Of a stretch of 64,000 nucleotides of DNA, positions 1 through 64,000 are shown piece by piece. The notes under the pieces are model-generated. The model was not told where the DNA came from and searched no databases. It saw nothing but the letters and a program-made list of their open reading frames with translations. The position numbers and the translations under genes were made by a program. Each line of letters starts with the position of its first letter. Within the stretch, counting starts at the first letter, position 1. The DNA comes from Minisyncoccota bacterium (GTDB lineage: Bacteria; Patescibacteriota; Minisyncoccia; Phycocordibacterales; Phycocordibacteraceae): positions 272,351-336,350 of the forward strand of contig DASWXP010000002.1 in the NCBI GenBank assembly GCA_036405415.1. Reading direction: 5' to 3'.

Positions 1-11
1 TTTGTCAGCAT

Positions 12-39
12 TTGCATGCTGATTTTGTACTTGTATGAT
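12..39 (+). promoter_or_regulatory. Putative sigma70-type promoter upstream of ftsZ (TTGCAT-N16-TATGAT)
   Basis: Hexamers read directly from the sequence, ending about 38 nt upstream of the ftsZ ATG. No SD is visible. Confidence 0.3.
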
Positions 40-76
40 AAGGCCACGTTATTAGGGGACCCGTTAACAGCTCCAT

Positions 77-1381
77 ATGTCAAAGCGTGTTGAACCAGAA
101 GTCGAGACCTTCGCCCGCATCCGCGTGGTAGGTGTCGGTGGCTCCGGCGGAAATGCCGTGAACCACATGGTGAATTCCAAGGTTAAGGGCGTGGAATTCA
201 TCTCCGTGAACTCCGATGCCCAGGACCTCCACCGCTCGCTCGCCAAGCGCAAGATCCACATCGGCAAGAACCTTACTCGCGGTCTCGGCACCGGTATGAA
301 TCCGGAGCTTGGTAAGCGCGCAGCAGAAGAGACTCGTCAAGAGATCCAGGAGGCGCTCCAGGGTTCCGACATGGTCTTCATCACCTGCGGCATGGGCGGC
401 GGCACCGGCACCGGAGCCGCGCCGGTGGTTGCACGGATTGCTAAGGAAGTGGGCGCGCTCACCGTCGGCGTCGTGACCCGTCCGTTCACGTTCGAGGGTC
501 TTCACCGCAAGGAGCTCGCGGAGCGCGGTCTCCACGATCTCAAGAAGGAAGTGGACGCGTTCATCGTGATCCCGAACGATAAGCTTCTCGCGATCGTCGA
601 GGCGCAGACGTCCGCGAAGAACGCATTCTCCATGGCCGACGAGATCCTCCGCCAGGCGGTCGAGGGCGTCTCTGACATCATCACCACCCCGGGCGAGATC
701 AACACCGACTTCAACGACATCAAGGCCATCATGGAAGGCGCAGGTCCCGCGCTCATGGGCATCGGTATCGCAGAGGGAGACCGCCGCGCGCAGGACGCAG
801 CGGCACAGGCCGTCAATTCCCCGCTCCTCGACGTTTCCATCACGGGAGCCAAGGGCGTGCTCTTCGTGGTCGCAGGTGCCGAGGATCTCGGTATCCTCGA
901 GGTCCAGGAGGCGGCGAAGGTGGTTTCCGATTCCGTGGATCCTTCCGCGAAGGTCATCTTCGGTATCATGCGCGACGAGAAGCTCAAGAAGGGCCAGGTC
1001 CGCATCATCGTCATCGCTACCGGCTTCCCGGAGGGCGAGAGCGCGCATAGCCAGGGAGGTATCGAGCGTTCCCTCTTTGCGATGGCTCCTGTCGAGCAAG
1101 AAGAGGTGCGCGGCAAGATCTACAACGAAGCCGTAGCGCAGCCGCGTCCTGAGCCAACGCCTGCTCCCGAGCCGGCTCCGGCACCTGAACCAGCTCCCGC
1201 ACCGGCATCAAAGCCGCTCATGGAGCGCCGCCGCGAGGAGCCGGTCGTGACCGCGCAGCCCAAGCCGCGTGAGGAGGCGACCATGAAGACCGTAGTCCCG
1301 CCGTCAGCGCAGAACCAGCCTGATGACGAGGACGAGGCATGGGGCGCGATCCCGAGCTTCCTCCGCCGCCACAAGAAGTAG
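77..1381 (+). CDS. ftsZ: Cell division GTPase FtsZ
   Basis: The 434 aa translation carries tubulin/FtsZ motifs (GGGTGTG, NDKLL). A P/A/E-rich C-terminal linker ([15 protein letters not shown]) precedes a conserved C-terminal peptide. Confidence 0.95.
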
Positions 1382-1390
1382 CGCACGCAG

Positions 1391-1422
1391 AAATCCCCGG
1401 GACACCTCGTCCCGGGGATTTT
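1391..1422. terminator. GC-rich hairpin CCCCGGGAC-N7-GTCCCGGGG followed by T-run (rho-independent terminator after ftsZ)
   Basis: Perfect 9 bp CCCGGG-core stem followed by TTTT. Member of a recurring hairpin family in this window. Confidence 0.55.
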
Positions 1423-1436
1423 GCTATACTGCCCTC

Positions 1437-2360
1437 ATGCACGACCTCATCATCATCGGCGGCGGACCAGCGGGCGTCGCCGCTGGCGTCTACGCCTCCC
1501 GCAAGCGCCTCAAGTCCGTCCTCGTCGCCGAAGAGATCGGCGGACAGAGCACCGTCTCAGACGGCATCGAGAACTGGATCGGAACCGTGCGTATCGCGGG
1601 CGAGGACCTCAAGAAGTCCTTCAGGGAGCACCTAGAGGCCTACAGGGGCGACGTACTCGACGTTATCGAAGGAGACCGCGTCGAAAGCCTTACGCGTACG
1701 GGAGAGGGCTTTACGGCCACTACGCGCGATGGCAAATCCTTTACCGCGCGCGCGGTGCTTATCGCGTCTGGCGCGAGCCGCAAGAAGCTTCTCGTACCAG
1801 GCGCGGACAAGTTCGAGAACATGGGCGTCACGTACTGCGCGAGCTGCGACGGCCCCCTCTTCTCCGATATGGATGTTGCGGTCGTAGGCGGCGGGAACGC
1901 AGGCCTTGAGACCGCGGCGCAGCTCCTTGCCTACGCGAAGTCCGTCACCCTCATACATCGCCATCCGGCATTCAAGGGCGAAGCGATCACCGTCGAGAAG
2001 ATCCTTACGCATCCGAACCTAAAGACCGTCATGAACGCGGAGCCGACCGAGGTGCTCGGCGAGAAGTTCGTCTCAGGACTCATCGTCAAGGATCGCACCT
2101 CGGGCGAAGAGACCACCCTTCCCGTTACGGGCGTGTTCGTCGAGATCGGCGTCATCCCGAACACCGGGTTCGCGAAGGATCTCGTGGAGCTCGACGAGGT
2201 GGGTCGCGTCGTAACCAACGCGCGCGACCAGCACACCTCTGTCGAAGGAGTCTGGGCCGCCGGAGACTGTACGGACGAGCTCTATCACCAGAACAACATC
2301 GCGGCAGGAGACGCCGTGAAAGCGCTCGAGGATATCTATCAGTGGCTCGCGAGGAGATAA
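1437..2360 (+). CDS. trxB: Thioredoxin-disulfide reductase
   Basis: Translation starts MHDLIIIGGGPAG (FAD fold), has the CASC redox motif and a second GGGNAG NADPH motif. The ATG lies 6 nt downstream of TGCTATACT. Confidence 0.9.
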   Translation: MHDLIIIGGGPAGVAAGVYASRKRLKSVLVAEEIGGQSTVSDGIENWIGTVRIAGEDLKKSFREHLEAYRGDVLDVIEGDRVESLTRTGEGFTATTRDGKSFTARAVLIASGASRKKLLVPGADKFENMGVTYCASCDGPLFSDMDVAVVGGGNAGLETAAQLLAYAKSVTLIHRHPAFKGEAITVEKILTHPNLKTVMNAEPTEVLGEKFVSGLIVKDRTSGEETTLPVTGVFVEIGVIPNTGFAKDLVELDEVGRVVTNARDQHTSVEGVWAAGDCTDELYHQNNIAAGDAVKALEDIYQWLARR

Positions 2361-2363
2361 GGA

Positions 2364-2393
2364 AAAAGCCGCATCAATCGATGCGGCTTTTTC
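2364..2393. terminator. Hairpin terminator AAAAAGCCGCATC-AATCG-ATGCGGCTTTTT
   Basis: Inverted repeat flanked by A-run and T-run (bidirectional). Confidence 0.55.
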
Positions 2394-2664
2394 CTTTGGT
2401 GCGAGGGGCTTATGCAGCCTCCTCTGCGCCAGTCTCCTCAGGAGCAGCCTCAGCTGCACCCTCGTCCATACCCTCCTCAGGCATCATCGGAGCTGCCTCC
2501 TCTGCGCCATCCTGTGGCTGGTCCATCTCAAGTTCATCCATGTGTGTTGGAGAACGGCTCTATTCTTCGCAGAGCGAAAAATACAGCCATCCAAAGTTAA
2601 TTGGCTGGCAATTCGACCAACCCCTGAATTTTACCAAGCAGCCCTCTGAAAAGGAAATGAAGGG

Positions 2665-3882
2665 TTATCCCCTCTTCCTAGGCTCATTCATGTCCCAGAT
2701 GAGCGCGGCCACGTTGCGCGGCTTCCCTTCGAACGGGAGGTGATGGTTGTCGAAGAACGGCATGGAATTGCATTCGAGGATGCCGAGGCGCTCCTGCTCC
2801 TTCCATGAGCGCGTGATATCAGGGATGATGAAGTCGATGCCTACGATAGGTGCCTTGAGGACGCGGGCTGTCTCCTCGAAGAGTGCGATGTTGTCTTCAT
2901 GCACCTCGTCGGTAACGTCGCAGGTCGTTCCGCCAACGCTCCAGTTTATCTTCTGATGGAGGATCGCCTTCTCTCCTTCGGGAAGCACGCCCTCAAACGT
3001 GTAGCCCTGCCAGGCAAGCTCTTCCTTTGCCGCGTCGTCGAGCTTCATGTGGTGGAAGTACGGGCCCTGACGTCCCGGATGCTTATTGGCTTCCTCGACG
3101 AGTTCCGCGATGGTGCGCTTCCCGTCTCCGATCACGTGTGGCTGGTCTCTGCGAAGCGCTGCCGCAAACTTCCCGTCCACAACCGTCGCGCGGTATACGG
3201 GACCATCCAGTTCTTCTTCGATAACGACGGTTGGTGCTACCTGCTTCGCGACCTTAAACGCGCGTTCAAGCTCTTCTTCGGTATCGATATGGAGGATGGT
3301 GTGGCGCGACGCGGATCCAGATGATGGCTTTGCGATAACCGGGGGCGTGAGCGTCTGATAGAGCTTCTTTGCTGCGCTGAGAGTAGACACAGCGCCGCCC
3401 TTCGCAACCGGAAGGCCGAGCTTTCTAAACTTCTCCTTAAGGACGGCCTTGTCGTCCATCCATGGCACGCGCGCGAGGTCCGCGTCTCCAGGGATTGGGA
3501 TGCCTTCATAGGCGATCTTCCTGCCGTCCGGGTATGTAGCCACGAAGATGTTGCGCGGCAGGTTGAAGAGACGGAACTCGGACACGGACATGCCGCGCTC
3601 CTTGGCTTCGTTCCAGAGCATGAGCGCAAGCAGCTGCGTGTCGTCGTCGGGTTCCATGACGCGCGTCGCCCACCCCAGATTCATCATTCCCTCAAGAAGA
3701 TGCGGCGTTATCTTTCGCTCAATTGCGTACACGATGCCTGCGAATCCGCGTAGGAACGTGCTCGGGCGCGTAAGCGGCTTCATGAGGTCGTCTATCACGA
3801 TACTCACGTACGTGACGCCATGGAAAATGGCGCCGTCGCCGCAGTCCTTGCAAGGCTTAGGGGTTGGGAGCGAAAGAGCCAT
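2665..3882 (-). CDS. Cyanophycin-synthetase-like ATP-grasp protein (N + ATP-grasp domains only; no Mur-ligase-like domain)
   Basis: The 405 aa translation aligns by eye with the CphA ATP-grasp segment (VIGDGKRTIAELVEEANKHP, NWSVGGTTCDVTDEVHEDN, GIDFIIPDIT, GKPRNVAALIWDM). The ORF ends there with no C-terminal half. Confidence 0.7.
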   Translation of the reverse strand: MALSLPTPKPCKDCGDGAIFHGVTYVSIVIDDLMKPLTRPSTFLRGFAGIVYAIERKITPHLLEGMMNLGWATRVMEPDDDTQLLALMLWNEAKERGMSVSEFRLFNLPRNIFVATYPDGRKIAYEGIPIPGDADLARVPWMDDKAVLKEKFRKLGLPVAKGGAVSTLSAAKKLYQTLTPPVIAKPSSGSASRHTILHIDTEEELERAFKVAKQVAPTVVIEEELDGPVYRATVVDGKFAAALRRDQPHVIGDGKRTIAELVEEANKHPGRQGPYFHHMKLDDAAKEELAWQGYTFEGVLPEGEKAILHQKINWSVGGTTCDVTDEVHEDNIALFEETARVLKAPIVGIDFIIPDITRSWKEQERLGILECNSMPFFDNHHLPFEGKPRNVAALIWDMNEPRKRG

Positions 3883-3889
3883 ACGTGTT

Positions 3890-3979
3890 TGGCGGAGAGG
3901 GGGAGATTCGAACTCCCGGTACAGTTTCCCGTACGCCGCATTTCGAGTGCGGTGCCTTCGACCACTCAGCCACCTCTCC
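3890..3979 (-). tRNA. tRNA-Ser (anticodon CGA), type II with long variable arm, CCA encoded
   Basis: Manual cloverleaf: acceptor GGAGAGG/CCTCTCC, anticodon loop CTCGAAA, long variable arm, T-arm GGAGTTCGAATCTCC. Confidence 0.85.
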
Positions 3980-4052
3980 TAAAGGTTAGAAGTCGAGAAC
4001 TCACGCATCCTAGCATTTCTGGCCTCAAAAATGTAGGATTGTCTGTACATAC

Positions 4053-4127
4053 GGCCCTATCGTCTAACGGCTAGGACAGCGCCCTTTCACGGCGTAAATC
4101 GGGGTTCGATTCCCCGTAGGGTCACCA
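4053..4127 (+). tRNA. tRNA-Glu (anticodon TTC), CCA encoded
   Basis: Manual cloverleaf: anticodon stem GCGCC/GGCGT, loop CTTTCAC, T-loop GGTTCGATTCC. Confidence 0.85.
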
Positions 4128-4142
4128 AAAATTCAGGAAAGG

Positions 4143-5492
4143 ATGCTAGTATCGTCCGATACCGTCATGAAAGCTTTCTATGCCATCCTCGCGAACACGC
4201 TTGTCTCGTCCATAACCAACTTTACGGTCTGGTTCGCGATCACCTTCTGGATATACCTTGAGACCGAGTCAGTGTTCGCGACCGGCATGCTCGCGGGCAT
4301 CTACCTCGTGCTTACCGCAGGGACCGGCTTCTGGTTCGGAAGCATCGTGGACCATAACCGCAAGAAGCACGTGATGCTCGCGTCGAGCGTTATCTCGTTC
4401 GCTCTCTATGGGATCGCATTCCTCCTGTTCCAGTCCGTACCCGAATCCGTATTCGCTGACGTTTCAGGCGTACCGCTGTGGGCGTTCGTCCTTCTCATGA
4501 TGATCGGCGTATGTGCAGGCAACCTCCGTACCATCGCGCTCCCGACGCTCGTTACGCTCCTTATTCCTGAAGACAGGCGCGACAAGGCGAACGGGCTCGT
4601 AGGCATGACGACCGGCATCGGATTCCTTGTCACGTCGATGATCAGCGGGTTCCTCGTTGCCTGGGGCGGTATGTTCTACGTGATCGTGTTCGCGCTTTCT
4701 CTCACTGCGCTCGCCTTCCTGCACCTCACGCTCGTAGCCGTGGACGAGACCCGCGCAAGCGAGGACCCGGAGGCACCTAACGAACCGAAGCGCATCGATA
4801 TCAAGGGCACGGTCCGCGTGATACGCGGAGTGCCTGGTCTCATGGCGCTCATCCTGTTCGCTACTTTCAACAACTTCCTCGGCGGCATCTTCATGGCGCT
4901 CATGGATGCGTACGGCCTCTCACTGGTATCGGTACAAACCTGGGGCGTGCTCATCGGCGTGCTCTCGACCGCCTTCATCCTCTCGGGGATCATCATCGCG
5001 AAGACCGGACTCGGCAAGAATCCGCTCCGAACCCTCCTTACGGTTAACGTGATCACCTGGACCGTCTGCATGTTCTTCACCATTCAGTCCTCGATAATCC
5101 TGCTTGCGATCGGCTTCTTCATCTGGATGCTTCTGGGCCCGTACGCCGAAGCCGCAGAGCATACGACGCTCCAGAAGGTGGTGCCGTTCGAGCGCCAGGG
5201 CCGCGTGTTCGGGTTTGCGCAGAGCGTGGAGCAGGCTGCGTCGCCTTTGACCGCGTTCCTTATCGGTCCCCTGGCCCAGTTCGTGTTCATCCCGTTCATG
5301 ACTACCGGACTCGGAGCGGCAGCCATTGGCAGCTGGTTCGGCACGGGGCCTGAGCGCGGCATAGCGCTCGTGTTCACAGTTGCCGGAGCGCTCGGGCTCT
5401 TCATGACGATCCTCGCCTTCAACTCGAAGTACTACCGCCAGCTCTCCACGAGGTATCAGGAGTCTTCTCAAGCAGTTCCGGAGGCGGCTTGA
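4143..5492 (+). CDS. MFS-type transporter (12-TM permease)
   Basis: The 449 aa translation is highly hydrophobic with multiple TM segments and MFS-like loop motifs. An alternative start lies at 4167. Confidence 0.75.
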   Translation: MLVSSDTVMKAFYAILANTLVSSITNFTVWFAITFWIYLETESVFATGMLAGIYLVLTAGTGFWFGSIVDHNRKKHVMLASSVISFALYGIAFLLFQSVPESVFADVSGVPLWAFVLLMMIGVCAGNLRTIALPTLVTLLIPEDRRDKANGLVGMTTGIGFLVTSMISGFLVAWGGMFYVIVFALSLTALAFLHLTLVAVDETRASEDPEAPNEPKRIDIKGTVRVIRGVPGLMALILFATFNNFLGGIFMALMDAYGLSLVSVQTWGVLIGVLSTAFILSGIIIAKTGLGKNPLRTLLTVNVITWTVCMFFTIQSSIILLAIGFFIWMLLGPYAEAAEHTTLQKVVPFERQGRVFGFAQSVEQAASPLTAFLIGPLAQFVFIPFMTTGLGAAAIGSWFGTGPERGIALVFTVAGALGLFMTILAFNSKYYRQLSTRYQESSQAVPEAA

Positions 5493-5525
5493 ACCCTGTC
5501 CCCTGATGCGGTATCGTGCGAGCAC

Positions 5526-5601
5526 GCGCGGTTAGCTCAGTTGGTAGAGCGCGTCATTGACGTTGACGATGTCGGGGGTTCGAATCCCTCACCGCGCACC
5601 A
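5526..5601 (+). tRNA. tRNA-Val (anticodon GAC), CCA encoded
   Basis: Manual cloverleaf: GCGCGGT acceptor, D-loop AGTTGGTAGAGC, anticodon loop TTGACGT, T-loop GGTTCGAATCC. Confidence 0.85.
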
Positions 5602-5606
5602 AGAAT

Positions 5607-5640
5607 GGAAATGGCTCGCATGTGCATGCGGGCCATTTCC
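5607..5640. terminator. 16-bp stem hairpin GGAAATGGCTCGCATG-TG-CATGCGGGCCATTTCC
   Basis: Near-perfect palindrome immediately after tRNA-Val. Confidence 0.5.
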
Positions 5641-5682
5641 CATATTAGGCGGTGCTAGCATGAATACTGGAAGGAGAAAGAG

Positions 5683-5823
5683 ATGCTGAAGCCTGAATGG
5701 TTCAACCGAATTCCGGAGGTCGACCTACACCCGCTCCACATAATGGCAGGCTGCCTTGTTATCGCAGCTGCAGGTTGGGCGTGGTGCCAGATATTCCCAA
5801 CGAATTCAGGAGGCCGCCGCTGA
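5683..5823 (+). CDS. Small ORF (46 aa) encoding a single-TM peptide, missing from the ORF track (<60 aa)
   Basis: A strong SD (AAGGAG) sits 8 nt upstream of the ATG. The translation MLKPEWFNRIPEVDLHPLHIMAGCLVIAAAGWAWCQIFPTNSGGRR has a TM core, and a hairpin overlaps the stop. Confidence 0.3.
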   Translation: MLKPEWFNRIPEVDLHPLHIMAGCLVIAAAGWAWCQIFPTNSGGRR

Positions 5824-5865
5824 GGCGGCCTCGCACTAGATATCCAAATGCGCTATAACGGACCC

Positions 5866-6732
5866 ATGAACCGGACTATCGTCTTTTACCATGGCAGCTG
5901 CCCGGACGGCTTCGGCGGCGCGTACGCAGCCTGGAAGAAGTTTAAAGACTCTGCGGAATACATACCGCTTTCCCGGTCTGAAGACGCGCTTCCGGACGTC
6001 TCTGGAGCCGACGTGTACTTCATCGACTTCGTATACGAGAAGGAGCGTATGGATGCGATCGCAGCTGAGGCGAATAGCCTCATCGCGCTCGACCACCACG
6101 AAGGCGTCCGCGACGTAACTGAATCGCTTCCGGGTTCCGTCTTCGACAACGACCGCTCAGGCGCCTCTATCGCCTGGAACTACTTCCATCCGGACGCTCC
6201 CCTTCCGAAGCTCCTCTCGTACGTCGAGGACGACGACCTATTCCGCTTCGCGCTTGCTGATACCCGTGCCGTCCTCTCATACATAGCCATCCGCCCATAC
6301 ACGTTCGAAGCGTGGGACGAGCTTGCAGCAACGCTCGAGAATTCTGAAGAAGCTGGAGCGTTCCTTATGAAGGTACGCACCTACGCGGAGTACTTCGAGC
6401 TCCTTGCCGCGTATGCGGTCGAGCATGCCAAGCTCATCGACTTCGAAGGACATCGCGTCTACTTCGCAACCGCGCACCCGTTCAAGCCGATGAAGTCGCT
6501 CGTCGGGAACCTGCTCGCGAAGAAGCGTGGGCCGTTCTCCCTAGTAGTGGCAGCGCACCCCAACGGGTACGGCGTCTCCATCCGCGGAGACGGCACCATC
6601 GACGTGTCAGAGATCGCGCGCAAGTATGGCGGCAACGGACATAAGAGTTCGTCAGGGTTCCTCATCCCGGCCGGCGGCCCGATGCCCTGGACGCTCGTAG
6701 AAGACGATGACGATTCTCTCAATCGAGACTAG
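5866..6732 (+). CDS. DHH/DHHA1 family phosphoesterase (NrnA-like)
   Basis: The translation has DHH motifs (FYHGSCPDGFGGAYAAW, DHHEG) and a C-terminal GGNGHKSSSGF (DHHA1). The ATG lies 6 nt after TATAAC. Confidence 0.8.
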   Translation: MNRTIVFYHGSCPDGFGGAYAAWKKFKDSAEYIPLSRSEDALPDVSGADVYFIDFVYEKERMDAIAAEANSLIALDHHEGVRDVTESLPGSVFDNDRSGASIAWNYFHPDAPLPKLLSYVEDDDLFRFALADTRAVLSYIAIRPYTFEAWDELAATLENSEEAGAFLMKVRTYAEYFELLAAYAVEHAKLIDFEGHRVYFATAHPFKPMKSLVGNLLAKKRGPFSLVVAAHPNGYGVSIRGDGTIDVSEIARKYGGNGHKSSSGFLIPAGGPMPWTLVEDDDDSLNRD

Positions 6733-7888
6733 CTGCGACGAGACCGCCATAACGGTCCTCGAAGCGTCAGGCGATGAGCATGCCGCGGAATTTCGCATCC
6801 TCGGGAACGCGCTCCTTTCCCAGATCGACATACACCGCGAGTTCGGTGGCGTGTACCCTGCAGTCGCAAAGCGTGAGCACGCGAAGAACCTCGTGCCGAT
6901 ACTTGCCGCTTCGCTTGAGGAAGCAGGCATGCTTAGAGAAGCATCCGCAGACATTCCGGAAGAGCTCCGTACAGAGCTCGCGTCAATCCTTGAGCGCGAG
7001 CCGGGATTGAGCGATGCGCTTCTCGCGTTCCTTGGTGCGTACGGTGTCCCGGATATCGATGCGATCGCCGTGACGCACGGCCCGGGACTTGAGCCTGCGC
7101 TCTGGGTTGGCGTTAATTTCGCCAAGGCGCTTTCCATCGCCTGGCAGAAGCCGGTTACCGGTATCAATCACATGGAAGGACATCTCCTCTCTGCGCTAGC
7201 CGTGGCGAGCGAGGACGATGCGTCGCGCTTCTCTATCGCGGATACCGAGCTTCCCGTGCTCGCGCTTCTCATCTCCGGAGGACACACCGAGCTCGTATCG
7301 ATGGATTCCTGGCTTTCTTATAAGCTCATAGGGCGCACCCGGGATGACGCGGTGGGAGAAGCGTTCGACAAGGTAGCGCGCATGCTCGGGCTTCCGTATC
7401 CGGGAGGGCCCGAAGTCTCGAAACTCGCGGAAGCTGCCAGAGATCGGAACAACTCGGAACAACCCCAGCTTCCGCGTCCCATGCTCGGAGACGGGACCTG
7501 CGACTTCTCGTTCTCGGGACTCAAGACCGCGGTCCTCTATCTCGTCAAGGGGCGCGAGCTTTCGGAGAAGGATAAGGAAGAAGTGGCACATGCGTTCGAG
7601 GACGCCGTGGGAGACGTACTCTTCGGCAAGGCGTCGCGTGCGCTCGTTCAGACCCGCGCAAAGACGCTCGTGCTTGGAGGCGGCGTGTCTGCGAACACGC
7701 ACGTGAAGCGCGTCTTTGCTGAGCGCATGACCAAGGAGCACCCGGAGGTTGCTCTCAGGATCCCCGCGTTCAGGTTCACAACCGACAACGCCATCATGAT
7801 AGGCATCGCGGGATACTATCGCGCGCTCAGGCAGGATTTCCTTGATCCCCATACCCTTCGCGCTGACGGGAACCTCTCGCTTACTTAG
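6707..7888 (+). CDS. tsaD: tRNA N6-adenosine threonylcarbamoyltransferase TsaD
   Basis: MTILSIETSCDETAI N-terminus and Kae1/TsaD family conservation. Overlaps the DHH gene by 26 nt. Confidence 0.9.
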   Translation: MTILSIETSCDETAITVLEASGDEHAAEFRILGNALLSQIDIHREFGGVYPAVAKREHAKNLVPILAASLEEAGMLREASADIPEELRTELASILEREPGLSDALLAFLGAYGVPDIDAIAVTHGPGLEPALWVGVNFAKALSIAWQKPVTGINHMEGHLLSALAVASEDDASRFSIADTELPVLALLISGGHTELVSMDSWLSYKLIGRTRDDAVGEAFDKVARMLGLPYPGGPEVSKLAEAARDRNNSEQPQLPRPMLGDGTCDFSFSGLKTAVLYLVKGRELSEKDKEEVAHAFEDAVGDVLFGKASRALVQTRAKTLVLGGGVSANTHVKRVFAERMTKEHPEVALRIPAFRFTTDNAIMIGIAGYYRALRQDFLDPHTLRADGNLSLT

Positions 7889-7894
7889 CTCCAA

Positions 7895-7919
7895 GGAACG
7901 GTACTGAAAAGTGCCGTTC
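7895..7919. terminator. Hairpin GGAACGGTAC-TGAAAA-GTGCCGTTC after tsaD
   Basis: Inverted repeat followed by T-rich tract. It contains the GTG at 7911 that the ORF track used as the valS start. Confidence 0.45.
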
Positions 7920-7940
7920 TTTGCTATATTCGACCTATAT

Positions 7941-10091
7941 ATGGACGACAAATTCCTTAAGCCCTACGACCCTCTGGAGACCGAGCCCCGGATATACCAG
8001 GAATGGGAGGAGAGCGGGTACTTCAACCCTGACCGGATGATCGCGGACGGCCTGACCGACAAGGATGCCGAGGCGTTCAGCATCATCCTGCCGCCCCCGA
8101 ACGTCACAGGACGCCTTCATATGGGTCACGCGCTCATGCTTGCGGTTGAGGACGTGTTCGTCCGGGCAAAGCGCATGCAGGGATACCGGACGCTCTGGAT
8201 CCCCGGCACGGACCATGCGGCAATCGCTACGCAGTCCGTGGTTGAGAAAGAAGTGTCGAAGAAGGAAGGCAAGAGCCGCTACGACCTCGGACGCGAGGAG
8301 CTGCTTCGTCGCATCGAGACGTTCGCGAGCGAGAGCCATGACACGATCGTAGGACAGGTGAAGACGATGGGGGCGTCCCTCGACTGGTCGCGCGAAGCCT
8401 TCACGCTTGATGAGACCCGCACCCGCGCCGTGCGCGAGGTATTCAAGCGCATGTACGACGCAGGGCTCATCTATCGCGGCAACCGCATCGTGAACTGGGA
8501 CCCGAAGGGACAGACCACGATCTCTGACGATGAGATTGTGCACGAGGAACGTACCGCAACTCTCTACACGTTCAAGTATGCGAAGGACTTCCCGATTGCC
8601 ATCTCCACCACGCGTCCTGAGACCAAGGTGGGAGACGCCGCGGTCGCAGTGCATCCGGACGACGCGCGCTATAAGGAGTACGTAGGCAAGGAATTCTCCT
8701 TCACCTTCTGCGACGTACCGGTAACGGTACGCGTGGTTGCTGATGCGGAAGTGGATCCTGCGTTCGGTACCGGCGCGCTCGGCGTGACGCCTGCGCATAG
8801 CCAGATCGACTGGGAGATCGCGGATCGCCATGACCTCCCGCGCCCGCAGGTCATCAACGAGTATGCGAAGATGACGGTCGAAGGCCGCCTCTCGGGCAAG
8901 AAGACCGCGGAAGCGCGCGAGATGGTGGTCGCGTGGCTTCGCGAGGAAGGCCTTCTCGAGAAGGAGGAGCAGGTCGCGCAGAACATCTCCACCGCAGAGC
9001 GCACGGGCGGCATCATCGAGCCCTTGCCGAAGCTCCAGTGGTTCATCGACGTGAATAAGGAGATTCCCGGCCGCGGCAAGTCCCTCAAGCAGCTCATGCT
9101 CGAGCCGGTGCGCGACGGACGTATCACGATAGTCCCGGAGCATTTCGATAAGACGTACTTCCACTGGATCGAGAATCTGCGCGACTGGTGCATAAGCCGC
9201 CAGATCTGGTACGGGCACCGCATTCCGGTGTGGTACCAGGGCGAGGAGATGGTCGTTGGCGAAGCGCCCGAAGGAGATGGCTGGACCCAGGACGAGGACA
9301 CGCTCGATACCTGGTTCTCCTCGGGGCTCTGGACCTTCTCCACGCTCGGCTGGCCGGAACAGACCGAAGACCTCAAGACCTATCATCCGACGGCGATCCT
9401 CGAGACCGGATACGACATCCTCTTCTTCTGGGTGGCGCGCATGATCCTCATGACGGGCTTCGCGCTCGACGAAGTGCCGTTTAGGACCATCTACCTGCAC
9501 GGTCTCGTGCGCGACGCGCAGGGACGCAAGATGTCGAAGTCGCTCGGCAACAACATGGATCCGCTCGATATCGCGAGCAGGTTTGGCGCGGACGCAGCGC
9601 GCATGGCGCTCATCGTCGGCAACACGCCTGGAACCGATACGCGCATCAGCGAGGACAAGATCAAGGGCTATAAGAACTTCGCAAACAAGCTCTGGAACAT
9701 CACGCGCTACGTTCTTACGGAGACCGAAGGCGTAGATGAGAACGCGGCGCTCACCGAGCCTGATGCCGCAATTCGCGCGGAACTCGATGCGCTCATCGCG
9801 GACGCAACCAAGGATATCGACGAGTACCGCATCTACATGGCCGCGGACAAGCTCTACCATTACGCGTGGGATCGCCTCGCATCCGAACTCCTCGAAGAGT
9901 CAAAGACAATCTTCCAAAGCGAAGACGAGGCTGCAAAAGTTTCCCGAAAGGCACTTCTTATCTCGCTCTTGCGCGATGTGATTACCACGCTTCATCCGTT
10001 CATGCCATTCGTGACGGAAGAGATATGGAAGAGCATCCGTCCTGCCGACGGACTCCTCATGACGGCAAAGTGGCCGGGAAAGACAGTGTAG
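7941..10091 (+). CDS. valS: Valine--tRNA ligase
   Basis: Class I aaRS HIGH (PPPNVTGRLHMGHA) and KMSKS motifs, with ValRS-specific editing and anticodon-binding regions. The real ATG is at 7941, downstream of TGCTATATT. Confidence 0.9.
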   Translation: MDDKFLKPYDPLETEPRIYQEWEESGYFNPDRMIADGLTDKDAEAFSIILPPPNVTGRLHMGHALMLAVEDVFVRAKRMQGYRTLWIPGTDHAAIATQSVVEKEVSKKEGKSRYDLGREELLRRIETFASESHDTIVGQVKTMGASLDWSREAFTLDETRTRAVREVFKRMYDAGLIYRGNRIVNWDPKGQTTISDDEIVHEERTATLYTFKYAKDFPIAISTTRPETKVGDAAVAVHPDDARYKEYVGKEFSFTFCDVPVTVRVVADAEVDPAFGTGALGVTPAHSQIDWEIADRHDLPRPQVINEYAKMTVEGRLSGKKTAEAREMVVAWLREEGLLEKEEQVAQNISTAERTGGIIEPLPKLQWFIDVNKEIPGRGKSLKQLMLEPVRDGRITIVPEHFDKTYFHWIENLRDWCISRQIWYGHRIPVWYQGEEMVVGEAPEGDGWTQDEDTLDTWFSSGLWTFSTLGWPEQTEDLKTYHPTAILETGYDILFFWVARMILMTGFALDEVPFRTIYLHGLVRDAQGRKMSKSLGNNMDPLDIASRFGADAARMALIVGNTPGTDTRISEDKIKGYKNFANKLWNITRYVLTETEGVDENAALTEPDAAIRAELDALIADATKDIDEYRIYMAADKLYHYAWDRLASELLEESKTIFQSEDEAAKVSRKALLISLLRDVITTLHPFMPFVTEEIWKSIRPADGLLMTAKWPGKTV

Positions 10092-10101
10092 AATACAAGG
10101 G

Positions 10102-10815
10102 ATGCTCTCTACAGAGACCCTTTTCTACGCCTTCCTCGGCGGGATCCTTCCCGCGCTGATCTGGCTGTACTTCCTCCTGAGAGAGGACCGTCGCTGTCCC
10201 GAGCCGCGCTCTATGATTGCACTCGCGTTCCTCGCAGGCATTCTCTCCGTCCCGGTCGTGCTTCCGCTCGAGCGCCTGTCGGTGCTCGCGCTCCCGGCCG
10301 GCATCCCGGTCATCCTCGCATGGGCGTCGATCGAAGAGACGGTGAAATACCTTCTCGCGGCCCTTCTCGTGCTGTGGCGTCGCGCCGTGGACGAATCGGT
10401 AGACCTCGTGGTCTACATGATCACGGTCGCGCTCGGGTTCGCCGCGCTCGAGAACATGCTCTTTCTTATCGCGCCGTTCTCAGGCGGCAACATGCTCGAA
10501 GGATTCCTTACCGGAAACCTCCGCTTCATCGGCTCCACCCTGCTGCACGTGGTTGCGAGCGCCGTCATCGGATTCGCGCTCGCGTTCTCCTTCCGCAAGG
10601 GACTCATCGTGCGTACACTGCTCGCGACACTCGGACTTATCCTTGCGATCGCGTTGCATGCCCTTTTTAACTTCCTTATAATCGATGGAAGCGGTTCGTT
10701 TACGCTCCTTGCGTTCTTCATGGTCTGGAGCGGAGCCGTCGTCGTCTTCGCACTCTTCGAAATACTGAAGTACCTGCGTTATCACCGATTACCAAAGAAC
10801 ACTTGCGAAATCTAG
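10102..10815 (+). CDS. PrsW-family intramembrane protease-like membrane protein
   Basis: Multi-TM translation with an EE..K motif, FAALEN and HALFNF motifs typical of PrsW/CPBP-type proteases. Confidence 0.55.
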   Translation: MLSTETLFYAFLGGILPALIWLYFLLREDRRCPEPRSMIALAFLAGILSVPVVLPLERLSVLALPAGIPVILAWASIEETVKYLLAALLVLWRRAVDESVDLVVYMITVALGFAALENMLFLIAPFSGGNMLEGFLTGNLRFIGSTLLHVVASAVIGFALAFSFRKGLIVRTLLATLGLILAIALHALFNFLIIDGSGSFTLLAFFMVWSGAVVVFALFEILKYLRYHRLPKNTCEI

Positions 10816-10822
10816 TACGCGT

Positions 10823-11326
10823 ATGAAAAAACGATCCTTCTTCGACCGCCTCTCGGGCTCCGCAACGGCGGATGATGCGTACGACTCCTTTGACGACGAC
10901 TTCCCGATGCAGCAGGGCATGCAGACCCCTGTCATGGTGCAGACGCAGGCGACTCAGACGCGGACCTTCGCGAACCTCGTCGAGGAGGATCAGAGCGAGG
11001 GTCAGCTCCCTGTAGACGTGTACCAGACCCCGAACGAGATCGTCATCCGCACGTTCGTCGCAGGCGTGCGCCCGGACGAGCTCAATGTCTCCATTTCGCG
11101 CGATATGGTGGTCATCGAAGGCTCCCGTGAGGAGCGCGACTCGGTCACCGATTCTGACTACTTCACCCGTGAGCTCTTCTGGGGCACGTTCTCGCGCACC
11201 ATCCTCCTGCCTCAGGAGATCGATGTCGACAACTCTTCTGCTGGCTCGAAGGACGGACTCCTCTCCATCATCCTTCCGAAGCTCGACAAGGCGCGACAGA
11301 CGAAACTGCGCGTTAAGGCAGGATAA
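10823..11326 (+). CDS. Hsp20/alpha-crystallin family small heat-shock protein
   Basis: Alpha-crystallin domain signature (GLLSIILPK) in the 167 aa translation. Confidence 0.85.
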   Translation: MKKRSFFDRLSGSATADDAYDSFDDDFPMQQGMQTPVMVQTQATQTRTFANLVEEDQSEGQLPVDVYQTPNEIVIRTFVAGVRPDELNVSISRDMVVIEGSREERDSVTDSDYFTRELFWGTFSRTILLPQEIDVDNSSAGSKDGLLSIILPKLDKARQTKLRVKAG

Positions 11327-11328
11327 CG

Positions 11329-11354
11329 AAAAAGGCCCCATATGGGGCCTTTTT
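11329..11354. terminator. Bidirectional hairpin AAAAAGGCCCCATATGGGGCCTTTTT
   Basis: Perfect palindrome flanked by an A-run and a T-run, between convergent genes. Confidence 0.6.
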
Positions 11355-11356
11355 CG

Positions 11357-12430
11357 TTAATGGGTCTCCTCGTGGAGCGCTGGGTGCGCGTATGAGCGGA
11401 TCGCCGTGAACCTAACTTGCCCTATCACCTGCCCGTTCTCCGTCTCTACCCGCACGCGCCATTCGCCAGGAACCACGCTGCTCACCTCTGAGTATCCGCG
11501 ATATCCGTCCGTCCGTCCGCCTGCTATCGGGAACGCGATCCTGCTCTGTGTCACCCACTCGCGGCTGGTCTCGTCATAGCGTTGCCAGCGATGCACAACG
11601 GTTGCGCCGAAACGTATCGGCGCCTGCACCGCGCTGAACGCGTAGAGCGGACTCCCTGCAGCTACCTGGATGGTATCCGGACGCGGATCCCACCATTCCC
11701 TGCCTTCCTCTGCCATGACTACGTACCGGTCTCCTTCGCGCACGAGGCTATGGAAGACGCCGCTGTCCTTGAGCGCAAGCGGGATAGGCGGCACGAGCCC
11801 CGTGAAGTACGCGCCTATGACGAGCGCGACGATGGCAAGACAGGAGGCGATGATAGGCGCGAGCGTGCGTCCGAGCTTTGCTACCCTCCCCAAAAGCATG
11901 AGGTATATGCCAAATATTGCGAGCGCACATGCCGTGCTTGCGAGGAATACCCAGGGACCGAGGGTACGCAGGAAGAGCGGGATCGCGAATATCGCATACG
12001 CGTACGCGGCGAAGAAGAGGAGTACCGCGATGAAGGCGATGCGGTCCTTGTACTTCCTGAACCACTCGTTGCCTATGAACACGAGGAGGAATAGGAGCAG
12101 GAACGGCCAGCTCGCCTCGAGCGCCGCGCTCTTCGTGTAGAAGATAAGGAACCAGGAAAGCAGGTTGCCGATGAGGTACTGCGCGACAAGCGGCAGGATG
12201 ACCGCGATGGAACGCTTGCGTACGGACGGCTCCGACCGCCAGCCGGAGAGCGCATGCGTAAGGAATACCGCAAGCGCTGCAAGCGCAAGGTAGGTACCTG
12301 AGGCTGCAAGCACGAACGACACGTCGAGCAGCACGAGCGCGATGACGTCGGTTATGAATCCAAACAGGAAAACGAACGCGCCGAGGTGCCGTTCGTTTCT
12401 CTGTGCCCAGGCAAGTACCCTGCGGATCAT
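11357..12430 (-). CDS. Hypothetical polytopic membrane protein with C-terminal soluble domain
   Basis: 357 aa with about 8 TM segments followed by a roughly 130 aa hydrophilic tail. No family recognised. Confidence 0.55.
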   Translation of the reverse strand: MIRRVLAWAQRNERHLGAFVFLFGFITDVIALVLLDVSFVLAASGTYLALAALAVFLTHALSGWRSEPSVRKRSIAVILPLVAQYLIGNLLSWFLIFYTKSAALEASWPFLLLFLLVFIGNEWFRKYKDRIAFIAVLLFFAAYAYAIFAIPLFLRTLGPWVFLASTACALAIFGIYLMLLGRVAKLGRTLAPIIASCLAIVALVIGAYFTGLVPPIPLALKDSGVFHSLVREGDRYVVMAEEGREWWDPRPDTIQVAAGSPLYAFSAVQAPIRFGATVVHRWQRYDETSREWVTQSRIAFPIAGGRTDGYRGYSEVSSVVPGEWRVRVETENGQVIGQVRFTAIRSYAHPALHEETH

Positions 12431-12460
12431 GCCTTAACTATACGCCATTGAGGGCGTTGC

Positions 12461-12537
12461 TGGTGCTTGGGGGCGGGCTCGAACCGCCGACCCTTCGCTC
12501 TTCAGGCGAATGCTCTACCAACTGAGCTACCCAAGCA
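12461..12537 (-). tRNA. tRNA-Phe (anticodon GAA), CCA encoded
   Basis: Manual cloverleaf: anticodon loop CTGAAGA, D-loop AGTTGGTAGAGC, T-loop GGTTCGAGCCC. Confidence 0.85.
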
Positions 12538-12577
12538 AGTGAGGAGATTCTAGCATATTGGGCCCCGGTTTCCAGGG

Positions 12578-12886
12578 CTACTGATACTCAGCCTGATACT
12601 GCTCGATGAGGCGATTCAGCTGGTCCTCGCTCGGAACGCCGAAGAGTCCGGACGGCAGCTGCCCGTTCTGGGTGCCAGAAATCGCGTCCATGATGGGACC
12701 CAGGTACGAGGAGAGGAAGAAGAGCGGGACGCCGAGGATGATGAGCCAGAGGACGATCTTCGCGATAAGGCCGAGGATGGCGTTGCGCCGCATCTCGCGC
12801 AGGAGACGGTTATTATCCTTCGCTACCGCGAGGTTCTCCTCAAGGAGCTTCTCAAGCTCCTCATGAGTATCGTGTTCCGGAGGCAT
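12578..12886 (-). CDS. Hypothetical small membrane protein (102 aa)
   Basis: Host-like codon usage. Coiled-coil N-terminus plus one TM segment. Confidence 0.45.
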   Translation of the reverse strand: MPPEHDTHEELEKLLEENLAVAKDNNRLLREMRRNAILGLIAKIVLWLIILGVPLFFLSSYLGPIMDAISGTQNGQLPSGLFGVPSEDQLNRLIEQYQAEYQ

Positions 12887-12913
12887 GGTGTCCTATGAAT
12901 TATAACAGCTACA

Positions 12914-12985
12914 TGCCCCCGCCAGGAGTCGAACCTGGATTTAAGGTTTAGGAAACCTTCGTTCTATCCATTGAACTACGGGAGC
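12914..12985 (-). tRNA. tRNA-Arg (anticodon CCT), no encoded CCA
   Basis: Manual cloverleaf: acceptor GCTCCCG/CGGGGGC, anticodon stem AAGGT/ACCTT, loop TTCCTAA (U33, A37), T-arm CCAGGTTCGACTCCTGG. Confidence 0.8.
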
Positions 12986-13624
12986 TTAGGCAGATAGTAC
13001 CCTTTTGGATGCTTCTTTTCCAATCAGCTGGATTGCACTTTGGATTACTAATCTCTCACGGATACCGGACCGAACACGAATCCTGCACATACCATACTGA
13101 AGCTTTCCTTTCTTTTTCCCTTTAATTATTTCAACTCTATTAATCCTGCTAGCTGGGACATTAAGGGTGCGCGACCAGAATTGGCACGCATGTGGTTCCG
13201 AGATATCTGCATGTAGACGCAGTGACAACGAGATTCTTTCTCGAGGGATTCCCATGTCATCTAGACAGCCCAAGAATGCCACCAGCAGGTTCGGATCAGA
13301 GTTAATTACAGAGAAATCCTTCTTAGTACCTTCGCCCCAATAGAGACCAATTAGCAGGAAGAGAGTGTCACGTGTATTAATCTCGCCGATGAGACCTTTT
13401 GCCCTTTCTAGCGAGTTCTCTCTTAATCCCAAAGCGCGCTCTTTTCCGCCGCCTTGCTTCTCCCGCAGTAACCTCCGCGCTTCCTGGGAAATCGGAACAT
13501 GCTTCACGTAGCGTTGTATGGTGGTCTTTGCCATTCCTGTCTCTCGAGAGATTTCAGGAATACTCATGCCTTGGAGCCTGCGCGCAACTATCATCAGTCT
13601 CGCCTCCTCAGACATCCTTTTCAT
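12986..13624 (-). CDS. Low-GC HTH-domain protein with degenerate LAGLIDADG-like motifs (possible freestanding homing endonuclease or mobile gene)
   Basis: About 47% GC against about 62% background. N-terminal HTH (ARRLQGMSIPEISRETGMAKTTIQRYV), then LIGLYWGEGTK and FLGCLDDMG motifs. The stop codon abuts the 5' end of tRNA-Arg. Confidence 0.5.
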   Translation of the reverse strand: MKRMSEEARLMIVARRLQGMSIPEISRETGMAKTTIQRYVKHVPISQEARRLLREKQGGGKERALGLRENSLERAKGLIGEINTRDTLFLLIGLYWGEGTKKDFSVINSDPNLLVAFLGCLDDMGIPRERISLSLRLHADISEPHACQFWSRTLNVPASRINRVEIIKGKKKGKLQYGMCRIRVRSGIRERLVIQSAIQLIGKEASKRVLSA

Positions 13625-13678
13625 TTGGATATTCTAACAGGATACTGGGAAATAATATTAATATCCACACATTAATAT

Positions 13679-13709
13679 GGAAAACGACGCCCAGAAGACG
13701 CCGTTTTCC
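13679..13709. terminator. Imperfect hairpin GGAAAACGACGCC-N-GACGCCGTTTTCC
   Basis: 13-position stem with 2 mismatches between convergent 3' ends. Confidence 0.35.
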
Positions 13710-13725
13710 ATATTATGAGGCTCCT

Positions 13726-13968
13726 TTACGCAGCAACGCCGAGAAGCTCGTCGAAGCGCTTCTTATCGAAGCCGACGATCATCTCGTCGCCGATGAACAC
13801 GACCGGAACGCCCATCTGGCCGCTCTTGTCGATCATCTCCTGGCGCTTCTCCATGTCAGAGGCGACATTGAATTCGGTGTAGGAAACGTTGTTCGCCTTG
13901 AAGTACTCCTTGCTCATCTGGCAGAAGTGGCAGGTCGGGGTGGTGTAGATGGTGACAGTAGTATCCAT
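13726..13968 (-). CDS. Glutaredoxin-like protein (NrdH/Grx family)
   Basis: 80 aa with a CHFC redox motif in a thioredoxin-fold context (IYTTPTCHFCQ). Confidence 0.8.
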   Translation of the reverse strand: MDTTVTIYTTPTCHFCQMSKEYFKANNVSYTEFNVASDMEKRQEMIDKSGQMGVPVVFIGDEMIVGFDKKRFDELLGVAA

Positions 13969-14009
13969 ACGATGTTGTTTATGTCCCTAGTATAGCAATT
14001 TCGAACCGG

Positions 14010-14080
14010 TGCGGGTACGGGGAATCGAACCCCGATCTCAACCTTGGGAAGGTCGCATTCTGCCACTAAACTATACCCGC
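14010..14080 (-). tRNA. tRNA-Gly (anticodon CCC), no encoded CCA
   Basis: Manual cloverleaf: acceptor GCGGGTA/TACCCGC, anticodon loop TTCCCAA, T-loop GGTTCGATTCC. Confidence 0.8.
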
Positions 14081-14085
14081 TTCTC

Positions 14086-14451
14086 TTACCAGATCCCGAA
14101 GAACCCGAGGATCCGCTTGTACCACGGAAGGTGCGGCTCGAGACCGTCATCCTTCGGCGGTAGGACGATGATAACCTCTTCTCCGGCCTTCGCAACGCCA
14201 TGATTCTGACGGAGGGTCGCCTCCTGTCCGCGCTCGGTGGAAAGCTCCTCGAGGTTCGTTTCGAGCTTCTCTTTCCGCTCCTGAAGCATCGCGAGCTCCT
14301 CCTTCTGGTCTTCCACGGCTTTCCGGGCTCGCTCCTCCTTTTTCGCGATCCCCCAGACCGCCCAGGCGAGTATGAGCACCACGACGGCCAAGAACGCGGC
14401 GAGCGCGTACTCTCCTGCCTTCTGGACATGCTTCTTCGAGGAGCGAGGCAT
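14086..14451 (-). CDS. FtsB/DivIC-like septum formation initiator family protein
   Basis: N-terminal TM, coiled coil and a C-terminal motif (GVAKAGEEVIIV) typical of the FtsB/DivIC family. Confidence 0.5.
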   Translation of the reverse strand: MPRSSKKHVQKAGEYALAAFLAVVVLILAWAVWGIAKKEERARKAVEDQKEELAMLQERKEKLETNLEELSTERGQEATLRQNHGVAKAGEEVIIVLPPKDDGLEPHLPWYKRILGFFGIW

Positions 14452-14471
14452 GCGCCCAGTATAGCAAGCGG

Positions 14472-16259
14472 CTAGCGCTCGCTATCCTGCACCATCTTCA
14501 TGAACACATCCTGCGGAATGTCCATTTTCGCGTGCTCGCCGCGGCGCTTCTTTCCCTTCTTCTGCTTCTCGAGAAGCTTCATCTTTCGCGTGATATCGCC
14601 TCCGTAGAGATAGCCCGTAACGTCCTTACGGAAGGCGGAGAGGGACTTCGAAGCGAGGATGCGGCCCATGGCATGCGCCTGGATCTTGGTTACGAACTGC
14701 TGACGCGGAAGGACTTCGTGGAGCTTCTCTACCATGCGCTCGCCTTCCTCAGTGACGCGACGGCGCGACACGACACGTGCGAACGCCGGAACCGGCTCCT
14801 CGGCAACGAAAATCTCAAGCTTCACCACGTCCGCAGGGCGCTCATCAAGGAGCTCGTATGAAAGCGAGGCGTATCCCGAGGACGCATTCTTCACCTTGTC
14901 GAAGAAGCCGCGCATGAGTTCGCGAAGCGGCATCTCCACCACGAGCTCGATGCGGCCGTCCACATGCGTCTCCGTCTCAAGCACATTCCCTTCGTGATCA
15001 TGGAAGAGCTGGATCATCGATGAGAGCGTGTCGGCAGGTGTAATGAGCACTACCTTCACCCAGGGCTCCGAAACTGATTCGGTATCGCCATAGGCAGGGA
15101 ACTTGGACGGCGTGTACACCACCTCCGTATGCCCTTTCTTGTCAGTCACGGTGTAGGCGATGGTTGGAATGGTAACCACGAGCTCGAGATCGAACTCACG
15201 CTTTAGTCGCTCGATGATGATCTCGAGATGGAGCATGCCGAGGAAGCCGCAGCGGAAGCCGCGTCCGAGCATGCCTGAGGACTCTTCCTCAAACGCGAGC
15301 GACGAGTCCGAGAGGCGCAGGCGCTCGAGGGATTGGCGCAACTCCGTGAGGTCGTCCTGACTCTCCGGATACACTGAGGCCCAGACAACCGGGCGCGGGC
15401 GGGCGAATCCTTCAAGTCCTGCTGCGCCGCCGGTCGAGGCGATAACCGTGTCTCCCACGTTCACCACGCCTGCCTGCTTCACGCCCGTCACGAGGTATCC
15501 GATCTCTCCTGCTGAGAGACTCTCCGTTGGTACCTCGTCCGGCATGAAGATGCCGGTCTCAAGCGCCGTAAAACGCTCGTCAGCGGCTGCAAAGCGCAGG
15601 AGGTCCCCCTTCTTGAAGGAGCCGTCGAACACGCGCATGAACACCGTGATGCCGCGGTGCGTCGAGTATGAGAAATCGAAGATGAGTGCGCGTGCGCCTC
15701 CCTCACCCGGACGCGGCGCAGGCACGCGCTCGATGAGCGTTTCAAGAAGATCTTCAACGCCTTCTCCGGTGCGTCCTGACACCGAGAGTACGGTGTCAGG
15801 GTCTATGGAAAGGAGTTCTGCGATCTCAAGTGCCACGTCGTCAGGGCGCGCCGCAGGGGAGTCGATCTTCGAGAGCACCGGGATGATCACGCAGCCCGCG
15901 TTCTTCGCCATCTCGAGCGTGGTGAGCGTCTGCGCCTGCACGCCCTGCGTCGAGTCGACGAGGAGGATGACGCCTTCAACCGCAGACAAGGCACGTGACA
16001 CTTCGTACGAGAAGTCGATGTGTCCTGGCGTGTCGATGAGATTCAAAACGTATTCCTTCCCGTCCTTGGCGCGGTACTTCATGCGCGCCGGCTGCATCTT
16101 GATCGTAATGCCGCGCTCGCGCTCAAGGTCCATCTTGTCGAGCACCTGGTCGCGCATCTTCCGGGCCTCGATGGTGCCGGTACGCTCAAGGAGCCGATCC
16201 GCGAGGGTCGACTTTCCGTGATCGATGTGGGCGATGATTGAGAAGTTACGTATGTCCAT
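14472..16259 (-). CDS. lepA: Elongation factor 4 (LepA)
   Basis: The GTPase motif AHIDHGKST and LepA-specific C-terminal domain. The real start MDIRNFSIIAHIDHGKSTL is at 16259; the ORF-track N-extension is spurious. Confidence 0.9.
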   Translation of the reverse strand: MDIRNFSIIAHIDHGKSTLADRLLERTGTIEARKMRDQVLDKMDLERERGITIKMQPARMKYRAKDGKEYVLNLIDTPGHIDFSYEVSRALSAVEGVILLVDSTQGVQAQTLTTLEMAKNAGCVIIPVLSKIDSPAARPDDVALEIAELLSIDPDTVLSVSGRTGEGVEDLLETLIERVPAPRPGEGGARALIFDFSYSTHRGITVFMRVFDGSFKKGDLLRFAAADERFTALETGIFMPDEVPTESLSAGEIGYLVTGVKQAGVVNVGDTVIASTGGAAGLEGFARPRPVVWASVYPESQDDLTELRQSLERLRLSDSSLAFEEESSGMLGRGFRCGFLGMLHLEIIIERLKREFDLELVVTIPTIAYTVTDKKGHTEVVYTPSKFPAYGDTESVSEPWVKVVLITPADTLSSMIQLFHDHEGNVLETETHVDGRIELVVEMPLRELMRGFFDKVKNASSGYASLSYELLDERPADVVKLEIFVAEEPVPAFARVVSRRRVTEEGERMVEKLHEVLPRQQFVTKIQAHAMGRILASKSLSAFRKDVTGYLYGGDITRKMKLLEKQKKGKKRRGEHAKMDIPQDVFMKMVQDSER

Positions 16260-16287
16260 AGAGATGCGGGAGCCCTTCCCGCTCCTC

Positions 16288-17970
16288 TTAGGCGTCCGTA
16301 CGGTCTGAGAGGACCTGTCCGGACGGCTTGAGGGCGGTGGAGAGCCTGAGTCGCTTGAGGGAGTCCATGAGGTCCTTGAATTCCTTGTTCGCAAGGAGCG
16401 CGAGGACCGCCGCGGATACCGCTAGACCTACCATACCAGCCAGCAGGGCTTCGGTGAATACGTAGGCCAGGGTCGTGGCCGGAGCGAGGTTCCCGAGGAA
16501 CGAGAGCACGCCGTAGGCGCTCGCGCCCCCGAGGATAGCCGCAGCCGCGCCCTCGAGCATGGGGCGCGCGAGCGACTTCGATACGCCCGGAGCGACATTC
16601 TGAAGCGTCACGAGCGCAAGCACGCCTGTAGCAACCTGTCCGAGCATTGCGCCCGTAGCGATAAGCAGCACGTCCGTGCCTGGCACGTCCTCAACACGAA
16701 GGAGCGCCTCGATGAAGTAGCGGATGCCAGGGAACGTCGTGGCAAGCGAGAGAAGACCGAGCGCGCCCGCAACCGACACCACGAGCCCTGCGACCTGGAT
16801 CAGGAGCGGGTTCCAGGACTTCTTCGCCGCATAGAACGCACGTGACGCGAGCAGCACGAGACCCTGCGCCATGAGCCCTACGATAAGGAGCGCGAGGATC
16901 GCGGCCGTGAGCCTCGTCGCGTCCCAATCGAACGCGCCGGTACCGAGCACGATGCGAACGATATGGGCACGCATGACGAGGATGAGCACCGAGAGGATCG
17001 CGGACCAGAACACGATGTGCCGCGCAGCCGCAGACAACGTCGCCTTGAACGCGTCATAGCGCTTCGATTCCATGGTCTCCGACAGGACCGGGAACGCGGC
17101 GGTAGCGTACGACGCGGCGATCAAGGAGAGCGGGACCGCTTGGAGGTTCAAGGCGAGCGAGAGGACGGCGATGCTTCCCTCGCCGGTACGCGCCGCAAGG
17201 ATGGTGAGGATGAGCGCGGTTACCGAACCCATAGCAAGCGCCAGCGATCGCGGCACCGAGTCTCGCATAACCTCCCACAGCACCCCCGGAGACGGGAACG
17301 TGAGCTGCGGCAGCATGTGCTCGGCCGCGAGCACCGGGATATGGATCACGAGGTGCGCAAGCGCGCCTGCTACGACGCCGATGCCGATACCCGGAAGCCC
17401 GTACAGCGGGTACAGGAACACCGTACCTGCGATGATGCCGAGGTTATATAGCACTGGCGAGAGCGCGAATAGCACGAAGCGTCGCTTCACCTGCGTCACG
17501 CTCGTCGCGATGCCTGAGAGTCCAAGCAATATCGGCTGGATGAGGAGTATCTGCGCGAGGAGCACGAAGCCGTCAGCGTCCGCTGACGCGATTGCGTCCG
17601 GGAAGAGCGCAAACAGGATCGGACGCGCATGAATCGCAAGCACGGCACAGAGCATTCCTCCTGCGATAACGAGGAACGACGCAGTCTGCGATATGAGCCG
17701 CTTCGATTCCTCGCGCTTCCCTCCTGCAATGCGCGGGATGAGCACGTACGCGGACACGAGGGACGCCACGAGCGCGAACACGAGATCCGGGACCTTGAAC
17801 GCCGCGTAATAGAGGTCGAGGACGTCGCTTGCACCGAAGCTGTGGGCGAAGATGCGGTCGCGGAGGAGCGCGAGCGCTTGGGACGCGAGCGTGAGTCCAG
17901 CAAGCACGTACGCGGCCTGATGGAGGCCGCGTACCGGTGCTGTTATGGAACTGAGTATCCTGCCGACCAT
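16288..17970 (-). CDS. murJ: Lipid II flippase MurJ (MviN family)
   Basis: 560 aa with 14 TM segments. The N-terminal AAYVLAGLTLASQALALLRDRIFAHSFGASDVLDLYYAAFKVPD is characteristic of MurJ. Confidence 0.85.
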   Translation of the reverse strand: MVGRILSSITAPVRGLHQAAYVLAGLTLASQALALLRDRIFAHSFGASDVLDLYYAAFKVPDLVFALVASLVSAYVLIPRIAGGKREESKRLISQTASFLVIAGGMLCAVLAIHARPILFALFPDAIASADADGFVLLAQILLIQPILLGLSGIATSVTQVKRRFVLFALSPVLYNLGIIAGTVFLYPLYGLPGIGIGVVAGALAHLVIHIPVLAAEHMLPQLTFPSPGVLWEVMRDSVPRSLALAMGSVTALILTILAARTGEGSIAVLSLALNLQAVPLSLIAASYATAAFPVLSETMESKRYDAFKATLSAAARHIVFWSAILSVLILVMRAHIVRIVLGTGAFDWDATRLTAAILALLIVGLMAQGLVLLASRAFYAAKKSWNPLLIQVAGLVVSVAGALGLLSLATTFPGIRYFIEALLRVEDVPGTDVLLIATGAMLGQVATGVLALVTLQNVAPGVSKSLARPMLEGAAAAILGGASAYGVLSFLGNLAPATTLAYVFTEALLAGMVGLAVSAAVLALLANKEFKDLMDSLKRLRLSTALKPSGQVLSDRTDA

Positions 17971-17987
17971 CGTCTCGCTAGGGAGAA

Positions 17988-20525
17988 CTAGCGCTGAGCA
18001 GGTCCGGTTGCGCTTTCGTTAAGCGGTCCCTGTGGGATGCCGAGCGCCCCGAGGCGCGATGGCGGGAACGGATTGCGTCCTGCCCGCACTGCGGCGAGAT
18101 CCGCCGCGACAGACTGCGCGTTCTCCGGAGAGAGCGCCGCCACCTGCTCGAGCTCCGCTGCCGCCTGCGGGAACTGGCCAGCGATCGCGTACATGACGCC
18201 GAGGAAGAAGCGGGCGTTCGCGTACTGCGGATTCGCCGATACCGCCCGCGAGAGCGCGTCAATCGCGCCCTGGGTATTGCCGTTCGCAGAGCGGAGGATG
18301 CCGACCTGGAAGAGTACTACCGGATCGTTCGGCGCGAAGTACGCCGCAGCTTCCGCTGCCTCGAGCGCTTCGCGCGCACGGCCCTGCTCCGCCTCGAGCT
18401 GCGAGAGGAGGAAGATTGCCTGAGTGTAGTCACGCTTGAGCGCGATCGCCTGCATCAAGGCTTCGCTCGCTGCCTGGTTGTTGTCGCGCGCGATCTCAAG
18501 CTGCGCTACGACGTAGGGAAGCGCAGGGCTCGTCGGATGGAGCGCAATCGCCTGGTCGTACGCGGTCTTCGCGTTCTCGTAGGCGCCCTCGATGTTGAGC
18601 GGCACGACGGTCTGGTACACGTTTCCGAGCATCGCCCAGTTCTGGTACTCATTCGGTCCGAGACGGGTAGCCGCGAGCGCTGCTTCGATGGAGCCTGAGA
18701 GCGCGCCCTGGAACTGCGCCTGCGCATCTGCCTGCGAGAGCGTGGTGTCTCCTGCGATCTGGTTCATGCGTGCGATGCCGATTCCTGCGATGAGCTCGTA
18801 CACGCGATCGCTCTCGCCGAACACGAGCGCGCGGTTAGCAGCGGCAAGCGAGTTCTCGACGTTCCCAGCAGCTAGCTCGTTGGCAGCTTCGGCGTACGCG
18901 ACGCTTCCGAGATAGCGCTCGATAGCGACGTATGCCGCGAGGATCGACGCGAGGAGGAGGAGTGTGAGCGCGAATACGATCACGAATCCAACCTTCGGGC
19001 TGCGCGCGAAGATGATGCCGAGCTCACGCGCGTCGCGGCCGTAGCGCATCGACGAGACGAAGATACCCATCATGAGGAACCCGGCGAGCAGTACGAGCGG
19101 GCCCGGGACCGCGAACACCATAAGCGCGAGCGCGTAGAGGGAGCCTACGAACGAGGATACCGATACGAAGCGCACGAACGGGTCCTGCGGGAGGCGTGCG
19201 AGGAGGAAGCGTCCGCCTACGAACAGGAAGAGGCCTGCGAACGCGAGCCATGCGAGCGCTCCGGCAAGGCCGGTAGTCACGAACGAGGTCGGGATGTAGC
19301 CGATACCGGTCGTGAAGTCGACATTCCAGAAGATGGTGTCGTTGAGGCTGCGGTCCTTGTGGCGCGTCCACTGCGTGTCGAAGGTTCCGGGACCCGAACC
19401 GAAGAGCGGCGAGGATGCGTAGGTGTGGCTACCGATATCGAACGTAGACTGCCATGACGGACGGACATCGATCACATTCACGCCGAGCGCGGTCGCGAAC
19501 GAGCTGCCGATAGTGCTGCCGCCTACGAGGAAGAGGAGCGATACCGCGAGGGTCGCGAGCGGAATGCCGAGGAAACGGTTCCCAGTAGAGATCTCTTCCG
19601 GTTCTTCAGCAAGAAGGAGCGCGACGCCATCGAGGTCGCTCTCTTCGCCTGAGCCGCGGTTCTTCATGATGGCCTCGATGAAGAGGGCGAGCGATACGAG
19701 CGCGATGAGTACCCAGACGACGACCGAGTTCACGAGGGCAAGCACGAGGAGCGCTACCGCGCCGCCGACGAGAAGCAGCGTGCGGGTGCGGGAGGACAGC
19801 GTGAGGAGACGGAGCGCGAGAAGGCCGGTTACGACCGCAAGGCCGAGGAACATGCCAAGGTCCACGAACGAGCCAACGAGATTGACCGTCGGCGAGATCA
19901 CGGACGGCGCGACACGGCCGACGAGCACGATCAGGACCTGAGCCGCGAGCACTACGCCCGTAACAACCGCGCCAGCCCCGAAGAAGAGGCGCAGGCTATT
20001 CGTGCGGCGGAACGAGAGTGCGGTAAGGGTCGCGAATGCCGAGAGCATGAGCACGAACCCGAACGTATCGGTCTCAAGCTCCGTACCGAAGAACGAGTCC
20101 GTGATTCCCGCGCCCGAGAACAGGGACGATAGGAGGTACGCTGCCGGTACGAGCCACAGGGCGCCAAGGAGCGGCAACGGCGGCACGATCACGTTTCCGC
20201 GTGAGAGGCGAGCGAGGATAAAGAGCACGAGGGTCACGAGCGCGCCGAGCGCGAGCACCGTCACCTTGGTGTAGAGAAACGGAATTGTTGCGGACGGGAT
20301 AAGAGCGAACGCGCCGAGCGCGAACGAGAGCACGACGGCCCATGTGGTGGCCATGTCGAAGGAAAGGCGTCGCTTGCCTCCCTGCGCACGGGTAACGGTC
20401 TCCTGCATAATAGGTAATTCCAAAGCTGCCCTGGTAATAGGTTCCAGTATAGCTCGCTTGCCTGTCCGTTTCCGGAAGGCATGTGGAAGAAACGTTGATT
20501 TTCTCTCCATATGTCGTATTATCAT
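17988..20525 (-). CDS. O-antigen-ligase-like polytopic membrane protein with C-terminal TPR-repeat domain
   Basis: 845 aa: about 12 TM segments including a Wzy_C-like region, then about 300 aa of TPR-like repeats (AYDQAIALHP, AIALKRDYTQA). Confidence 0.6.
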   Translation of the reverse strand: MIIRHMERKSTFLPHAFRKRTGKRAILEPITRAALELPIMQETVTRAQGGKRRLSFDMATTWAVVLSFALGAFALIPSATIPFLYTKVTVLALGALVTLVLFILARLSRGNVIVPPLPLLGALWLVPAAYLLSSLFSGAGITDSFFGTELETDTFGFVLMLSAFATLTALSFRRTNSLRLFFGAGAVVTGVVLAAQVLIVLVGRVAPSVISPTVNLVGSFVDLGMFLGLAVVTGLLALRLLTLSSRTRTLLLVGGAVALLVLALVNSVVVWVLIALVSLALFIEAIMKNRGSGEESDLDGVALLLAEEPEEISTGNRFLGIPLATLAVSLLFLVGGSTIGSSFATALGVNVIDVRPSWQSTFDIGSHTYASSPLFGSGPGTFDTQWTRHKDRSLNDTIFWNVDFTTGIGYIPTSFVTTGLAGALAWLAFAGLFLFVGGRFLLARLPQDPFVRFVSVSSFVGSLYALALMVFAVPGPLVLLAGFLMMGIFVSSMRYGRDARELGIIFARSPKVGFVIVFALTLLLLASILAAYVAIERYLGSVAYAEAANELAAGNVENSLAAANRALVFGESDRVYELIAGIGIARMNQIAGDTTLSQADAQAQFQGALSGSIEAALAATRLGPNEYQNWAMLGNVYQTVVPLNIEGAYENAKTAYDQAIALHPTSPALPYVVAQLEIARDNNQAASEALMQAIALKRDYTQAIFLLSQLEAEQGRAREALEAAEAAAYFAPNDPVVLFQVGILRSANGNTQGAIDALSRAVSANPQYANARFFLGVMYAIAGQFPQAAAELEQVAALSPENAQSVAADLAAVRAGRNPFPPSRLGALGIPQGPLNESATGPAQR

Positions 20526-20529
20526 CCAT

Positions 20530-20844
20530 GGACCCTGGCCTGACGACCGCTGCCCTAGGCAGAGGAAAGTCCGAACACAGGCTCACCTTGTGTGAGCAGT
20601 CTGGTAGCAGGTAACGCCTGTCCGCCGTAAGGCGCGAGGTGCGAACAGAAACGACGGATGCCGAAAGGCTACGTACTCTCCTTTGGAGAGTGTCCTAAGG
20701 GCGACCTTAGGCTGAAACGGCTAAATCCTTACCGCTGTGCAAGGCCGTGCCCATCATTGTGTGGGAGCGCCGCTCGAGGTGCGTGGCGACACGCATCCCA
20801 GATAGATGGTCGTCCGCGACAGAATTCGGCTTATGACCAGGATC
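20530..20844 (+). ncRNA. rnpB: RNase P RNA, bacterial type A (rnpB), compact form
   Basis: Conserved AGGAAAGTCCG (P4 5' strand), GGTAACGCC, AGGGCG and the 3' ACAGAATTCGGCTTAT (P4 3' strand). P1 pairs GGACCCTGGCC with GACCAGGATCC. A terminator follows at 20853. Confidence 0.7.
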
Positions 20845-20852
20845 CGCTTACA

Positions 20853-20880
20853 TGAAAGAACCCGCTCGCGCGGGTTCTTT
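20853..20880. terminator. Bidirectional hairpin GAAAGAACCCGC-TCGCGC-GGGTTCTTTC
   Basis: Perfect 11 bp stem between rnpB (+) and the DUF192 gene (-). Confidence 0.55.
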
Positions 20881-20884
20881 CATA

Positions 20885-21343
20885 TTAAAGTTTCGGAAGC
20901 GGCACGCGTGTTCCCACGTCCCATCCCTGCCTACGCATCTCGCCTGCTCTCGTCTCAAGCACGAGACGCACCGGACGCGGCGGATAGAACACCGCAGGGA
21001 ACGTGTCCGGAGAGACGTTCTCGTCGATTTTCAGAACCGTCCCGTCCTCGGAAAGCCATGCGATATCGATCGATACGCGCATGTCCTTCATCCAGAACCC
21101 GTACGAGCCTTGGGCAGGGAAGACGAAGAGGAGTCCGTAGTCTTCGGGCACATCCGTGCGTCCAGAGAGTCCTTGCACGCGTTCCGCGTCAGTGTCCGCG
21201 ATATCAAACACAAAGTCGCTCTTTGCGATCTCCGTATACGTACTAACCGTTTCCCTTTCAGAGTGCGGGATAAGGAAGTACCCCAGCGCGCCGATGACCG
21301 CGAGCGCGACGATGCTTGAGATGATCGCGGTCCTGATTTTCAT
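20885..21343 (-). CDS. DUF192 domain-containing protein
   Basis: 152 aa with a signal/TM anchor then a DUF192-like core (YGFWMKDMRVSIDIAWL). Confidence 0.65.
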   Translation of the reverse strand: MKIRTAIISSIVALAVIGALGYFLIPHSERETVSTYTEIAKSDFVFDIADTDAERVQGLSGRTDVPEDYGLLFVFPAQGSYGFWMKDMRVSIDIAWLSEDGTVLKIDENVSPDTFPAVFYPPRPVRLVLETRAGEMRRQGWDVGTRVPLPKL

Positions 21344-21346
21344 GAG

Positions 21347-21433
21347 CGGAGGCGGAGAGATTCGAACTCTCGAGAGCCTTTCGACCCTGCCACCTTTCCA
21401 AGATGGTGCACTAGACCGCTATGCGACGCCTCC
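21347..21433 (-). tRNA. tRNA-Ser (anticodon GGA), type II, no encoded CCA
   Basis: Manual cloverleaf: acceptor GGAGGCG/CGCCTCC, anticodon stem CCATC/GGTGG, loop TTGGAAA, long variable arm, T-arm GAGAGTTCGAATCTCTC. Confidence 0.8.
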
Positions 21434-21461
21434 GTGCGTGGCTGTTATACCACGAATCAAT

Positions 21462-22361
21462 CTATTTCGCTCCCTGACCGAGAAGCGCCGCGACGCGTGC
21501 CTCAACCGGCGGATGTGTCGCGAAGATGCGATTCATGAACTTTCCTGCCTGCGCACCGAACGGGTTCCCGATGAACAGGTGTGCAGTAGCGTGGTTCGCG
21601 CGGCGCATCGGGCGGCCGTCCTTGGCGATCTTCTGGAGCGCAGACGCGAGACCCTCAGGATAGCGCGTAAGCAGCGCGCCTGAAGAGTCCGCAAGAAATT
21701 CCCTCCTGCGTGAGATCGCGAGCTGGATGAGCTGGGCTGCGATAGGCGCAAGCACGATCGCAACCACCGCGAGGATCGCGAGTATGGCGCCTGCCTTGCT
21801 GTCATTATCGCGAGAGCCGCCGCCAAAGAGCGACATGCGCAGGAAGATATCCGCGACGATCGCCACGAACCCTGCGAGCACGACCGCTACCGTCATGACG
21901 AGCATGTCCTTGTTGCGGATATGAGAGAGCTCGTGCGCAATCACGCCCTCGAGCTCGGTGCGATTGAGGATCTGTAGGAGTCCGGTAGTAGCCGCGACCA
22001 CCGCATGCTTCTCATCGCGTCCGGTAGCGAAGGCGTTCGGCGCCGGGTCCTCGATTACGTAGAGCTTCGGCATCGGCATACCCGCCGTTATAGAGAGGTT
22101 CTCCGTGACGGTATAGAGGTCGAAGAACTCCTCGCGCGATGCAGGACGCGCGCCGTTCATCGTGAGCGCGATCTTGTCGGAGAACCAGTAGCTCCCCACG
22201 TTCATGAGTACCGAGAAGATGACCGCGCCCCAGAGAATGGCAGGGGAACCGTAGTACCAGGAGATGGCCCAGCCTATTGCGGTGACCACCAGGAAGAACC
22301 CGGCCATGAGGACCCAGGTCTTCATCACGTTCTTCGAGCGCTCCTGATAGAGGTTAGCCAT
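21462..22361 (-). CDS. htpX: Zinc metalloprotease HtpX (M48 family)
   Basis: HELSH zinc motif, N-terminal TM pairs and C-terminal IFATHPP. SD AAGGAAA upstream. Confidence 0.85.
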   Translation of the reverse strand: MANLYQERSKNVMKTWVLMAGFFLVVTAIGWAISWYYGSPAILWGAVIFSVLMNVGSYWFSDKIALTMNGARPASREEFFDLYTVTENLSITAGMPMPKLYVIEDPAPNAFATGRDEKHAVVAATTGLLQILNRTELEGVIAHELSHIRNKDMLVMTVAVVLAGFVAIVADIFLRMSLFGGGSRDNDSKAGAILAILAVVAIVLAPIAAQLIQLAISRRREFLADSSGALLTRYPEGLASALQKIAKDGRPMRRANHATAHLFIGNPFGAQAGKFMNRIFATHPPVEARVAALLGQGAK

Positions 22362-22407
22362 GTGGTGTTTCCTTACCTACTAAGACGCACGACCGCGCCT
22401 GCCCTTT

Positions 22408-22968
22408 CTAGAACGAGACCTTCACCGGCTCGCGTGCTGCTTCCTCGACTTCGGAAAGCTCGAACAGTGCCATCTGCGAGAAGCCGAACGGCTTCGCGAT
22501 CACGTTGCCTGGGAACTGCTCAACCGCGGTGTTAAGGGTCTGCACCGTGGTGTTGTAGAAACGGCGGCTCGCCATGATCTTGTTCTCCGTGTCAGAGAGC
22601 TCGCGCTGGAGCTCGAGGAAGTTCGTGTTGGCCTTAAGGTCCGGGTATGCCTCGGAAACCGCAAAGAGGGACTTGAGCGCGCCCGTAAGCATGTTCTCCG
22701 CTTCTGCGTGCTCCGTTACGGTCTGCGCGCCCATAGCCTGCGTGCGCGCCTGCGTCACGCTCTCGAGCGCCTGGCGCTCATGCGCAGCGTACCCCTTCAC
22801 CGTCTCGATGAGGTTCGGGATGAGGTCGTAGCGGCGCTTCATCTGCACCTCGATATCGGACCATGCCTCCTTCGCGCGGTTGCGCATCGAGACGAATCCG
22901 TTGTATGCGAACACAACCCAGAGCACGAGTACGGCAACGATGCCGAGCACGATCCAAAGAGTCATCAT
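22408..22968 (-). CDS. lemA: LemA family protein
   Basis: LemA domain conservation (RYDLIPNLIETVKGYA, FYNT). The likely start MMTLW is at 22968. Sits beside htpX as in many genomes. Confidence 0.8.
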   Translation of the reverse strand: MMTLWIVLGIVAVLVLWVVFAYNGFVSMRNRAKEAWSDIEVQMKRRYDLIPNLIETVKGYAAHERQALESVTQARTQAMGAQTVTEHAEAENMLTGALKSLFAVSEAYPDLKANTNFLELQRELSDTENKIMASRRFYNTTVQTLNTAVEQFPGNVIAKPFGFSQMALFELSEVEEAAREPVKVSF

Positions 22969-23280
22969 ATATAGATATTGTAGGATTTCTGCGCATCCGC
23001 GCAAGGAAGGGAATTCATATCCCCTTCATTGCCGACGGGGCGTTCCGGAGGTATGGTCGAAGCAGAAACGGAGGATGCACACCATGAGCTTATCTGCATA
23101 CGAACTGGCCGCCCTGCTCGGCGCGGCTCTGCTCGTTCCCAAGGTCCGCGAGTTCTGTTCGGGCTTCTGTTCCGGCCTGTTCGGCTGGGATGGCTACGAC
23201 TCAAGCGAACGCTGACGGCCCGAAGCGAAAGCGAAAATGCCGCGGCTTCTCAGTCGCGGCATTTTTCATTTCAGAATTTC

Positions 23281-24924
<1,644 letters not shown>

Positions 24925-24943
24925 TTAGAGAGGGAAGTAAGAC

Positions 24944-25252
24944 TTAGGAAAGGATCGCGAGCACGTTGGACTCGGAGAGGATGTAGTACTCTTGTTCGTC
25001 GACTTTGACCTCGTCGTATCCGTACTTGGAGAAGAGGACAGTATCGCCAACTTTTACTGTCATAGGAATGAGGTCGCCGTCCTCGTAGCGTCCGCCACCA
25101 ACCGCGACCACGGTCCCCTTCGAGGGCGCATCTTGTTTCGCCGAGTCCGGGATGATGATGCCGGAAGAGGAGACCTCCTCCTTCGCTTCGGGCTTCACGA
25201 CCACACGGTCGTTGAGCGGCGTAATAGAAAGGCTGTTCTTTGGCGTAGCCAT
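24944..25252 (-). CDS. groS: Co-chaperonin GroES (10 kDa)
   Basis: 102 aa with the canonical LNDRVVVKP...GIIIPDSAKQ GroES sequence. Confidence 0.95.
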   Translation of the reverse strand: MATPKNSLSITPLNDRVVVKPEAKEEVSSSGIIIPDSAKQDAPSKGTVVAVGGGRYEDGDLIPMTVKVGDTVLFSKYGYDEVKVDEQEYYILSESNVLAILS

Positions 25253-25293
25253 AGGAAAATGATTCGCTTATGCGGTTACTAAGAATGGCCCGT

Positions 25294-25320
25294 TTCTAGG
25301 CACGATTCCCCTGCCTAGAA
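25294..25320. promoter_or_regulatory. Perfect 9-N9-9 inverted repeat TTCTAGGCA-N9-TGCCTAGAA in the groESL leader (CIRCE-like architecture, non-CIRCE sequence)
   Basis: Perfect palindrome arms with a 9 nt spacer, a few nt downstream of the predicted groES transcription start. Confidence 0.45.
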
Positions 25321-25329
25321 GTTATCCAC

Positions 25330-25358
25330 AGTATAGGAATGAGGGTTTAGAGCGTCAA
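25330..25358 (-). promoter_or_regulatory. groESL promoter, TTGACG-N17-TATACT (minus strand)
   Basis: -35 at 25353-25358 and -10 at 25330-25335 on the minus strand, upstream of the IR and groES. Confidence 0.5.
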
Positions 25359-25380
25359 ATCAATCTAAAACTCCCAGCTA

Positions 25381-25410
25381 TTGACAAATGTGCATTTATG
25401 TATGTATAGT
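25381..25410 (+). promoter_or_regulatory. Consensus sigma70 promoter TTGACA-N18-TATAGT, divergent from the groESL promoter
   Basis: Perfect -35 TTGACA with a near-consensus -10. An SD (AAGGAA) precedes the downstream ATG at 25452. Confidence 0.5.
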
Positions 25411-25451
25411 TATATGCAGAGTTAACCCCTGGCCCCGGAAAGGAACCAGCC

Positions 25452-25739
25452 ATGAACGTCGTAATCCCCTGCCTCGCCTACCTCCTGATCGCGCTCGCCA
25501 TGAGCTCGTATCTGGTGGTCAGGTTCATCCGCCTACCAGCTTCGGTCGATCGCGACGACGCGATGTCGACCTTCATCGGCTATGCGCTGACCGCGCTGGT
25601 CGGCCTGTTCCTGCTGTCGACCGCGCACTACCAGTTCGGCCTGGGCGGCCTGTGGGCCGGCGTCGGTGCGCTTGCCGCGCTGACCGCGCTCGTCGGCTGG
25701 TCGTTCCGTCAGGAGAAACGCTCCTTCCAGCTGGCCTGA
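25452..25739 (+). CDS. Islet gene 1: hypothetical small membrane protein (95 aa, 2-3 TM)
   Basis: CTG/GGC-rich codon usage unlike neighbouring genes (which prefer CTC). Hydrophobic translation with its own promoter, SD and terminator. Confidence 0.6.
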   Translation: MNVVIPCLAYLLIALAMSSYLVVRFIRLPASVDRDDAMSTFIGYALTALVGLFLLSTAHYQFGLGGLWAGVGALAALTALVGWSFRQEKRSFQLA

Positions 25740-25760
25740 GCGTGCCGTGCCGCTGATCAG

Positions 25761-25790
25761 GCCCCCGGGAAATCCGTCCCGGGGGCTTTT
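25761..25790. terminator. Hairpin GCCCCCGGGA-AATCCG-TCCCGGGGGC + TTTTGCATTCC
   Basis: 10 bp GC stem plus T-run. Near-identical to the hairpin at 27370. Confidence 0.6.
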
Positions 25791-25862
25791 GCATTCCCCA
25801 CTCCTTGACTTGATGAAATTTATACGTGCTACCATTTCCTCATACAACTTACTGAAGCATTC

Positions 25863-26567
25863 ATGAAAGAAGGAAGTCCATTTACAGTGGTAAGCGAACC
25901 AAAGCGTTTTTCACCCGAGGATATGGTTGCGGCAGGAGAAGCTTTTGCTACTAACCCAGTTCAGTCAGAATCAGAGCCTGCCGAGATGTTTGATAGAAGC
26001 GGCATGGCCACACTTGGCGAAAAACTTGCTTCAGAGACTGCGGAATCAGTTTCAGCGGCAAACGAAGCTACCGTAGTACAGCTTAGCGAGGTCAGAGAGC
26101 GACTACGAGGACATGTCGAAACAGCGGTGGAAACGGCACCTTCCGCTCCCGAGACTTATGCAGAATCACCGGAAGCCACTCCAGAACAGATAGATACGTT
26201 CCTCCGTAAGGCATATGGCAGTGATGGATACAAAAACCATTCAGGCATCTACAGTGACAGCACGCCTGCAGAAAAGTTCGCGCACGTGATGCAGTCTCGC
26301 GAAAGCCTAGCAAGCTCAAGCAGGAAATCGACATCATGGTTCGCAGGTATTCTGAGCTCGGGAGCTGGCTTGGGTGCCGTAGCGGCTTTGGGTCTCACCG
26401 CGATTCCCGCTGCAGTTGCTGCGCCACTGCTTGCTGGACCTGCAATCGGCTATGGAGCTTACAGACTCTTGAAGTGGAACTTTAATCGGCAGCAGCGCAA
26501 ATTTGCTCGAGAAGCAGAGGAGCTCGGAATCACGACTGCAACCACTCAAACACGACTCGCTGCGTAG
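25863..26567 (+). CDS. Islet gene 2: hypothetical protein (234 aa), acidic disordered N-region plus C-terminal TM hairpin
   Basis: About 50% GC against 62% background and no SD. C-terminal WFAGILSSGAGLGAVAALGLTAIPAAVAAPLLAGPAIGYGAY is hydrophobic. Confidence 0.5.
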   Translation: MKEGSPFTVVSEPKRFSPEDMVAAGEAFATNPVQSESEPAEMFDRSGMATLGEKLASETAESVSAANEATVVQLSEVRERLRGHVETAVETAPSAPETYAESPEATPEQIDTFLRKAYGSDGYKNHSGIYSDSTPAEKFAHVMQSRESLASSSRKSTSWFAGILSSGAGLGAVAALGLTAIPAAVAAPLLAGPAIGYGAYRLLKWNFNRQQRKFAREAEELGITTATTQTRLAA

Positions 26568-26591
26568 CAGAATCACTACTTTCTCATTTTT

Positions 26592-26619
26592 AAAACTCCG
26601 GTTTGATTCCGGAGTTTTT
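26592..26619. terminator. Hairpin AAAACTCCGG-TTTGATT-CCGGAGTTTT
   Basis: Perfect stem with a T-run, directly after islet gene 2. Confidence 0.55.
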
Positions 26620-26630
26620 GCTATCATAAT

Positions 26631-26659
26631 TTGACACATATATTAGGATTATGTTATAT
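26631..26659 (+). promoter_or_regulatory. Consensus sigma70 promoter TTGACA-N17-TTATAT
   Basis: Perfect -35 with 17 nt spacing to an AT-rich -10. An SD (AGGAG) sits 7-8 nt before the ATG at 26721. Confidence 0.45.
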
Positions 26660-26720
26660 TAATTTCCAGAGCACCTTGATAGTTGCTTTGTTTCAGCCCC
26701 GAATCTCGCAGGAGTCCCCA

Positions 26721-27356
26721 ATGCTCGACTACGCTTTTCCGCTCGGCATCATGGCCACAGCGGCCATCGTCACCCTGGCGTTCTGGCTGCAGCGGAGCGC
26801 CTTTTTCCGCTTCAATCACGAGCGCCGGAAGGATGACCCCAAGGTCAATACGCACGAGCCGAGCTGGGATTCCTTCAAAAGCTTCGTGCAATTCGCCATG
26901 ATCGCCATGCTCGGCGCCTTCCTGGGCTCCGGCGAACCGATCGTTCTCGACTATCTGCAGCGGGAGCCATTCCTGCGCACGGCCGCCGTCAGCATCATCG
27001 TCCTCTGGTACGGGTGCTATGCGCTCGTGCTGTCGGCAAGGAGCCTGATTTCGGCGTTCCACCTCTTGATCCACTTCTACAACGTGGAAGCGAAAAGCTC
27101 TGAAAGTCTCCAACAAGAGCATCAGCGCTTCCGCGATCAAGCCGATGCCGCCGCCTTGCAACGAGCCAACGAGGCCGCAGCCTCCGCTCGCGCCGAAGCC
27201 GCGGCGCTACGCGCTGAGCTCGAGGCCGAGCGGGCAGGTCGTTCGGCGGAGTCCACTCCGACCGTGGGAGACGCTCCGCCGGTCGAGCAGCCCGCCCCGG
27301 AGGCATCGGCCGATGCCGGGGTCGTCCGAATCGACAACCGTCGCCAGGCTGGCTGA
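26721..27356 (+). CDS. Islet gene 3: hypothetical membrane protein (211 aa), 3-4 TM plus Ala-rich coiled-coil tail
   Basis: N-terminal TM segments and C-terminal AAALQRANEAAASARAEAAALRAELEAERAG. The ORF-track N-extension is spurious; the ATG at 26721 follows the SD. Confidence 0.6.
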   Translation: MLDYAFPLGIMATAAIVTLAFWLQRSAFFRFNHERRKDDPKVNTHEPSWDSFKSFVQFAMIAMLGAFLGSGEPIVLDYLQREPFLRTAAVSIIVLWYGCYALVLSARSLISAFHLLIHFYNVEAKSSESLQQEHQRFRDQADAAALQRANEAAASARAEAAALRAELEAERAGRSAESTPTVGDAPPVEQPAPEASADAGVVRIDNRRQAG

Positions 27357-27369
27357 ACGAAGGCAACCA

Positions 27370-27397
27370 CCCCCGGGACTCGTGTCCCGGGGGTTTT
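27370..27397. terminator. Hairpin CCCCCGGGA-CTCGTG-TCCCGGGGG + TTTTGCATTTCC
   Basis: Same CCCCCGGGA family as 25761, with the same TTTTGCATT trailer. Confidence 0.6.
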
Positions 27398-27435
27398 GCA
27401 TTTCCTCCCCTATTTTGGTATAGTCCGCCTCACAG

Positions 27436-27666
27436 ATGGAGACTCTCTCGGCAGCATTGCCCTACATTCAGATAGCACTCTCCCTTCTTCTTATCGCGGG
27501 GATCGTCCTTCAGAACCGAGGGGCGTCCTTGGGTGGAGCCTTCGGAGGCGACAACTTCGCGTCTACCTTCTACAAGCGCCGCGGCGCTGAGAAGTTCCTG
27601 TTCAACGCGACCATCGTCATCGCTATCCTCTTCGTAGCCGCTGCGGTCGCAGGCCTCTTCTACTAG
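27436..27666 (+). CDS. secG: Preprotein translocase subunit SecG
   Basis: 76 aa with two TM segments and the SecG motif LLQNRGASLGGAFGG. The ATG lies 11 nt after TGGTATAGT. Confidence 0.75.
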   Translation: METLSAALPYIQIALSLLLIAGIVLQNRGASLGGAFGGDNFASTFYKRRGAEKFLFNATIVIAILFVAAAVAGLFY

Positions 27667-27703
27667 CCTGCTCCGGGGCGCCATCTGTGCCCTAATTCCG
27701 CCT

Positions 27704-29401
27704 ATGCGGCCCTCCCCTTTTTACGTACCTGAAAGCAGTGACTCGCCTCTCATAAAGGCGCAGCGCTTCCTTCGTTCCCTCTCGCCAGGAGACCGCGCGA
27801 TCGCCGCAGTGCTCGGGCTCTTGCTCGTTACGTCTCTCTTTTCAGGTCTCGTAGCGCTCATCCGCGCGTACCAGGTGACGGTACCCGCGTATGGCGGAAG
27901 TCTTACGGAAGGCGTGATCGGGTCACCTCGTTTCATCAATCCCCTGCTCGCGCTTTCTGACGCGGACCGCGACCTCACGTCCTTGGTCTATGCGGGGCTC
28001 ATGGGCGTGGACGGAGACGGGAACATGGTGCCCGTGCTTGCGGAGCGCTATCTCGTGTCTGAGGACGGGACCGAATACACGTTCCTCCTCCGGGAGAATG
28101 CGAAGTTCTCGGACGGCTCTCCGGTAACAGCTGAGGACGTGGTGTTCACGGTAGAACGCGCTCAGGATCCGGCGCTCCGCTCACCGGAGCTCGCGAACTG
28201 GGCGAACATTCGGGCTGAAGCGGTAGACGCGCGCACCGTGCGCTTCACGCTTCCCCAGCCGTACGCGCCGTTCCTTGCGGACACCACGCTCGGCATCCTT
28301 CCGGCGAAGCTCTGGAGGAACGTGCCCGTGGACGAGTTCTCGTTCTCGCCGCAGATGACGGAGCCGGTGGGAGCAGGGCCGTTCAAGGTGTCGCGCGTGA
28401 CGAAGGACAAGGCCGGGAAGATCACCTCGATGGAGCTTTCCGTGTTCAAGGCCTACGCGCCGGGACGCGCGCATCTCAACCGGATCACCATGAAGTTCTA
28501 TCAGGACCAGGAAGCGCTCAAGGACGCATACGACAGCCGGCAGATCGAGAGCGCGTACGGCATCCTCGCGAAGGACATGCTCCGCGCTCCGTACTCCCGC
28601 GTATTCGGCGCATTCTTCAACAGCGACGAGAACCCGGTGTTCGCGAAGCTCGAGGTGCGCAAGGCGCTCTCGTTTGCGGTTAGTCGCGCCCGCATCACGC
28701 AGGACCTTCTCGGAGGCAACGCGACGCCTTTGATGGGCCCGGTTCCTCCGGGAAGCGGCGTGACTCCTTTCCCTGTCCCTGAGGGCGATCCGGTTACGCT
28801 TGCGACCGAGGTCCTTACGGACGCCGGATGGGAGCGCGACGAGGAGACCGGACTCTGGGGAGACGGCGAGACGATCCTTTCATCGGTCACGCTCAAGACC
28901 GCGAACGTGCCCGAGCTCAAGGCGATCGCGCTTTCTATCGAAGCGGACTGGGAGGCGCTCGGCGTACCTACGGAAGTCGAGCTCTACGAGCCCGGAGACC
29001 TCGCGAGCTCCGTGATCCGCCCGCGCGCGTACGAAGCCTTGCTCTTCGGCATGGTTATCGGCCGCGATCGCGACCTCTACGCGTTCTGGGACTCGGGAGA
29101 GCGCTCCGATCCTGGCCTTAACATCGCCGCGTACGCGAACCGCGCCGTGGATCAGCTCCTTGAGAGCGCGCGTCAGGAGCTTGATCCTGAGATCGCGCGC
29201 AAGGATCTCGAGGAGCTCTCTACCCTGATCGCAGAAGACTACCCTGCTGCCTTTACGCACGCACCGGACTTCCTGTATGCTATCCCTAACAGCGTCCACG
29301 GCGTACGTCTCCCCCAGATAGCAGCACCGTCGGACCGATTCGCGACCGTCGCGCATTGGTACCGGAACACGGAGGAGGTGTGGCCCGTCTTCGCGAAGTA
29401 G
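27704..29401 (+). CDS. ABC transporter substrate-binding protein, family 5 (peptide/nickel type)
   Basis: 565 aa with an N-terminal signal/anchor and SBP_bac_5-like conservation (YTFLLRENAKFSDGSPVTAEDVVFT, ILPAKLW). Confidence 0.8.
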   Translation: MRPSPFYVPESSDSPLIKAQRFLRSLSPGDRAIAAVLGLLLVTSLFSGLVALIRAYQVTVPAYGGSLTEGVIGSPRFINPLLALSDADRDLTSLVYAGLMGVDGDGNMVPVLAERYLVSEDGTEYTFLLRENAKFSDGSPVTAEDVVFTVERAQDPALRSPELANWANIRAEAVDARTVRFTLPQPYAPFLADTTLGILPAKLWRNVPVDEFSFSPQMTEPVGAGPFKVSRVTKDKAGKITSMELSVFKAYAPGRAHLNRITMKFYQDQEALKDAYDSRQIESAYGILAKDMLRAPYSRVFGAFFNSDENPVFAKLEVRKALSFAVSRARITQDLLGGNATPLMGPVPPGSGVTPFPVPEGDPVTLATEVLTDAGWERDEETGLWGDGETILSSVTLKTANVPELKAIALSIEADWEALGVPTEVELYEPGDLASSVIRPRAYEALLFGMVIGRDRDLYAFWDSGERSDPGLNIAAYANRAVDQLLESARQELDPEIARKDLEELSTLIAEDYPAAFTHAPDFLYAIPNSVHGVRLPQIAAPSDRFATVAHWYRNTEEVWPVFAK

Positions 29402-29502
29402 TGTGAACAGTCGATAGCCTAGAGGCCCATATCGGCATACAGGCTGCCTACTGCGCATACGTGCGCTTCATTGAAAAAACTATCAGATAACAATCATTCA
29501 TT

Positions 29503-31419
29503 ATGTCAGCAGCACCCGCGCCGGCTCCGGCGCCAAGCTCCCGCCCGAAGCCAGATGCTCGTCCGACGCGTCCTGAGGGCGCACCATCGCGCCCGCGCGG
29601 CACCCGCTCTCGCGGCACCCGCGGCGGACAGGGTCGTGCTCGTGGCGGTCGCGCATCGCGCGATATCCGCCGCACGCTTGGACGCCCCGGCGCAAACGAA
29701 GCGCCGCGCGAGAAGAAGCAGGCGGAATACCTTCCGCAGGCGCCAGGAAAGGACACGGTACGCATCGTGCCCCTCGGAGGCGTCGAGGAGGTGGGACGCA
29801 ACATGTTCACCGTCGAGACCAACGGCGATATCTTCGTATTCGACGTGGGCTTCCAGTTCGTGTCCGAGGACACGCAGCCGGGCGTCGACTACGTACTTCC
29901 GAACACTAAGTACCTTGAGGTGAACAAGGACCGCATCCGCGGCGTATTCATCACCCACGGCCACCTCGACCACATCGGCGGCATCCCGTTCCTTATGGAG
30001 CGCATGGGCAACCCGACCATCTACACCCGAACCCTTTCGGCGACAATGATCAAGAAGCGTCAGGAGGAATATCCGGACCAGGCTCCCCTTAACATCGTCG
30101 AGGTGGAGGCAGGCCAGCAGATGACCATCGGTTCTACCAAGGTCCGCTTCTTCCAGGTGACGCACTCGATCCCTGACTCCATGGGTATCGCGGTCGAGAC
30201 TCCGTACGGAGACGTCGTCGCTACCGGAGACCTCAAGCTCGATCACGACAATGGCATCCCGACCGATCGCGAGATCAAGGTCTGGGGCGAGCTCGGAAGC
30301 CGCAAGAACCTCTTCTTCATCGCCGACTCCACCAACGCGGAGCGTGACGGCTTCTCGGTCCCTGAGAAGAAAGTGCACGAGACTCTCGAGGAGATCGTGC
30401 GCACCGTGAAGGGCCGCCTTATCATCGGTACCTTCGCGTCTCAGTTCGAGCGCATGGTCCGCATCATCGAGATCTGCGAATCGCTCGGCAAGAAGGTCAT
30501 CACCGAAGGACGCTCCATCAAGACGAACCTCGAGATCGCCCAGAAGACGGGGCTTCTCAAGGTCAAGAAGGAGACGATCATCTCTTCCCAGGAGATCGGC
30601 GACTATCCTCCGGACAAGGTGGTTATCCTGTCGACCGGCGCGCAGGGCGAGGAGTTCGCCGCACTCATGCGCATCGCGACCAAGCAGCACAAGTCGATCA
30701 CGCTCACCCCGCGCGATACCGTGGTCCTCTCGTCCTCGGTCATTCCGGGCAACGAGATCTCAGTGCAGCGACTCAAGGACTGCCTCTACCGCAACGGCGT
30801 GACGCTCATCCATTACAAGTCGTCCGACGTGCACTCGACCGGCCACGGAAACACGGGCGAGCTCGTATGGATGAACAAGCAGGTCAACGCGAAGTACTTC
30901 ATGCCGGCCTACGGCTACTACTCCATGACCTACTCGCACGCGAAGGCGGTCGAGCAAGCTGGCAGGCCCCGTGAATCCATCGTCGTGGCGGATAACGGTA
31001 CCGTCATCGATATCGGTCCAGACGAGAAGCTCAACGTGCATAAGCAGAAGGTGCCGTCTTCCCCGCTCGTCGTGGACGGGTACTCGATCGGTGACTTCCA
31101 GGAGGTCGTGATGCGCGATCGCCAGATGCTCGCGAAGGACGGCATGTTCGTGATCATCGCGACCGTGAACCTCAAGACCGGAAAGCTCCGCAAGTCTCCG
31201 GACATCATCTCCCGCGGATTCGTATACCTGCGCGAGAATCAGGAGATGCTCAACCAGGCGCGCCTCCTCATCAAGAAGACCGTGGAAGACACCACGCAAG
31301 GCATGAACCCGGTCGATCTCGACGAGGTGAAGAACGCGCTTTCAGACACCATGGCCGGCTTCCTCTTCATGAGGACCAACAAGGCGCCGATGGTGATCCC
31401 AGTCCTCATCGGGGTGTAA
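29503..31419 (+). CDS. rnj: Ribonuclease J (metallo-beta-lactamase/beta-CASP RNase) with Arg/Gly-rich N-terminal extension
   Basis: HGHLDHIGG zinc motif, beta-CASP and C-terminal domains. The first roughly 90 aa are P/A/R/G-rich (RGTRSRGTRGGQGRARGGRASRD). Confidence 0.85.
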   Translation: MSAAPAPAPAPSSRPKPDARPTRPEGAPSRPRGTRSRGTRGGQGRARGGRASRDIRRTLGRPGANEAPREKKQAEYLPQAPGKDTVRIVPLGGVEEVGRNMFTVETNGDIFVFDVGFQFVSEDTQPGVDYVLPNTKYLEVNKDRIRGVFITHGHLDHIGGIPFLMERMGNPTIYTRTLSATMIKKRQEEYPDQAPLNIVEVEAGQQMTIGSTKVRFFQVTHSIPDSMGIAVETPYGDVVATGDLKLDHDNGIPTDREIKVWGELGSRKNLFFIADSTNAERDGFSVPEKKVHETLEEIVRTVKGRLIIGTFASQFERMVRIIEICESLGKKVITEGRSIKTNLEIAQKTGLLKVKKETIISSQEIGDYPPDKVVILSTGAQGEEFAALMRIATKQHKSITLTPRDTVVLSSSVIPGNEISVQRLKDCLYRNGVTLIHYKSSDVHSTGHGNTGELVWMNKQVNAKYFMPAYGYYSMTYSHAKAVEQAGRPRESIVVADNGTVIDIGPDEKLNVHKQKVPSSPLVVDGYSIGDFQEVVMRDRQMLAKDGMFVIIATVNLKTGKLRKSPDIISRGFVYLRENQEMLNQARLLIKKTVEDTTQGMNPVDLDEVKNALSDTMAGFLFMRTNKAPMVIPVLIGV

Positions 31420-31440
31420 GCAAGGACGCTTCATGCACAG

Positions 31441-31466
31441 AAAATGCCGCATCGCTGCGGCATTTT
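31441..31466. terminator. Hairpin AAAATGCCGCATCGCTGCGGCATTTT
   Basis: Perfect stem with a T-run after rnj. Confidence 0.55.
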
Positions 31467-31494
31467 CTCTTTACCGGATGCTAGAATTCCTTCG

Positions 31495-32649
31495 ATGCAT
31501 CCCCGTCTCGTTCTTTCTACAGGCAACTTCTTCAGCGCGATGTACTTCGCGCTCGTGCTTGTCATCGCGGCGCCGTACCTCGCGCTCTTTTTGCCTGAAT
31601 CGCAGGTAGGGCTCGTGATATCGTTCGGCGCGCTCCTCACGCTCTTCGTGTTCCCGTTCGTGCCGCGGCTCGTGCGCAGATGCTCTTCAAGGACGCTTGC
31701 CATAACGTTCGCGTTCTCGCAGGCAGTGCTCCTTTCCGTGCTCGCCGCAGCGCCTGCGCCGTTGTTCGCGATCATCTGCATCGCGCTCATATTCGCCATC
31801 GCGCCCTTCATCTCCTATCAGCTCGACCTTCTCCTTGAGTGCGCGAGTACCGATGAGAGCTCTGCGGGCAGGGTCCGTACGCTATTCATAACGGCCGCGA
31901 GCCTCGCATACGTGGCTGCGCCGCTCCTGGTCGCGTTTCTCATAGACGGCACCGATGCGTACTGGAAGATTTTCCTTGCTGCGGCCCTCTCGCTTACCCC
32001 GTTCATCGCGCTTCTCATGTTCGAGAAACTCCCTGAGGGTGAGCCGCCCGAGCTGCACGCGATGCTCGCCACCTGCTCGTGCCTCTGGAAGGATAAGGAC
32101 CTAAGGGCCGCGACGCTCGCGGGCGCAGTACTGCAGTTCTTCTTCCACCTTGCGCCCCTCTATATCCCGCTCTACCTCCACACGGTCCTCGGGTTCCCCT
32201 GGGACGAGCTCGGCTGGATATTCGCGCTCATGATCGTACCGTTCCTGTTCGTAGAGTACCCTGCCGGCTATATCGCGGACCGCTGGATCGGAGACAAGGA
32301 GCTCCTCATCGCAGGGATCGTGATCATGGGTGCCGCATTCGCAGCTATCGGATTCATCACCGCGACGACGCCGCTCTTCGTTATCGCGGCGATACTGTTC
32401 GTAAGCCGCATCGGTGCGGCGCTCGTGGAAGCCATGACCGAAGGCCACTTCTTCAGGAGGGTCTCGGGGCAGGACGTGACCACCATAAGCCTGTTCCGCA
32501 TGACGCGTCCTTTCGGCGCGCTTGTCGCTCCCCTGTTCGCGAGCGCACTTCTCCTCAGCGGGAACTTCCTTCTCTTCTTCCTCGTCTCAGGTGCGCTCAT
32601 AGTCGCGCTCGGCATCGTGTTCACGATTCCGCTTAAGGACGTGCACTAG
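31495..32649 (+). CDS. MFS-type transporter
   Basis: Polytopic hydrophobic translation. The start is placed after the rnj terminator at MHPRLVLS, with the ATG 7 nt after TGCTAGAAT. Confidence 0.7.
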   Translation: MHPRLVLSTGNFFSAMYFALVLVIAAPYLALFLPESQVGLVISFGALLTLFVFPFVPRLVRRCSSRTLAITFAFSQAVLLSVLAAAPAPLFAIICIALIFAIAPFISYQLDLLLECASTDESSAGRVRTLFITAASLAYVAAPLLVAFLIDGTDAYWKIFLAAALSLTPFIALLMFEKLPEGEPPELHAMLATCSCLWKDKDLRAATLAGAVLQFFFHLAPLYIPLYLHTVLGFPWDELGWIFALMIVPFLFVEYPAGYIADRWIGDKELLIAGIVIMGAAFAAIGFITATTPLFVIAAILFVSRIGAALVEAMTEGHFFRRVSGQDVTTISLFRMTRPFGALVAPLFASALLLSGNFLLFFLVSGALIVALGIVFTIPLKDVH

Positions 32650-33455
32650 CTCGGGAGCCTATAGATTCCTCGTACCTTTTCTATAAGCCCTTCCTTAAAG
32701 AGCTTTTTCAGCTGTTCCGCTACCTGCTCCTTCCGGTCCGGACCGAGGATGCCAGCGAGGTACGCTTGTTTCTCGGGTTTCTTTGCAAGCGCACGCAGTA
32801 TCGCGCCACGAGCTTCGCGTCCTGAACCGCGGAACGTTGGTTGCTTCGCATAGGTCGCGCTCTTCGCGTTTATGCGCACGCCCGTGCGCTTGAGGTATGA
32901 TCCGTAATCCATGAGCGCTGCGTACCATCTGCGCGCTTCTCCCTCAGGAAGCGCTTTCTCAAGTATCGCGAGCACCTCGGCATCTCGTACTTTTTCCTCG
33001 TTCGGGAAGAAATGGTGCATCACCGCGGTACGCAGGTTCGTCTCCACGAACACTACGTCCTGGTTCCAGGCGAACGCGGCGACGGCGCGCGCGGTATAGT
33101 GCCCGATGCCCGGCAAAGACTCCAGCTTTGCGATGTCTTTGGGAATCTTTCCCTCGTATTCGCGAACCACGGCCTTCGCCGCTCCATGCAGCATCTTCGC
33201 CCTGCGGTTGTACCCGAGTCCCTGCCACTTCTGTAGCACGCGTGACAGCGGAGCGCTTGCAAGCGCTGAAACGTCCGGGAACGCTTCGAGGAACGCGTCA
33301 TAGAACGGGATCACCCGCTCCACCTGCGTCTGCTGGAGCATTATCTCGGACACGAGGATGCGATACGGGTCGCGCGACTTGCGCCACGGCAGGTGCGTCC
33401 TGCCGTCTTTCTCGTACCAGCCGAGTACGTGGTCCCTAAACCGCTTCGGCGTCAT
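32646..33455 (-). CDS. MutY-like HhH-GPD DNA glycosylase lacking all Fe-S cysteines
   Basis: N-terminal WYEKDGRTHLPWR, SEIMLQQTQVERV and HhH LPGIGHYTA motifs of the MutY/EndoIII superfamily. Zero Cys in 269 aa and no C-terminal NUDIX-like domain. Confidence 0.7.
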   Translation of the reverse strand: MTPKRFRDHVLGWYEKDGRTHLPWRKSRDPYRILVSEIMLQQTQVERVIPFYDAFLEAFPDVSALASAPLSRVLQKWQGLGYNRRAKMLHGAAKAVVREYEGKIPKDIAKLESLPGIGHYTARAVAAFAWNQDVVFVETNLRTAVMHHFFPNEEKVRDAEVLAILEKALPEGEARRWYAALMDYGSYLKRTGVRINAKSATYAKQPTFRGSGREARGAILRALAKKPEKQAYLAGILGPDRKEQVAEQLKKLFKEGLIEKVRGIYRLPS

Positions 33456-33675
33456 CGTTCCCCTTCTCTGCTGCCGGCGCTACGAGGGCAGCCTCAGGGA
33501 CGATTATGACCGCAAGCACGTATCCGACGATTCCGGGAACGAAGCCGGTGAAGACCGTGAGGATGAGGTACCCGAGGCGTAGCAGCACCGGGTCTACCCC
33601 GAAGAATTCGCCGAGTCCGCCCATTACGCCGGCGATCATGCGATTCGTGCGGCTCCTGTAGAGTTTCTTTTCCAT
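33436..33675 (-). CDS. PspC domain-containing membrane protein
   Basis: RSRTNRMIAGVMGGLGEFFGVDPVLLRLGYLILTV is the PspC signature. The ATG is 8 nt after TTTTGCTATACT. Confidence 0.7.
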   Translation of the reverse strand: MEKKLYRSRTNRMIAGVMGGLGEFFGVDPVLLRLGYLILTVFTGFVPGIVGYVLAVIIVPEAALVAPAAEKGNDDAEAV

Positions 33676-33960
33676 ATGTAGGAAGTATAGCAAAACCCCC
33701 TCCAGGCCGGAGCCAGGAGGGGGAGGTCGTAGTTCCATGGGAACGAAGCGACGGGTGGTTTAGCTAGGGATCAGAGCAACTAAAGAGGGTGCCCCCTCAA
33801 ACCGTAGGGTACAGCCTGTGAGGCCTTCACCACATGGCGTTGGTTGTTTTGTGCAGCTTAGGCGCGGACGCCTTCACATGCTCCCTTCTCGAGAAACCAA
33901 GCTACGCCCGCACGGAACCAGGACCAGCAGCACTTTACTAGTTTCAGAAAGGTACGTCAA

Positions 33961-34632
33961 TTACTTCGCCTTCGGCCACCTCCCTGCCGCAGGAGGCCAG
34001 AGCTTCGTGAGCGGATGGTCCTCGCAGGGATGCGGGAGCGCTGGGCACACGTACCGGCCGTAGAGCACCAGGCCGTTGTTCACGTACTTCCAGTCCTTCT
34101 TCGGGATAAGCGCTTCCAGGTCCTTTGATATCTTCGTGAGCTCGGTCCGGTCTGTAAGGTCGAACTTGAGCGCGAACCGGCGTACGTGCGTATCCGTGGG
34201 GATTCCCTCCCATACGTCATGAAGCTCTCCTAATATCACGTGGGCAGTCTTATATGCGATTCCCGGAAGCGTCACGAGCTCAGCCTCGGTCTTCGGTATC
34301 CTTCCCTTGAATTGGTCCCGGACTATCTTCGCTGTCGCGAGGATGTGCCGCGCCTTGTTCTGATAGAACGTAATCGAGGATATCTGCTTCGTGAAGGTCG
34401 CAAGGTCCGCGTCCGCGAAATCATTCACGCTCTTGTACTGCTTGAAGAGGCTCTCCGTTACCAGGTTCACGCGCTTGTCGGTAGACTGCGCTGACAGCAT
34501 CACGGCCGTAACGAGCTGGAACGGGGTCTTGTAGCTGAGTTCCGTCTCAGGAACCGGATAGGTCTTCTTGAGATATGAAAGTATCTTCTTGGCGCGTGCC
34601 GTGCGCTCTTCGCGGATTGAGGCCTTAGGCAT
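33961..34632 (-). CDS. nth: Endonuclease III (Nth) family glycosylase/lyase with degenerate Fe-S motif
   Basis: HhH-GPD core (LPGIAYKTAHVIL, catalytic region), but the C-terminal cluster region keeps only C-X6-C. Confidence 0.75.
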   Translation of the reverse strand: MPKASIREERTARAKKILSYLKKTYPVPETELSYKTPFQLVTAVMLSAQSTDKRVNLVTESLFKQYKSVNDFADADLATFTKQISSITFYQNKARHILATAKIVRDQFKGRIPKTEAELVTLPGIAYKTAHVILGELHDVWEGIPTDTHVRRFALKFDLTDRTELTKISKDLEALIPKKDWKYVNNGLVLYGRYVCPALPHPCEDHPLTKLWPPAAGRWPKAK

Positions 34633-35092
34633 GGCTCTTGAGGTACAGGAGCACCTCGTCGGCATGCTTCTCGGGCTTCACGTTCTCGAACACGGTCTCG
34701 ATGTTCCCGTCTCGGCCGATAAGGAACGAGGTGCGGAACACGCCGTCGTACTCGCGACCCATGAACTTCTTCCTGCCCCAGACGCCGTACGCGTCAGCAA
34801 CCCTATGTCCTTCGTCCGCAAGGAGCGTGAACGGAAGCCCGTACTTCTCTGCGAACTTCTTGTGGCTTTTGACCGAGTCCGGCGATATCCCGAACACGAT
34901 GGCGTCGAGCTTAGCTAGATCCGGCATCGCGTCACGCAGCGCGCACGCCTGCTTCGTGCAACCTGGCGTATCGTCTTTTGGATAGAAATAGAGGAGCACT
35001 CGTGTTCCTGTGTGCGTCGAGAGTGTGTGCGATACGCCGTCCTGGTCGAGGAGCGTGAAATCAGGCGCCGAGGTCCCAGGTGCAGGCAGCAT
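34625..35092 (-). CDS. bcp: Thiol peroxidase Bcp (peroxiredoxin, AhpC/TSA family)
   Basis: PGCT peroxidatic Cys motif (FYPKDDTPGCTKQACA), 155 aa. Overlaps the nth start. Confidence 0.85.
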   Translation of the reverse strand: MLPAPGTSAPDFTLLDQDGVSHTLSTHTGTRVLLYFYPKDDTPGCTKQACALRDAMPDLAKLDAIVFGISPDSVKSHKKFAEKYGLPFTLLADEGHRVADAYGVWGRKKFMGREYDGVFRTSFLIGRDGNIETVFENVKPEKHADEVLLYLKSHA

Positions 35093-35093
35093 G

Positions 35094-36293
35094 TTAGAGG
35101 CTTTCCGTATCAAGCGCATCGGTGCGCGAGAACGCGAAGCGGTACGCGATAGCGACGATGGCGCCCGTAGCCGCAAGGAACAGGACGAAGAGTATGAGCT
35201 TGCCAATAACCGGCACCATACCTACGAGGCTGAGCACGAGCATGCCGAGGATCGCGAGCTTCCAGGTAACCTGCTCCTGCTTCAGGAGCCCCCTGCTGAG
35301 CGCTGCGCCCGCGATCACGCCCGCGTACAGGTATCCGAGCATAAGGAGGAGCAGATACGCGACAAGAATCAGGAACGCAACCGCCATGCCCACGAACGAG
35401 ACCAGGAGCAGGATGATGAACACGGGTGCAGCGAATACGACCGCAAACCCGAGGAGCGCCAAGAGCGCGAACTTGCCCGGAGAGCGCGCGAGCGTGCGAT
35501 CCGCCACCCGCTGCGAGAACTCAGGGAAGAGGCCCGCAAGGAGCGCTGTACCGATAAGGAGCGATATGATGCGCACGACGAGGAACACTCCTGCGCCTGC
35601 GATCGCGAATGTCTGCGCTTCTTCCACGCTTGGAAGGTATGAAGACGCGCCCGTATAGAAAACGCCTCCGGTAACGGTCGCGGTCGCGGGGATACCCGCT
35701 TCCTGCGGCGCGTCGTACCGGAGCTCACCTGCGATAACCGTACCTTCCGCTAGCGTGAGCCGGTCGGTCGCGAGCACCTCGACGTCACCCTGAAAGATTC
35801 CGGAGAGCTGGATGTCCGAGCCGTAGACAACGGTCTTCGCGCCGCCACCGTTCATGCGCACGGTGCCGCCGAGGATGCGCGTCTCCAGAGCTGAGGAAGA
35901 CGCTATTACGGTTCCTCCTGCAAGGACGAGGTCTCCGGTTACCGGACCGGTTACGGATACCTGCGCGCCGAGCGCACGAACATCGCCCTGAACCGGGCGC
36001 TCGATTGTTACGGTGCCGCCCGCGACAAGCACGTCCCCTTCGACAGGACCCGCGACAGTAAGCGTGCCGGCAGCGCCCACGATATCCGCCGAAAGCGGAG
36101 CTACGACCGCCACATCGGTCCCTGCCACATAGGCATTGCCTTCAGGAACCTCTGAAATGACGAGGGAGCGGGCGTTCCAGAACGTGGCTGCGGATACGTC
36201 CGCCGGGAAAAGCGCGCTTACGAGGAGGATGACCGCGAGGAATCTGAAGCAGGCCATGATGCCGCCATCATACCACGGGGCCCCAGGCGTCAA
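35094..36293 (-). CDS. Membrane protein with N-terminal beta-helix (bactofilin-like G-x-V repeats) and C-terminal multi-TM region
   Basis: Signal peptide, then repeats such as VAGPVEGDVLVAGGTVTIERPVQGDV, then about 6 TM segments. Confidence 0.5.
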   Translation of the reverse strand: MTPGAPWYDGGIMACFRFLAVILLVSALFPADVSAATFWNARSLVISEVPEGNAYVAGTDVAVVAPLSADIVGAAGTLTVAGPVEGDVLVAGGTVTIERPVQGDVRALGAQVSVTGPVTGDLVLAGGTVIASSSALETRILGGTVRMNGGGAKTVVYGSDIQLSGIFQGDVEVLATDRLTLAEGTVIAGELRYDAPQEAGIPATATVTGGVFYTGASSYLPSVEEAQTFAIAGAGVFLVVRIISLLIGTALLAGLFPEFSQRVADRTLARSPGKFALLALLGFAVVFAAPVFIILLLVSFVGMAVAFLILVAYLLLLMLGYLYAGVIAGAALSRGLLKQEQVTWKLAILGMLVLSLVGMVPVIGKLILFVLFLAATGAIVAIAYRFAFSRTDALDTESL

Positions 36294-36294
36294 C

Positions 36295-36753
36295 CTAGAG
36301 CACCGGAATGAGCTTCACGGGCGCGTGCCGGGTCCAGAGGACGTGGACTGCGGCAAGGACAAGGAACGCGATGAGCGCCGAGAAGAGGCAGTAGATGCAG
36401 AGCGCCTTGATGAGCGCGAACTGGATGAACACGAACACGAGTGATGCTGCGGCCCCGAACCAGGCGAGCGCGTACAAGGCGCTGAACAAGATGCGCTTCG
36501 GAAGGATGAATATGCCGAGCGCGAGCGTGAACATGAGCGCGAAGAACCCGACGCCATACAAGGCGAGCGGGAGCCCGAGGAGCTGCGAATACGGGCTCTG
36601 CGCGACGATATTGCAGCCGTCGAGCGCGCCGCCGATGTCGCAGGTGAGCGCAGTGTCGGTAACCGCGCTCTGGAAGAGGTACCAGGAGTCCGCCATGCCA
36701 AGGAACGAGAGCGCGATCACGATCGCAAGCAAGGTGGTGCGGTTCATGGTCAT
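36295..36753 (-). CDS. Vitamin K epoxide reductase (VKOR) family protein
   Basis: 4-5 TM segments, a loop Cys pair and a CIYC (CXXC) active-site motif. Confidence 0.75.
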   Translation of the reverse strand: MTMNRTTLLAIVIALSFLGMADSWYLFQSAVTDTALTCDIGGALDGCNIVAQSPYSQLLGLPLALYGVGFFALMFTLALGIFILPKRILFSALYALAWFGAAASLVFVFIQFALIKALCIYCLFSALIAFLVLAAVHVLWTRHAPVKLIPVL

Positions 36754-36813
36754 AATCCTACCCCGCCCCCGCCCGTACCGGCAACCTTCATATAAAGGCG
36801 CTACTATGAGCCT

Positions 36814-37200
36814 ATGGAAAAGACCGAACAGGAATGGAAAGAGACGCTGAGCCCCGAGGAATACCGGGTGCTCCGGGAATCAGGCACCGAGGCGCCGTTC
36901 GCAGGAAAATACGTGGACAATCATGAGGATGGCACATACCGCTGCAAAGCGTGCGGCACTGTGCTGTTCTCTTCAGAAACCAAGTTCGATTCAGGGAGCG
37001 GCTGGCCGTCGTTCACAGACCCCGCCGTAGCGGAGAACGTCGGGACCCGTGAGGACGAGAGCCTTGGCATGCGCCGCACGGAAGTCTTCTGCAGGAACTG
37101 TGGGAGCCATCTGGGCCACGTGTTTGACGACGGCCCTAAGAAAGCGGGCGGAAAACGGTATTGCATCAATTCCATCGCGCTCGATTTCGAGAAGCAGTAG
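36814..37200 (+). CDS. msrB: Peptide-methionine (R)-S-oxide reductase MsrB
   Basis: SelR domain with two CxxC zinc pairs (CKACG, CRNCG) and catalytic RTEVFC/GHVF motifs. Confidence 0.9.
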   Translation: MEKTEQEWKETLSPEEYRVLRESGTEAPFAGKYVDNHEDGTYRCKACGTVLFSSETKFDSGSGWPSFTDPAVAENVGTREDESLGMRRTEVFCRNCGSHLGHVFDDGPKKAGGKRYCINSIALDFEKQ

Positions 37201-37428
37201 CTTCATGAATGCTCCATGCGGTATCTGCGAAGATGCACGAGTAGCAAGTAACCCTGACATTTCGTATGGCTGATGCAGATGAGCTTGAGCGTGACGCGGA
37301 TCGCGAAGAGGAACGGGCCGGCGCGCACACCGAGAGCGCGGAACTCCTTCGCAGGCAGGCTGAGGAGCAGCGCGAGGACGAGAGGCGCGAAGAGGAAGCG
37401 CACGAAGATTAAATATAAAAAGATGTGA

Positions 37429-37455
37429 GCCCGACCGGAATCCGGTCGGGCTCAT
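37429..37455. terminator. Hairpin GAGCCCGACCGG-AAT-CCGGTCGGGCTC
   Basis: Perfect 12 bp stem between convergent msrB and the gcrA-like gene. Confidence 0.55.
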
Positions 37456-37462
37456 CTTGGTC

Positions 37463-37981
37463 TCAGACGTATCGCATCGCCGAGTGCTCGAGACTCTTCG
37501 CAGCGGAGCGGACCAGCGGCTGGAATGCCACTCTCCCATGCTCGATGCAGTAGGGTCCGTGGTCCGATTTCCGTCCGCAGAACGAGAAATCGCTGCTTGC
37601 CGGATCGCCGATAGGCCACCTGCACATATGCTTGCTCAACGTGCCGAGCACAGCGGTGCCAGACAGGTCCGGAAGCACGGGCTCATCCTCGACTCTCGGC
37701 GCAGGATCAGAAGAGGTCGCAGGCGGTCGAGTGGCCGCTTTCTGAGCAGGCCGATTCTGTGTGCTTTTTTTCACGCGCGACCTTCCATCACTGAAGGTTG
37801 TGCGAGCCGGCTGTGACGGAGTAGCGCGCCCGGAAAGCCCGAGGCGATGCACTTTTCCGATAACGGCGTTACGCGTTATGCCTGCGCCGAGCTGCCTGGA
37901 GATCTCAGTCGCAGACTGGCCCTCAAGCCAGAGCTTCTTCAAAGTCGAGACACGATCCTGGGTCCAGCCATCGTTTACCAT
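37463..37981 (-). CDS. GcrA-family cell-cycle regulator-like protein
   Basis: N-terminus W..DRVSTLKKLWLEGQSATEISRQLGAGITRNAVIGKVHRLGLSGRA and C-terminus CRWPIGDP...FCG...PYC.EH closely match alphaproteobacterial GcrA. Confidence 0.8.
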   Translation of the reverse strand: MVNDGWTQDRVSTLKKLWLEGQSATEISRQLGAGITRNAVIGKVHRLGLSGRATPSQPARTTFSDGRSRVKKSTQNRPAQKAATRPPATSSDPAPRVEDEPVLPDLSGTAVLGTLSKHMCRWPIGDPASSDFSFCGRKSDHGPYCIEHGRVAFQPLVRSAAKSLEHSAMRYV

Positions 37982-38057
37982 ATCAATGTCCTCCTTCGGG
38001 CGTGGTGCCCATCCTAATGGCTAGTATAGATGCAACCTCAACCTTAAGGCCAGGGTT

Positions 38058-38387
38058 CTAGAGAGTAGAGGGAAAGGACCTTGAAAGATGATATTGGCAG
38101 GGTGCCCGGCACCCTTCCCCGTTCGTGCGTATTATCCGTTCACGCATTCGCCTATGGCATTTACGAAAGCCATCGGACTCGGGGTCGCCATACTCGTCCT
38201 CAAGCTCCTCCTCCCTGGAGTTCTCACCGAAATAGAACGTACGGCCGTAGCATTCCTCAAGGGAGCTACCACTTCCGCAGAAGTCGCGACGCAGCTTGCC
38301 GCAAGCGCAGGCAGCATACAGATCTCGAACGAACCGTTTGAGCTCCCGCGCGCTCCTGAAGCGAAGTACCCGTACTAATTGATGCAA
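38058..38387 (-). CDS. Hypothetical small Cys-containing acidic protein (109 aa)
   Basis: Minus-strand frame shows host-like GC3 codon bias and an acidic tract (EEELEDEYGDPESDG). Preferred over the overlapping plus-strand ORF. Confidence 0.4.
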   Translation of the reverse strand: MHQLVRVLRFRSARELKRFVRDLYAACACGKLRRDFCGSGSSLEECYGRTFYFGENSREEELEDEYGDPESDGFRKCHRRMRERIIRTNGEGCRAPCQYHLSRSFPSTL

Positions 38388-38435
38388 GCCGGATCCTGGG
38401 GTCCGGCTTTGTTGTTTTCTGCTGGAAGATTAGGT

Positions 38436-38846
38436 TTAAAACCGATTCGTCTCCTCCCCTTCCCGCTCGTTGATGCTGTGCTCGTCCAGTCCGAAGTAGT
38501 GACCAACCTCGTGCCATATCGTCTCGCGCACTACGATCCGAACCGCATCCCGGAACGCGCGATCCATTTCGCTAGCCTCTTCAAGTATCGGCAGCCGGTA
38601 TAGCGTTATGGTGTCAGGAAGCGTCACGCCGTTCCCGTACTCGCTCCCGCGCTCCGTGAGCGGGATGCCGCGATAGAGTCCGAGCAGGCTCTCGCCCTCC
38701 TCAAGACCCTCGAGCTTCCGGATCTCGTCATCGACATCGTCCTCGATAAGGAGCGCGACGTTCTTCACGCGCTCCCGGAAGCGCTCCGGTATGCGCACCC
38801 ACTCTCCTTCGGCGATCTGCTCGAACTCTGCTTCGCTCATCTCCAT
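38436..38846 (-). CDS. Zincin-like metallopeptidase family protein
   Basis: HEVGHYFG (HExxH) near the C-terminus and a DUF1025-like layout. The ORF-track start at 38876 is TTG, so a downstream ATG is used. Confidence 0.65.
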   Translation of the reverse strand: MEMSEAEFEQIAEGEWVRIPERFRERVKNVALLIEDDVDDEIRKLEGLEEGESLLGLYRGIPLTERGSEYGNGVTLPDTITLYRLPILEEASEMDRAFRDAVRIVVRETIWHEVGHYFGLDEHSINEREGEETNRF

Positions 38847-38848
38847 AC

Positions 38849-39355
38849 CTAGAGCTTCCTGCTGTCGTATGCCCAATGGAGGAGCGCCTGCCTCTGGCGC
38901 GGCCTGCAGGTGTGGTCACCCTTACGGCATCCGTACTTCACCTGCGCTACGTGCCGCACCATCTGCTTCCAGCGCTTAATCTGGCGCTTGTCCTCCTCCA
39001 GGATGCGCCGGCCGCTATAGTATCGGCAGTACCACTGAAACCAGCCGCGCGGATCTTCCTCGTATATCCATCCCTTCGCGCGCCATACCGAGAGAGGCTG
39101 CGACGCGTTCACGCCGAAGTAGTTGAGTTCCTTCACATGCCGCTCGTGGCAGAGCGGAACCCCGTCGTACCAGTCCGGAAACTCGTCCTTACAGTCGGTC
39201 ATGTACTTGCCGCCGAACGCGCCGAGCTTCAATACCTCGTACGGAGTGAGGTCCGGCGTGAACTCAGGGTCGAAGTTCTTCCCTTCCGGTTCGGTGCGGA
39301 CATAGCTATACCCCTGCTGCATGAGGTCGTTCACGACCACTCTCTTTCCCGTCAT
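38849..39355 (-). CDS. Hypothetical conserved Cys/His-rich protein (168 aa)
   Basis: Motifs GWFQWYCRYYSGRR and C..C.H..H. The ATG is 6 nt after TGGTACTAT. No family assigned with confidence. Confidence 0.55.
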   Translation of the reverse strand: MTGKRVVVNDLMQQGYSYVRTEPEGKNFDPEFTPDLTPYEVLKLGAFGGKYMTDCKDEFPDWYDGVPLCHERHVKELNYFGVNASQPLSVWRAKGWIYEEDPRGWFQWYCRYYSGRRILEEDKRQIKRWKQMVRHVAQVKYGCRKGDHTCRPRQRQALLHWAYDSRKL

Positions 39356-39417
39356 GTCCCTATAGTACCAAAGCCGCTCCTTAAGGGAGCGGCTTTGGTC
39401 TCAACCGGTGCGAAGAG

Positions 39418-40107
39418 CTACTTGCCGAGCTCTGCCTCGATGAGTGCCTGCACGTTCGCGAACGGCTGCGCTCCTGCGAGAAGCGAGGTGCCGATGATGG
39501 TGCCCGGGGTACCGGTGATGCCGAAGGCCTGACCCTCTGCACGGCTTGCATCGATGATCTCCTGGTACTCGCTTGCCTTATCAGTGCGGAGCTTCTCTAT
39601 GCGCGCGGTATCAAGGCCGAGGCGCTGCGAGAGCGCGTCCATGCCCGCTACGTCGAGCGTACTCTCCTCATCGCCCTCGAACATGCCTGCGAACCACTCG
39701 TCCCAGCGGTCCGGGTACGCCTCCCATACGGCATGCGAGTAGAGAGCTGCATCGTTCGATGCGACACCGAGGAACTGGAAGTCCTTGTAGACGATCTTCA
39801 CGCGGTCGCCATAGGTGTCGATGACCTGCTTCAAGGTCGTCGTCTCGAACTGCTTGCAGAAATGGCACTGGTAATCGAACCAGACCACGACTACCGCCTT
39901 GGCGTTCTTGTCGCCTACGTACGGAGCATCATCGAGATTAACGTCCTTGATATCTACCGCGACAGGCTCAGCCGGCTGGCCAGCGCGGTCGCCGCCCTGG
40001 CCGAACGCGAATGCGCCGCCGATGATGAGCGCGCCTACGAGCACTGCGAGCGCGGTGCCGTACTTCTCGAAGAAGGCGCCTGTGCCAGCATTTTCCTTGG
40101 TTTCCAT
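39418..40107 (-). CDS. DsbA-like thiol:disulfide oxidoreductase (thioredoxin fold, CHFC)
   Basis: N-terminal TM anchor, Gly-rich linker and WFDYQCHFCKQF active site. Confidence 0.8.
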   Translation of the reverse strand: METKENAGTGAFFEKYGTALAVLVGALIIGGAFAFGQGGDRAGQPAEPVAVDIKDVNLDDAPYVGDKNAKAVVVVWFDYQCHFCKQFETTTLKQVIDTYGDRVKIVYKDFQFLGVASNDAALYSHAVWEAYPDRWDEWFAGMFEGDEESTLDVAGMDALSQRLGLDTARIEKLRTDKASEYQEIIDASRAEGQAFGITGTPGTIIGTSLLAGAQPFANVQALIEAELGK

Positions 40108-40149
40108 AAGATAAGTATCTGCCCTTAATGCTATGCCCCTAAGTATACC

Positions 40150-40180
40150 AAAACCCCGGGACAGGCTGTCCCGGGGTTTT
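40150..40180. terminator. Hairpin AAAACCCCGGGACAGG-CTGTCCCGGGGTTTT
   Basis: CCCGGG-family hairpin terminating the helicase gene. The TGGTATACT box of the dsbA-like gene abuts it. Confidence 0.55.
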
Positions 40181-40192
40181 GGCTCCTTAGTA

Positions 40193-41593
40193 TTAGTTAG
40201 GGATGAAGGTGAGGGCCTGGCCCGCCTTCCCCGCGCGGCCGGTGCGGCCGATGCGGTGGGTGTAATCCTCGTACGTAGACGGGAGATCGTAGTTGATCAC
40301 GTGCGACACGCCCGAGATGTCGAGGCCGCGCGCCGCGACGTCGGTCGCGACCAGCACGTTCACCTCGTTCTTCTTGAAGCCGATGAGGGCCTTCTGGCGC
40401 GCGCCATGGGTCTTGTTGCCGTGGATGGACTCGGCCTTCACGCCTGCGCGACGGAGATCCTTCGCGAGACGCTCCACGCCGTGCTTGGTGCGGCCGAACA
40501 CGAGCGTCTTCTCGAAGTGCGGCTGCTTCAGGAGCTCGACGAGCTTGTCGAACTTCTCGTGATGCCCTACCGGGACCACGTCCTGGTCAATGGTGTGCGA
40601 AGTCTCGCGAGTCTTGACTGACACATGCACCGGGTCGTTGAGGAAGTCTCCGATCAGGCGCTGGATGTCCTTAGACATGGTCGCCGAGAAGAAGAGCGTG
40701 TGACGCTCCGCGCGCATCTTGCCCATGATGAAGCGCATGTCCTCGATGAAGCCCATGTCGAGCATGCGGTCCGCCTCGTCCAGCACCACGGTGCCGAACG
40801 CAGAGAGATCGAGCTCTCCACGCTCCATGAGGTCCTTGAGGCGTCCTGGCGTTCCGATGACGAAGGCTGGGTTCCTGCGGAGCACGCGGATCTGCGGCAC
40901 GATGTTCGCGCCGCCCACGCAGGTCACGCTCGTGACGTTGAGACGCTTCGCGAATCCGAAGAACTCCTCCTCGATCTGTATAGCGAGCTCGCGGGTCGGG
41001 ACCATGACGAGCACGCGCTCCTCCTGGCCGAGCGCGCGGAACTTCAATACCTTGTCGATGAGCGGGATGAGGAAGGACGCGGTCTTTCCGGTACCGGTGT
41101 TCGCGATGCCTACGACATCCTTCCCGAGAAGCACGTGCGGGATCGACTGGTCCTGGATAGGGGTCGGGATGCTGTATCCCTTCGCGCGGATGTTCTCCTT
41201 GAGACGCTCATCCACGGCGAAGCCGTCGAACGCGTGCTGCGGTACGTACTCCTCAGGCTTCTCTTCAGGCTTCGCCTTGTTGATGAGCTTCGAGAGGTCT
41301 ACCGGCATCTCCTGGTAGTTACGGCCGCCAGAGCGTCCGCCGCCGCGAGAACCGCGCTCAGGGCGCTGGCCGCGTGCGGAAGGCGCGCCACCCTTGCGAG
41401 AGCCGCCAGAGCGAGCACGGGAGCGCTTCGGCTCGACCGCAGCCGTAGCCGGGCGCTTCCATCCGTTATCGAGCGCGAACTTCATGCCTGCTTCGAATGC
41501 AGGACTTACAGGCGCAGGACGCCCACCGCGACCGCGGCTCATAGGTGCGCCGCCGCGATTGCCGCGGGAGCGCGAATTCTTTTTCTGATCCAT
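40193..41593 (-). CDS. DEAD-box ATP-dependent RNA helicase with Arg/Gly-rich N-terminal extension
   Basis: Q-motif, AxTGTGKT, DEAD, SAT and HRIGRTGR motifs. The N-terminal roughly 100 aa is RG-rich (SRGNRGGAPMSRGRGGRP, RGGGRSGGRNY). About 200 nt leader. Confidence 0.9.
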   Translation of the reverse strand: MDQKKNSRSRGNRGGAPMSRGRGGRPAPVSPAFEAGMKFALDNGWKRPATAAVEPKRSRARSGGSRKGGAPSARGQRPERGSRGGGRSGGRNYQEMPVDLSKLINKAKPEEKPEEYVPQHAFDGFAVDERLKENIRAKGYSIPTPIQDQSIPHVLLGKDVVGIANTGTGKTASFLIPLIDKVLKFRALGQEERVLVMVPTRELAIQIEEEFFGFAKRLNVTSVTCVGGANIVPQIRVLRRNPAFVIGTPGRLKDLMERGELDLSAFGTVVLDEADRMLDMGFIEDMRFIMGKMRAERHTLFFSATMSKDIQRLIGDFLNDPVHVSVKTRETSHTIDQDVVPVGHHEKFDKLVELLKQPHFEKTLVFGRTKHGVERLAKDLRRAGVKAESIHGNKTHGARQKALIGFKKNEVNVLVATDVAARGLDISGVSHVINYDLPSTYEDYTHRIGRTGRAGKAGQALTFIPN

Positions 41594-41805
41594 TTTGTAT
41601 GTTTCTCTAGATGCGCAGCGTGCTGCGCGATCCTCGCATAAAAGAGCCCGAGGATATTGGCTCAAACGTTCTCGAGCGTGTTAGAGGAGGCGCGATTCGC
41701 GCTCTTCCTTCGTCCTGAAACTACGCTTCAAGACGACGTACGTGGAGAAACCGTTGTGGCTGCAATATACCAGAATCTGGAGAATAGCGCAATGCAGAAG
41801 TGTAG

Positions 41806-41832
41806 AAAGGCCCGGCATGCACCGGGCCTTTC
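41806..41832. terminator. Hairpin GAAAGGCCCGG-CATGCA-CCGGGCCTTTC
   Basis: Perfect stem downstream of the small minus-strand membrane-protein gene. Confidence 0.5.
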
Positions 41833-41861
41833 AGAACATATCGGAAGCTTCCTATAAGTAG

Positions 41862-42014
41862 CTACGCTATAGGATTCTTGCCTTGGATAAGGCGGACGAG
41901 CACGACGATGATGGCGATGACGAGGAGAAGATGCAGGAAGCCGCCAAGCGTGTATGAGGATACGACGCCCACGAGCCAGAGGATGAGGAGTATCGCCGCG
42001 ATAGTGTAGAGCAT
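41862..42014 (-). CDS. Small membrane protein (50 aa), DUF1328-like
   Basis: MLYTIAAILLILWLVGVVSSYTLGGFLHLLLVIAIIVVLVRLIQGKNPIA, with the ATG at 42014. The longer ORF-track version is an N-extension. Confidence 0.5.
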   Translation of the reverse strand: MLYTIAAILLILWLVGVVSSYTLGGFLHLLLVIAIIVVLVRLIQGKNPIA

Positions 42015-42102
42015 GTGCAAAGGATTAGCGTGTAACGGTATCCACCGTACACTTCCCTGTCTGGAGCTTGCATGAAGAAAGCCGCGATGCCGCGGCTTTC
42101 TT

Positions 42103-43890
42103 CTAGGACCTGCGCGCCTTCGCGCGATCGCTCTCGGTGAGCTGCTGCTTTCGCAAGCGTACCGATTCCGGCGTGATCTCGAGGTACTCGTCCTCTGCCA
42201 TGACTTCGAGACCGCGCTCGATGGTGAGCTCGTACGGCGGGAAGAGCGTGATCGCCTCGTCGTTGCCCGACGAGCGAACGTTCGTGAGGTTCTTGCCCTT
42301 GGTCGGGTTCGCAACCATCTCCTCGCCCTTGGAGGTGTTTCCGATGACCATACCTTCGTACACCTCGGTCGCCGGCGTGATGTAGAGCGTGCCGCGATCC
42401 TGGAGGCCCCAGAGCGCGTACCCGAGCGCCTTGCCGGTCGCCATGGAGATCATGGAACCTACCTGGCGCTTCTTGATCTCGCCTGCGTACGGCTTGAAGC
42501 CGATCACGCGCGAGGAGAGGATGCCTTCGCCCTTCGTGTCGATGATGAACTGGTTGCGGTAGCCGAGGAGGCCGCGGGTCGGACCCTCGAACGTGAGGCG
42601 CACGGTGTCGCCGTCCTGCACGAGGTTCTGCATGACGAATGCGCGGGTGCCGAGGCGCTCGATGATGGCGCCCTGGTACTCGGTCGGGGTGTCGATGATC
42701 ACCTCCTCGAACGGCTCCTGCTTCACGCCGTCCTCCTCGCGGATGATTACCTGCGGCTGAGAGACCTGCATCTCGTAGCCGGCGCGGCGCATGTTCTCAA
42801 GGAGGATCGCGATATGGAGCTCGCCGCGTCCGGAGACCTTGAACGCGTCCGGGGATACGAAGTCCACCTTGAGGCCCACATTCACCTCGAGCTCGCGCTC
42901 AAGGTATTCGCGGAGCTGGCGGCTGGTCACGTACTTCCCTTCGCGACCTGCGAACGGCGAGTTGTTCACGAGGAAGTTGACGGTGATGGTCGGCTCGTCG
43001 ATAGAAATTGCCGGCATCGCCTCAACCGACGCGTCGGTTGTGATGGTCTCGCCGATGAAGGCATCCTCGATGCCAGCGACGATCACGATGTCACCTGCGA
43101 CCGCTTCCGGCACGTCCACGCGCTCAAGACCCTTGAAGGTGAACACCTTCGTGAGCTTCGCGTTGCGACTGGTGCCGTCCGCCTTCTTCACGATGACGTT
43201 CTGCCCTGCCTTCACCACGCCCTCGTACACGCGGCCGATCGCGAGACGTCCGAGGAAGTTGTCGTACGCGAGGTTGAAGGTCTGGAGCTTGAGCGGCTTC
43301 GATGCGGACTCGTCGCTCGAAGTCGGCGGCACCTGCTCGAGCACGACATCCAGGAGGGGCGTGAGGTCCTTGCGCTCATCGTCGAGCGTGCGCATCGCGA
43401 CGCCCTCGCGGCCGATAGCGTACACCGTCGTGAAATCAGACTGCTCGTCTGAGGCGCCGAGCTCGAGGAAGAGCTCGAGCACCTGCTCCTCAGCACGTGC
43501 CGGATCTGCCGCCGGCTTGTCGATCTTGTTGAGCACTACGATCGGCTTCAATCCGAGCTCCAAGGACTTCTTGAGCACGAAGCGCGTCTGCGGCATCGGG
43601 CCTTCCTGCGCGTCCACAATAAGGAGCACGGAATCGATGGAACGGAGCACGCGCTCCACTTCCGAACCGAAGTCGGAGTGGCCCGGGGTATCCACGATGT
43701 TGATCTTGGTTCCCTTGTACTCGATGGAGGTGTTCTTCGAGTAGATGGTGATGCCGCGCTCGTGCTCGAGCGCGTTCGAGTCCATGGATACGCCTTCAGG
43801 AGCAGCTCCGGTGAGCTTCATGATGGCGTCGGTGAGTGTGGTCTTGCCGTGGTCCACGTGCGCGATGATGGCGATGTTTCGAATTTCCAT
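42103..43890 (-). CDS. typA: Translational GTPase TypA/BipA
   Basis: MEIRNIAIIAHVDHGKTTL G1 motif and a TypA domain architecture of 595 aa. Confidence 0.9.
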   Translation of the reverse strand: MEIRNIAIIAHVDHGKTTLTDAIMKLTGAAPEGVSMDSNALEHERGITIYSKNTSIEYKGTKINIVDTPGHSDFGSEVERVLRSIDSVLLIVDAQEGPMPQTRFVLKKSLELGLKPIVVLNKIDKPAADPARAEEQVLELFLELGASDEQSDFTTVYAIGREGVAMRTLDDERKDLTPLLDVVLEQVPPTSSDESASKPLKLQTFNLAYDNFLGRLAIGRVYEGVVKAGQNVIVKKADGTSRNAKLTKVFTFKGLERVDVPEAVAGDIVIVAGIEDAFIGETITTDASVEAMPAISIDEPTITVNFLVNNSPFAGREGKYVTSRQLREYLERELEVNVGLKVDFVSPDAFKVSGRGELHIAILLENMRRAGYEMQVSQPQVIIREEDGVKQEPFEEVIIDTPTEYQGAIIERLGTRAFVMQNLVQDGDTVRLTFEGPTRGLLGYRNQFIIDTKGEGILSSRVIGFKPYAGEIKKRQVGSMISMATGKALGYALWGLQDRGTLYITPATEVYEGMVIGNTSKGEEMVANPTKGKNLTNVRSSGNDEAITLFPPYELTIERGLEVMAEDEYLEITPESVRLRKQQLTESDRAKARRS

Positions 43891-43943
43891 GGTCGGTAAA
43901 ATAAAAATGCCCCGAGGGCGATAAAGACAGCCTTAAAATACCT

Positions 43944-44294
43944 TTATATAGGTGATGCGTCAATTACGTATTGCTCGGGCGTCCATGCGGGCGTGCATGC
44001 TATCACGAGCGTAAGTTCGCCCTCCCAGAACACCGCCTCTCCCTTCTCTATCGTAACCACGTCTCCTTGCGAAAGCTTGCTTTCGATACCGTTTACCGAA
44101 ACGACGCCGCTGCCCTCAGTTACGTACACGAGCTCCCGAACCGCTTTATTTATCGCATTCCCCTCAACCGGATATCGTCCTCGTATCTCAATCCGTGCGA
44201 CGTTGATATCGCTTCCTCCGGTCTCGTACTCGAACGCCGTGCAGGTGCCCGCGTTCTCAAACCTTCCTGCTTCGTTCTTCCGGATTATCTTCAT
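43944..44294 (-). CDS. Cupin domain protein
   Basis: 116 aa with a small beta-barrel pattern. Overlaps the def stop by 4 nt, suggesting an operon. Confidence 0.65.
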   Translation of the reverse strand: MKIIRKNEAGRFENAGTCTAFEYETGGSDINVARIEIRGRYPVEGNAINKAVRELVYVTEGSGVVSVNGIESKLSQGDVVTIEKGEAVFWEGELTLVIACTPAWTPEQYVIDASPI

Positions 44295-44827
44295 GCCTTT
44301 TCCTTTAGAAGCTTTCTGAGCTCCTTCTGCGTTACCAAGGTCTTAATGTCCGTCATGCGGTCGACATACACAACACCGTCTAGGTGATCAAGCTCGTGCT
44401 GGAAGATGCGTGCCCAGAACCCCGAGAGCTTCTCGCGTATCTTCTCGCCGTTCTCATTCACGTATTCAACCTGGATCCATTTGGCGCGAGGCACGCGGCC
44501 GAACGGCCCCCTGAAGCTGAGACATCCTTCCCAGTCCGTAACGCTCAAAGGTGAGCGTTCAAGGATTCTGGGATTGATGATGGTGAGCGGACCCATACGC
44601 TCCGTTTCAGGTCTTCTCTTTATAGGCCGCATCTCCATAACTGCTACCCGCAGAGGCCTCCCTACCTGCGGTGCGGCGATACCCACGCCGCCCGTACGAC
44701 GCATGGTGTAGATCATCTGCTTGATGAGACTCTGGAACTCTGCCGAGCGAATCGTTCCAAGCGGCACATTCTTGGTCCTGGTCCTCAGGATAGGGTTCCC
44801 GAACTCGGTACGCGGGAGCACTTTCAT
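44291..44827 (-). CDS. def: Peptide deformylase
   Basis: GVGIAAPQVG, GCLSFRG and HELDHLDG motifs. The ATG is 6 nt after TGGTATACT. Confidence 0.9.
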   Translation of the reverse strand: MKVLPRTEFGNPILRTRTKNVPLGTIRSAEFQSLIKQMIYTMRRTGGVGIAAPQVGRPLRVAVMEMRPIKRRPETERMGPLTIINPRILERSPLSVTDWEGCLSFRGPFGRVPRAKWIQVEYVNENGEKIREKLSGFWARIFQHELDHLDGVVYVDRMTDIKTLVTQKELRKLLKEKA

Positions 44828-44913
44828 GCGGAAAGTATACCAGCGTTAAATTAATAATTGACTCGATGTATCTAAGGCATTAGGCTTTAGCCGGATCAAA
44901 AAGGAGTAATGCG

Positions 44914-45507
44914 ATGTCAGAGGAATATGCCTATAAGGGCGATCCTCTGGGATCGCCAAAAAGATACTGCCGTGTTTGTGGAAAGACTCTTTCTGCATAC
45001 AACAGGAACAAGCAATGCTTTCATCATGCCGTCGACGAGACGGTTCGTCAGGAGCGGAAAATCACAACATCAGTAGCTATCCTTCCGGTTGTGCGCACTG
45101 CCGTTCGTTCAGGGCCGCCGAAGGTGAAACGTATCGTTCCAAAACCTGCAGTTCAGCAGGCGGCGCGACAAACGGCAGTGACGAGCGCGAGTGCACTTGA
45201 GCTTCCGAAGCGGAGATTCCCGTCTCAGAAAGCGATCGCCAGCGTTGTGTGTACCTGGTTTGGCGTTGAATTCGAAGATGTGGTTCGCGAGGATAAGCAC
45301 GCACGAATCTCGCACATACGAAACATCCTCATGTATCTCCTGTATAAGGACTCAGCGGGTTCGTATCAATCTGTCGTGGAATTCCTGAATCGGAAAAACC
45401 ACACAACCGCAGTAGCTGCGGTTAAAAAGATCGAGACCCTGTGTTCTTATGACAGACGGCTCCGCTGCGAACTGTGGCTTATGCGGAGGAAATACAGAAT
45501 CAAATAG
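44914..45507 (+). CDS. Standalone DnaA domain-IV (Bac_DnaA_C) HTH protein with N-terminal zinc ribbon
   Basis: C-terminus (ARISHIRNILMYLLYKD...SYQSVVEFLNRKNHTTAVAAVKKIE) matches the DnaA DNA-binding domain. N-terminal CRVCGK...CFHH. About 50% GC, with an SD AAGGAG. Confidence 0.65.
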   Translation: MSEEYAYKGDPLGSPKRYCRVCGKTLSAYNRNKQCFHHAVDETVRQERKITTSVAILPVVRTAVRSGPPKVKRIVPKPAVQQAARQTAVTSASALELPKRRFPSQKAIASVVCTWFGVEFEDVVREDKHARISHIRNILMYLLYKDSAGSYQSVVEFLNRKNHTTAVAAVKKIETLCSYDRRLRCELWLMRRKYRIK

Positions 45508-45533
45508 CCGGTAATCTTCGGATTGCCGGCTAT
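45505..45533. terminator. Bidirectional hairpin ATAGCCGGTAATC-TTCG-GATTGCCGGCTAT
   Basis: 13 bp stem with 1 mismatch between convergent genes. Confidence 0.5.
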
Positions 45534-45543
45534 TGCTACTTTA

Positions 45544-46560
45544 CTAGCGCAAATATCGCTCGACATTTGCCCGATGCCCAGCATAGGTCGCTGCGCAATG
45601 TATCTCGCCTTCGTTGTCATGCAGATAGTAGAGGCAATCCGTATCCTCAGGATTCAGAGCCGCTTCGATCGATTCGAGCGATGGGTTCGCGATCGGGTGC
45701 GGCGGGAGCCCGCTATTCCTATACGTATTGAATGGCGAATCGAGGTCCTTGTCTTCCGGGCGCGGTACCGGCCACCAGTCCCCTTCCTGTCCGCGGATGT
45801 ACTGTAGCGATGCGTCCACCTGCAGCCGCATGCCGTCATTAATGCGGTTCCAGAGGATGCCTGAGACGAGGCGCTTGTCGTTCTTCGCGGCCTCGCGCTC
45901 GATCAAAGACGCCATGATAAGGGTCTCGGTCCAGGTCACGTTCTTCTCAACAGTCTGTGACGCGAGCGGCGCGAACACTTCGTTGAACCGATCGCGCAGG
46001 CGCGCCGCTACCTGTGCGGGATCCTGGTCCGATGGGATGAGATAGGTATCTCCGTAATAGACACCTTCGATGAGCTCCTGAGACGGCGCCGTGTCGATCT
46101 CTATGAAATGCCGCTTCTCCTCAGGGTCCCAGTTGAGCTTCTTCGCGAGATAGTCTGCTATCTGTTCCTTGCGCCACCCGGGCGGGAACGTGATCCACGC
46201 GAGGTATGGAGGACGGGACAGGAGTTCCGCAACCGTCCACGCGTCCATGGAAGCGCTCAGCATGTATCCTCCCTCGCGGATATCGCGCATGCCGCCTGAG
46301 CTCAGGTACGCGATGCGGAATGCCGTCATGCTCTTGATGTAGCCGAGTTCCTTCAGCTCTCTGGTCACGATGTCGAAGTCCGCGTCCGGCGGAACGATGA
46401 ACTCGGTCGCCGGCTGCGCGGTAGCGGAGACCGGACCGAAATACCGGGCGTACGCAAGCAGGGATCCTGCGAGCACGAGGACGAGCGCGATGCCGCCGAT
46501 GATAAGCTCGCGCCGCGTGAAGCGGCGCATGCGGACGGACTCGAAATACGGAACGATCAT
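45544..46560 (-). CDS. mltG: Endolytic murein transglycosylase MltG (YceG family)
   Basis: N-terminal TM, YceG-like domain and a C-terminal motif (GEIHCAATYAGH). Confidence 0.8.
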   Translation of the reverse strand: MIVPYFESVRMRRFTRRELIIGGIALVLVLAGSLLAYARYFGPVSATAQPATEFIVPPDADFDIVTRELKELGYIKSMTAFRIAYLSSGGMRDIREGGYMLSASMDAWTVAELLSRPPYLAWITFPPGWRKEQIADYLAKKLNWDPEEKRHFIEIDTAPSQELIEGVYYGDTYLIPSDQDPAQVAARLRDRFNEVFAPLASQTVEKNVTWTETLIMASLIEREAAKNDKRLVSGILWNRINDGMRLQVDASLQYIRGQEGDWWPVPRPEDKDLDSPFNTYRNSGLPPHPIANPSLESIEAALNPEDTDCLYYLHDNEGEIHCAATYAGHRANVERYLR

Positions 46561-46581
46561 GTATGCGGTATTGTACCAGCC

Positions 46582-48240
46582 CTATCCCACGTAGAGCGCT
46601 CGCGCGAGCTTCAGCTCGTCGAATGAGTACTTCCCCTTTAGGAACGCATGCACCGGCGTGAGCTTGCTTGCGCCGAGCGCATCGAACGCTTCGTGTATCT
46701 TCGGGAGCGCGCCGCGCAGCCTTCCGGGAAGCTGCTCTTCTAGACTCTCCGTATCAAGACGGCCCGCTTCGATGAGCTTGCCCACATGATCCGCGATGGT
46801 GCCGAGCGTAAGCGCGCGGGCTTTCGCGATATCCATCAGCGAGCGACCCTCCTCGAGGAGCGCGAGCGTCTCGTCATAGGTCGTACGCTTCTCGGGACGC
46901 TCTCCAGGAGCGGCGGCCTCGAGCGTTCCGCCCATTGCGGTTATGAAGTTGTGCTCGAGCGTTATCCGCTCTCCGGACACTTCGAGCGCTGTAAACGCGC
47001 GACGCGCCGCTTCTGATGCGTCCTTGAGCTCCTTATCAAACGCGGCGACGCGCGGGTGTATCGCAAGCGCGTTCTCGCTCCATCCGAGAAGATGTACGCC
47101 CGAGAGCGTGCGTACGCGCGAGAGCGCGACGTATCCTTGTCCGTATTCGAAGGCACGCGAGAGATCCATTGCTGCGGCATCAAGGCTCTGTCCCTGACTC
47201 TTATGCACCGTGATGGCCCACGCAAGCCGCAGCGGCACCTGGCTTATCTTTGCGCGTACCTTCCCGCCCTCCTCGACCGCCCAGTCCTGAGGCGCGATTG
47301 CGATCTCGCGCCCGTCCCGCGTCTCGATGATCGGATAGCCCGTACCGCGCTCGAATCCGATGACGGTGCCGAGCGTTCCGTTCGCGTAGCCGGCGACGGG
47401 ATTATTCTTCGTCGCCATGACGACCGCTCCTTCCTTGAGCACCAAGGATTCAGGCGAAAGGCAGCCGCGCTTCAGGGACTCGATGAGCACCTTCCCGCCC
47501 GCGCTTTCCATGACGAACGTGTGCGGCGACCCCGGAAGCTTGGCGAGCTCGGTCTGGTTTATCCGGTCCACGTCGGCGTTATGCGTAAACAGCTGCGGGA
47601 CGCCTTCAGCGAGCTCGTCGTACTCTGCTTCGCGCGCCGTTATGAGCGACACGTGCGTGTGGTCCCATTCACCCGCCCTAATCGCGCTCAAGACTGAGAG
47701 GAATGTCGTATCGTCCTGGCGATGCTGCTCCTCGAGATAGCAGACGACCGGGTTGAGTGCCTTCCATGCGGATGCGTCGAACGCGAACGACACTTCGCCG
47801 CGCGACACGGGCGGAAGCTGGAAGAAGTCGCCTACGAGCACCACCTGAAGCCCTCCGAACGCCCGGTCGCTATGCCGTACCGTGCGCAGCACCTCGTCTA
47901 CCATCGATAGCACGTTCCCTGAGAGCATCGATATCTCGTCGATGATAAGCACCTTCGCCTTCTGGAGGCGCTTGGCTACGTGCTCCTTGCTCGCTATCGC
48001 GTCGAGCAACTCTTCAGACATGCGCTCTGCGATGCCGATGCCGCTCCACGCGTGAAGCGTCATGCCGCCCACATGGGTCGCAGCGATACCGGTGGACGCG
48101 GTTATGGAGGGCTCAATGCCGCGCGCACGGAGCCACGCGACATATGTGTTCACGGTATGAGTCTTGCCGCTTCCGGGCTCTCCCGTAAGGAAGACGTTCG
48201 CGCCCGTCTGCAATATGGAAAGCGCGTCGGACTGCGTCAT
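46582..48240 (-). CDS. PIF1/RecD-like AAA ATPase DNA helicase with C-terminal helix-hairpin domain
   Basis: Walker A GEPGSGKTH, Walker B LIIDEISM, QLPPV and a helicase C-like region, 552 aa. Confidence 0.8.
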   Translation of the reverse strand: MTQSDALSILQTGANVFLTGEPGSGKTHTVNTYVAWLRARGIEPSITASTGIAATHVGGMTLHAWSGIGIAERMSEELLDAIASKEHVAKRLQKAKVLIIDEISMLSGNVLSMVDEVLRTVRHSDRAFGGLQVVLVGDFFQLPPVSRGEVSFAFDASAWKALNPVVCYLEEQHRQDDTTFLSVLSAIRAGEWDHTHVSLITAREAEYDELAEGVPQLFTHNADVDRINQTELAKLPGSPHTFVMESAGGKVLIESLKRGCLSPESLVLKEGAVVMATKNNPVAGYANGTLGTVIGFERGTGYPIIETRDGREIAIAPQDWAVEEGGKVRAKISQVPLRLAWAITVHKSQGQSLDAAAMDLSRAFEYGQGYVALSRVRTLSGVHLLGWSENALAIHPRVAAFDKELKDASEAARRAFTALEVSGERITLEHNFITAMGGTLEAAAPGERPEKRTTYDETLALLEEGRSLMDIAKARALTLGTIADHVGKLIEAGRLDTESLEEQLPGRLRGALPKIHEAFDALGASKLTPVHAFLKGKYSFDELKLARALYVG

Positions 48241-48244
48241 GCAG

Positions 48245-49081
48245 CTAGCGCGTCTCTACGCGGAATGAGAATCGGTACGCCGCGTCTTCGGTCGGCTGGC
48301 TCGCCATCGGATACGGCTCGACGCTCTCAAGCCATACGGTCGCGATCTCGCTCGTGACCGGCTCGCCGGAAAGCTCGATCGGCATGACGCTCTGTCCCAT
48401 CCCGTCCGCGATCCGAATCTCGACGCGTGCCGTTCCCTGCCACACGCACATCGCGTCCATCGGGCAGCGACTGTCCTCGATGACACGAACAGGGGTTATC
48501 GATACGCCTGAGAGCGTCTGCGTCTCGCCGAGCGCGAGAGTTGCGCGACCTTCAGAGACGACCGGCACCGGATCGCTCGTGCCTTCTGCGTACGCCGTGA
48601 TGCGGTACCCGTGCTCCGTGTTCGCAACCGTAAGGAATACCGGGATGCTTCCCGCGTCTCCGGTGCTTGCCATGAGCATGATTCGTCCTGAGACGTCGTA
48701 CGCCTCCGTGTCGTTCATGGTGACACGCTCGACTTCTATATGGTCAGGCCACGGGCTCGATGTCTCGCGCCCTGGCGCCAGGCTGGGATCTGCAACCCAT
48801 GCGGCCAAGAGTTCCTCTGAGACGTACGGCCCGTATGCGGCGCGTATCTGCTCCTGGGCGTCCGGCGACAAAAGGGACACTGCGCTCAGCTGATTCCCGA
48901 ATGCCGCGACGGTGGAGCGAACATCGCCCTCATGCTGTCCGTCGATGATTCCTGTCGGGTGCGAGGCTGTATAGGACCAAATGAGCCCTCCAAGGACGAG
49001 CATGGCACCGACGACCCAGAGATACATGAAAGAATGGTGCGAGGAGACGTGCTTATGGAAGTTCTTCATACCCGTAAGCAT
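48245..49081 (-). CDS. Hypothetical secreted/membrane-anchored protein (278 aa)
   Basis: N-terminal TM anchor then a soluble domain. Its stop is 4 nt from the helicase start, suggesting an operon. Confidence 0.5.
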   Translation of the reverse strand: MLTGMKNFHKHVSSHHSFMYLWVVGAMLVLGGLIWSYTASHPTGIIDGQHEGDVRSTVAAFGNQLSAVSLLSPDAQEQIRAAYGPYVSEELLAAWVADPSLAPGRETSSPWPDHIEVERVTMNDTEAYDVSGRIMLMASTGDAGSIPVFLTVANTEHGYRITAYAEGTSDPVPVVSEGRATLALGETQTLSGVSITPVRVIEDSRCPMDAMCVWQGTARVEIRIADGMGQSVMPIELSGEPVTSEIATVWLESVEPYPMASQPTEDAAYRFSFRVETR

Positions 49082-49150
49082 AGCATTCCTTAAGGCTCGT
49101 TTGACCGCAGATTATTGACATGGCGTAGTTTGTGTTATAATCTTGTACCT

Positions 49151-50698
49151 ATGAATATCGATGCACTTATAAAGCGTCTCCGGGCGCTCGCTTCCCTCGT
49201 TTCCATACGTTCAAAGACGCTCTGGCGCCGGTACCGCGGCCTCAAGCGCTGGCAGCAGATCGTGATCGCTGTGGTGCTCGCGACGCTTTTGATCGGCGGT
49301 ATCGCGCTTGCCCGCAGCGGCGCAAAGCCTGAGACCCTCCCGGACGGGCGCGTCGTGTCGCTCGCTACCGTCGGCGAACTCTCCGGTACCGGAGGCTCGG
49401 TCGACCTCATCGGCTCCGTGCGCTCGATTACCGAAGCGAACATCCTCGCGAAGAACGGCGGCACCGTGACGAACGTGCGCACCCGCATCGGTGCAGGCGT
49501 TCCGGCCGGATTCGTGATCGCAGAGCTCGAGAACGCTGCTGAGCGCGCGGCGGTACTTCAGGCGGAAGGCGCGTATGATGCGGCCGTAGCGGCGCGCAGC
49601 GCACAGTCTCTTCCGGACACGCAGGCATCCGCTCGCGACGAGTACCGCGACGCGTACACGACGCTTGATACGATCGTCGAGAACGACATCGATACCTTCT
49701 TCGGTGGCCCTACGGCCGTAGGTCCTGACCTTCTCATCTACCCGAACGCGAACACCGCGACGCGCCTTTCGCGCGAGCGCGCACGCATCGACTCGCTCAT
49801 GCGCTCGTTCGAGGCGAACCTCGCGACCGCCAACTCACGCAGCCCGCAGGCGCTCCTTGACGAGGCTGAGTCCGTCGCGCGCCAGGTCCAGGCCTTCACC
49901 AACGAGCTCGCAGCCGCAGCCAACGAGCGCGACTCGCGCGCTACCGCAGCTCAGCTGAGCGCGCTCGCATCCGCGCGCACCGGCGTGAACGGCGTGCTCT
50001 CAAGCATCGCGAGCGCGCGTGCAGGCCTTCGAAGCGGCACCGTATCCGCGACCGCAAGCGCCGACGCGAGCGTGAAGCAGGCACTCGGCTCCCTGCGCGC
50101 AGCACAAGCGGCGCTCGAGCGCACCGTAGTGCGCGCACCGATCGGCGGCACCGTGAACTTCCTCCCTATCCGCGTCGGCGACTACGTCACTCCGATGCAG
50201 CACGTAGCGACCGTAGCCCAGAACGGCGCGCTCGAGATCGTCGCGTACGTGTCTGAGGACAACCGCGACCTCCTGGTTGCAGGCGGACAGGTCATGATCG
50301 ACGGCGCCTACGAGGGCATCGTCACGTCCGTTGCTCCTGCGCTCGATCCGACCACCAAGCAGATCGAGGTGCGCATCGCGGTAACAAGCGAGACCGAGCT
50401 CGTAAGCGGCCAGTCCGTGCACATCGCGCTCCCGGATCTCGCACCAACCGAAGCTGCTGCGCCTGAGGGTCCAGTGCTTCTTCCACTTGCGGCCGTGAAG
50501 CTCCGTGCCGGAGACCGCATCGTGTTCTCCGTAGGAGAGGACAGCCGCCTCGTCGCGCATCAGGTCGAGGTCGGCGAAGTGCGCGGCGATCGCATTGAGA
50601 TACGTACGGACCTTCCGAAGGACCTGCGCATCGTCGAGGACGCGCGCGGACTCTCCGAGGGCGAAGCGGTGCGTATCGAGTCTGAGACCGGCATCTAA
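49151..50698 (+). CDS. RND efflux periplasmic adaptor (HlyD/membrane fusion protein family)
   Basis: TM anchor, long coiled-coil and a C-terminal beta-barrel (RTVVRAPIGGTVNFLPIRVGDYV). Promoter TTGACA..TGTTATAAT with the ATG 9 nt downstream. Confidence 0.8.
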   Translation: MNIDALIKRLRALASLVSIRSKTLWRRYRGLKRWQQIVIAVVLATLLIGGIALARSGAKPETLPDGRVVSLATVGELSGTGGSVDLIGSVRSITEANILAKNGGTVTNVRTRIGAGVPAGFVIAELENAAERAAVLQAEGAYDAAVAARSAQSLPDTQASARDEYRDAYTTLDTIVENDIDTFFGGPTAVGPDLLIYPNANTATRLSRERARIDSLMRSFEANLATANSRSPQALLDEAESVARQVQAFTNELAAAANERDSRATAAQLSALASARTGVNGVLSSIASARAGLRSGTVSATASADASVKQALGSLRAAQAALERTVVRAPIGGTVNFLPIRVGDYVTPMQHVATVAQNGALEIVAYVSEDNRDLLVAGGQVMIDGAYEGIVTSVAPALDPTTKQIEVRIAVTSETELVSGQSVHIALPDLAPTEAAAPEGPVLLPLAAVKLRAGDRIVFSVGEDSRLVAHQVEVGEVRGDRIEIRTDLPKDLRIVEDARGLSEGEAVRIESETGI

Positions 50699-50703
50699 TC
50701 CCT

Positions 50704-53700
50704 ATGACGAAGTTCTGGACGTTCTTCCTCGCGAAGCACCATTTCACGATCCTCCTTGCGGTCGTGCTCATATTCGGCGGGTTCTATGCCGTGCTCGCGA
50801 TCCCGAAGGAATCATCGCCTGAAGTGCAGATCCCGATGGGTGTCGTCACGACCGTGCTTCCGGGCGCGTCAGCAGAGGATATCGAGACCCTCATCACGAA
50901 CAAGGTGGAAGACCGCGTCCTCGGCATCGAGGGCGTCTCGAAGGTCACGTCGTCTTCCGGAGACGGCGTCTCCTCGGTCACGGTTGAGTTCAACGCGAAC
51001 GCGGATATCGATAAGTCCATCCAGCTCCTTAAGGACGAAGTGGACACGGTGCGCCCGGAGCTTCCTGAGGAAGCGAATGACCCGGTGGTGTCTGACGTGA
51101 ACTTCGCGGACCAGCCGATCCTCATCATCTCTATCGCGGGCGAGCTCGCTCCTGCTGAGCTTACCGAACTCGGTGAGACCGTAGCGGATGAGATCGAGCG
51201 CGTACGCGGCGTATCCTCCGTCTCGGTGTCGGGCGTCCGTGAGCGCCAGGTACAGGTAATCGTCGAGCAGGCGAAGCTCCGCCAGTACGGTATCTCGATC
51301 AGCGACGTCACGAATGCGCTGCGCGCTTCGGGCGTCGCTGCTCCTGCAGGCGCCATCACCGTGGACGGCGTCCGGTACTCCGTGCGCCTTGAAGCGGGCC
51401 TTACGGACACCGCGCAGGTAGGCGCGATCGCGCTCGCAGGCCCGGGCGGCACCCCGATCCGCATCGCGGATGTCGCTACGGTCGTGGACGGGCTCGCCGA
51501 TCCTGCGACCTATTCGCGCGTATCAGTCGACGGAGCGCCGAGCGCCCCTGCGCTTACCCTTTCCGTATTCAAGAGCCGCGGCGGCAACATCCTTGAGACC
51601 GGCAGCGATGTTAAGAAGCTGCTCGAGGAGCTCGAGTCCGGACCGCTCTCGGGAACCGAGACCGTCATCACCTACGACGCTGCAGACGATATCGCGCACG
51701 ACCTAGCAGAGCTCTCGAAGGTCGGCCTTGAGACCGTGGTGCTCGTCATGATCATGCTCTTCCTCACGCTCGGCTGGAGGGAGTCCTTGGTTGCGGCCGC
51801 TTCGATCCCGCTCTCGTTCCTCATCGCGTTCATCGGCCTTGCCGCAAGCGGCAACACCATCAACTTCATCTCGCTTTTCTCGCTCATCCTCGCGATCGGC
51901 ATCCTCGTGGACTCCGGCATCGTGGTGGTCGAGGCCATGCACACCCGCCTAATGCAGACGGGCGACAAGTACAAGGCGGCCGTGGCTGCGATCAAGGAGT
52001 ACGCGTGGCCGCTCATCGCCGGCACCATGACCACGGTCGCGGTGTTCGTACCGCTCTTCTTCCTCTCGGGCATCGTAGGCAAGTTCATCGCTTCGATCCC
52101 GTTCACGGTCATCTTCGTGCTCATCGCCTCGATCTTCGTAGCGCTCGGCCTCGTGCCGCTCTTGGCGCTCTACGTGATCAAGAAGGAGCCGTCCGCGCTC
52201 GAGAAGCGCCAGGAGGAATATAACGAGCGCGCGAAGGCGTGGTACGAGAAATACCTGCGCTCGATGCTCGGCAATCGCCAGAAGGAGAACAAGTTCCTCT
52301 GGACCATGGCCGGCCTCTTCGTGCTCTCGCTCCTGCTTCCTATCACGGGCCTCGTGAAGGTCGTGTTCTTCCCTGCCGAAGACATGGAATTCGTCACGAT
52401 CGCGATCGAAAAGCCGCAGGGCACCGCCCTTGCGGACACCGATCTGGCGGTCCGCGAGGTGGAAGAGCTTCTATACGAGGATTCCCGCGTCGAGTCCTTC
52501 GTTTCCGATGTCGGCACCGCGAGCTTCTTCAGCAGCACGGGCGGCGCAGGCTCGCATATCGCGAACATAACCGTGAACCTTGCTGAGGACCGGAAGCAGA
52601 CCAGCGGCGAGATCGTGACGGATCTGCGCAAGACGCTTTCGTCCGTGACGTCTGCACGTATCATCGTCTCTGAGCCTGCGGGAGGCCCGCCTACCGGCGC
52701 CGCTATCTCCGTTACCTTCGTCGGCGACGACCTCGCGGCGCTCGGCACGGCAGTCGACCAGGGCGCGCGCGCTCTCTCAGAGGTTCCCGGAACTACCAAC
52801 GTGGACACGTCCATGAAGGATGACGGCGCTGAGTTCGTGGTGCGCCTCGATTCCGCGAAGGCGGCTGAGCTCGGCGTATCTCCGCTCGCGGTCGCAGACA
52901 CGCTCCGCAGCGCCCTCTTCGGCACGGATGCGACCGATATCCGCGCAGGCGGAAATGATATCGAGGTACGCACGAAGCTCGACCTCAACCCTGGCTTCCG
53001 CGATCCGTCCGAGACTACGGACGCGACCATTGACGCGGTCCGCAGCCTCACGGTCCCAGGAGCGCGCGGTCCGGTTCCGCTCTCGTCGGTCGCGACCATC
53101 GCGTACGAACCTGCGAACGCGGTTATCCGCCACGAGGACGGCACGCGCATCGCGACTCTCACCGCAGACGCCGCAGCAGGCGGCAACCCGCTCCAGATCG
53201 CTTCCACCTTCACTGAGAAGATGCAGGATGTGGAGCTTCCTGAAGGGGTCGAAATGAAGATCGGCGGCGAGAGTGAGGACGTCAACCAGTCATTCGCTGA
53301 GATGGGCCTCGCGCTCCTTGCCGGCGCGGCGCTTATGCTCGCGATCCTCGTGCTCGAATTCAACTCGTTCCGCCATTCGCTCTACCTGCTTCTTATCATC
53401 CCGCTTTCCTTGGTGGGCGTGCTCGCCGGGCTCTTCATCACGAACTCAGCGCTTTCCTTCCCCTCGATGCTCGGCATCATCGCGCTCGCGGGTGTGATTA
53501 TCAATCACGCGATCATCCTCATGGACTCGATCGCGCGAATCGGAAACGAGCGCACGGACGCGTCCCTCACAGACGTGGTGGTCGAGGCAGCATCGACGCG
53601 CTTCCGCCCGATCATCCTTACGACCGTAGTCACGGTGGTGGGCATGGTCCCGCTCTCCTACGCGTCAGGCATCTGGGGACCGCTCGCGTTCTCCATCATG

Positions 53701-53799
53701 TTCGGCCTTGCATGGTCCATGATCCTCACGCTCGTCCTCATCCCGATCCTGTACCATCGCTGGCCAGGAAAGGAGGTGCGCGCCAAGTTCACGAAATAG
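50704..53799 (+). CDS. RND superfamily efflux permease (AcrB/MMPL-like, 12 TM, two large periplasmic loops)
   Basis: 1031 aa with AcrB topology and conserved TM4/TM10 regions. Starts 5 nt after the adaptor gene. Confidence 0.9.
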   Translation: MTKFWTFFLAKHHFTILLAVVLIFGGFYAVLAIPKESSPEVQIPMGVVTTVLPGASAEDIETLITNKVEDRVLGIEGVSKVTSSSGDGVSSVTVEFNANADIDKSIQLLKDEVDTVRPELPEEANDPVVSDVNFADQPILIISIAGELAPAELTELGETVADEIERVRGVSSVSVSGVRERQVQVIVEQAKLRQYGISISDVTNALRASGVAAPAGAITVDGVRYSVRLEAGLTDTAQVGAIALAGPGGTPIRIADVATVVDGLADPATYSRVSVDGAPSAPALTLSVFKSRGGNILETGSDVKKLLEELESGPLSGTETVITYDAADDIAHDLAELSKVGLETVVLVMIMLFLTLGWRESLVAAASIPLSFLIAFIGLAASGNTINFISLFSLILAIGILVDSGIVVVEAMHTRLMQTGDKYKAAVAAIKEYAWPLIAGTMTTVAVFVPLFFLSGIVGKFIASIPFTVIFVLIASIFVALGLVPLLALYVIKKEPSALEKRQEEYNERAKAWYEKYLRSMLGNRQKENKFLWTMAGLFVLSLLLPITGLVKVVFFPAEDMEFVTIAIEKPQGTALADTDLAVREVEELLYEDSRVESFVSDVGTASFFSSTGGAGSHIANITVNLAEDRKQTSGEIVTDLRKTLSSVTSARIIVSEPAGGPPTGAAISVTFVGDDLAALGTAVDQGARALSEVPGTTNVDTSMKDDGAEFVVRLDSAKAAELGVSPLAVADTLRSALFGTDATDIRAGGNDIEVRTKLDLNPGFRDPSETTDATIDAVRSLTVPGARGPVPLSSVATIAYEPANAVIRHEDGTRIATLTADAAAGGNPLQIASTFTEKMQDVELPEGVEMKIGGESEDVNQSFAEMGLALLAGAALMLAILVLEFNSFRHSLYLLLIIPLSLVGVLAGLFITNSALSFPSMLGIIALAGVIINHAIILMDSIARIGNERTDASLTDVVVEAASTRFRPIILTTVVTVVGMVPLSYASGIWGPLAFSIMFGLAWSMILTLVLIPILYHRWPGKEVRAKFTK

Positions 53800-53800
53800 C

Positions 53801-53828
53801 AAAAGGCCCGCATCGCGCGGGCCTTTTG
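53801..53828. terminator. Bidirectional hairpin AAAAGGCCCGC-ATCG-CGCGGGCCTTTT
   Basis: Perfect stem immediately after the RND permease stop. Confidence 0.6.
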
Positions 53829-53843
53829 CTACCTGAAGCTCTC

Positions 53844-54544
53844 TTAGGTGCGAGCTTCTGCGCTTCCCTGCGCGTACAGGGACGAACGGAGACGCTCGAC
53901 GATGAGCGCCATGCGGCGCGAATCGTTCATCGGGACGGTCTGCACGTTCGCTCCCGAACCGATCTCGATGTCCTCAGAGAGGTCGTCCGCAATCACGTCG
54001 AGGTCATGATTCAGGCGCGCCTCAAGGTCCGCGCGGCTCTCAGCCTTTGCCATGAGGAACGCGTACCACGGATAGGACACGCGCACCTCGCCCTCAGGAG
54101 ACACTTCCGCGCGTATGGTGATGCTGCCCGGGATGAAGCCGAGGAACTTCGCCTCCGCCTTGTAGCGGATCATGAGCTCGCCGTCGGCTAGCTCGATCTC
54201 CTCTACGCGGTCATCGCGCTCGACGAGCGAACCGACGTACGCTTCGAGGCTCGCCGGCGTCATGACGTCTTCAGCGCGGGTTACGGAGTATACGGTGCCT
54301 TCCTTGAGGTCGTTGCGGTCTATGGAGAATTCGGCCATCGTTGCGCTTCCCGCCTCGGTCGACGTGCCGGCATCGCTCGAAAGACTTGTCTCGGTATCGG
54401 CCATTACATCAGCATCCATCATGGAACTGGTGGCGGAGACGTCGATGCCGGTTCCGACATCGAGGTTTACGCCCTGGGCGTGCACGGCACCAGCAGCACT
54501 GAATCCGAACGCTGCTAAGAGCACGAGAGTACTGAATTTTGTCA
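53844..54544 (-). CDS. Hypothetical secreted protein (signal peptide, Ser/Asp-rich region)
   Basis: MTKFSTLVLLAAFGFSAAGAVHAQG signal peptide. The ORF-track N-extension is discarded. Confidence 0.5.
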
Positions 54545-54680
54545 TGATTTCTAGGAAGTTAAGGCGGCCGCTATGCCCGCCGCTACGGAAGAACCTTCTC
54601 ATGGTACCGATTAAGGCCTCATGAAGAAAATTCCCCACATGGAAATCCGGGGATAGAGGCCTGGTGGTACACTTTCAACC

Positions 54681-55058
54681 ATGAGTACGCCCAAGAAAGT
54701 CCTTATCGTAGAGGACGACACGCTCCTTCTCGTCACGCTCACGCATCAGTTCGAAGACGCAGGATACACGGTGCTTTCCGCAAAGAACGGCGAGGACGGG
54801 GTCTCGACCTACCTCTCTGAGAAGCCCGATGCGGTGGTCATGGACGTGATGATGCCGCGTAAGGACGGCGTGGAGATGCTCGAAGAGATCCGGGAGAAGG
54901 CTCCTGACCACAAGGCTCCGATCATCGTGCTCAGCAATGCAAACGATATGGAGTACGTCGCGCGTGCAATGAGCCAGGGAGCGGTAGCCTATCTGCTCAA
55001 GTCGGACCGCCAGATCGACAGCGTCGTGAAGCTCGTCGACGAGCGCCTACGCGCATAG
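54681..55058 (+). CDS. Single-domain response regulator (CheY-like receiver)
   Basis: The translation has the receiver motifs (VLIVEDD acidic pocket, phospho-acceptor Asp in VVMDVMMP) and a conserved Lys. The ATG is 7 nt after TGGTACACT. Confidence 0.85.
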   Translation: MSTPKKVLIVEDDTLLLVTLTHQFEDAGYTVLSAKNGEDGVSTYLSEKPDAVVMDVMMPRKDGVEMLEEIREKAPDHKAPIIVLSNANDMEYVARAMSQGAVAYLLKSDRQIDSVVKLVDERLRA

Positions 55059-56405
55059 TGGCAGCGATAGCGTGAACGTAGAACCCTCTCCCTCGACGGA
55101 AGAGACGGTTACGGCGCCTCCATGCAGCACCGCTGCTTTCTTCACCAGATAGAGTCCGAGCCCGGTACCGTATTCTCCCGAGCGAATCGCTTCCTTGGTG
55201 CGATGGTACCCTGCGAATATCTTCTCCTGGTCCTCCGGAGCTATCCCCTTTCCTTGATCGGTTACTGAAAGCTGGTGCATGCCTGCCGCTCTCTTGTAGC
55301 TGATTCTGACCGCGCTTCCCTCGCGCGTGTACTTCACCGCGTTCGTGAGGAGATTGAAGAGCGCATGATGGAGCATCTGGCGGTCTGCACTCAGGGTGCC
55401 TGCATCTGCGAACAAAGGATCCACGTCGATCGATACGTGCCGCTCTTGTGCAGAAAGCGCGAGACTGTCGGCGATGTCTTCCACGAAGTCGCGCAGGTCG
55501 ATCTCCTCAGGACGCAGCCTTGCGGTAGTGCCACCCTCCAGCGCGGTCAGGTCGAGGAGATTGTTCACGCGCCCGATGAGTCCGAGGCAGCTCTCATGCA
55601 CGAGAGCGAGCACGGTCCTAGTCTTCGGATTAAGAGGCGGGTTCTGTCGCTTCAGCAGCCCTTCGATCGCCCAGCGGATGCCGGTAAGCGGCGTGCGAAT
55701 CTCATGCGAGGCGATCGAGAGGAATTCCGATTTCTGCTCAAGGTACGCGGTCTCGCGCCTGCGGGTACGCTCCGTAGCGATGATAACGAGCACGAGAAGG
55801 AGCGAGACGAGCACCGGGAGCGACGCATAGGCTATCGCGTCGCCGAGATACCGGTTTGCCGGAAGGTCCATGCCGAGCATGGCGACCACCGTCCCCGCCT
55901 CGTCTATAACCGGCGCGTATCCTGAGATCCAGAGCCCCCAGCGGTCCTGGTCAGGCCCTTCCGTGCGGCGCCTGCCATCTTCAAAGAGCGCCTGCATCGC
56001 CGGGGTCGCCTCGTAGTAGACCTGGCCAGGCGGCGAGTAGTCAGCGGACTCTGCCGGCTCTGAGTCCGCGTAAAAGAAGAGATTTCCCTCTGCATTCTTT
56101 CCGATCACATATAGGAATCGTGCATCCCCGTTAACCGACCGCATCTTCGTAAGGAAGAGCTTGAGCGACTCGTACGGCGGCGTGCCGAGGTCATTCTCGG
56201 TTCCCGAGAGTTCTTGCAGCTCTTCCTGCGGCACCGCTACGGCTATGGTGGCGACACGCTCGAGGATATGCTCGCGTCCGGCGCGGTCTACCTGAGAGAA
56301 GACATAGAAGGCTGACACCGCGCCGATGAGCAGCACGAGCACTGCAAGGAGTATGGGTGCCAGACGCATGCGTCCGAATCTCTTGTTAGCCTCTGGGGTG
56401 AACAT
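55047..56405 (-). CDS. Sensor histidine kinase (2 TM, periplasmic domain, HisKA + HATPase_c)
   Basis: H-box SHEIRTPL plus N, G1 and G2 boxes. The real start MFTPEANKRFGRMRL is at 56405. Confidence 0.85.
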   Translation of the reverse strand: MFTPEANKRFGRMRLAPILLAVLVLLIGAVSAFYVFSQVDRAGREHILERVATIAVAVPQEELQELSGTENDLGTPPYESLKLFLTKMRSVNGDARFLYVIGKNAEGNLFFYADSEPAESADYSPPGQVYYEATPAMQALFEDGRRRTEGPDQDRWGLWISGYAPVIDEAGTVVAMLGMDLPANRYLGDAIAYASLPVLVSLLLVLVIIATERTRRRETAYLEQKSEFLSIASHEIRTPLTGIRWAIEGLLKRQNPPLNPKTRTVLALVHESCLGLIGRVNNLLDLTALEGGTTARLRPEEIDLRDFVEDIADSLALSAQERHVSIDVDPLFADAGTLSADRQMLHHALFNLLTNAVKYTREGSAVRISYKRAAGMHQLSVTDQGKGIAPEDQEKIFAGYHRTKEAIRSGEYGTGLGLYLVKKAAVLHGGAVTVSSVEGEGSTFTLSLPLCA

Positions 56406-56464
56406 GGTCTCAGTATAGTACGAGCGCGGAACCTTCGTTCCGCGCTCGTAGAGGAAAGCGGTCC

Positions 56465-57259
56465 CTAAAGGGCCCGGATGCTCTCGACACTGACCACGCC
56501 CTTCACGTCGTACTTCATCCACCAATCTGAGCTCAGTATCTCGATCGGCACGAGCGTACCGGTCACCTCGATACGAGCATCTCCGGACGCCGTCATCCGC
56601 TCCTCGTCCGAGAGCAATGCCAGGTCGAGCGCGTAGTTTGATCCGTCGTCTGTGCGGAGGCCCTGCGCGCACTCCTTGGTCTGCGGGCCGGTCGTGTCCT
56701 TGTGCGGAAGGCAGATTATGGTTCCGGCGAGCGTTGCCGGGTTCGGGAGCACGGCCGCTGAAGCGCCTTCTGCAACGAGTTCGAGGTCGTACGGGAGGCC
56801 TGATTCGATGTCGTTACCATTGATATCGAGTATGCGGATCGTGTCGGCATCGACACGGATGAAACGCTGCGATACTTCCCCGTCGCCTTTATAAAGCGCG
56901 TATACCGTCGCGTCAGGATTCGTTCCTGTTCCGCGTTCCGTGGTCCAGCGACCGGACTCAACGAACGGCTCCACATCCCGCTCGAGGTACGTGAGGGAAA
57001 GCTCGTACGTTCCCTCGGCGCTATAGGCGCTGTCCTGCATGAGCGTTAGGCGCTGCACGATGCCCGGGCAGTCCGCGCACGGAGTCGTACCTTCGAAGGT
57101 GCCGAGCAGCACGCCTTCTGATACGGACCGTTCCGTAAGGGATGCCGGCGGCGGCACAAACGCGAGCACGGCAAGGGCGAGCACTATGAACGCGCCGAGC
57201 GCGATGATCTGGTTCTTGGTCATATGCTTTAAGGATAGCAAGGTCGCGAATGCGTTCAT
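56465..57259 (-). CDS. NlpE N-domain-like lipoprotein/secreted protein
   Basis: Signal/anchor, then GTTPCADCPGIVQRLTL resembling the NlpE N-terminal CXXC region. Directly upstream of the histidine kinase. Confidence 0.5.
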   Translation of the reverse strand: MNAFATLLSLKHMTKNQIIALGAFIVLALAVLAFVPPPASLTERSVSEGVLLGTFEGTTPCADCPGIVQRLTLMQDSAYSAEGTYELSLTYLERDVEPFVESGRWTTERGTGTNPDATVYALYKGDGEVSQRFIRVDADTIRILDINGNDIESGLPYDLELVAEGASAAVLPNPATLAGTIICLPHKDTTGPQTKECAQGLRTDDGSNYALDLALLSDEERMTASGDARIEVTGTLVPIEILSSDWWMKYDVKGVVSVESIRAL

Positions 57260-57278
57260 CCCACCCCCTGCATAACCT

Positions 57279-57638
57279 CTAGCGGAACCCACGGATGATG
57301 AGATCGCTGAATCCCCAGAGCGATAAGAGCGCGGTGAGCACTACGATCATACCGGTAAACGGAAGCGTTACCGGCATGCCGAGACCGTAGTGCCAGTACG
57401 CGGCACAGAGGAACCCTGTGATACCAATCACGATGTCGAGAACGACGTTCGGAGTGACCTCGATGATCTTGAGGAGCCATTCATACACTTCCCAGAGGAT
57501 TACAAGCACTATGGCGATACCGAACGCCCATGCAAATGAGAATCCGAGCCAGAAGAGCCCGGTACCGATGAGAATCCCTGACAGGAAATGCACCACGGAC
57601 CAGAGGTCCACGTACCGGCCGTGCTTCCAGGTATCCAT
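57279..57638 (-). CDS. Hypothetical 4-TM membrane protein
   Basis: 119 aa, hydrophobic, with host-like codon usage. Confidence 0.45.
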   Translation of the reverse strand: MDTWKHGRYVDLWSVVHFLSGILIGTGLFWLGFSFAWAFGIAIVLVILWEVYEWLLKIIEVTPNVVLDIVIGITGFLCAAYWHYGLGMPVTLPFTGMIVVLTALLSLWGFSDLIIRGFR

Positions 57639-57673
57639 AGGGTGAGTGTAGCAGGTATGCTATACCTACATCC

Positions 57674-58327
57674 ATGTTCCACCAGATAGAAGCGCTCATA
57701 CTCTCCTACGCTCCCCTACTGCCTTTGCCTGCGTTCGCAGCGCTCGCATCGTTTGCGGAAGAGATCGTCGCGCCGATACCGTCGGGCCCCGTGATGCTTA
57801 TCACCGGCACGCTCGCGCAGGTGCAGGGCTATACACTTCCCCTTCTCGTGGGTCTCGCGCTCGTCGCAGCCGTAGGCAAGCTCGCAGGATCGCTCGTCGT
57901 GTACTTCATCGCCGACAAGGCCGAGGACGTGTTCGCGGCGCGCTTCGCGAAATTCGTCGGGGTCTCGCATGAAGAGCTCGAGCGGTTCGGTTCGAGGCTG
58001 GGCAACGGCTGGAAAGACTACATGCTCCTCACGCTCCTGCGTACGCTTCCGTTCGTACCGAGCGTCGTTGTCTCGTTCGGGGCAGGCATGCTCAAGGTGC
58101 GGCTGAAGCTGTTTATCTTCGCGACCTTCATAGGCTCAATACTTCGCGATTTCACATTCCTCTATGCCGGCTACGCCGGACTCGCGTATGCGGAGCAACT
58201 CATGGAGCAGTTCTCGACGCTCGAATCCATCGGCCAGGTAGCGATAGCAAGCGCTGTCGCGCTCGCGCTCTTCGTATTGATATTCGTTCGCTACCGGAAG
58301 CGTCGCGCTACCACCACGTCCCGCTGA
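57674..58327 (+). CDS. DedA/SNARE-associated (VTT domain) family membrane protein
   Basis: DedA-family pattern (FIGSILRDFTFLYAGY plus re-entrant loop motifs), 217 aa. Confidence 0.75.
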   Translation: MFHQIEALILSYAPLLPLPAFAALASFAEEIVAPIPSGPVMLITGTLAQVQGYTLPLLVGLALVAAVGKLAGSLVVYFIADKAEDVFAARFAKFVGVSHEELERFGSRLGNGWKDYMLLTLLRTLPFVPSVVVSFGAGMLKVRLKLFIFATFIGSILRDFTFLYAGYAGLAYAEQLMEQFSTLESIGQVAIASAVALALFVLIFVRYRKRRATTTSR

Positions 58328-60659
58328 CGCCGAGCGCTTTCATCTTCGCGCGCGTGAGCGGACCGAAGTATCCGACGGACGGAGAGATGCCGTTCGCGGC
58401 CTGGAAGCGTGCGAGCGCGCTCCTGGTGAGTGCTCCGAAGAACATCGTCTCGCTTCCTGGAGCCCCGAGTCCCTCGGCTGCGAGCGCGAAGCCGTTTCCG
58501 TTCAGGAGCTTCTGGAGCATCCGCACGTCCTCCCCATCCATGGAGGTCTCAAGGTCTCGGACCTGAACCGTCCCGGACGCAGCTACCGCGCTCGGGAAGA
58601 GGCGCGGCCACTCGGCCTTAAGCGCATCCGCTTCCGCTACCTTGCCCATGTCCGCGAGGTTCCTCACGCGGGACGCGATAGAGCCTCCGCTGCGGCTTCC
58701 GGTTGAGCCGGACTCGGCCGCCGGCACCGTGCCGAATATCGCGAAGATCGAGAAGTTCGGCGTGTCGCAGGTTATGGTGTTGGCTGCCATGTCGAGACTG
58801 CAGCCTGAGAGCTGTTCCCACGCATTGTCATGATAGTGGTGCATGGTGAGCGTGCGCTCATCGAGCCCCGCGATATCCTCGTCGGTATAGGTGTAGGTGA
58901 TCGTCACCGGATGATCGAACGAGTCGAGCACGGTGGTGGAGTTCACGAGCGCCGTCACGTTGAACGCGACTGCTGCTGCGCTATAGAGGCTCCCGGGAAG
59001 GCCGATCTCCGTGAGTATCGGTTCAGATTCCTGCGCATGGATCTGGATCACTACCGTAGAGCTCGTGGCGGTGAAGTTCGCGGGAGTAGCGACGGAGATC
59101 GAGCGTCCTGAATCGGTAAGAGTTGTGGTGGTAGTAGCGTTCGCGGCAACCGAGTTGGTGGTCGCAAGCCGCGGCTCTGCCCCTACGCAGCCAAGCGTCG
59201 TGAAGCTTGCGGGGGTCGAGGTAGCGCGATTCCCCGCAGCGTCTGCCGAGGTGACCTTGTACGCATACGTGGTGCAGGACGAGAGGCCGGAGAGCGACGC
59301 GGTATGGCTCGTGACGCGCGAGCTCGTGTCGGTCTCGCTGGTGGTGCTTGCGTATCCGGTGCCTACCGAGTACACCGCCTTGGTCGAGGACTGCTCGTTC
59401 GTCGTCCAGGTGAGCGCTGCGGTCGTGGTAGCAGCGCTCGCTGAGACGCTCGAGATAACAGGCGCGGTCACGTCCGCGGTCGTGAAGGACCAGGTAGTCT
59501 TGCTGCTGATGCCTGCAAAGAAATTGTTCGATCCGTCACGGAACGCCGTGTTCGGTACGAGCACGTAGTACTGGACGCCTTCTTCGAGCGTGACGCTTGG
59601 GTTGATCGTGATGGACGATGAGCCGCCGCCAGACACGAGGTTGCCTGCCACATCTATGGACTCTACGATGCTGTCATCCGAGGATTTCCTTATGGTGATT
59701 GCGCCGGTGCTCGTGCTCACTGACTTGCTGAACCCGATCACGAGGTTCGCTGTGACGGACGCGGACGTATTGCCGTTCGTTGGGGAGAGCGAGGTTACGG
59801 CAGGCACGTCGGCCGTCACCACCGAGATGTTGGCTGCGACCACGGTCGGGTTCGCGCCAGGCGCGCCGAACTCTGCTACGTATCCCGGAAGGCTGAACCC
59901 TGAACACGGGAGGTCGTTCCACTTTCCAGTACCTCCCGTGAGGTACTGCGCGCAATCCTCGCCACCGGCATCATTCGGCTCCCCGGTACCCCAGTTCGCG
60001 TAATTGCCGCCGACGGTGCTTCCGCCTGACAGTCCGCTCCAGAACTGCGTGCCGTTCTCAGGTCCCGTCACCCATCGCCATGCTCCTTCCGAGGCGCTGT
60101 CGCTCGCACCCATCCACCCGGCGTTCGAGAGGCGCGCCGTAACGAAGCTGTTCTCGTTCGCAGACGAGATAGTGGCGAGATAGCCGGTAGCGCCGTAGAG
60201 CGTGAGCGCTTCCGCTTTCGTCTTGGCGGCGTTCCAGTCGCCCGCATCAGATATGTACTTGTAGAGGTGGCCGTTGTCCTCGAAGAAAACCTCGCCAGCT
60301 TCCACGAGCGATACCTCGAGCGTGTCGGTGCCCGTGCTTGCACGCGTGTACTTCAAGGTCGCGAGCGCCGCATTGATGTTCGCCACGGTACCGGTGAAAC
60401 TAACGCTCGTGCCTGAGGAACTCCCACTGAACGTGAGTCCCGTGGTGGTGGTCATGGAGAGCGTTCCGCTCGTAGCACGCAAGCGGACCGGAGTCGTAGA
60501 AGCTGCAGGTCCCACGATCTGGAAGCCGGTTATGGATGTCGCGACGTTCGGCGTGGTGGTCGCATTGTTGCCCGTTGTAAGCGTGAGCGCTGCGTGCGCC
60601 GAAGGTGCATACGAAAGGAGCGCCCCAAGTGCGAGGAAGGAAGCCAGGAACAGTTTCAT
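58308..60659 (-). CDS. Large secreted cell-wall-associated protein: signal peptide, C-type lectin domain (EPN/WND), Ig-like/FN3 repeats, C-terminal peptidoglycan-binding domain
   Basis: CTLD signature GWMGASDSASEGAWRWV...WGTGEPNDAGGEDCAQYLTGGTGKWNDLPCSG. Ser/Thr-rich beta-sandwich repeats. C-terminal PG_binding_1-like VRMLQKLLNGNGF...FQAANGISPSVGYFGPLTRAKMKAL. The ATG is 7 nt after GGTATACT. Confidence 0.8.
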   Translation of the reverse strand: MKLFLASFLALGALLSYAPSAHAALTLTTGNNATTTPNVATSITGFQIVGPAASTTPVRLRATSGTLSMTTTTGLTFSGSSSGTSVSFTGTVANINAALATLKYTRASTGTDTLEVSLVEAGEVFFEDNGHLYKYISDAGDWNAAKTKAEALTLYGATGYLATISSANENSFVTARLSNAGWMGASDSASEGAWRWVTGPENGTQFWSGLSGGSTVGGNYANWGTGEPNDAGGEDCAQYLTGGTGKWNDLPCSGFSLPGYVAEFGAPGANPTVVAANISVVTADVPAVTSLSPTNGNTSASVTANLVIGFSKSVSTSTGAITIRKSSDDSIVESIDVAGNLVSGGGSSSITINPSVTLEEGVQYYVLVPNTAFRDGSNNFFAGISSKTTWSFTTADVTAPVISSVSASAATTTAALTWTTNEQSSTKAVYSVGTGYASTTSETDTSSRVTSHTASLSGLSSCTTYAYKVTSADAAGNRATSTPASFTTLGCVGAEPRLATTNSVAANATTTTTLTDSGRSISVATPANFTATSSTVVIQIHAQESEPILTEIGLPGSLYSAAAVAFNVTALVNSTTVLDSFDHPVTITYTYTDEDIAGLDERTLTMHHYHDNAWEQLSGCSLDMAANTITCDTPNFSIFAIFGTVPAAESGSTGSRSGGSIASRVRNLADMGKVAEADALKAEWPRLFPSAVAASGTVQVRDLETSMDGEDVRMLQKLLNGNGFALAAEGLGAPGSETMFFGALTRSALARFQAANGISPSVGYFGPLTRAKMKALGVSGTWW

Positions 60660-60688
60660 GAAGAAAAGTATACCCCACCCAAGTGGTG

Positions 60689-61234
60689 CTACACGAGCAG
60701 TACCTTCAGTGCGAGCAGCATTATAACGAGCGCTCCCGCTATCTCGAGCTTGGTGCCGATCAGGTGCTTGATATGCCTTCCAACGTAGATGCCGCAAAGG
60801 CAGGCAGCAAACGTGACGAGACCGATGGCAAGCACGGCGAACGAGAGTGACACCGGGATGAACGTGAACGATATGCCCGCGACAAGCGCGTCGATGCTCG
60901 TCGCAACCGCAAGTGCGATGAGGGTCTTGGTACGGAGTATGTTCCGTTCTTCATCTTCACTCTCAGGACCGAGCGCTTCCTTGAGCATCTTGAGTCCTAC
61001 GAGCATGAGGAGCGTGAAGCCGATAAGGTTCCCGTATGCAGCAAGCGGGCTCTGGAACGCGAGTCCTCCGGCCCAGCCGATGAGCGGCATCATTCCCTGG
61101 AACAGGCCTAAGACGCCCGCGATATAGACCGCGCGGGTATGCGTGATGCGGTTGAGCGCTCCGGCACCGACCGCAACCACTACCGCATCGAGCGACAGCC
61201 CGACGGCAAGAATAAGAATCTCTACAGGAGACAT
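60689..61234 (-). CDS. mntP: Manganese efflux pump MntP
   Basis: Duplicated DUF204 repeats and 6 TM segments in 181 aa. SD present. Confidence 0.8.
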   Translation of the reverse strand: MSPVEILILAVGLSLDAVVVAVGAGALNRITHTRAVYIAGVLGLFQGMMPLIGWAGGLAFQSPLAAYGNLIGFTLLMLVGLKMLKEALGPESEDEERNILRTKTLIALAVATSIDALVAGISFTFIPVSLSFAVLAIGLVTFAACLCGIYVGRHIKHLIGTKLEIAGALVIMLLALKVLLV

Positions 61235-61261
61235 GTGGTCTTCCCTTCTGTACTACAGTCT

Positions 61262-61627
61262 CTACTGCGCGTACCAGGCCTGCATCCAGTCTTTCATCAT
61301 CTGGATCTCTGAGGCCTGCGCGGAGAGTATGGCCTGTGCGAGATCCTTGATCTCCTGATGCTTTGCGCTCATGAGCGCCGCCTCTGCCATCTCAATAGCA
61401 CCCTCATGATGCGCGATCATCTCTTCGAGGAACGCCTGATCAAACGCGTCTCCGGTCTTTCCCTCTAAAGACTGCGTCATGTGTTCCATCTCGGCATGCA
61501 TATCACGGGAGCCATGCGACATAGGCGCATCATCTCCCACTTCTTTCCCGGTAACGGCCATGACGGCTCCAGCACCGATAACAACACCTATTGCGCCCAC
61601 GACGATGGTTTTGACGGTTTCGTTCAT
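61262..61627 (-). CDS. DUF305 domain protein (periplasmic, four-helix-bundle type)
   Basis: HHEGAIEMAE and MMKDWMQAW motifs with an N-terminal anchor. Likely co-transcribed with mntP. Confidence 0.7.
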   Translation of the reverse strand: MNETVKTIVVGAIGVVIGAGAVMAVTGKEVGDDAPMSHGSRDMHAEMEHMTQSLEGKTGDAFDQAFLEEMIAHHEGAIEMAEAALMSAKHQEIKDLAQAILSAQASEIQMMKDWMQAWYAQ

Positions 61628-61676
61628 GCGGAAAGTATACCAGCGTGGGTCAAAAGTTCCTGCTTAAGGCTCTGGA

Positions 61677-62387
61677 TCAGCGCATGGGCACCTCGATGAG
61701 GATTACCGAAGCAGAATCTGTTGCAGAAAGAGTTATCGACTCAAACTCTGATACCCCTAGGCCGTCTCGTGCGCCAAATTCTATATCTCCGACCGTGACG
61801 CTTCCCCCAACCACAAACACATAAACCCCGTGCTCTTCGGTGCGCAGAGCATATGACAAAGGATGCGCGGCATCGATTCTTGCATAAGAGATATAGGCAT
61901 CTTGCTGAATGGGCAGCGAACCCTCGCGCCCTCCCTCGCTCGCTAAAAGCGCTATGCCCGGAGCCTGCTCTCCAAGATTAAATGCCTTCTGCGCGTAGTT
62001 GGGTTCGCTGTTGGGCTTATTGGTCTCTATCCATATCTGAAACAGCGTCAGCGGTTCTTCCTCTGACTTATTCTCTTCTGCGTGTGTCACTCCCGTCCCC
62101 GCAGACATAACCTGTACGTCGCCTGCCGGAACGTCAAAAGAATTTCCGAGGCTATCGGTATGCGTAACCGTTCCGCCCGTTACGATGGTAATGATCTCCA
62201 TGTCCCTATGGGAATGCGCACCGAATCCCGTTGAGGGCGCGATCTGGTCGTCGTTCAATACGCGCAGCTTGCCGAAGCCCATCCGGGTTGGATCGTACCA
62301 GTTCGCAAAGCTGAAGCTATACCTAGTTGATAGCCATCCGTAGTCTCCCCCGCCTCGTGTGGTTGATCGATGTAGTAGCGTTTTCAT
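61677..62387 (-). CDS. Pirin family protein (bicupin)
   Basis: HSHRDMEIITIV metal-binding motif and bicupin length (236 aa). Confidence 0.85.
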   Translation of the reverse strand: MKTLLHRSTTRGGGDYGWLSTRYSFSFANWYDPTRMGFGKLRVLNDDQIAPSTGFGAHSHRDMEIITIVTGGTVTHTDSLGNSFDVPAGDVQVMSAGTGVTHAEENKSEEEPLTLFQIWIETNKPNSEPNYAQKAFNLGEQAPGIALLASEGGREGSLPIQQDAYISYARIDAAHPLSYALRTEEHGVYVFVVGGSVTVGDIEFGARDGLGVSEFESITLSATDSASVILIEVPMR

Positions 62388-62423
62388 ACTCTGATTGTTT
62401 AGATAGTATTCGAGCTAACCTGA

Positions 62424-63266
62424 CTATTTGATGCCGTAGAAATCGTAGAAATCCTGGATATTTCCATGAGCCGTTCGAGGCGGCATTGGGAGCGCATCGG
62501 CAAGTCTGTCTAGCGGCACCTCCCTCGCTTTCTCAAGGAACTCGTCTGCGAGTTCCTGTTTGAATCCATACTCACCGGGCTTCTTATCTTTTCCTCCGAG
62601 GAATTGGCCCCATATGGCAAGTCCCCGATCCCAACGCTTGGGCTGGTAGTCTATTCCTCCAACAATAAAGGTATCTGGATAGAGACGCCGATATGCTTCA
62701 AGATTATAGAGGTTCGTGCATCCTCGAACGTATCTTGCGTCAGGATGCTTTTCTTTTACTTCGCGGAACATTTGTGCGAGCTCGCTTTTCCTGCGTTCTA
62801 GTTTTTCTTTACTGAGCGGCCCTGTTGAGACGAGTTCCCCATCCTTCCATTCCTCATCGGCCTCACCGTTAAAGAAGTGCACGCGCACAGTCTTTGTGTC
62901 CTCCTCATAATCATAGGAAGAGCAGCCAAAACGTCCGTCCTCTTCATTCCGATATGGCACACCCTTCATGCCATAGCTCTTTCGACGCTCGAGCTGCTCT
63001 GCATACCCGGCCTCAAGTGCGTTCTCGTCAGTTATGCCTGGCAGGAGCTCTTTCTTGCCATCTTCAGTACGTATAGCAGCGTTAAGGAGCGGCGCGTACT
63101 GCTTGATAGCTTCGATAAGCGGCAAGTCTTGACGCTCTGCCATGAGCTTCGCGAACGCGAATTGCGTATCAAATAACCCCTTTGGATAAACAAATTGGAG
63201 ATTGTCTTTCCAGTACTCGGGCGTCTGAATCGATTCAGATTTATGGAGCTGTGGTGAGTGTTCCAT
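62424..63266 (-). CDS. Hypothetical protein (280 aa), lower GC (about 50%)
   Basis: Long ORF with coherent coding periodicity but atypical composition. No family recognised. Confidence 0.5.
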   Translation of the reverse strand: MEHSPQLHKSESIQTPEYWKDNLQFVYPKGLFDTQFAFAKLMAERQDLPLIEAIKQYAPLLNAAIRTEDGKKELLPGITDENALEAGYAEQLERRKSYGMKGVPYRNEEDGRFGCSSYDYEEDTKTVRVHFFNGEADEEWKDGELVSTGPLSKEKLERRKSELAQMFREVKEKHPDARYVRGCTNLYNLEAYRRLYPDTFIVGGIDYQPKRWDRGLAIWGQFLGGKDKKPGEYGFKQELADEFLEKAREVPLDRLADALPMPPRTAHGNIQDFYDFYGIK

Positions 63267-63398
63267 GCCACCTAATTAGAGCACAAGATCTTCGAGCTGG
63301 TTGTTTGGGGCGGTATTAGAACTATTCTGTCCTTTCGCTTATTGATTTACTAGATAAGTGTGATATAAAATAAACGAACCCTGAATTGGAGAAGTTCA

Positions 63399-63803
63399 TT
63401 GGAAGAAAGCACACTAGCCATCCTGACTGAAACCCAGAGTCGACTTTCGCGGCTCATATCGGAGGAAGAGCCCCGCTACCCTCCGAGACAACTACGACTT
63501 CAATCGCCTGGTGCCGTTATTCTCGGCAGGGCATCGAGGGAGCAGCAGGCGATCGCAACGCTCTATGGACAGATCTGCACAGAGCATTGGGAAGCCCATA
63601 AAGCTTCCGGGCTCCCTGAGAAAATCACTCCTCGTGTGAGCTTCGATCATCATTACAACCATGTGGCGGCTCCCATGCTGTCCGAGTTGCTGATATGGTC
63701 GGCGCACAGGGATTACCCAGATATCTCTGAGACGATGTCCATCGGCGCAATTCAGATCGATAACGACTGGAACATGTACGCGATACCAAGAATTGCGTCA
63801 TGA
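63399..63803 (+). CDS. Hypothetical protein (134 aa), lower GC
   Basis: ORF with atypical composition adjacent to tRNA-Gln. Weak support. Confidence 0.35.
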   Translation: MEESTLAILTETQSRLSRLISEEEPRYPPRQLRLQSPGAVILGRASREQQAIATLYGQICTEHWEAHKASGLPEKITPRVSFDHHYNHVAAPMLSELLIWSAHRDYPDISETMSIGAIQIDNDWNMYAIPRIAS

Positions 63804-63871
63804 CCGCTCGAACAAAAAGGAACTGCCCGTTCCTTTCGGTTCGGGCGGTTTCTTTTTTATAAATCTACGAG

Positions 63872-63942
63872 CTGCCGGGCAGGGACTCGAACCCCGATTG
63901 ACGGTGCCAGAAACCGCTGTCCTACCTTTAGACGACCCGGCA
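63872..63942 (-). tRNA. tRNA-Gln (anticodon CTG), U1-A72, no encoded CCA
   Basis: Manual cloverleaf: acceptor TGCCGGG/CCCGGCA, anticodon stem GCGGT/ACCGT, loop TTCTGGC, T-arm CGGGGTTCGAGTCCCTG. Confidence 0.8.
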
Positions 63943-64000
63943 ATACCGAGGAGCGGCCGAAACCGCTCCCGGTTCGCACACAATACCTGGAAACCCAGGC

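Follow-up and report, generated by a model that had tools for sequence, protein, structure and literature searches.

Boxed genes along the window

The 64-kb stretch of DNA analysed here (the window) belongs to a MAG of the high-GC Parcubacteria/Paceibacteria, uncultured, ultra-small members of the candidate phyla radiation (CPR). About 22 of its ~66 genes carry a TANNNT box shortly before the ATG; the distance between box and ATG is termed the spacer below. The nine box examples cited in the initial annotation were all found at the positions read, and their gene identities were confirmed by Pfam.

At the ftsZ-trxB junction, the ftsZ intrinsic terminator hairpin (1391..1421, + strand) folds with -27.6 kcal/mol (z -6.5), its stem takes up the trxB -35 position and its U-run continues into the trxB extended -10. 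The trxB box (1422..1439, +) is TGCTATACT at spacer 6 from ATG 1437, and positions 1418-1439 read ATTTTGCTATACT-GCCCTC-ATG. This hairpin-TTTTG(C/G)TATACT layout recurs in many relatives. TANNNT is present 4-10 nt before the ATG in 72/79 trxB orthologues (at spacer 9 in 18 relatives), and 80/80 TrxB relatives align from residue 1. Exact matches to the TrxB protein were found only on 2-3 kb contigs of the metagenome series SRR11449179-82.

Elsewhere on the plus strand, the DHH-family gene (5851..5868; cgcTATAAC, spacer 6, ATG 5866) has a hexamer whose last base is C; its orthologues show, at spacer 6-8, TATAAC, TATAAA or TACACT. ATG 5848, further upstream, was rejected as the DHH start because it is unconserved among orthologues. 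valS (7922..7943; TGCTATATT, spacer 10, ATG 7941) would be near-leaderless, with a predicted leader of ~2-4 nt; the Pfam tRNA-synt_1 profile begins at residue 18, and the box recurs at spacer 5-9 in 18/18 valS orthologues. The PrsW protease gene (10086..10104; gtgTAGAAT, spacer 7, ATG 10102), whose putative promoter lies within the valS 3' end, has a box in 7/12 orthologues. The remaining boxed genes on this strand outside the divergent pairs encode an MFS transporter (31479..31497; TGCTAGAAT, spacer 7, ATG 31495), an HlyD-family protein (49133..49153; TGTTATAAT, spacer 9, ATG 49151) and a response regulator (54665..54683; TGGTACACT, spacer 7, ATG 54681), in which position 1 of the domain profile corresponds to residue 7.

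On the minus strand, boxes at spacer 6 precede the genes for a DUF2914 protein (12428..12445; gcgTATAGT, ATG 12430), an HTH protein resembling sigma-70 region 4 (13622..13639; TGTTAGAAT, ATG 13624; Pfam domain from residue 2), a DivIC-like protein (14449..14466; TGCTATACT, ATG 14451), a 168-aa protein (39353..39370; TGGTACTAT, ATG 39355), Def (44825..44842; TGGTATACT, ATG 44827; Pep_deformylase profile position 6 at residue 8), a histidine kinase (56403..56420; tacTATACT, ATG 56405; coding-potential onset at 56462) and a DUF305 protein (61625..61642; TGGTATACT, ATG 61627). The 168-aa gene has a terminator hairpin fused directly upstream (-25.4 kcal/mol, z -6.5). Boxes at spacer 7 precede typA/bipA (43888..43906; tttTATTTT, ATG 43890), where the box is weak and lacks TGn and GTP_EFTU profile position 2 corresponds to residue 2, and a gene for a C-type-lectin/Big_5 protein (60657..60675; gggTATACT, ATG 60659). 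The gene at 43890 is identified as TypA/BipA rather than lepA.

Spacer 8 is found at LemA (22966..22985; tccTACAAT, ATG 22968), where the onset of coding potential coincides with the same ATG, at the NlpE-domain gene (57221..57240; TGCTATCCT, ATG 57223), and at pspC (33673..33692; TGCTATACT, ATG 33675), where a terminator hairpin (-25.4 kcal/mol) lies immediately before the box and PspC profile position 1 corresponds to residue 3. Spacer 9 is found at the bactofilin-like 387-aa gene (36255..36275; TGGTATGAT, ATG 36257) and at yceG/mltG (46558..46578; TGGTACAAT, ATG 46560). The secG box has a spacer of 11.

Two divergent gene pairs have boxes on both strands. Back-to-back leaderless-type promoters are predicted at 36745..36816, between VKOR (-; gggTAGGAT, spacer 7, ATG 36747) and MsrB (+; cgcTACTAT, spacer 6, ATG 36814). 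At 57636..57676 the boxes are interleaved, one facing a 119-aa gene (-; TGCTACACT, spacer 6, ATG 57638) and the other a DedA/VTT gene (+; TGCTATACC, spacer 7, ATG 57674). Glutaredoxin (13968..13997, -) provides a contrast: the same extended -10, TGCTATACT, stands 20 nt before ATG 13968, giving a predicted leader of ~13 nt without a Shine-Dalgarno (SD) motif. Together, the glutaredoxin and DsbA-like (40107) genes have the same promoter type with predicted leaders of 13-27 nt, likewise without SD.

For PspC, Def, the response regulator, MsrB, BipA and the HTH protein, the Pfam profiles begin at residues 2-12; the start codons of the histidine kinase, NlpE, lectin and MFS genes were assigned solely from coding potential and N-terminal sequence. 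Decoy spacers also give matches (2-5 per 61 genes in the window), so a few of the ~22 box calls are probably due to chance. One automatic call, at 62282 (spacer 9), is false: it lies inside the pirin gene, whose Pirin profile puts the start at ATG 62387, with a TACTAT box 15 nt upstream. Over-extended reading frames at lepA and rnj had been attributed to leaderless starts. The over-extension of lepA is borne out (its GTP_EFTU domain begins at residue 47 of the TTG ORF), but no box precedes its true ATG, 16259; at rnj (29503) a search for an alternative start found none. Neither gene is supported as a leaderless case.

Box-to-ATG spacing in the window and across the clade

The box signal in the window is carried by position and consensus quality rather than by the abundance of the loose pattern, TGNTANNNT, which is not over-represented there (50 occurrences against 43.7 expected). 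TGNTAYACT occurs nine times where 1.1 are expected, and none of 100 shuffles reached nine; all nine lie upstream of a correctly oriented gene, seven of them at spacer 6-8. Among 52 consensus-like -10 hexamers, 18 have the ATG of an ORF measuring 100 aa or more 6-9 nt downstream (10, 4, 1 and 3 at spacers 6, 7, 8 and 9), and spacers 10-30 together hold six, or ~0.3 each. With the hexamer relaxed to TANNNT, 30 such box-ATG combinations were counted at 6-9 nt in the window, compared with 1.9 (maximum 4) in 30 dinucleotide shuffles.

We extended the TANNNT-to-ATG distance check to a comparison set comprising the window and 80 related species (1.29 Mb, 867 ATG genes), in which start codons were chosen blind to the motif, as those of the longest ORF. 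The spacing again peaks sharply at 6-9 nt, with 157, 60, 47 and 57 genes at spacers 6, 7, 8 and 9 over a background of ~13 per spacer. Aligned on the ATG, the blind logo has information peaks only at T-12, A-11 and T-7; it contains no SD signal, and G is depleted at the SD location. A motif-to-ORF test of the 80 relatives that uses no start annotation gave 128, 60, 53 and 71 at the same spacers against ~7 background. The modal spacer is 6 (213 of 473 boxes), and in boxes at spacer 9 an A is preferred at position 7 (60%). Per locus, a median of 33% of genes are boxed, compared with 7% for decoys, and the decoy is exceeded in 72/73 loci. Across the 80 species the box is conserved before trxB, valS and DHH orthologues; negative-control orthologues mostly lack one (FtsZ, 8/64 with a box; TsaD, 2/26).

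Promoter-like character of the box and Shine-Dalgarno use

The box has the properties of a promoter element. Among the 473 boxes, 51% have T at -15 and 62% have G at -14, and the commonest triplets upstream of the hexamer are TGC, TGG, TGA and TGT. A -35 element sought between -40 and -16 of these boxes gave no position above 0.09 bit. A classical two-hexamer sigma-70 scan showed no enrichment (5 matches against 5.1 in shuffles), but the scan is uninformative for promoters that lack a -35. Extended -10 (TGn) promoters work without a -35 element, through contacts with sigma-70 region 3.0. The boxes share with this class the TG at -15/-14 in most cases, the absence of -35 information and the tolerance of terminator stems at the -35 position. 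In the 1.29 Mb sampled, the extended -10 appears as the predominant kind of promoter rather than a minority class, and certain conserved boxes have C as their last base (TATAAC, TATACC), an unusual one for -7.

The genomic context of the boxes follows transcription units. Genes with a gap of 15-100 nt to their neighbour, or in divergent orientation, have a box in 46-47% of cases, compared with 12% where the gap to an upstream same-strand gene is below 15 nt; decoy spacers give 5-12%. Genes for untranslated RNAs are also preceded by the box. Across the clade, tRNA genes show a peak 8, 9 and 10 nt before the mature 5' end (12, 23 and 20 against ~5); in the window, TGCTAGAAT precedes the tRNA-Phe 5' end (12536) by 10 nt (12537..12555, -), and RNase P RNA has TATTAT 7 nt upstream of its 5' end (20517..20530, +; RNA at 20530-20849). 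Strong terminator hairpins adjoin the boxes of trxB, pspC and the 168-aa gene, and clade-wide a hairpin abuts 38 of 495 boxes compared with 9 of 776 controls, leaving no space for a promoter further upstream. These features (TGn, operon position, untranslated RNAs, terminators), together with orthologue conservation and the restriction to ATG described next, support the promoter reading of the initial annotation.

In the 80 relatives the box peak is found at ATG starts, and no peak is found at GTG or TTG starts. This restriction fits recognition of a 5'-terminal AUG. Mycobacterial leaderless genes use GTG too, unlike the present clade with its peak at ATG starts only. The preference for a pyrimidine and the depletion of G at -1 were rejected as specific evidence for the transcription start site (TSS), because unboxed genes have a nearly equal bias (G 6% vs 12%).

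SD signals are scarce. Genes with classical SD motifs had been set against the boxed genes as a contrast class; a few low-GC islet genes do have a clear GGAGG or AGGAG (GcrA at 37981, DnaA_C at 44914 and the gene at 26721), but across the window SD motifs show no enrichment relative to decoy positions, the contrast class being small and statistically weak. In the relatives, SD-like motifs are modestly enriched, the net excess amounting to ~14% of unboxed genes. Operon-internal genes are mostly packed on the upstream stop codon, with ATGA or TGATG overlaps or gaps of 0-8 nt, an arrangement consistent with translational coupling. The 16S 3' end, where an anti-SD would be read, was sought in the window and 83 loci and is not present in them. 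The scarcity of SD signal fits the loss of the anti-SD motif, absent in about half of Parcubacteria, and of bS21, often absent, reported for this group (Tsurumaki et al., 2022; PMC9297842).

Probable leaderless transcription, alternatives and known systems

The boxes are very probably sigma-70-type extended -10 promoters that start RNA at or just before the ATG, leaving about one third of genes leaderless and independent of SD. We infer the TSS from the canonical -10-to-TSS distance of 6-8 nt, and an SD-independent mode of initiation with it; the box 7 nt ahead of RNase P RNA lends the TSS position indirect support. RNA polymerase would act at an extended -10 (TGnTAYAMT) with little or no -35 and begin RNA at the A of the ATG or 1-3 nt before it. 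The resulting leaderless mRNAs would represent about one third of all genes and close to half of the genes heading transcription units, in this genome and its relatives, and their 5'-terminal AUG would be bound directly by the ribosome, with no SD interaction. Boxes at spacers of 9-12 nt probably yield leaders of 2-5 nt rather than none.

An artefact of motif-fitted start choice, or of chance TANNNT in AT-richer intergenic DNA, is effectively refuted. The initial annotation did choose some downstream ATGs by their box (trxB, MFS, pspC), and A/T content is higher in intergenic than in coding DNA, but the annotation-free test peaks only at spacers 6-9, the blind longest-ORF starts give the identical peak, within the same intergenic DNA decoy spacers have 5-7 times fewer matches, the shuffles reach 1.9 against the 30 observed, and orthologues in 80 species conserve the box. 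It is also very unlikely that the box is no promoter and serves instead as a non-SD ribosome-binding or translation-enhancer element within a longer 5' UTR, of the GeneMarkS-2 group B type known from Bacteroidota. The box-to-ATG distance equals that of a ribosome-binding site (RBS), the scarcity of SD motifs calls for some other initiation signal, and upstream regions are G-poor in general. Group B motifs, however, precede all genes, internal ones among them (PMC6028130), whereas internal genes here stand at background; the TGn extension is typical of RNA polymerase contacts; tRNAs and RNase P RNA, which are not translated, have the box at a matching distance; terminator hairpins directly upstream exclude another promoter; and the box is limited to ATG starts.

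More weight, though still little, attaches to the possibility that the promoters are real and that most transcripts nevertheless have leaders of 3-12 nt, with 30S-dependent, SD-independent initiation on an unstructured A/U-rich leader, so that "leaderless" would mislabel most of them. Spacers of 9-12 are common (10 at valS, 11 at secG, 9 at trxB in 18 relatives), the A favoured at position 7 of spacer 9 is compatible with such leaders, and the glutaredoxin and DsbA-like genes combine the same promoters with predicted leaders of 13-27 nt that lack SD. We consider it improbable, given that the modal spacer of exactly 6 (213/473; 157 in the blind set) places the canonical +1 on the A of the ATG, that the spacing distribution agrees with that of the experimentally leaderless group C genomes, and that the restriction to ATG suits recognition of a 5'-terminal AUG.

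The predicted leaderless architecture matches group C of GeneMarkS-2 and is of a known kind, in a lineage for which we found no earlier description: a literature search by taxon names (CPR/Patescibacteria, Saccharibacteria with TM7x, Parcubacteria, Paceibacteria, Kaiserbacteria) returned none of leaderless transcription. In Lomsadze et al. (2018; PMC6028130), group C is characterised by a Pribnow box 6-8 nt before operon-first genes and none before internal genes, and by frequent leaderless transcription in Actinobacteria and Deinococcus-Thermus, with 25-50% of transcripts predicted to be leaderless. The present genome has in common with it the box spacing, the restriction to first genes, the predicted 25-50% share and the high GC. 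It differs in lineage, Parcubacteria/Paceibacteria (CPR) being unnamed among the group C clades in the text of that paper; in its strong extended -10 (TGnTAYAMT); and in its remaining genes, which are almost without SD signal, whereas the paper describes RBSs at leadered and internal genes of group C. Mycobacterium tuberculosis, M. smegmatis and Deinococcus deserti likewise have TANNNT at the canonical distance, with the A/G at +1 being the first base of the start codon, and their leaderless share ranges from a quarter to ~60% of genes (Cortes et al., 2013; Shell et al., 2015; de Groot et al., 2014; all as cited in PMC6028130). Whereas dRNA-seq and proteomics support those cases, the present one is predicted from sequence and comparison. 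Tsurumaki et al. (2022; PMC9297842) approached the same clade from the ribosome side without settling how initiation works; what is described here concerns the mRNA side.

Should one third of the genes prove leaderless and SD use prove marginal, start codons, N-termini, signal peptides and operon maps of this large clade would need a leaderless model. The mRNA side would then offer a testable candidate answer to the initiation question left by Tsurumaki et al. (2022; PMC9297842). The compact promoter definition (TGnTAYAMT, no -35) could be used for transcription-unit prediction, and the design of expression constructs may profit if genetic manipulation of group members becomes feasible. A broader and more doubtful proposal is that recognition of a 5'-terminal AUG is the clade's main mode of translation start, with SD largely given up, and that the 5'-AUG may be supplied interchangeably by extended -10 promoters at 6-8 nt from the ATG or by excision of a directly abutting upstream tRNA, in the manner of mitochondrial punctuation.

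CPR genomes are known almost solely through metagenomics, and the programs that call their genes are SD-oriented. A separate observation concerns ORFs that abut tRNA genes. An ATG lies 0-3 nt after the tRNA 3' end at 15 of 157 tRNAs (~10%), and tRNA excision at these sites would give an mRNA with its 5' end at the AUG or adjacent to it. In mitochondria, tRNA punctuation frees leaderless mRNAs by tRNA processing; the present arrangement differs in involving only ~10% of tRNAs and in occurring in bacterial genomes with ordinary promoters elsewhere. The DHH-family gene occurs in both settings, with its own box in some species and with its start 0-1 nt after tRNA-Val in others.

Extended -10 boxes upstream of start codons in the window

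At window positions 1418-1439, the sequence ATTTTGCTATACT-GCCCTC-ATG places an extended -10 element (a TANNNT-type hexamer, often with a TGn extension; here called a box) directly upstream of the ATG at 1437, which opens a gene for a 307-aa thioredoxin reductase (trxB). Public genomes yielded 80 TrxB relatives (64-84% identity; all metagenome-assembled genomes, labelled Patescibacteria, Paceibacterota, Parcubacteria or Kaiserbacteria); every one aligns from residue 1, and the same ATG is used by an independent gene call in other contigs of the same metagenome. A strong hairpin at 1391-1421 (-27.6 kcal/mol, z -6.5), the ftsZ terminator, lies directly 5' of the trxB box where a -35 element would be, and its U-run extends as far as the box's TG. 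The initial annotation had proposed leaderless-type promoters as a widespread arrangement, citing eight further genes; all eight are in the sequence with the spacers (nt between hexamer and ATG) that it listed, and Pfam agrees with the gene identities.

The motif TGNTAYACT occurs 9 times in the window (60% G+C) against 1.1 expected, each time 5' of a gene and correctly oriented. We used an annotation-free test that scores a -10-like hexamer followed, at a given spacing, by an ATG opening an ORF of at least 100 aa. The 52 consensus-like hexamers in the window gave 10, 4, 1 and 3 passes at spacers 6, 7, 8 and 9, and only 6 at spacers 10-30 combined. With plain TANNNT at spacers 6-9, 30 passes were obtained versus 1.9 (maximum 4) in dinucleotide shuffles. 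Of 61 automatically called window genes, 22 could start at an ATG preceded by a box at spacer 6-9, compared with 2-5 at decoy spacings (other box-to-ATG distances). Our curated list holds 22 canonical cases among approximately 66 protein genes, two with a hexamer ending in C (the DHH-family gene, TATAAC; DedA, TATACC) and three at spacer 10-12 (valS, secG and a 102-aa gene) that are near-leaderless.

The C-ending variants (TATAAC, TATACC) are found at 5854-5859 (+), 57661-57666 (+) and 21444-21449 (-), and conserved C-ending boxes also precede the DHH orthologues of eight relatives' loci (L004, L008, L012, L023, L027, L031, L047 and L056), occupying the position of TACACT in orthologues. Sigma-70 promoters do not usually have C at -7. 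The def and DUF305 genes share an identical 24-nt block, ACGCTGGTATACTTTCCGC-ATGAA, over promoter and start [44823-44846 (-) and 61623-61646 (-)], which could be explained by duplication of a promoter cassette or by co-regulation. In two divergent pairs, VKOR/MsrB (36745-36816) and 119-aa gene/DedA (57636-57676), with ATGs 66 and 35 nt apart, two leaderless-type boxes lie on opposite strands, interleaved in the latter pair.

Conservation of the arrangement among relatives

For PspC, Def, the response regulator, MsrB, BipA and the HTH protein, the Pfam profiles begin no more than a few residues after the proposed start. The box arrangement is kept in 72 of 79 TrxB orthologues and in all 18 ValS orthologues. 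In DHH-family orthologues the box is TATAAC, TATAAA or TACACT at spacer 6-8; the upstream ATG at 5848, considered as an alternative start of this gene, is not conserved in them. The negative controls, FtsZ orthologues and the operon-internal tsaD, have a box in 8/64 and 2/26 cases, respectively. The ftsZ gene itself has a conserved leader of ~37 nt after a TATGAT box at 34-39 (+) and is not leaderless; the 30 nt before its ATG [ACTTATTAGGGGACCATTTAACAGCTCCAT-ATG; window 1-77 (+)] are near-identical in the closest relatives shown.

The distribution of TANNNT-to-ATG distances, which the initial annotation had put forward as a genome-wide check, was determined on the loci of the 80 relatives (1.29 Mb, 1,387 called genes) and has the same 6-9 peak, with 128, 60, 53 and 71 cases at spacers 6-9 versus ~7 per other spacer. 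The peak persists in a blind set of 867 ATG genes whose starts were picked by a longest-ORF rule that ignores upstream sequence (157, 60, 47 and 57 versus ~13 elsewhere). Upstream of these starts, information is confined to -12 (T), -11 (A) and -7 (T), and G is depleted at the expected Shine-Dalgarno (SD) location. A median of 33% of genes per locus have a box, compared with 7% at decoy spacing; the box share exceeds the decoy share in 72 of 73 loci and does not depend on G+C.

Promoter or ribosome-binding site

A motif at fixed distance from the start codon could be a promoter or a non-SD ribosome-binding site, two possibilities that GeneMarkS-2 separates by comparing first genes with operon-internal genes (PMC6028130). 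Here the box precedes 46-47% of genes that are divergently oriented or lie 15-100 nt behind the preceding gene, and 12%, equal to background, of genes less than 15 nt behind another gene. Several independent properties say promoter. The TGn extension is present (T 51%, G 62%), no informative positions were found 5' of the box, and a classical -35/-10 scan gave no excess. The box peak occurs at ATG starts only, with none at GTG and TTG starts. Untranslated genes have the box at the matching distance too. Boxes peak 8-10 nt 5' of mature tRNA 5' ends (157 tRNAs, all loci), with window examples at 12547-12555 (-), 12994-13002 (-), 5509-5517 (+) and 21444-21452 (-), so that tRNA precursors would carry 5' leaders of only ~1-4 nt; the window nevertheless has an RNase P RNA gene (20530-20849). 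A box likewise lies 7 nt 5' of the RNase P RNA 5' end at 20530.

Terminator hairpins adjoin the box at trxB, pspC and the 168-aa gene. Hairpin and U-run are fused to the next gene's extended -10 at 1391-1430 (+), 33684-33725 (-) and 39362-39400 (-), and more loosely at 31450-31487 (+); in fused cases the stem occupies the -35 position. Clade-wide, a hairpin adjoins 38 of 495 leaderless-type boxes compared with 9 of 776 control positions, six times more commonly. Where a hairpin adjoins the box, another promoter cannot lie concealed 5' of it.

Start-codon recognition with and without a box

Sigma-70 transcription starts 6-8 nt past the last T of the -10 hexamer, and with the modal spacer of 6, +1 falls on the first base of the ATG. 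From these boxes RNA polymerase would start at the AUG or up to 3 nt away from it, and the resulting 5'-AUG mRNAs would be translated without an SD interaction; we infer both the step from box to transcription start site and that from 5' AUG to initiation. From the sequence, approximately one-third of genes and half of transcription-unit heads would yield mRNAs starting at or no more than 3 nt from the AUG.

Some ORFs adjoin tRNAs. ORFs of at least 80 aa start -1 to +3 nt from the 3' end of 15 of 157 tRNAs, versus ~0.7 per offset at 6-30 nt [window 21343 (-) and 3882 (-); relatives' loci L019, L026, L027, L043, L044, L061, L063, L065 and others]. Examples are tRNA-Val running into the DHH-family gene (GCGCACCA/ATG) and tRNA-Ser into an orthologue of the 405-aa gene (CTCCGCCA/ATG). 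In some species a box precedes the DHH-family gene; in others this gene adjoins tRNA-Val. Within the window, tRNA-Ser(gga) is followed after 2 nt by the start of a DUF192 gene, and tRNA-Ser(cga) after 7 nt by that of the 405-aa gene. By analogy, this suggests that tRNA processing may make leaderless mRNAs. If tRNA excision leaves mRNAs starting at AUG, the arrangement would resemble mitochondrial tRNA punctuation and would strengthen the case that these bacteria's ribosomes look for a 5'-terminal AUG.

In GeneMarkS-2 group C, typical of Actinobacteria and Deinococcus-Thermus and validated there by dRNA-seq, operon-first genes have a Pribnow box 6-8 nt ahead of their start and 25-50% of transcripts are leaderless (PMC6028130). 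The group C features that concern the box in the sequence (its distance from the start, its preference for operon-first genes and the share of genes that have it) are seen here; the lineage differs, a strong extended -10 without a -35 dominates, and SDs are nearly absent at the remaining genes. The architecture is a known kind in another lineage and no new mechanism. The near absence of SDs at genes without a box fits a study which reported the anti-SD motif in only 48% of Parcubacteria 16S sequences and frequent absence of bS21, and which left the initiation mechanism open (PMC9297842). A full-text literature search for 'leaderless' with candidate phyla radiation (CPR) taxon names turned up no paper on this topic. 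The pattern is of use in the annotation of CPR genomes and provides a testable proposal for how the ribosomes of this lineage locate start codons.

The window shows no enrichment of SD-like motifs; in the relatives, their net excess is ~14% of genes without a box. A pyrimidine at -1 is not specific to box genes. Most internal genes overlap or closely follow the stop codon of the gene before, with 68 overlaps of the ATGA type, 20 of one base and ~100 gaps of 0-8 nt, an arrangement that suggests translational coupling. For the groES and groEL genes [23281-25252 (-)], both presumably highly expressed, no SD is present and no -10 box lies within 12 nt of the ATG, and their initiation fits neither the leaderless nor the SD model.

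Over-extended ORFs had been proposed for lepA and rnj. The TTG ORF of lepA is indeed over-extended, but its true ATG (16259) lacks a box; the boxed gene at 43890, considered as lepA, is typA/bipA. No alternative start was found for rnj. The proposed class of genes with classical SDs narrows to a few in low-GC islets and is weak for htpX and mntP. Genes with a GGAGG or AGGAG SD lie in lower-GC stretches at ~25.8-27.4, 37.4-38.4, 44.9-45.5 and 63.3-63.9 kb, the clear cases being a GcrA cell-cycle regulator homologue (37981), a DnaA C-terminal domain protein (44914) and the genes at 26721 and 63399. The islet genes look horizontally acquired, with their source's initiation signals retained; GcrA and the DnaA C-terminal domain protein are unusual content for a CPR genome.

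Follow-up and report, generated by a model that had tools for sequence, protein, structure and literature searches.

The gap between groES and secG in the genome of an uncultured Paceibacteria (CPR) bacterium is filled by three ORFs on the plus strand, and the question raised by this arrangement is what these genes are and how they came to lie between two core genes. The genomes of CPR/Patescibacteria are tiny, and small membrane proteins without known function make up much of what is specific to a strain in them. The original prediction, made from the stretch of 64,000 nucleotides analyzed here (the window), described the three genes (g1, g2, and g3; Table 1) as unrelated membrane-protein cassettes at an insertion hotspot or in a small accessory module. 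We now conclude that the locus is a small flexible islet and not a new type of molecular system. In the explanation that we consider the probable one, the groES–secG gap is a fixed slot, a miniature replacement and additive flexible genomic islet whose contents are swapped by homologous recombination.

Table 1. Features of the groES–secG slot and its borders (coordinates count from the first nucleotide of the window).
Feature	Position	Strand	Remarks
groES	24944-25252	-	Cpn10 profile match, E 3.5e-31
groES promoter, TTGACG-17-TATACT	25330-25358	-	Conserved left slot boundary; homology to relatives stops at ~25358-25361
g1 promoter, TTGACA-18-TATAGT	25381-25410	+	11/12 consensus; CAGAG at predicted transcript start
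g1 Shine-Dalgarno, AAGGAA	25440-25445	+	AAGGA 7 nt upstream of ATG
g1 CDS, 95 aa	25452-25739	+	Three predicted TM helices; CTG-rich Leu codons
Type A terminator hairpin, loop AAATCCG, with first ~13 nt of secG promoter (CTTTTGCATTCC)	25761-25798	+	Left direct-repeat copy bracketing g2 and g3
g2 CDS, 234 aa	25863-26567	+	ORFan; CAI 0.37; no SD, no consensus promoter
g2 intrinsic terminator, AAAACTCCGG-N7-CCGGAGTTTTT	26592-26619	+	
g3 promoter, TTGACA-18-TATATT	26631-26660	+	11/12 consensus, TG-extended
g3 Shine-Dalgarno, AGGAG	26710-26714	+	6 nt upstream of ATG
g3 CDS, 211 aa	26721-27356	+	Three TM helices; slot-resident family with P0004 and P0005
Type B terminator hairpin, loop CTCGTG	27369-27394	+	Right direct-repeat copy
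secG promoter, TTTGCA-18-TATAGT	27395-27424	+	TG-extended; conserved throughout the clade
secG	27436-27666	+	SecG match, E 5e-13; conserved right slot anchor

That the three genes encode predicted membrane proteins of the sizes given in Table 1, none of a recognizable family, is borne out alike by the ORFs, by hydropathy, and by profile searches that returned nothing significant. Hydropathy places three TM segments in g1, one or two in g2, and three in g3, and the helices of the AF2 model of g3 agree with the hydropathy calls. The g1 protein has a charged C-terminal tail (RQEKRSFQLA), and its gene contains a 21-nt internal repeat common to TM2 and TM3. In the g2 protein an acidic, helical N-terminal region of ~155 residues leads into a TM hairpin rich in Gly and Ala and then into a tail of basic character. 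The g3 protein combines its TM helices with a long helix (modeled at residues 83–177) and a disordered tail of the Pro/Ala/Glu type. The positive-inside rule predicts that the bulk of all three proteins is placed in the cytoplasm. The products would be inner-membrane proteins, g1 and g3 with an N-out/C-in orientation, whose mass is mainly cytoplasmic, and the modeled long helix is probably the means by which g3 oligomerizes. Nothing significant was found for any of the three in Pfam, NCBIfam, PHROGs, or PADLOC (best E 0.01–0.1). In a word-indexed search of 5.8e9 proteins, g1 and g2 matched only themselves and g3 matched only itself among the 8000 candidates listed, and exact-sequence look-ups led only to contigs of a single project (SRR11449177-88), all of them 100% identical. 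The g3 model (pLDDT 73) has no Foldseek match in the PDB at E<3, that of g2 (pLDDT 50) is too poor for use, a PDB sequence-profile search gave chance matches only, and no paralog of g1, g2, or g3 occurs elsewhere in the 64-kb window.

It had been claimed that each gene has its own near-consensus sigma70 promoter and Shine-Dalgarno (SD) sequence and that such signals are rare elsewhere in the window. The rarity is real, since the only two sites in 64 kb that match the consensus at 11 of 12 positions are those of g1 (25381) and g3 (26631), and SD sequences are otherwise rare: the majority of host genes have none, and many look leaderless. The claim of a promoter for each gene is true of only two of the three because g2 has no consensus promoter; it has at best a weak extended -10 element (TGCTACCAT) and no SD. 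Three of the four sites that score at least 10/12 in 64 kb lie in the groES–secG gap, the third being the groES promoter. The sequence CAGAG is found at the predicted transcript start of g1 and g3 and also in the cassettes of P0004 and P0005, two relatives of g3 described below. The secG leader is very short because its ATG lies 11 nt downstream of the -10 element. A thermometer or SD-sequestering structure in the 5'UTR was considered and rejected, as the folding energies are no better than those of shuffled sequences, and an Rfam scan of 24900-27700 gave one sub-threshold chance match only.

Each gene does end in a strong hairpin, and the three fold with energies of -30.6, -18.4, and -31.5 kcal/mol (z -2.7, -3.2, and -3.7). 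Their GC stems are perfectly paired and carry T tracts. The two flanking hairpins had been singled out as near-identical, and they do have a stem in common (CCCCCGGGA/TCCCGGGGG plus TTTTGCATT), but the same stem also closes host genes, at positions 1395 and 40154 (four copies against 0.04 expected); it is a generic host terminator and not specific to the islet. These properties bear on the idea of an integron-like or site-specific cassette array in which the GC-rich hairpins act as recombination sites, an idea that is already largely refuted and to which we give next to no weight. It would explain why tandem, self-contained units each end in a hairpin and why direct repeats of the same stem bracket g2 and g3. 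The stems are, however, those of ordinary terminators that also end host genes, g1 and g3 have their own promoters, unlike integron cassettes, no integrase or recombinase is encoded in the syntenic 20 kb, and no cassette is common to different loci or slots. Neither an adjacent intI nor attC sites with promoterless cassettes were found.

The composition of the islet had been called a mosaic, and its codon use is indeed atypical, but g2 is the only real compositional alien. GC3 is 0.75 ± 0.08 in host genes, 0.88 in g1, 0.43 in g2, and 0.78 in g3. Host genes use CTC for 62% and CTG for 11% of Leu codons, while g1 uses CTG for 65% (p 2e-7), and GCC makes up 55% of the Ala codons in g3 versus 17% in the host (p 1e-7). 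Membrane-protein codon usage was rejected as the cause of this CTG/GCC bias because host proteins with 7–13 TM segments use CTC and GCG like the remaining genome. By codon position, GC is coding-like in g1 (0.64/0.46/0.88) and g3 (0.67/0.48/0.78) and flat in g2 (0.60/0.54/0.43). In shuffled sequences the ORF length of g2 was reached in 0 of 2000 cases, that of g3 in 75, and that of g1 in 673, so g2 alone is significant by length; the coding status of g1 rests instead on GC3 periodicity, the TM pattern, and the expression signals. An alternative that has to be weighed here, and that we hold to be doubtful, is that the gap is a permissive junk or nursery site with young, weakly constrained or neutral ORFs, possibly de novo or decaying, that have no selected function. 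The islet genes lack the host preference for CTC and GCG, as expected in the absence of codon selection, g2 has neither SD nor clear promoter and no codon-position pattern, and all three are ORFans among the 5.8e9 proteins (g3 among the matches listed). What such a site would not predict is the strong, frame-specific GC3 of g1 and g3, promoters on these two genes that are the best sigma70 matches in 64 kb, or a 234-codon ORF of a length never reached in the shuffles.

A comparison with relatives addresses the slot itself. All 35 related groES–secG junctions recovered retain flanking synteny, the order HtpX-LemA-GroEL-GroES // SecG-SBP-RNaseJ is kept in seven of seven related genomes, and groES, secG, and SBP are kept in those metagenome loci whose length covers them. 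Over the 35 junctions the gap varies from 50 to 2838 bp (≤250 bp in 21, 300–700 bp in 11, >800 bp in 3). It is empty in the 21 of ≤250 bp, which a site for dispensable junk ORFs would also lead one to expect, and contains small, mostly unrelated ORFs or ORFans in the other 14; in one relative (L033) the slot has a secreted PG-binding/Ig-domain protein. By tblastn (E≤0.1), g1, g2, and g3 are missing from every one of the 35 junction loci, and in the form seen in the window all three are absent from the closest genomes. The view of the locus as a cassette-insertion hotspot or accessory module is upheld by these data. Of the two findings named at the outset as refuting it, neither turned up, be it the same trio with host-like codons in orthologous genomes or a match to a housekeeping family. 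The slot and its immediate surroundings are free of tRNA genes, both in the window and in the relatives (a T-arm-like string in the gap of L010, considered as a tRNA integration site, was not called as a tRNA), and when the syntenic 20 kb of L062 were annotated with Pfam, no integrase, transposase, or phage gene appeared.

The one gene with detectable relatives is g3. A search with phmmer and full HMMER against 1.84e9 representatives yielded only P0004 (E 1.9e-22) and P0005 (E 2.7e-4), and the three proteins share 28–35% amino acid identity. Both relatives are encoded in the groES–secG slot, with flanking proteins that are 97–99% identical to those of the window (in L062, 98.7% for both GroEL and SecG, 97% for SBP, and 98.4% for RNase J; the GroES N-terminus of L061 matches at 100%). 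Like g3, P0004 and P0005 have nothing significant in Pfam or PHROGs, and no weak match is common to the three. Over the 171 nt of a blastn alignment that spans the g3 promoter, its 5'UTR, and the first ~25 codons, identity to L061 is 75%; the last codons and terminator also align to it, but the CDS between does not. For the flanking genes dN is 0.004–0.03 and dS 0.05–0.62 (secG 0.05, the other six 0.29–0.62), while in the g3 family dN is 0.63–0.86, exceeding the dS of the flanks, dS is 0.9–1.4, and omega is ~0.65 (computed with Biopython alignment), values of dN and dS that are both inflated because identity of ~30% makes the alignment uncertain. An omega of ~0.65–0.8, found within the P0004 type too, is what weakly constrained ORFs would show, yet g3, P0004, and P0005 retain their length, the 3-TM architecture, the long helix, and the invariant motifs G-x-G-x-P, Y-G-x-Y, and R-x-L, with no stops, which argues against junk. 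By these sequence relationships g3 is a resident slot gene of this species group and not a foreign one. The description as three unrelated cassettes is not supported: g1 shares the promoter layout of the cassettes and a terminator of the P0005 type and is also present in another lineage. Homology of g1, g2, or the slot ORF of L008 to the g3 family is not indicated (hhalign probability 0.3–2.4%, BLASTP not significant), and it is only an idea, drawn from the cassette architecture and a short promoter resemblance, that g1 might be a diverged paralog of that family.

The boundaries of the slot are precise and are shared with relatives. Homology to L062 at the nucleotide level breaks off at 25361 and starts again at 27370. 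The type A hairpin with its secG-promoter stub is 97% identical to the element directly 5' of secG in L062 and L069, the same terminator type is found 3' of P0005 in L062, and the type B hairpin is near-identical in L061, L068, L070, and L071. At 99% identity, the g1 cassette (about 25309-25787) recurs in L077, a short-read Logan contig that may be chimeric and whose groEL is 85–92% identical. The g1 CDS differs by one substitution in 288 nt between these lineages, which are ~10% apart, and such conservation again speaks against junk. L077 ends in hairpin A, and L069, from the same sample, opens with hairpin A and continues into the secG promoter and secG; on this join, inferred from an exact overlap of 27 nt inside a palindrome, g1 is apparently the only gene of the slot in the other lineage. 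Four slot haplotypes can be distinguished between flanking proteins that are 97–100% identical: g1-g2-g3, P0004 alone, P0005 alone, and g1 alone, the last by inference. At both slot edges the identity to L062 and L068 climbs to 95–99% from a background of 87–91%, and secG has 95–99% nucleotide identity to relatives and a pS of 0.05 versus 0.24–0.42 in its neighbors. A possible signature of exchange is a shared g1 cassette, subject to the possible chimerism of L077, together with identity peaks at the edges, where flexible islands show SNP peaks (PMC4033161).

Based on these data we put forward a mechanism for the slot. Its left limit is the conserved groES promoter, and at its right limit the secG promoter is joined to a GC-rich terminator hairpin. 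Within the species group of the window, the slot contains one autonomous cassette, consisting of a near-consensus sigma70 promoter, a leader of ~60 nt with an SD, the CDS of a small membrane protein, and an intrinsic terminator. We propose that homologous recombination through the conserved boundary sequences replaces or stacks such cassettes. The slot of the window genome is a composite of the g1 cassette with its type A terminator and secG-promoter stub, then g2, then the g3 cassette with its type B terminator. The terminator/-35 element of ~38 nt, of which one copy now stands on either side of g2 and g3, would be the site of the crossover by which these two genes entered. The products would be strain-specific accessory proteins that the cell can do without and that are subject to weak or diversifying selection. 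Some points count against this proposal. The relatives are ~88–94% identical in nucleotide sequence and are not the same strain, and near-neutral, fast drift (omega 0.6–0.8) may account for a large part of the differences between alleles, with no need of diversifying selection. In addition, replacement islands usually encode exposed structures and have SNP peaks at their borders (PMC4033161), but the islet proteins are predicted to be mainly cytoplasmic and the borders carry identity peaks.

As for what the proteins do, the holin-like, toxin/immunity, or stress-effector roles suggested at the outset find no backing: the searches turned up no HMM match, no partner gene for lysis, a toxin, or a recombinase, and, of g2 and the g3 family, no relative in viruses or plasmids. 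A phage-derived module, that is, a prophage remnant with holin-like or superinfection-exclusion proteins, is in our judgment unlikely. Hypervariability is typical of genes in phage-host arms races, the expression signals and codon use of the islet look foreign to the host, g1 has the size of a class I holin, three TM helices, and a charged C-terminus, and g3 has a weak PHROG holin match (E 0.1). None of the PHROG matches is significant, however, and none is common to the three g3-family members; IMG/VR holds no relative of g2 or the g3 family, the subjects of that scan, nor INPHARED phages or PLSDB plasmids one of g2; the adjacent ~9–10 kb encode neither an endolysin nor an integrase nor any other phage protein; and the g3 family is seen only at this chromosomal slot. 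Less likely still is a polymorphic toxin/immunity or bacteriocin-immunity locus, with the small polytopic membrane proteins as strain-specific immunity factors. Highly divergent alleles between conserved flanks do resemble immunity and pherotype loci, and the best PADLOC match, although weak, is of g1 to a "2TM effector" (E 0.061). Such a locus is opposed by the lack of significant matches in PADLOC (where no defense system was detected) and Pfam, of any toxin or bacteriocin gene or transporter, and of a two-gene operon or toxin-antitoxin pair, as terminators separate the genes; the P0004-, P0005-, and g1-alone haplotypes have no partner gene. For the recombining slot that we prefer, our guess, held with low confidence, is a strain-specific role at the level of the envelope, such as phage exclusion or host compatibility, and not a housekeeping, lysis, or toxin function. 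More speculative is that the slot is a recombination-driven identity locus of episymbiotic CPR. Portable one-gene cassettes would then bring universal expression signals, namely a consensus sigma70 promoter and an SD, to a genome in which initiation is otherwise leaderless or of the extended -10 type. Diversifying or frequency-dependent selection would keep their membrane-anchored coiled-coil proteins hypervariable, and these would set strain-specific phage exclusion or host-cell compatibility, with g2 perhaps newly captured or formed de novo.

The slot provides a compact, precisely delimited example of the turnover of small membrane-protein genes in CPR, fixed between two core promoters and with at least one cassette common to lineages ~10% apart. 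The locus could be used as a natural marker for strain tracking in metagenomes, and later genetic work might find in it a neutral landing pad. The g1 gene and the g3/P0004/P0005 family form a small set of candidates for phage- or host-related phenotypes.

Among known systems, integron arrays are similar in that small, self-contained gene units ending in inverted repeats stand in tandem; the slot differs in lacking IntI and any imperfect site of the attC type, in the promoters of g1 and g3, and in a hairpin that is a generic host terminator. With class I holins and superinfection-exclusion proteins g1, alone of the three, has in common a length of 95 aa, three TM helices, and a short charged C-terminus, along with the nature of a fast-evolving ORFan, but no lysis-cassette context or significant PHROG match, and g2 and the g3 family have no viral relative. 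Idiomorph loci, such as the pilA allele groups of Pseudomonas aeruginosa and the comQXP pherotypes of Bacillus, have known functions and partner genes. They are like the slot in having divergent alleles at one locus between conserved flanks, with accessory genes in some haplotypes, and unlike it in that there is no sequence or functional relationship and no partner gene at this slot. The last comparison is with the flexible genomic islands of aquatic prokaryotes, which are exchanged between clonal frames by homologous recombination (Lopez-Perez, Martin-Cuadrado and Rodriguez-Valera 2014, PMC4033161). The islet cassettes are single genes of 0.5–0.9 kb and not multi-gene clusters of tens of kb. 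Each comes with its own SD, terminator, and strong promoter, and the element made up of terminator and promoter serves at once as the boundary. By prediction, the products mostly face the cytoplasm and are not exposed glycans or appendages, identity is raised at the borders, and the host is a CPR bacterium. Nevertheless, the islet has the fixed position between core genes, the divergent content in close relatives, and the absence of mobile-element genes that characterize these islands, and it may also share with them a near-identical cassette gene (g1) in a diverged core and recombination tracts at the borders.

The groES-secG gap (the slot) of this uncultured Candidatus Paceibacterota (CPR) bacterium (~60% GC) holds what was originally described there, namely three small ORFs (g1, g2, and g3), promoters, hairpins, and an atypical composition. 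Hydropathy predicts three transmembrane (TM) helices each in g1 and g3 and one or two in g2, and searches of Pfam, NCBIfam, PHROGs, and PADLOC gave no meaningful match for any of the three; on the 622 kb contig, g2 and g3 carry the database names VGE53_01825 and VGE53_01830. In shuffled sequence, ORFs of these lengths arose in 0 (g2), 75 (g3), and 673 (g1) of 2000 trials, so that length alone is significant only for g2, and g1 and g3 have the classical coding pattern GC1>GC2<<GC3. The AF2 model of g3 (pLDDT 73) has three helices (residues 5-38, 49-68, and 73-81), then one very long helix spanning 83-177, and ends in a disordered tail; the g2 model is all helices and unreliable (pLDDT 50). Within g1, a 21-nt direct repeat (95% identical) encodes ALTALVGL (TM2) and ALTALVGW (TM3), suggesting that part of the gene was duplicated.

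The promoters of g1 (TTGACA-18-TATAGT) and g3 (TTGACA-18-TATATT) are the only sites in the whole 64 kb to match 11 of 12 consensus positions, and just two more reach 10/12, one being the groES promoter, also in this gap. Both genes also have a correctly spaced Shine-Dalgarno (SD) sequence ahead of the start codon (AAGGA in g1, AGGAG in g3), which most host genes lack, and the original remark that such signals are rare elsewhere was therefore right. Most host genes are without an SD, and in several, secG included, the ATG follows just 5-12 nt after an extended -10 (TGnTATAnT), so that initiation with no leader or a very short one seems to be the rule in this host. The cassettes of the slot depart from it, with ~60-nt leaders plus AGGAG/AAGGA; in g2, both a consensus promoter and an SD are missing. 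A strong hairpin follows each gene (-30.6, -18.4, and -31.5 kcal/mol for g1, g2, and g3), and the first and third share a stem and then a common TTTTGCATT. That stem, CCCCGGGA(C)...(G)TCCCGGGG, is present in four hairpins of the window, with different loops, against 0.04 expected, and because it also closes host genes at 1395 and 40154 it is a generic terminator of the host genome rather than an islet-specific site. The hairpin at 1395 is fused directly to the extended -10 promoter of the next gene (TTTGCTATACT), resembling the secG arrangement, and these hairpins may form a genome-wide terminator/promoter module or repeat family. The secG promoter, TTTTGCAT...TGCTATAAT...CACAGATGGAG, is kept throughout relatives, and a GC hairpin lies directly 5' of its -35 element in the window and in three related loci (L008, L014, and L015). 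The sequence 5' of groES, GTTATCCACAGTATAG, is invariant across all nine close relatives aligned and includes, on the groES strand, the -10 TATACT and TGTGGATAAC. An inverted repeat between the groES promoter and groES (CTAGGCA-N9-TGCCTAG) may be a heat-shock operator and does not fit the CIRCE consensus.

Coordinates of features in the window and in related loci (L-numbers) spanning all or part of the groES-secG junction
Locus	Feature	Coordinates	Strand	Remark
window	groES	24944-25252	-	left neighbour of gap
window	g1	25452-25739	+	95 aa
window	g2	25863-26567	+	234 aa
window	g3	26721-27356	+	211 aa
window	secG	27436-27666	+	right neighbour of gap
window	g1 promoter	25381		
window	g3 promoter	26631		
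window	g1 21-nt repeat	25584-25604, 25677-25697		
window	conserved element	25298-25345		5' of groES
window	identical-stem terminator hairpins	1395-1417, 25763-25784, 27371-27392, 40154-40176		
window	extended -10 close to ATG	27416-27438 (secG); 12430-12445 (gene 11357-12430, -); 1420-1440		short-leader examples
window	homology to L062	ends 25361, restarts 27370		
window	putative insertion	25359-26628		vs L061-like haplotype
window	95-99% identity tracts to L062/L068	24829-25353; 27370-27700; 29170-29540		last: SBP end/RNase J N-terminus
window	low-GC3 genes	12986-13624 (-), 44914-45507 (+), 61677-62387 (-), 62424-63266 (-)		
window vs L062	other homology breaks	21343-21474, 23060-23179, 33677-33970 vs 5154-5910, 7495-7715, 16888-17502		
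L061, L062, L008	CTG/GCC-rich occupants	332-961; 10001-10540; 9294-9650		
L008, L024, L034, L045	slot proteins			small, 1-3 TM
L033	slot protein			880 aa, secreted; PG-binding + Ig/PKD domains
L014, L015, L016	WVRRWEI family	9454-9654; 5678-5914; 1536-1820		small, basic, soluble; 66-94 aa
L012, L013	inverted repeat	9540-9655 (each)		
L010	T-arm-like string	9585-9625		

Word-indexed protein searches with g1, g2, and g3 returned self-matches only; an exhaustive scan with phmmer brought up two g3 homologues, P0004 (209 aa, 35% identity, E 1.9e-22) and P0005 (179 aa, 34% identity, E 2.7e-4), which are 34% and 28% identical to g3 in a MAFFT alignment. Both are coded precisely between groES and secG, where P0004 (in L061) and P0005 (in L062-L067) are each the sole gene of the gap, and contigs with an identical SecG protein add three further P0004-type 3' ends (L068, L070, and L071) and one type-A terminator (L069). 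Judged from sequence and position, g3 is the gene resident in this slot. L062 is a close relative, with neighbouring proteins 97-99% identical to those of the window and DNA ~90% identical over 20 kb, and the homology is interrupted across the slot. Against L061, the promoter, leader, and first ~25 codons of g3 are 75% identical (blastn, 171 nt) and the last codons plus terminator 94-96%, and the intervening coding sequence does not align.

The g1 promoter matches those of g3, P0004, and P0005 in -35, spacing, -10, and a CAGAG at the expected start. Its terminator (type A, loop AAATCCG) and the next ~13 nt are 97% identical to the element directly 5' of secG in L062 and L069, and the g3 terminator (type B, loop CTCGTG) is of the L061 type. 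In L077, a contig from SRR30787002, groEL and groES are 85-97% identical to the window and the g1 cassette 99%, with a single substitution (N2Y) in the 288-nt coding sequence. This contig stops within hairpin A, and L069, from the same sample, starts with hairpin A, continues into the secG promoter and secG, and overlaps L077 exactly over 27 nt. On this evidence the existence of a haplotype with g1 alone is very probable, and its cassette seems to have moved recently between lineages ~10% apart, although both contigs are short-read assemblies and a chimera is possible. Sequence homology between g1 and the g3 family was looked for and could not be demonstrated; g1 nevertheless reads as a further cassette belonging to this slot. 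The original interpretation of a hotspot thus stands, and that of three unrelated cassettes gives way to a resident family and a same-slot cassette.

We propose that, relative to an L061-like haplotype, the window would carry an insertion composed of the g1 promoter, g1, terminator A, a secG -35 stub, g2, and its terminator; equivalently, relative to the g1-only haplotype, ~1.57 kb (g2 and the g3 cassette) would lie inside the secG promoter, between -35 and -10. This segment is flanked by ~38-nt direct repeats of hairpin+TTTTGCATT(T)CC, and a single Campbell-type or unequal crossover between two haplotypes of the slot, placed in the boundary element, would yield exactly the window structure. 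At either edge of the slot, identity to L062/L068 rises to 95-99% from a background of 87-91%, in tracts that look like recent recombination between lineages ~10% apart, and these peaks and the low pS of secG (0.05 vs 0.24-0.42 in its neighbours) would fit frequent recombination in the flanks. In Pfam annotation, the syntenic 20 kb of L062 contains no integrase, transposase, or phage gene.

Seven GTDB genomes, retrieved via the neighbouring SBP gene (60-77% identity), all share the order HtpX-LemA-GroEL-GroES // SecG-SBP-RNase J, and none of them encodes g1, g2, or g3. A SecG metagenome scan brought to 35 the number of junctions in which groES and secG are both present; the gap is 50-250 bp, the two promoters only, in 21, 300-700 bp in 11, and >800 bp in three. 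Occupied gaps contain mostly unrelated ORFans. Three closer relatives carry, in place of a membrane protein, a family with the motif SW..V.RG...W(V/L)R(R/S)WEI, for which Pfam gives no match. Two gaps (L012 and L013) hold a near-perfect ~110-nt inverted repeat (GAGCAACTGGCGCGATTCTGGAG ... CTCCAGAATTGCGCCAGTTGCTC) that may represent a MITE-like element or else a structured RNA, and the 1190-bp gap of L010 has, shortly 5' of secG, a T-arm-like string (GGCAGAGCAGGTATCGAACCCGCC) that may be a tRNA remnant, where ARAGORN calls no tRNA. Other short breaks in window/L062 homology fall in the tRNA-Ser/HtpX, LemA/GroEL, and PspC-side intergenic regions, where L062 bears additional 96-aa and 148-aa ORFs; genomes of this kind may generally contain small variable slots.

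Codon usage in the slot also departs from that of the host. Host genes have GC3 0.75 +/- 0.08 and CAI 0.64 +/- 0.09 and prefer CTC for Leu (62%; CTG 11%) and GCG for Ala (53%; GCC 17%), whereas g1 (GC3 0.88, CTG 65%), g3 (GC3 0.78, CTG 37%, GCC 55%), and every other occupant checked (P0004, P0005, and the L008 ORF, for which no homology is detectable) are CTG/GCC-rich; g2 has GC3 0.43 and CAI 0.37. A membrane-protein effect is ruled out, since polytopic host membrane proteins keep host codons, and the bias could come from missing codon selection in fast-evolving genes or from a common external gene pool. Elsewhere in the window, four genes of low GC3 (0.48-0.56) are candidates for further acquired genes.

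Divergence within the g3 family (dN 0.63-0.86, dS 0.9-1.4, omega about 0.65) contrasts with that of the flanking genes (dN 0.004-0.03; dS 0.05 in secG and 0.29-0.62 in the other six). Because its amino-acid-changing divergence exceeds their silent divergence, the data point to diversifying selection, very weak constraint, or old alleles that were imported, and fit all three. The main rival to any function is that the site is permissive and the slot proteins are in effect its neutral passengers, which we consider possible but rather unlikely. By the positive-inside rule g1 and g3 are predicted to be N-out/C-in, which would place the long helix and tail of g3, and the acidic domain of g2, on the cytoplasmic side. 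We regard the slot proteins as probably dispensable, strain-specific inner-membrane accessory proteins, predicted to be strongly expressed. Their likeliest single role, offered as a tentative best guess of low probability, is strain-specific envelope interaction, for example phage exclusion or host compatibility. The holin-like, toxin/immunity, and stress-effector functions first suggested found nothing in their favour, and no search made linked the slot proteins to a holin, toxin, immunity, or defence system.

When tested for membership, the locus does not qualify as an integron, a holin cassette, or a toxin-antitoxin system. In behaviour it resembles a replacement/additive flexible genomic island in miniature, of the kind that homologous recombination exchanges (PMC4033161), but differs from such islands in scale, in its self-contained cassette architecture, in products predicted to face the cytoplasm, and in borders marked by identity peaks instead of SNP peaks.

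Follow-up and report, generated by a model that had tools for sequence, protein, structure and literature searches.

A member of the Paceibacteria (Patescibacteria/CPR) carries a full-length gene of the GcrA family, which the literature regards as a hallmark of the Alphaproteobacteria, with homologs in their phages. The explanation that we favor, at a probability of roughly 0.6, is that this gcrA is resident in the Paceibacteria chromosome, that it came by horizontal transfer from a Brevundimonas-like bacterium within the Caulobacterales, or from one of that bacterium's mobile elements, that its base composition and codon use have been ameliorated to those of the host since the transfer, and that its product acts as a transcription cofactor. 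Membership in the family is itself known already: an identical protein, recorded in NCBI for a Candidatus Paceibacterota bacterium MAG and encoded on a 622-kb contig, carries the automatic annotation of a "GcrA family" regulator. What is new is the presence of a member of this known family in an unexpected phylum; a search for literature linking GcrA to the Patescibacteria or CPR found none, nor did one for papers on the SRR114491xx sequencing runs.

A full-length GcrA-family protein

The gene (37463..37981, minus strand) lies in a window of 64,000 nucleotides, the whole stretch of DNA that was analyzed, and encodes 172 amino acids plus a stop codon from an ATG start. The predicted protein matches the Pfam GcrA family (PF07750) with 159.8 bits (E = 8.5e-47; gathering cutoff 26.9) over profile positions 3-152 of 155, and the Caulobacter GcrA chain 7ye1_G aligns with it end to end (E = 1e-48). 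The N-terminal GcrA DNA-binding motif (DRVSTLKKLWLEGQSATEISRQLGAGITRNAVIGKVHRLGLSGRA) and the C-terminal sigma70-interaction motif (CRWPIGDP...FCG...PYCIEH) named in the original prediction are both present in the ORF, and both domains of Caulobacter GcrA are matched separately. A likeness confined to a generic helix-turn-helix (HTH) is ruled out, since the sigma-interacting domain on its own matches 5yix_B (E = 1e-20); sequence comparison thus confirms a genuine, intact GcrA-family gene. Among the columns conserved in at least 80% of 133 family representatives, 43 of 44 are kept, a match of 0.98 against 0.93 for the average representative (n = 133). The score against the NCBIfam equivalog "cell cycle sigma 70 cofactor GcrA" (NF050816), 211.2 bits, is under the cutoff of 280, so the protein is placed as a GcrA-family member whose functional equivalence to the alphaproteobacterial cell-cycle GcrA is uncertified.

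The N-terminal DNA-binding domain (DBD; residues 1-49; 37835..37981, minus strand) matches 5yiu_A (E = 2.3e-16) and corresponds to residues 1-45 of the Caulobacter GcrA-DBD. Contact residues, including those of the m6A methyl pockets (R33/N34/I37 and N34/G38), were taken from PMC5887438. The base and backbone contacts W3, W15, S20, A21, T32, R33, N34, I37, G38, K39, H41, and R42 are identical in the window protein, and the single changed contact of this domain is S22, replaced by T. The base contacts R33, N34, I37, G38, K39, H41, and R42 correspond to window residues R37, N38, I41, G42, K43, H45, and R46, the first four of which are the equivalents of the m6A pocket, all identical. Relative to Caulobacter GcrA, the HTH turn (LGAG) is longer by one residue.

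The linker (residues 50-106; 37664..37834, minus strand) is of low complexity, rich in Pro, Ser, Thr, and Ala, and 23-38% identical to Caulobacterales linkers; its counterpart in Caulobacter GcrA is unstructured and about 60 residues long. The sigma-interacting domain (SID; residues 107-157; 37511..37663, minus strand), recognized by its match to 5yix_B and its CCCH zinc motif, has all four Zn ligands intact (C120-X14-C135-X9-C145-X2-H148). On the face that contacts domain 2 of sigma70, 10 of 12 residues are identical (equivalents of W120, G123, D124, P125, F130, F132, Y142, V149, A150, and L113), and the other two, K119R and Y151F, are conservative replacements frequent in the family; the SID changes K119R, S126A, V110L, Y151F, and G129D are all to states that are frequent in the family. 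G129D abolishes sigma binding in Caulobacter GcrA; as a disabling change in the window protein (D131) it was rejected, because D is the commonest family state (61 of 133 members) and Brevundimonas has E there. The C-terminal tail (residues 158-172, with the stop codon; 37463..37510, minus strand), aligned as LVRSAAKSLEHSAMRYV against QQTKKKSGGAELARSLRRY in Caulobacter, is less basic than the Caulobacter "basic patch."

The host chromosome and the inserted segment

The view that the surrounding genome is not alphaproteobacterial has held. The record is that of a Paceibacterota MAG; the best 80 GTDB-representative matches of BipA, encoded 4 kb from gcrA, are all Patescibacteria (identity up to 91%); and more than 15 genes flanking gcrA are syntenic with Paceibacteria MAGs. 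The order DEAD-DsbA-hyp168-Zincin-[slot]-MsrB-VKOR-bactofilin is common to three Patescibacteria loci (L005, L008, and L009). An alphaproteobacterial placement is set aside because of these BipA matches and this synteny, by which the host is a Paceibacteria bacterium. The ftsZ-trxB context and the CTC bias cited earlier were also recovered, with ftsZ at 77-1381, trxB at 1323-2360, and CTC making up 60% of Leu codons. The neighbors of gcrA are housekeeping genes of the chromosome, and phage, integrase, and replication genes are absent around it; CtrA, CcrM, and other genes of the alphaproteobacterial cell-cycle circuit were not seen within the 64-kb window.

The synteny map and the ORFs in the corresponding slot of relatives delimit a lineage-specific insert of about 0.9 kb (37201..38087) that comprises gcrA, a terminator, and a very acidic 48-residue ORF of uncertain status (37266..37412, plus strand), which the Logan assembly L001 lists as a gene. 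The flanks belong to the CPR host: on one side msrB (36814..37200, plus strand; Pfam SelR, E = 1.2e-52), which shares 60-78% identity with its syntenic counterparts in L005, L008, and L009, and on the other orf96 (38088..38378, plus strand), which encodes a small membrane protein, is divergent from gcrA, and has a syntenic homolog in L005. The syntenic gap in L005 is about 125 bp, compared with about 0.9 kb in the window; the slots inspected in L005, L008, and L007 hold other genes, or just about 125 bp, and no gcrA. GcrA is absent from all 80 related loci examined.

A strong Shine-Dalgarno sequence, AAGGAGG (37990..37996, minus strand), lies 8 nt upstream of the gcrA start codon, and a putative -10-like hexamer, TATACT (38023..38028, minus strand), was read in the 106 bp that separate gcrA from the divergent orf96. 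A consensus promoter scan found only a weaker site, at 38160-38131, within orf96. A terminator scan identified a strong, GC-rich hairpin of 13 pairs, 10 of them G-C (37426..37454), which sits between the convergent gcrA and small acidic ORF/msrB.

That the gcrA of a co-occurring alphaproteobacterium was misassembled or misbinned with CPR DNA can be given almost no credence. Nothing specific speaks for it beyond the general possibility of a MAG being chimeric, and a chimeric assembly was rejected on three grounds. Four separately assembled sequencing runs reproduce the msrB-gcrA-orf96 junctions with 100% identity over 2-9 kb; the flanking genes, within 100-300 bp on both sides, are 60-86% identical to syntenic Patescibacteria genes; and the GC content, GC3, and Leu codon choice of gcrA are those of the CPR host. 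In a Brevundimonas gene one would expect a much higher GC3 and a preference for CTG.

Origin and age of the gene

The best 119 matches listed are all 52-59% identical to the window protein, and those with a source name are almost all from Brevundimonas or Caulobacterales. The nearest homologs are the GcrAs of Brevundimonas (54-59% overall; 67-70% on 132 conserved columns), and no protein more than 59% identical was found among 5.8 billion clusters. The window protein and Brevundimonas have in common a one-residue insertion, LGxG(V/I)TRN, and the motifs LWLEGQSA, GRATPSQPARTTF, and DLxGTA; in a neighbor-joining tree the window protein is sister to the Brevundimonas-type clade, with a bootstrap of about 50%.

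The composition of gcrA is that of its host (GC, z = +0.22; GC3, z = -0.75; codon log-likelihood, z = -0.97), and CTC, the Leu codon of the host, is also the one preferred in gcrA. These values bear out the earlier statement that codon usage is host-like and the insertion not recent, and since both composition and codon use are host-like they suggest an old transfer. Despite its host-like codons, the gene is a lineage-specific acquisition that is missing in relatives. It was apparently gained after the lineage split from the relatives sampled.

The search results also fit the earlier remark that GcrA homologs outside the Alphaproteobacteria are mainly phage-borne. A phage donor was rejected: matches in INPHARED are 31-38% identical and those in IMG/VR at most 43% over the full length and 53% over part of it, and none beats the cellular Brevundimonas proteins. 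Two metagenomic candidates for a second CPR carrier (P0142 and P0137) were also rejected, being in phage-like or mobile-element contexts.

The gene could be a functionless remnant of its transfer that has yet to degrade, and the restriction of gcrA to one population, its missing orthologs in relatives, and the absence of a methyltransferase partner nearby would all agree with this. Copies of gcrA show 100% nucleotide identity across assemblies; they represent a single population and contain no polymorphism from which dN/dS, and with it selection, could be read. We nevertheless regard a neutral passenger as unlikely. The frame is intact and full-length, with a strong Shine-Dalgarno sequence and a terminator; the family-conserved columns are kept, with one exception in 44, through about 42% overall divergence and complete amelioration; and CPR genomes are streamlined.

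Possible function and closest known systems

The original prediction had suggested, with reserve, a CcrM-like partner, and this found no support. No methyltransferase was detected in the 64-kb window, whether all large ORFs were scanned with Pfam, all six frames were probed, or the DPPY motif was looked for, and GANTC statistics are uninformative once controlled. The raw GANTC count in the window is 234 against 394±18 expected; an order-3 Markov model gives an observed/expected ratio of 1.06, a comparison with 15 other palindromes shows depletion as strong as that of GANTC, and relatives that lack gcrA range from 0.44 to 0.92. GANTC depletion was rejected as evidence for CcrM on these three counts. 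The extended GcrA box YGAKTCG occurs 30 times against 86; this ratio of 0.35 is equaled by that of the control YGAMTCG (0.38), and the depletion is found in relatives too, so it was rejected as a GcrA-box signal. After these controls, the window shows no GANTC-specific under-representation attributable to methylation-linked selection.

Docking on sigma was judged from the sigmaA of two related Paceibacteria (L051 and L065), used as proxies. In both, region 1.2 joins region 2.1 directly, without the nonconserved region (NCR). Caulobacter sigma70 contacts GcrA through 18 residues, of which only 5 are identical and 3 conservatively replaced in the L051 proxy; in the proxies A136 is D or E, G133 is S or Q, and R462 is S or T, and four contact residues have no structural counterpart. 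The substitutions A136E and G133E in Caulobacter sigma70 abolish GcrA binding, E. coli sigma2 fails to bind GcrA, and the GcrA-sigma interaction is lineage-specific. Because the related sigmaA proteins lack the NCR and several docking residues, sigma tethering in this host is uncertain, and on the evidence of the two proxies we consider it doubtful.

The domains of the window protein have diverged unequally. DBD identity to Brevundimonas (0.80-0.82) is about that between Caulobacter and Brevundimonas (0.82-0.84), whereas SID identity is 0.63-0.65 against 0.84-0.86; by this measure the SID has diverged much faster than the DBD. A DBD as conserved as between Caulobacter and Brevundimonas, beside a SID and a tail that are far more diverged, is what would be seen if the protein now bound DNA only, possibly still reading methylation, with the SID a zinc module that binds no sigma and has another partner or none; the state of the proxy sigmaA proteins and the lineage-specific nature of the GcrA-sigma interaction point the same way. 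Its role would then be that of an ordinary repressor, activator, or nucleoid-associated protein. We hold this to be a possible but rather improbable alternative, as the four Zn ligands and nine of the mapped sigma-contact residues are identical, with the rest conservative, and in a streamlined genome a functionless domain should have decayed or been truncated in the time that amelioration takes.

Conversely, the retained face could serve a foreign sigma. A CPR episymbiont might have captured the gcrA of a Brevundimonas- or Caulobacter-like host and directed its product at the sigma70-dependent, methylation-gated cell-cycle transcription of that host; at minimum, gcrA would be the footprint of a physical association, marking Caulobacterales as the host of this CPR clade. 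The donor signal is of the Brevundimonas type within the Caulobacterales, the protein has kept every hydrophobic residue with which GcrA contacts sigma70, and the docking surface of related CPR sigmaA is largely different or absent. GcrA-like genes are carried repeatedly by phages and mobile elements, and phage-encoded GcrA-like proteins are presumed to act on host sigma70 and cell-cycle transcription. We think this reading very improbable. No signal peptide and no secretion-associated neighbor were seen, the N-terminus is the DBD, and we know of no mechanism that delivers a cytoplasmic CPR protein into a host. The SID is changed at four sites that vary little or not at all among Caulobacterales (K119R, S126A, V110L, and Y151F). 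Its divergence, 2-2.4 times that between Caulobacter and Brevundimonas, is the opposite of what a target in alphaproteobacterial sigma70 would lead one to expect, because the contact residues of that sigma70 are almost invariant.

In the reading that we prefer, a resident and ameliorated gcrA that serves its own cell, the product is a protein of DBD-linker-SID layout that would act in the CPR cell as a monomeric transcription cofactor, riding on or cooperating with RNA polymerase-sigmaA and biasing initiation at promoters that carry a GcrA box. The HTH keeps all residues that read a GANTC-type box and its N6-methyl groups in Caulobacter, and the CCCH zinc domain retains both the ligands that define its fold and the hydrophobic surface for docking to domain 2 of the housekeeping sigma. 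The SID surface may have been re-tuned or loosened for a sigmaA without the proteobacterial NCR.

An ameliorated and apparently maintained gcrA in Paceibacteria indicates that a module combining a sigma cofactor with an m6A reader can cross phyla and be kept by a cell with a streamlined genome. It also provides a natural experiment in which a sigma-docking domain meets a sigma without the docking region, the DBD being frozen and the SID fast. A Brevundimonas-like donor is a testable hint to the ecological partners of this CPR lineage, and if a GANTC methyltransferase is encoded elsewhere in the genome, this would be a first case in CPR of GcrA-type methylation-gated transcription control. These proposals concern one gene in one population, with function predicted from sequence.

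Three groups of known proteins are closest. The GcrA-like proteins of phages and mobile elements (phiCbK-like Caulobacter phages, Synechococcus phages, IMG/VR contigs, and the element L165) have the Pfam family and two-domain layout in common with the window protein and are mostly much more distant from it, at the identities given above; they demonstrate horizontal movement of GcrA-like genes and their occurrence beyond the Alphaproteobacteria; L165 carries a module of GcrA and MT-A70, whereas the window gcrA has no adjacent methyltransferase. The Brevundimonas GcrAs (among them P0002, P0003, P0010, and P0056; some are named "cell cycle sigma 70 cofactor GcrA") have the insertion LGGG(V)TRN where the window protein has LGAG(I)TRN. 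The Brevundimonas clade excludes the window protein, which has the codon usage of its CPR host and departs from 119 Caulobacterales sequences at six sites where these are invariant or almost so (S22T, V110L, K119R, S126A, E129D, and Y151F). The third is Caulobacter crescentus GcrA (7YE1/7YE2 chain G; 5YIV, DBD-DNA; 5YIX, SID-sigma70 domain 2), which has the same DBD-linker-SID-tail order and 173 residues against 172. The base-contact and m6A-pocket residues, the C-X14-C-X9-C-X2-H motif, and the core of the sigma face are identical in the two, with about 55% identity overall, 61% in the SID, and 22% in the tail; the window protein differs in belonging to a Patescibacterium whose relatives have a sigmaA without the NCR.

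Identity and Functional Residues of the GcrA Family Protein

The original prediction of a GcrA-like gene is borne out by a 172-aa open reading frame (ORF) on the reverse strand (37463..37981, ATG start), whose translation contains both motifs quoted. The protein covers nearly the whole Pfam GcrA profile (PF07750; 159.8 bits, E=8.5e-47, cutoff 26.9) and aligns over its full length with that of Caulobacter crescentus (7ye1_G, E=1e-48). Single-domain structures also match, the DNA-binding domain (DBD) 5yiu_A with E=2.3e-16 and the sigma-interacting domain (SID) 5yix_B with E=1e-20; since each domain matches Caulobacter GcrA independently, the similarity extends beyond a generic helix-turn-helix (HTH). 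The score against the NCBIfam equivalog model "cell cycle sigma 70 cofactor GcrA" (211 bits) is below the 280-bit cutoff, so the protein is a GcrA family member and not a certified functional equivalent. NCBI lists an identical protein, encoded on a 622-kb contig, under the title [quoted passage not shown].

Functional residues from Caulobacter GcrA structures (PMC5887438) were mapped onto the protein by alignment. The DBD base and backbone contacts W3, W15, S20, A21, T32, R33, N34, I37, G38, K39, H41, and R42 are unchanged, the sole altered contact being S22 (to T), and neither m6A methyl pocket (R33/N34/I37; N34/G38) has changed. Every zinc ligand is kept with its spacing (C120-X14-C135-X9-C145-X2-H148). 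At the surface that binds sigma, W120, G123, D124, P125, F130, F132, Y142, V149, A150, and L113 are unchanged; K119R, S126A, V110L, and Y151F are conservative substitutions often seen among family members, and the G129 position carries D, the commonest family state (61/133). Overall, 43 of the 44 columns conserved in at least 80% of 133 diverse representatives are matched, which is above the average representative. Judged by these residues, the protein should work like GcrA at its DNA end.

Host Genome and Lineage-Specific Gain

The window contains housekeeping genes (ftsZ, trxB, tsaD, a class I aminoacyl-tRNA synthetase gene, lepA, murJ, groEL, bipA, def, and the gene for RNase J), along with eight tRNAs and a low-scoring RNase P RNA. 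A search of GTDB species representatives with BipA, encoded 4 kb from gcrA, gave Patescibacteria metagenome-assembled genomes as all 80 best matches, at up to 91% identity, labeled Paceibacterota, UBA6241, Adler-, Wolfe-, Kaiserbacteria, and others. The gene order HlyD-hyp278-Pif1-YceG-BipA-DEAD-DsbA-hyp168-Zincin-...-MsrB-VKOR-bactofilin-AhpC-HhH is common to the window and four syntenic loci (L005, L007, L008, and L009), with protein identities of 50-90%. BipA placement and synteny thus agree with the earlier view that the genome is not alphaproteobacterial, and point to Patescibacteria.

Window GC is 60%, versus 48-52% in the closest relatives by BipA (L005, L007, and L008; 82-91% identity), which would imply a marked recent rise in GC within this lineage. 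The RNase P RNA (class A, 20530-20849) scores 106.6 bits, little above the gathering score (100); the low score and ~320-nt span mark it as a putatively divergent or reduced form. An RND-type efflux pair (49115-53799), comprising a HlyD-family adaptor and a 1031-aa AcrB-family pump (E=8.7e-189), is encoded in this CPR genome, and L005, L007, and L008 keep the adaptor in the corresponding place. A Pif1-family helicase that carries HTH_40 at its C-terminus (46582-48240) is kept in relatives (71-77% identity), and the sole domain of a 212-aa protein (12986-13624) is an N-terminal sigma70 region-4-like HTH.

GcrA is not encoded in any of the 80 related Patescibacteria loci examined, and none of 5.8 billion clusters is >59% identical to the window protein; an orthologue is thus absent from every sampled relative. 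In the window, gcrA lies in a lineage-specific stretch of ~0.9 kb (37201-38087), together with a hairpin terminator and a 48-aa acidic ORF. The corresponding slot, between Zincin/orf96 and msrB, contains PAP2-like and DedA-like membrane proteins and an orf96 homolog in L005, with just ~125 bp from there to msrB; it holds an MsrA-like gene in L008 and is rearranged in L007. The putative ORF (37266-37412, +; MADADELERDADREEERAGAHTESAELLRRQAEEQREDERREEEAHED) is extremely acidic, is convergent with gcrA, shares its terminator (37426-37454), and was called as a gene in one Logan assembly.

A peptide deformylase gene and a gene for a 197-aa DnaA domain-IV-like HTH protein (44291-45507, between yceG and bipA) have no counterpart there in L005 and L007, the closest relatives, and may form a second lineage-specific insert. 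The latter protein has Bac_DnaA_C alone, matching just the C-terminus of TIGR00362, and its gene is low in GC (0.51 versus 0.60). Its proximity to gcrA is curious because DnaA controls gcrA in Caulobacter.

A chimeric assembly is ruled out: stretches of 2-9 kb spanning both gcrA junctions are 100% identical in nucleotide sequence in four separate assemblies (SRR11449177, -179, -183, and -188), the immediate neighbors are CPR genes by synteny, and gcrA composition is host-like. As proposed from codon usage, GC (0.605, z=+0.22), GC3 (0.669, z=-0.75), and codon log-likelihood (z=-0.97) lie within the range of neighboring genes, and the commonest leucine codon is CTC, as in the host. The retained conserved columns, a strong Shine-Dalgarno sequence (AAGGAGG, spaced 8 nt from the ATG), and the strong terminator found by scan make the gene look maintained and expressible. 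Separate Logan contigs end at shared positions (40259 for L001 and L002; 36286 for L003 and L004), which hints at strain variation or repeats there.

Probable Donor and Putative Sigma Docking

The best 119 matches to the protein are all 52-59% identical, and those with a named source are almost all from Brevundimonas or other Caulobacterales; among representatives of clusters built at 50% identity, the nearest (P0121, 57% identity) falls in a Caulobacteraceae cluster. Over 132 well-aligned columns, identity is 67-70% to Brevundimonas-type sequences, 62% to Caulobacter, and <=60% to other representatives. A neighbor-joining tree places the protein as sister to 12 Brevundimonas-type sequences (bootstrap ~50%), with which it shares Brevundimonas-specific characters (an extra residue in LGxG(V/I)TRN, LWLEGQSA, GRATPSQPARTTF, and DLxGTA). 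Phage homologs are far more distant (INPHARED, 31-38%; IMG/VR, <=43% full-length and <=53% partial), all below the cellular Brevundimonas-type sequences, and a phage donor was rejected. A mobile intermediate may nevertheless have carried the gene, since two metagenomic relatives grouping nearby both sit in mobile-element contexts, one adjoining an MT-A70 methyltransferase and DnaB. A divergence of ~42% from the closest donor-like sequence, combined with full compositional amelioration, indicates an old transfer, rapid evolution afterwards, or both.

In the context with the MT-A70 neighbor (locus L165, 8001-9118), the metagenomic GcrA-like gene P0142 is followed directly by an MT-A70-family m6A methyltransferase gene, then by genes for DnaB and for a protein with HTH_36; the arrangement resembles a replication module of phage type with a possible methyl reader-writer pair. 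A 617-aa Logan protein (P0122) contains four separate GcrA-like stretches (E=7e-41), that is, GcrA modules in tandem in one polypeptide.

Divergence is uneven along the protein. Its DBD identity to Brevundimonas (0.80-0.82) about equals that between Caulobacter and Brevundimonas (0.82-0.84), whereas the SID (0.63-0.65 versus 0.84-0.86) and tail (0.26-0.33 versus 0.50-0.58) lag behind. The docking site of Caulobacter GcrA comprises the coiled coil of sigma70 regions 1.2 and 2.1 and the ends of the non-conserved region (NCR), and sigma70 A136E and G133E each abolish binding (PMC5887438); E. coli sigma2 does not bind GcrA. As proxies for the organism's sigmaA, which the window does not encode, rpoD products of two related Paceibacteria loci were used (L051, 403 aa; L065, 402 aa). 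Both are without the NCR, region 1.2 passing directly into region 2.1 ("...SEKDLAKRIQAGDMEAKNLLARANLRLV..."). Contacts were mapped with a verified Caulobacter region 1.2 sequence (7ye1_F 113-146) and an ungapped anchor for 402-495. Of 18 GcrA-contacting sigma residues, five are identical in L051 (L128, S130, K139, R140, and A143), three are conservative (L129I, G133S, and E142Q), six are changed (A136D, D146M, T147E, E418L, Y461W, and R462S), and four have no counterpart (K298, T403, K407, and E411); L065 is similar, differing at S130N, G133Q, A136E, E142L, and R462T. The uneven divergence and these altered, NCR-less docking sites admit three readings: a fast-evolving SID may have been re-tuned to NCR-less sigmaA, sigma tethering may have been lost so that the DBD alone functions, or the relevant target may be something other than CPR sigma. 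Re-tuning of the SID is the preferred reading.

Methylation Context and Comparison with Known GcrA

The suggested CcrM-like partner finds no support in the 64-kb window, where no DNA methyltransferase was detected by Pfam scans of all large ORFs, a six-frame CcrM-sequence probe, or a (D/N/S)PP(Y/F/W) motif scan. GANTC occurs 234 times versus 394±18 in dinucleotide shuffles, but depletion as a CcrM signal was rejected: an order-3 Markov model gives an observed/expected ratio (O/E) of 1.06, the palindromes CANTG (0.47) and TCNGA (0.56) are as depleted or more so, and gcrA-less relatives give 0.44-0.92. Depletion of the extended box YGAKTCG (O/E 0.35) was likewise dismissed as a GcrA-box signal, the non-target YGAMTCG (0.38) and relatives (0.28-0.58) being similarly depleted. 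TGANTCA is present at one site (two strand-counts) versus ~12 expected under the dinucleotide model (O/E 0.08; relatives 0.48-1.13), and CANTG is the most depleted NN-N-NN palindrome; both may be recognized by restriction-modification systems whose genes lie elsewhere in the genome.

GcrA is described in the literature as conserved in Alphaproteobacteria, with homologs in phages; our literature search found nothing on GcrA in Patescibacteria/CPR. The gene already carried the automatic annotation "GcrA family"; its novelty lies in the context, as an ameliorated copy that has crossed phyla and evolved asymmetrically between domains. The boldest reading, in which gcrA is a sign or an agent of an association between this bacterium and a Brevundimonas-like host, seems very improbable. 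The protein is no orthologue embedded in the alphaproteobacterial DnaA-GcrA-CtrA-CcrM circuit, and it falls under the equivalog threshold; by architecture and functional residues it is a GcrA family protein.
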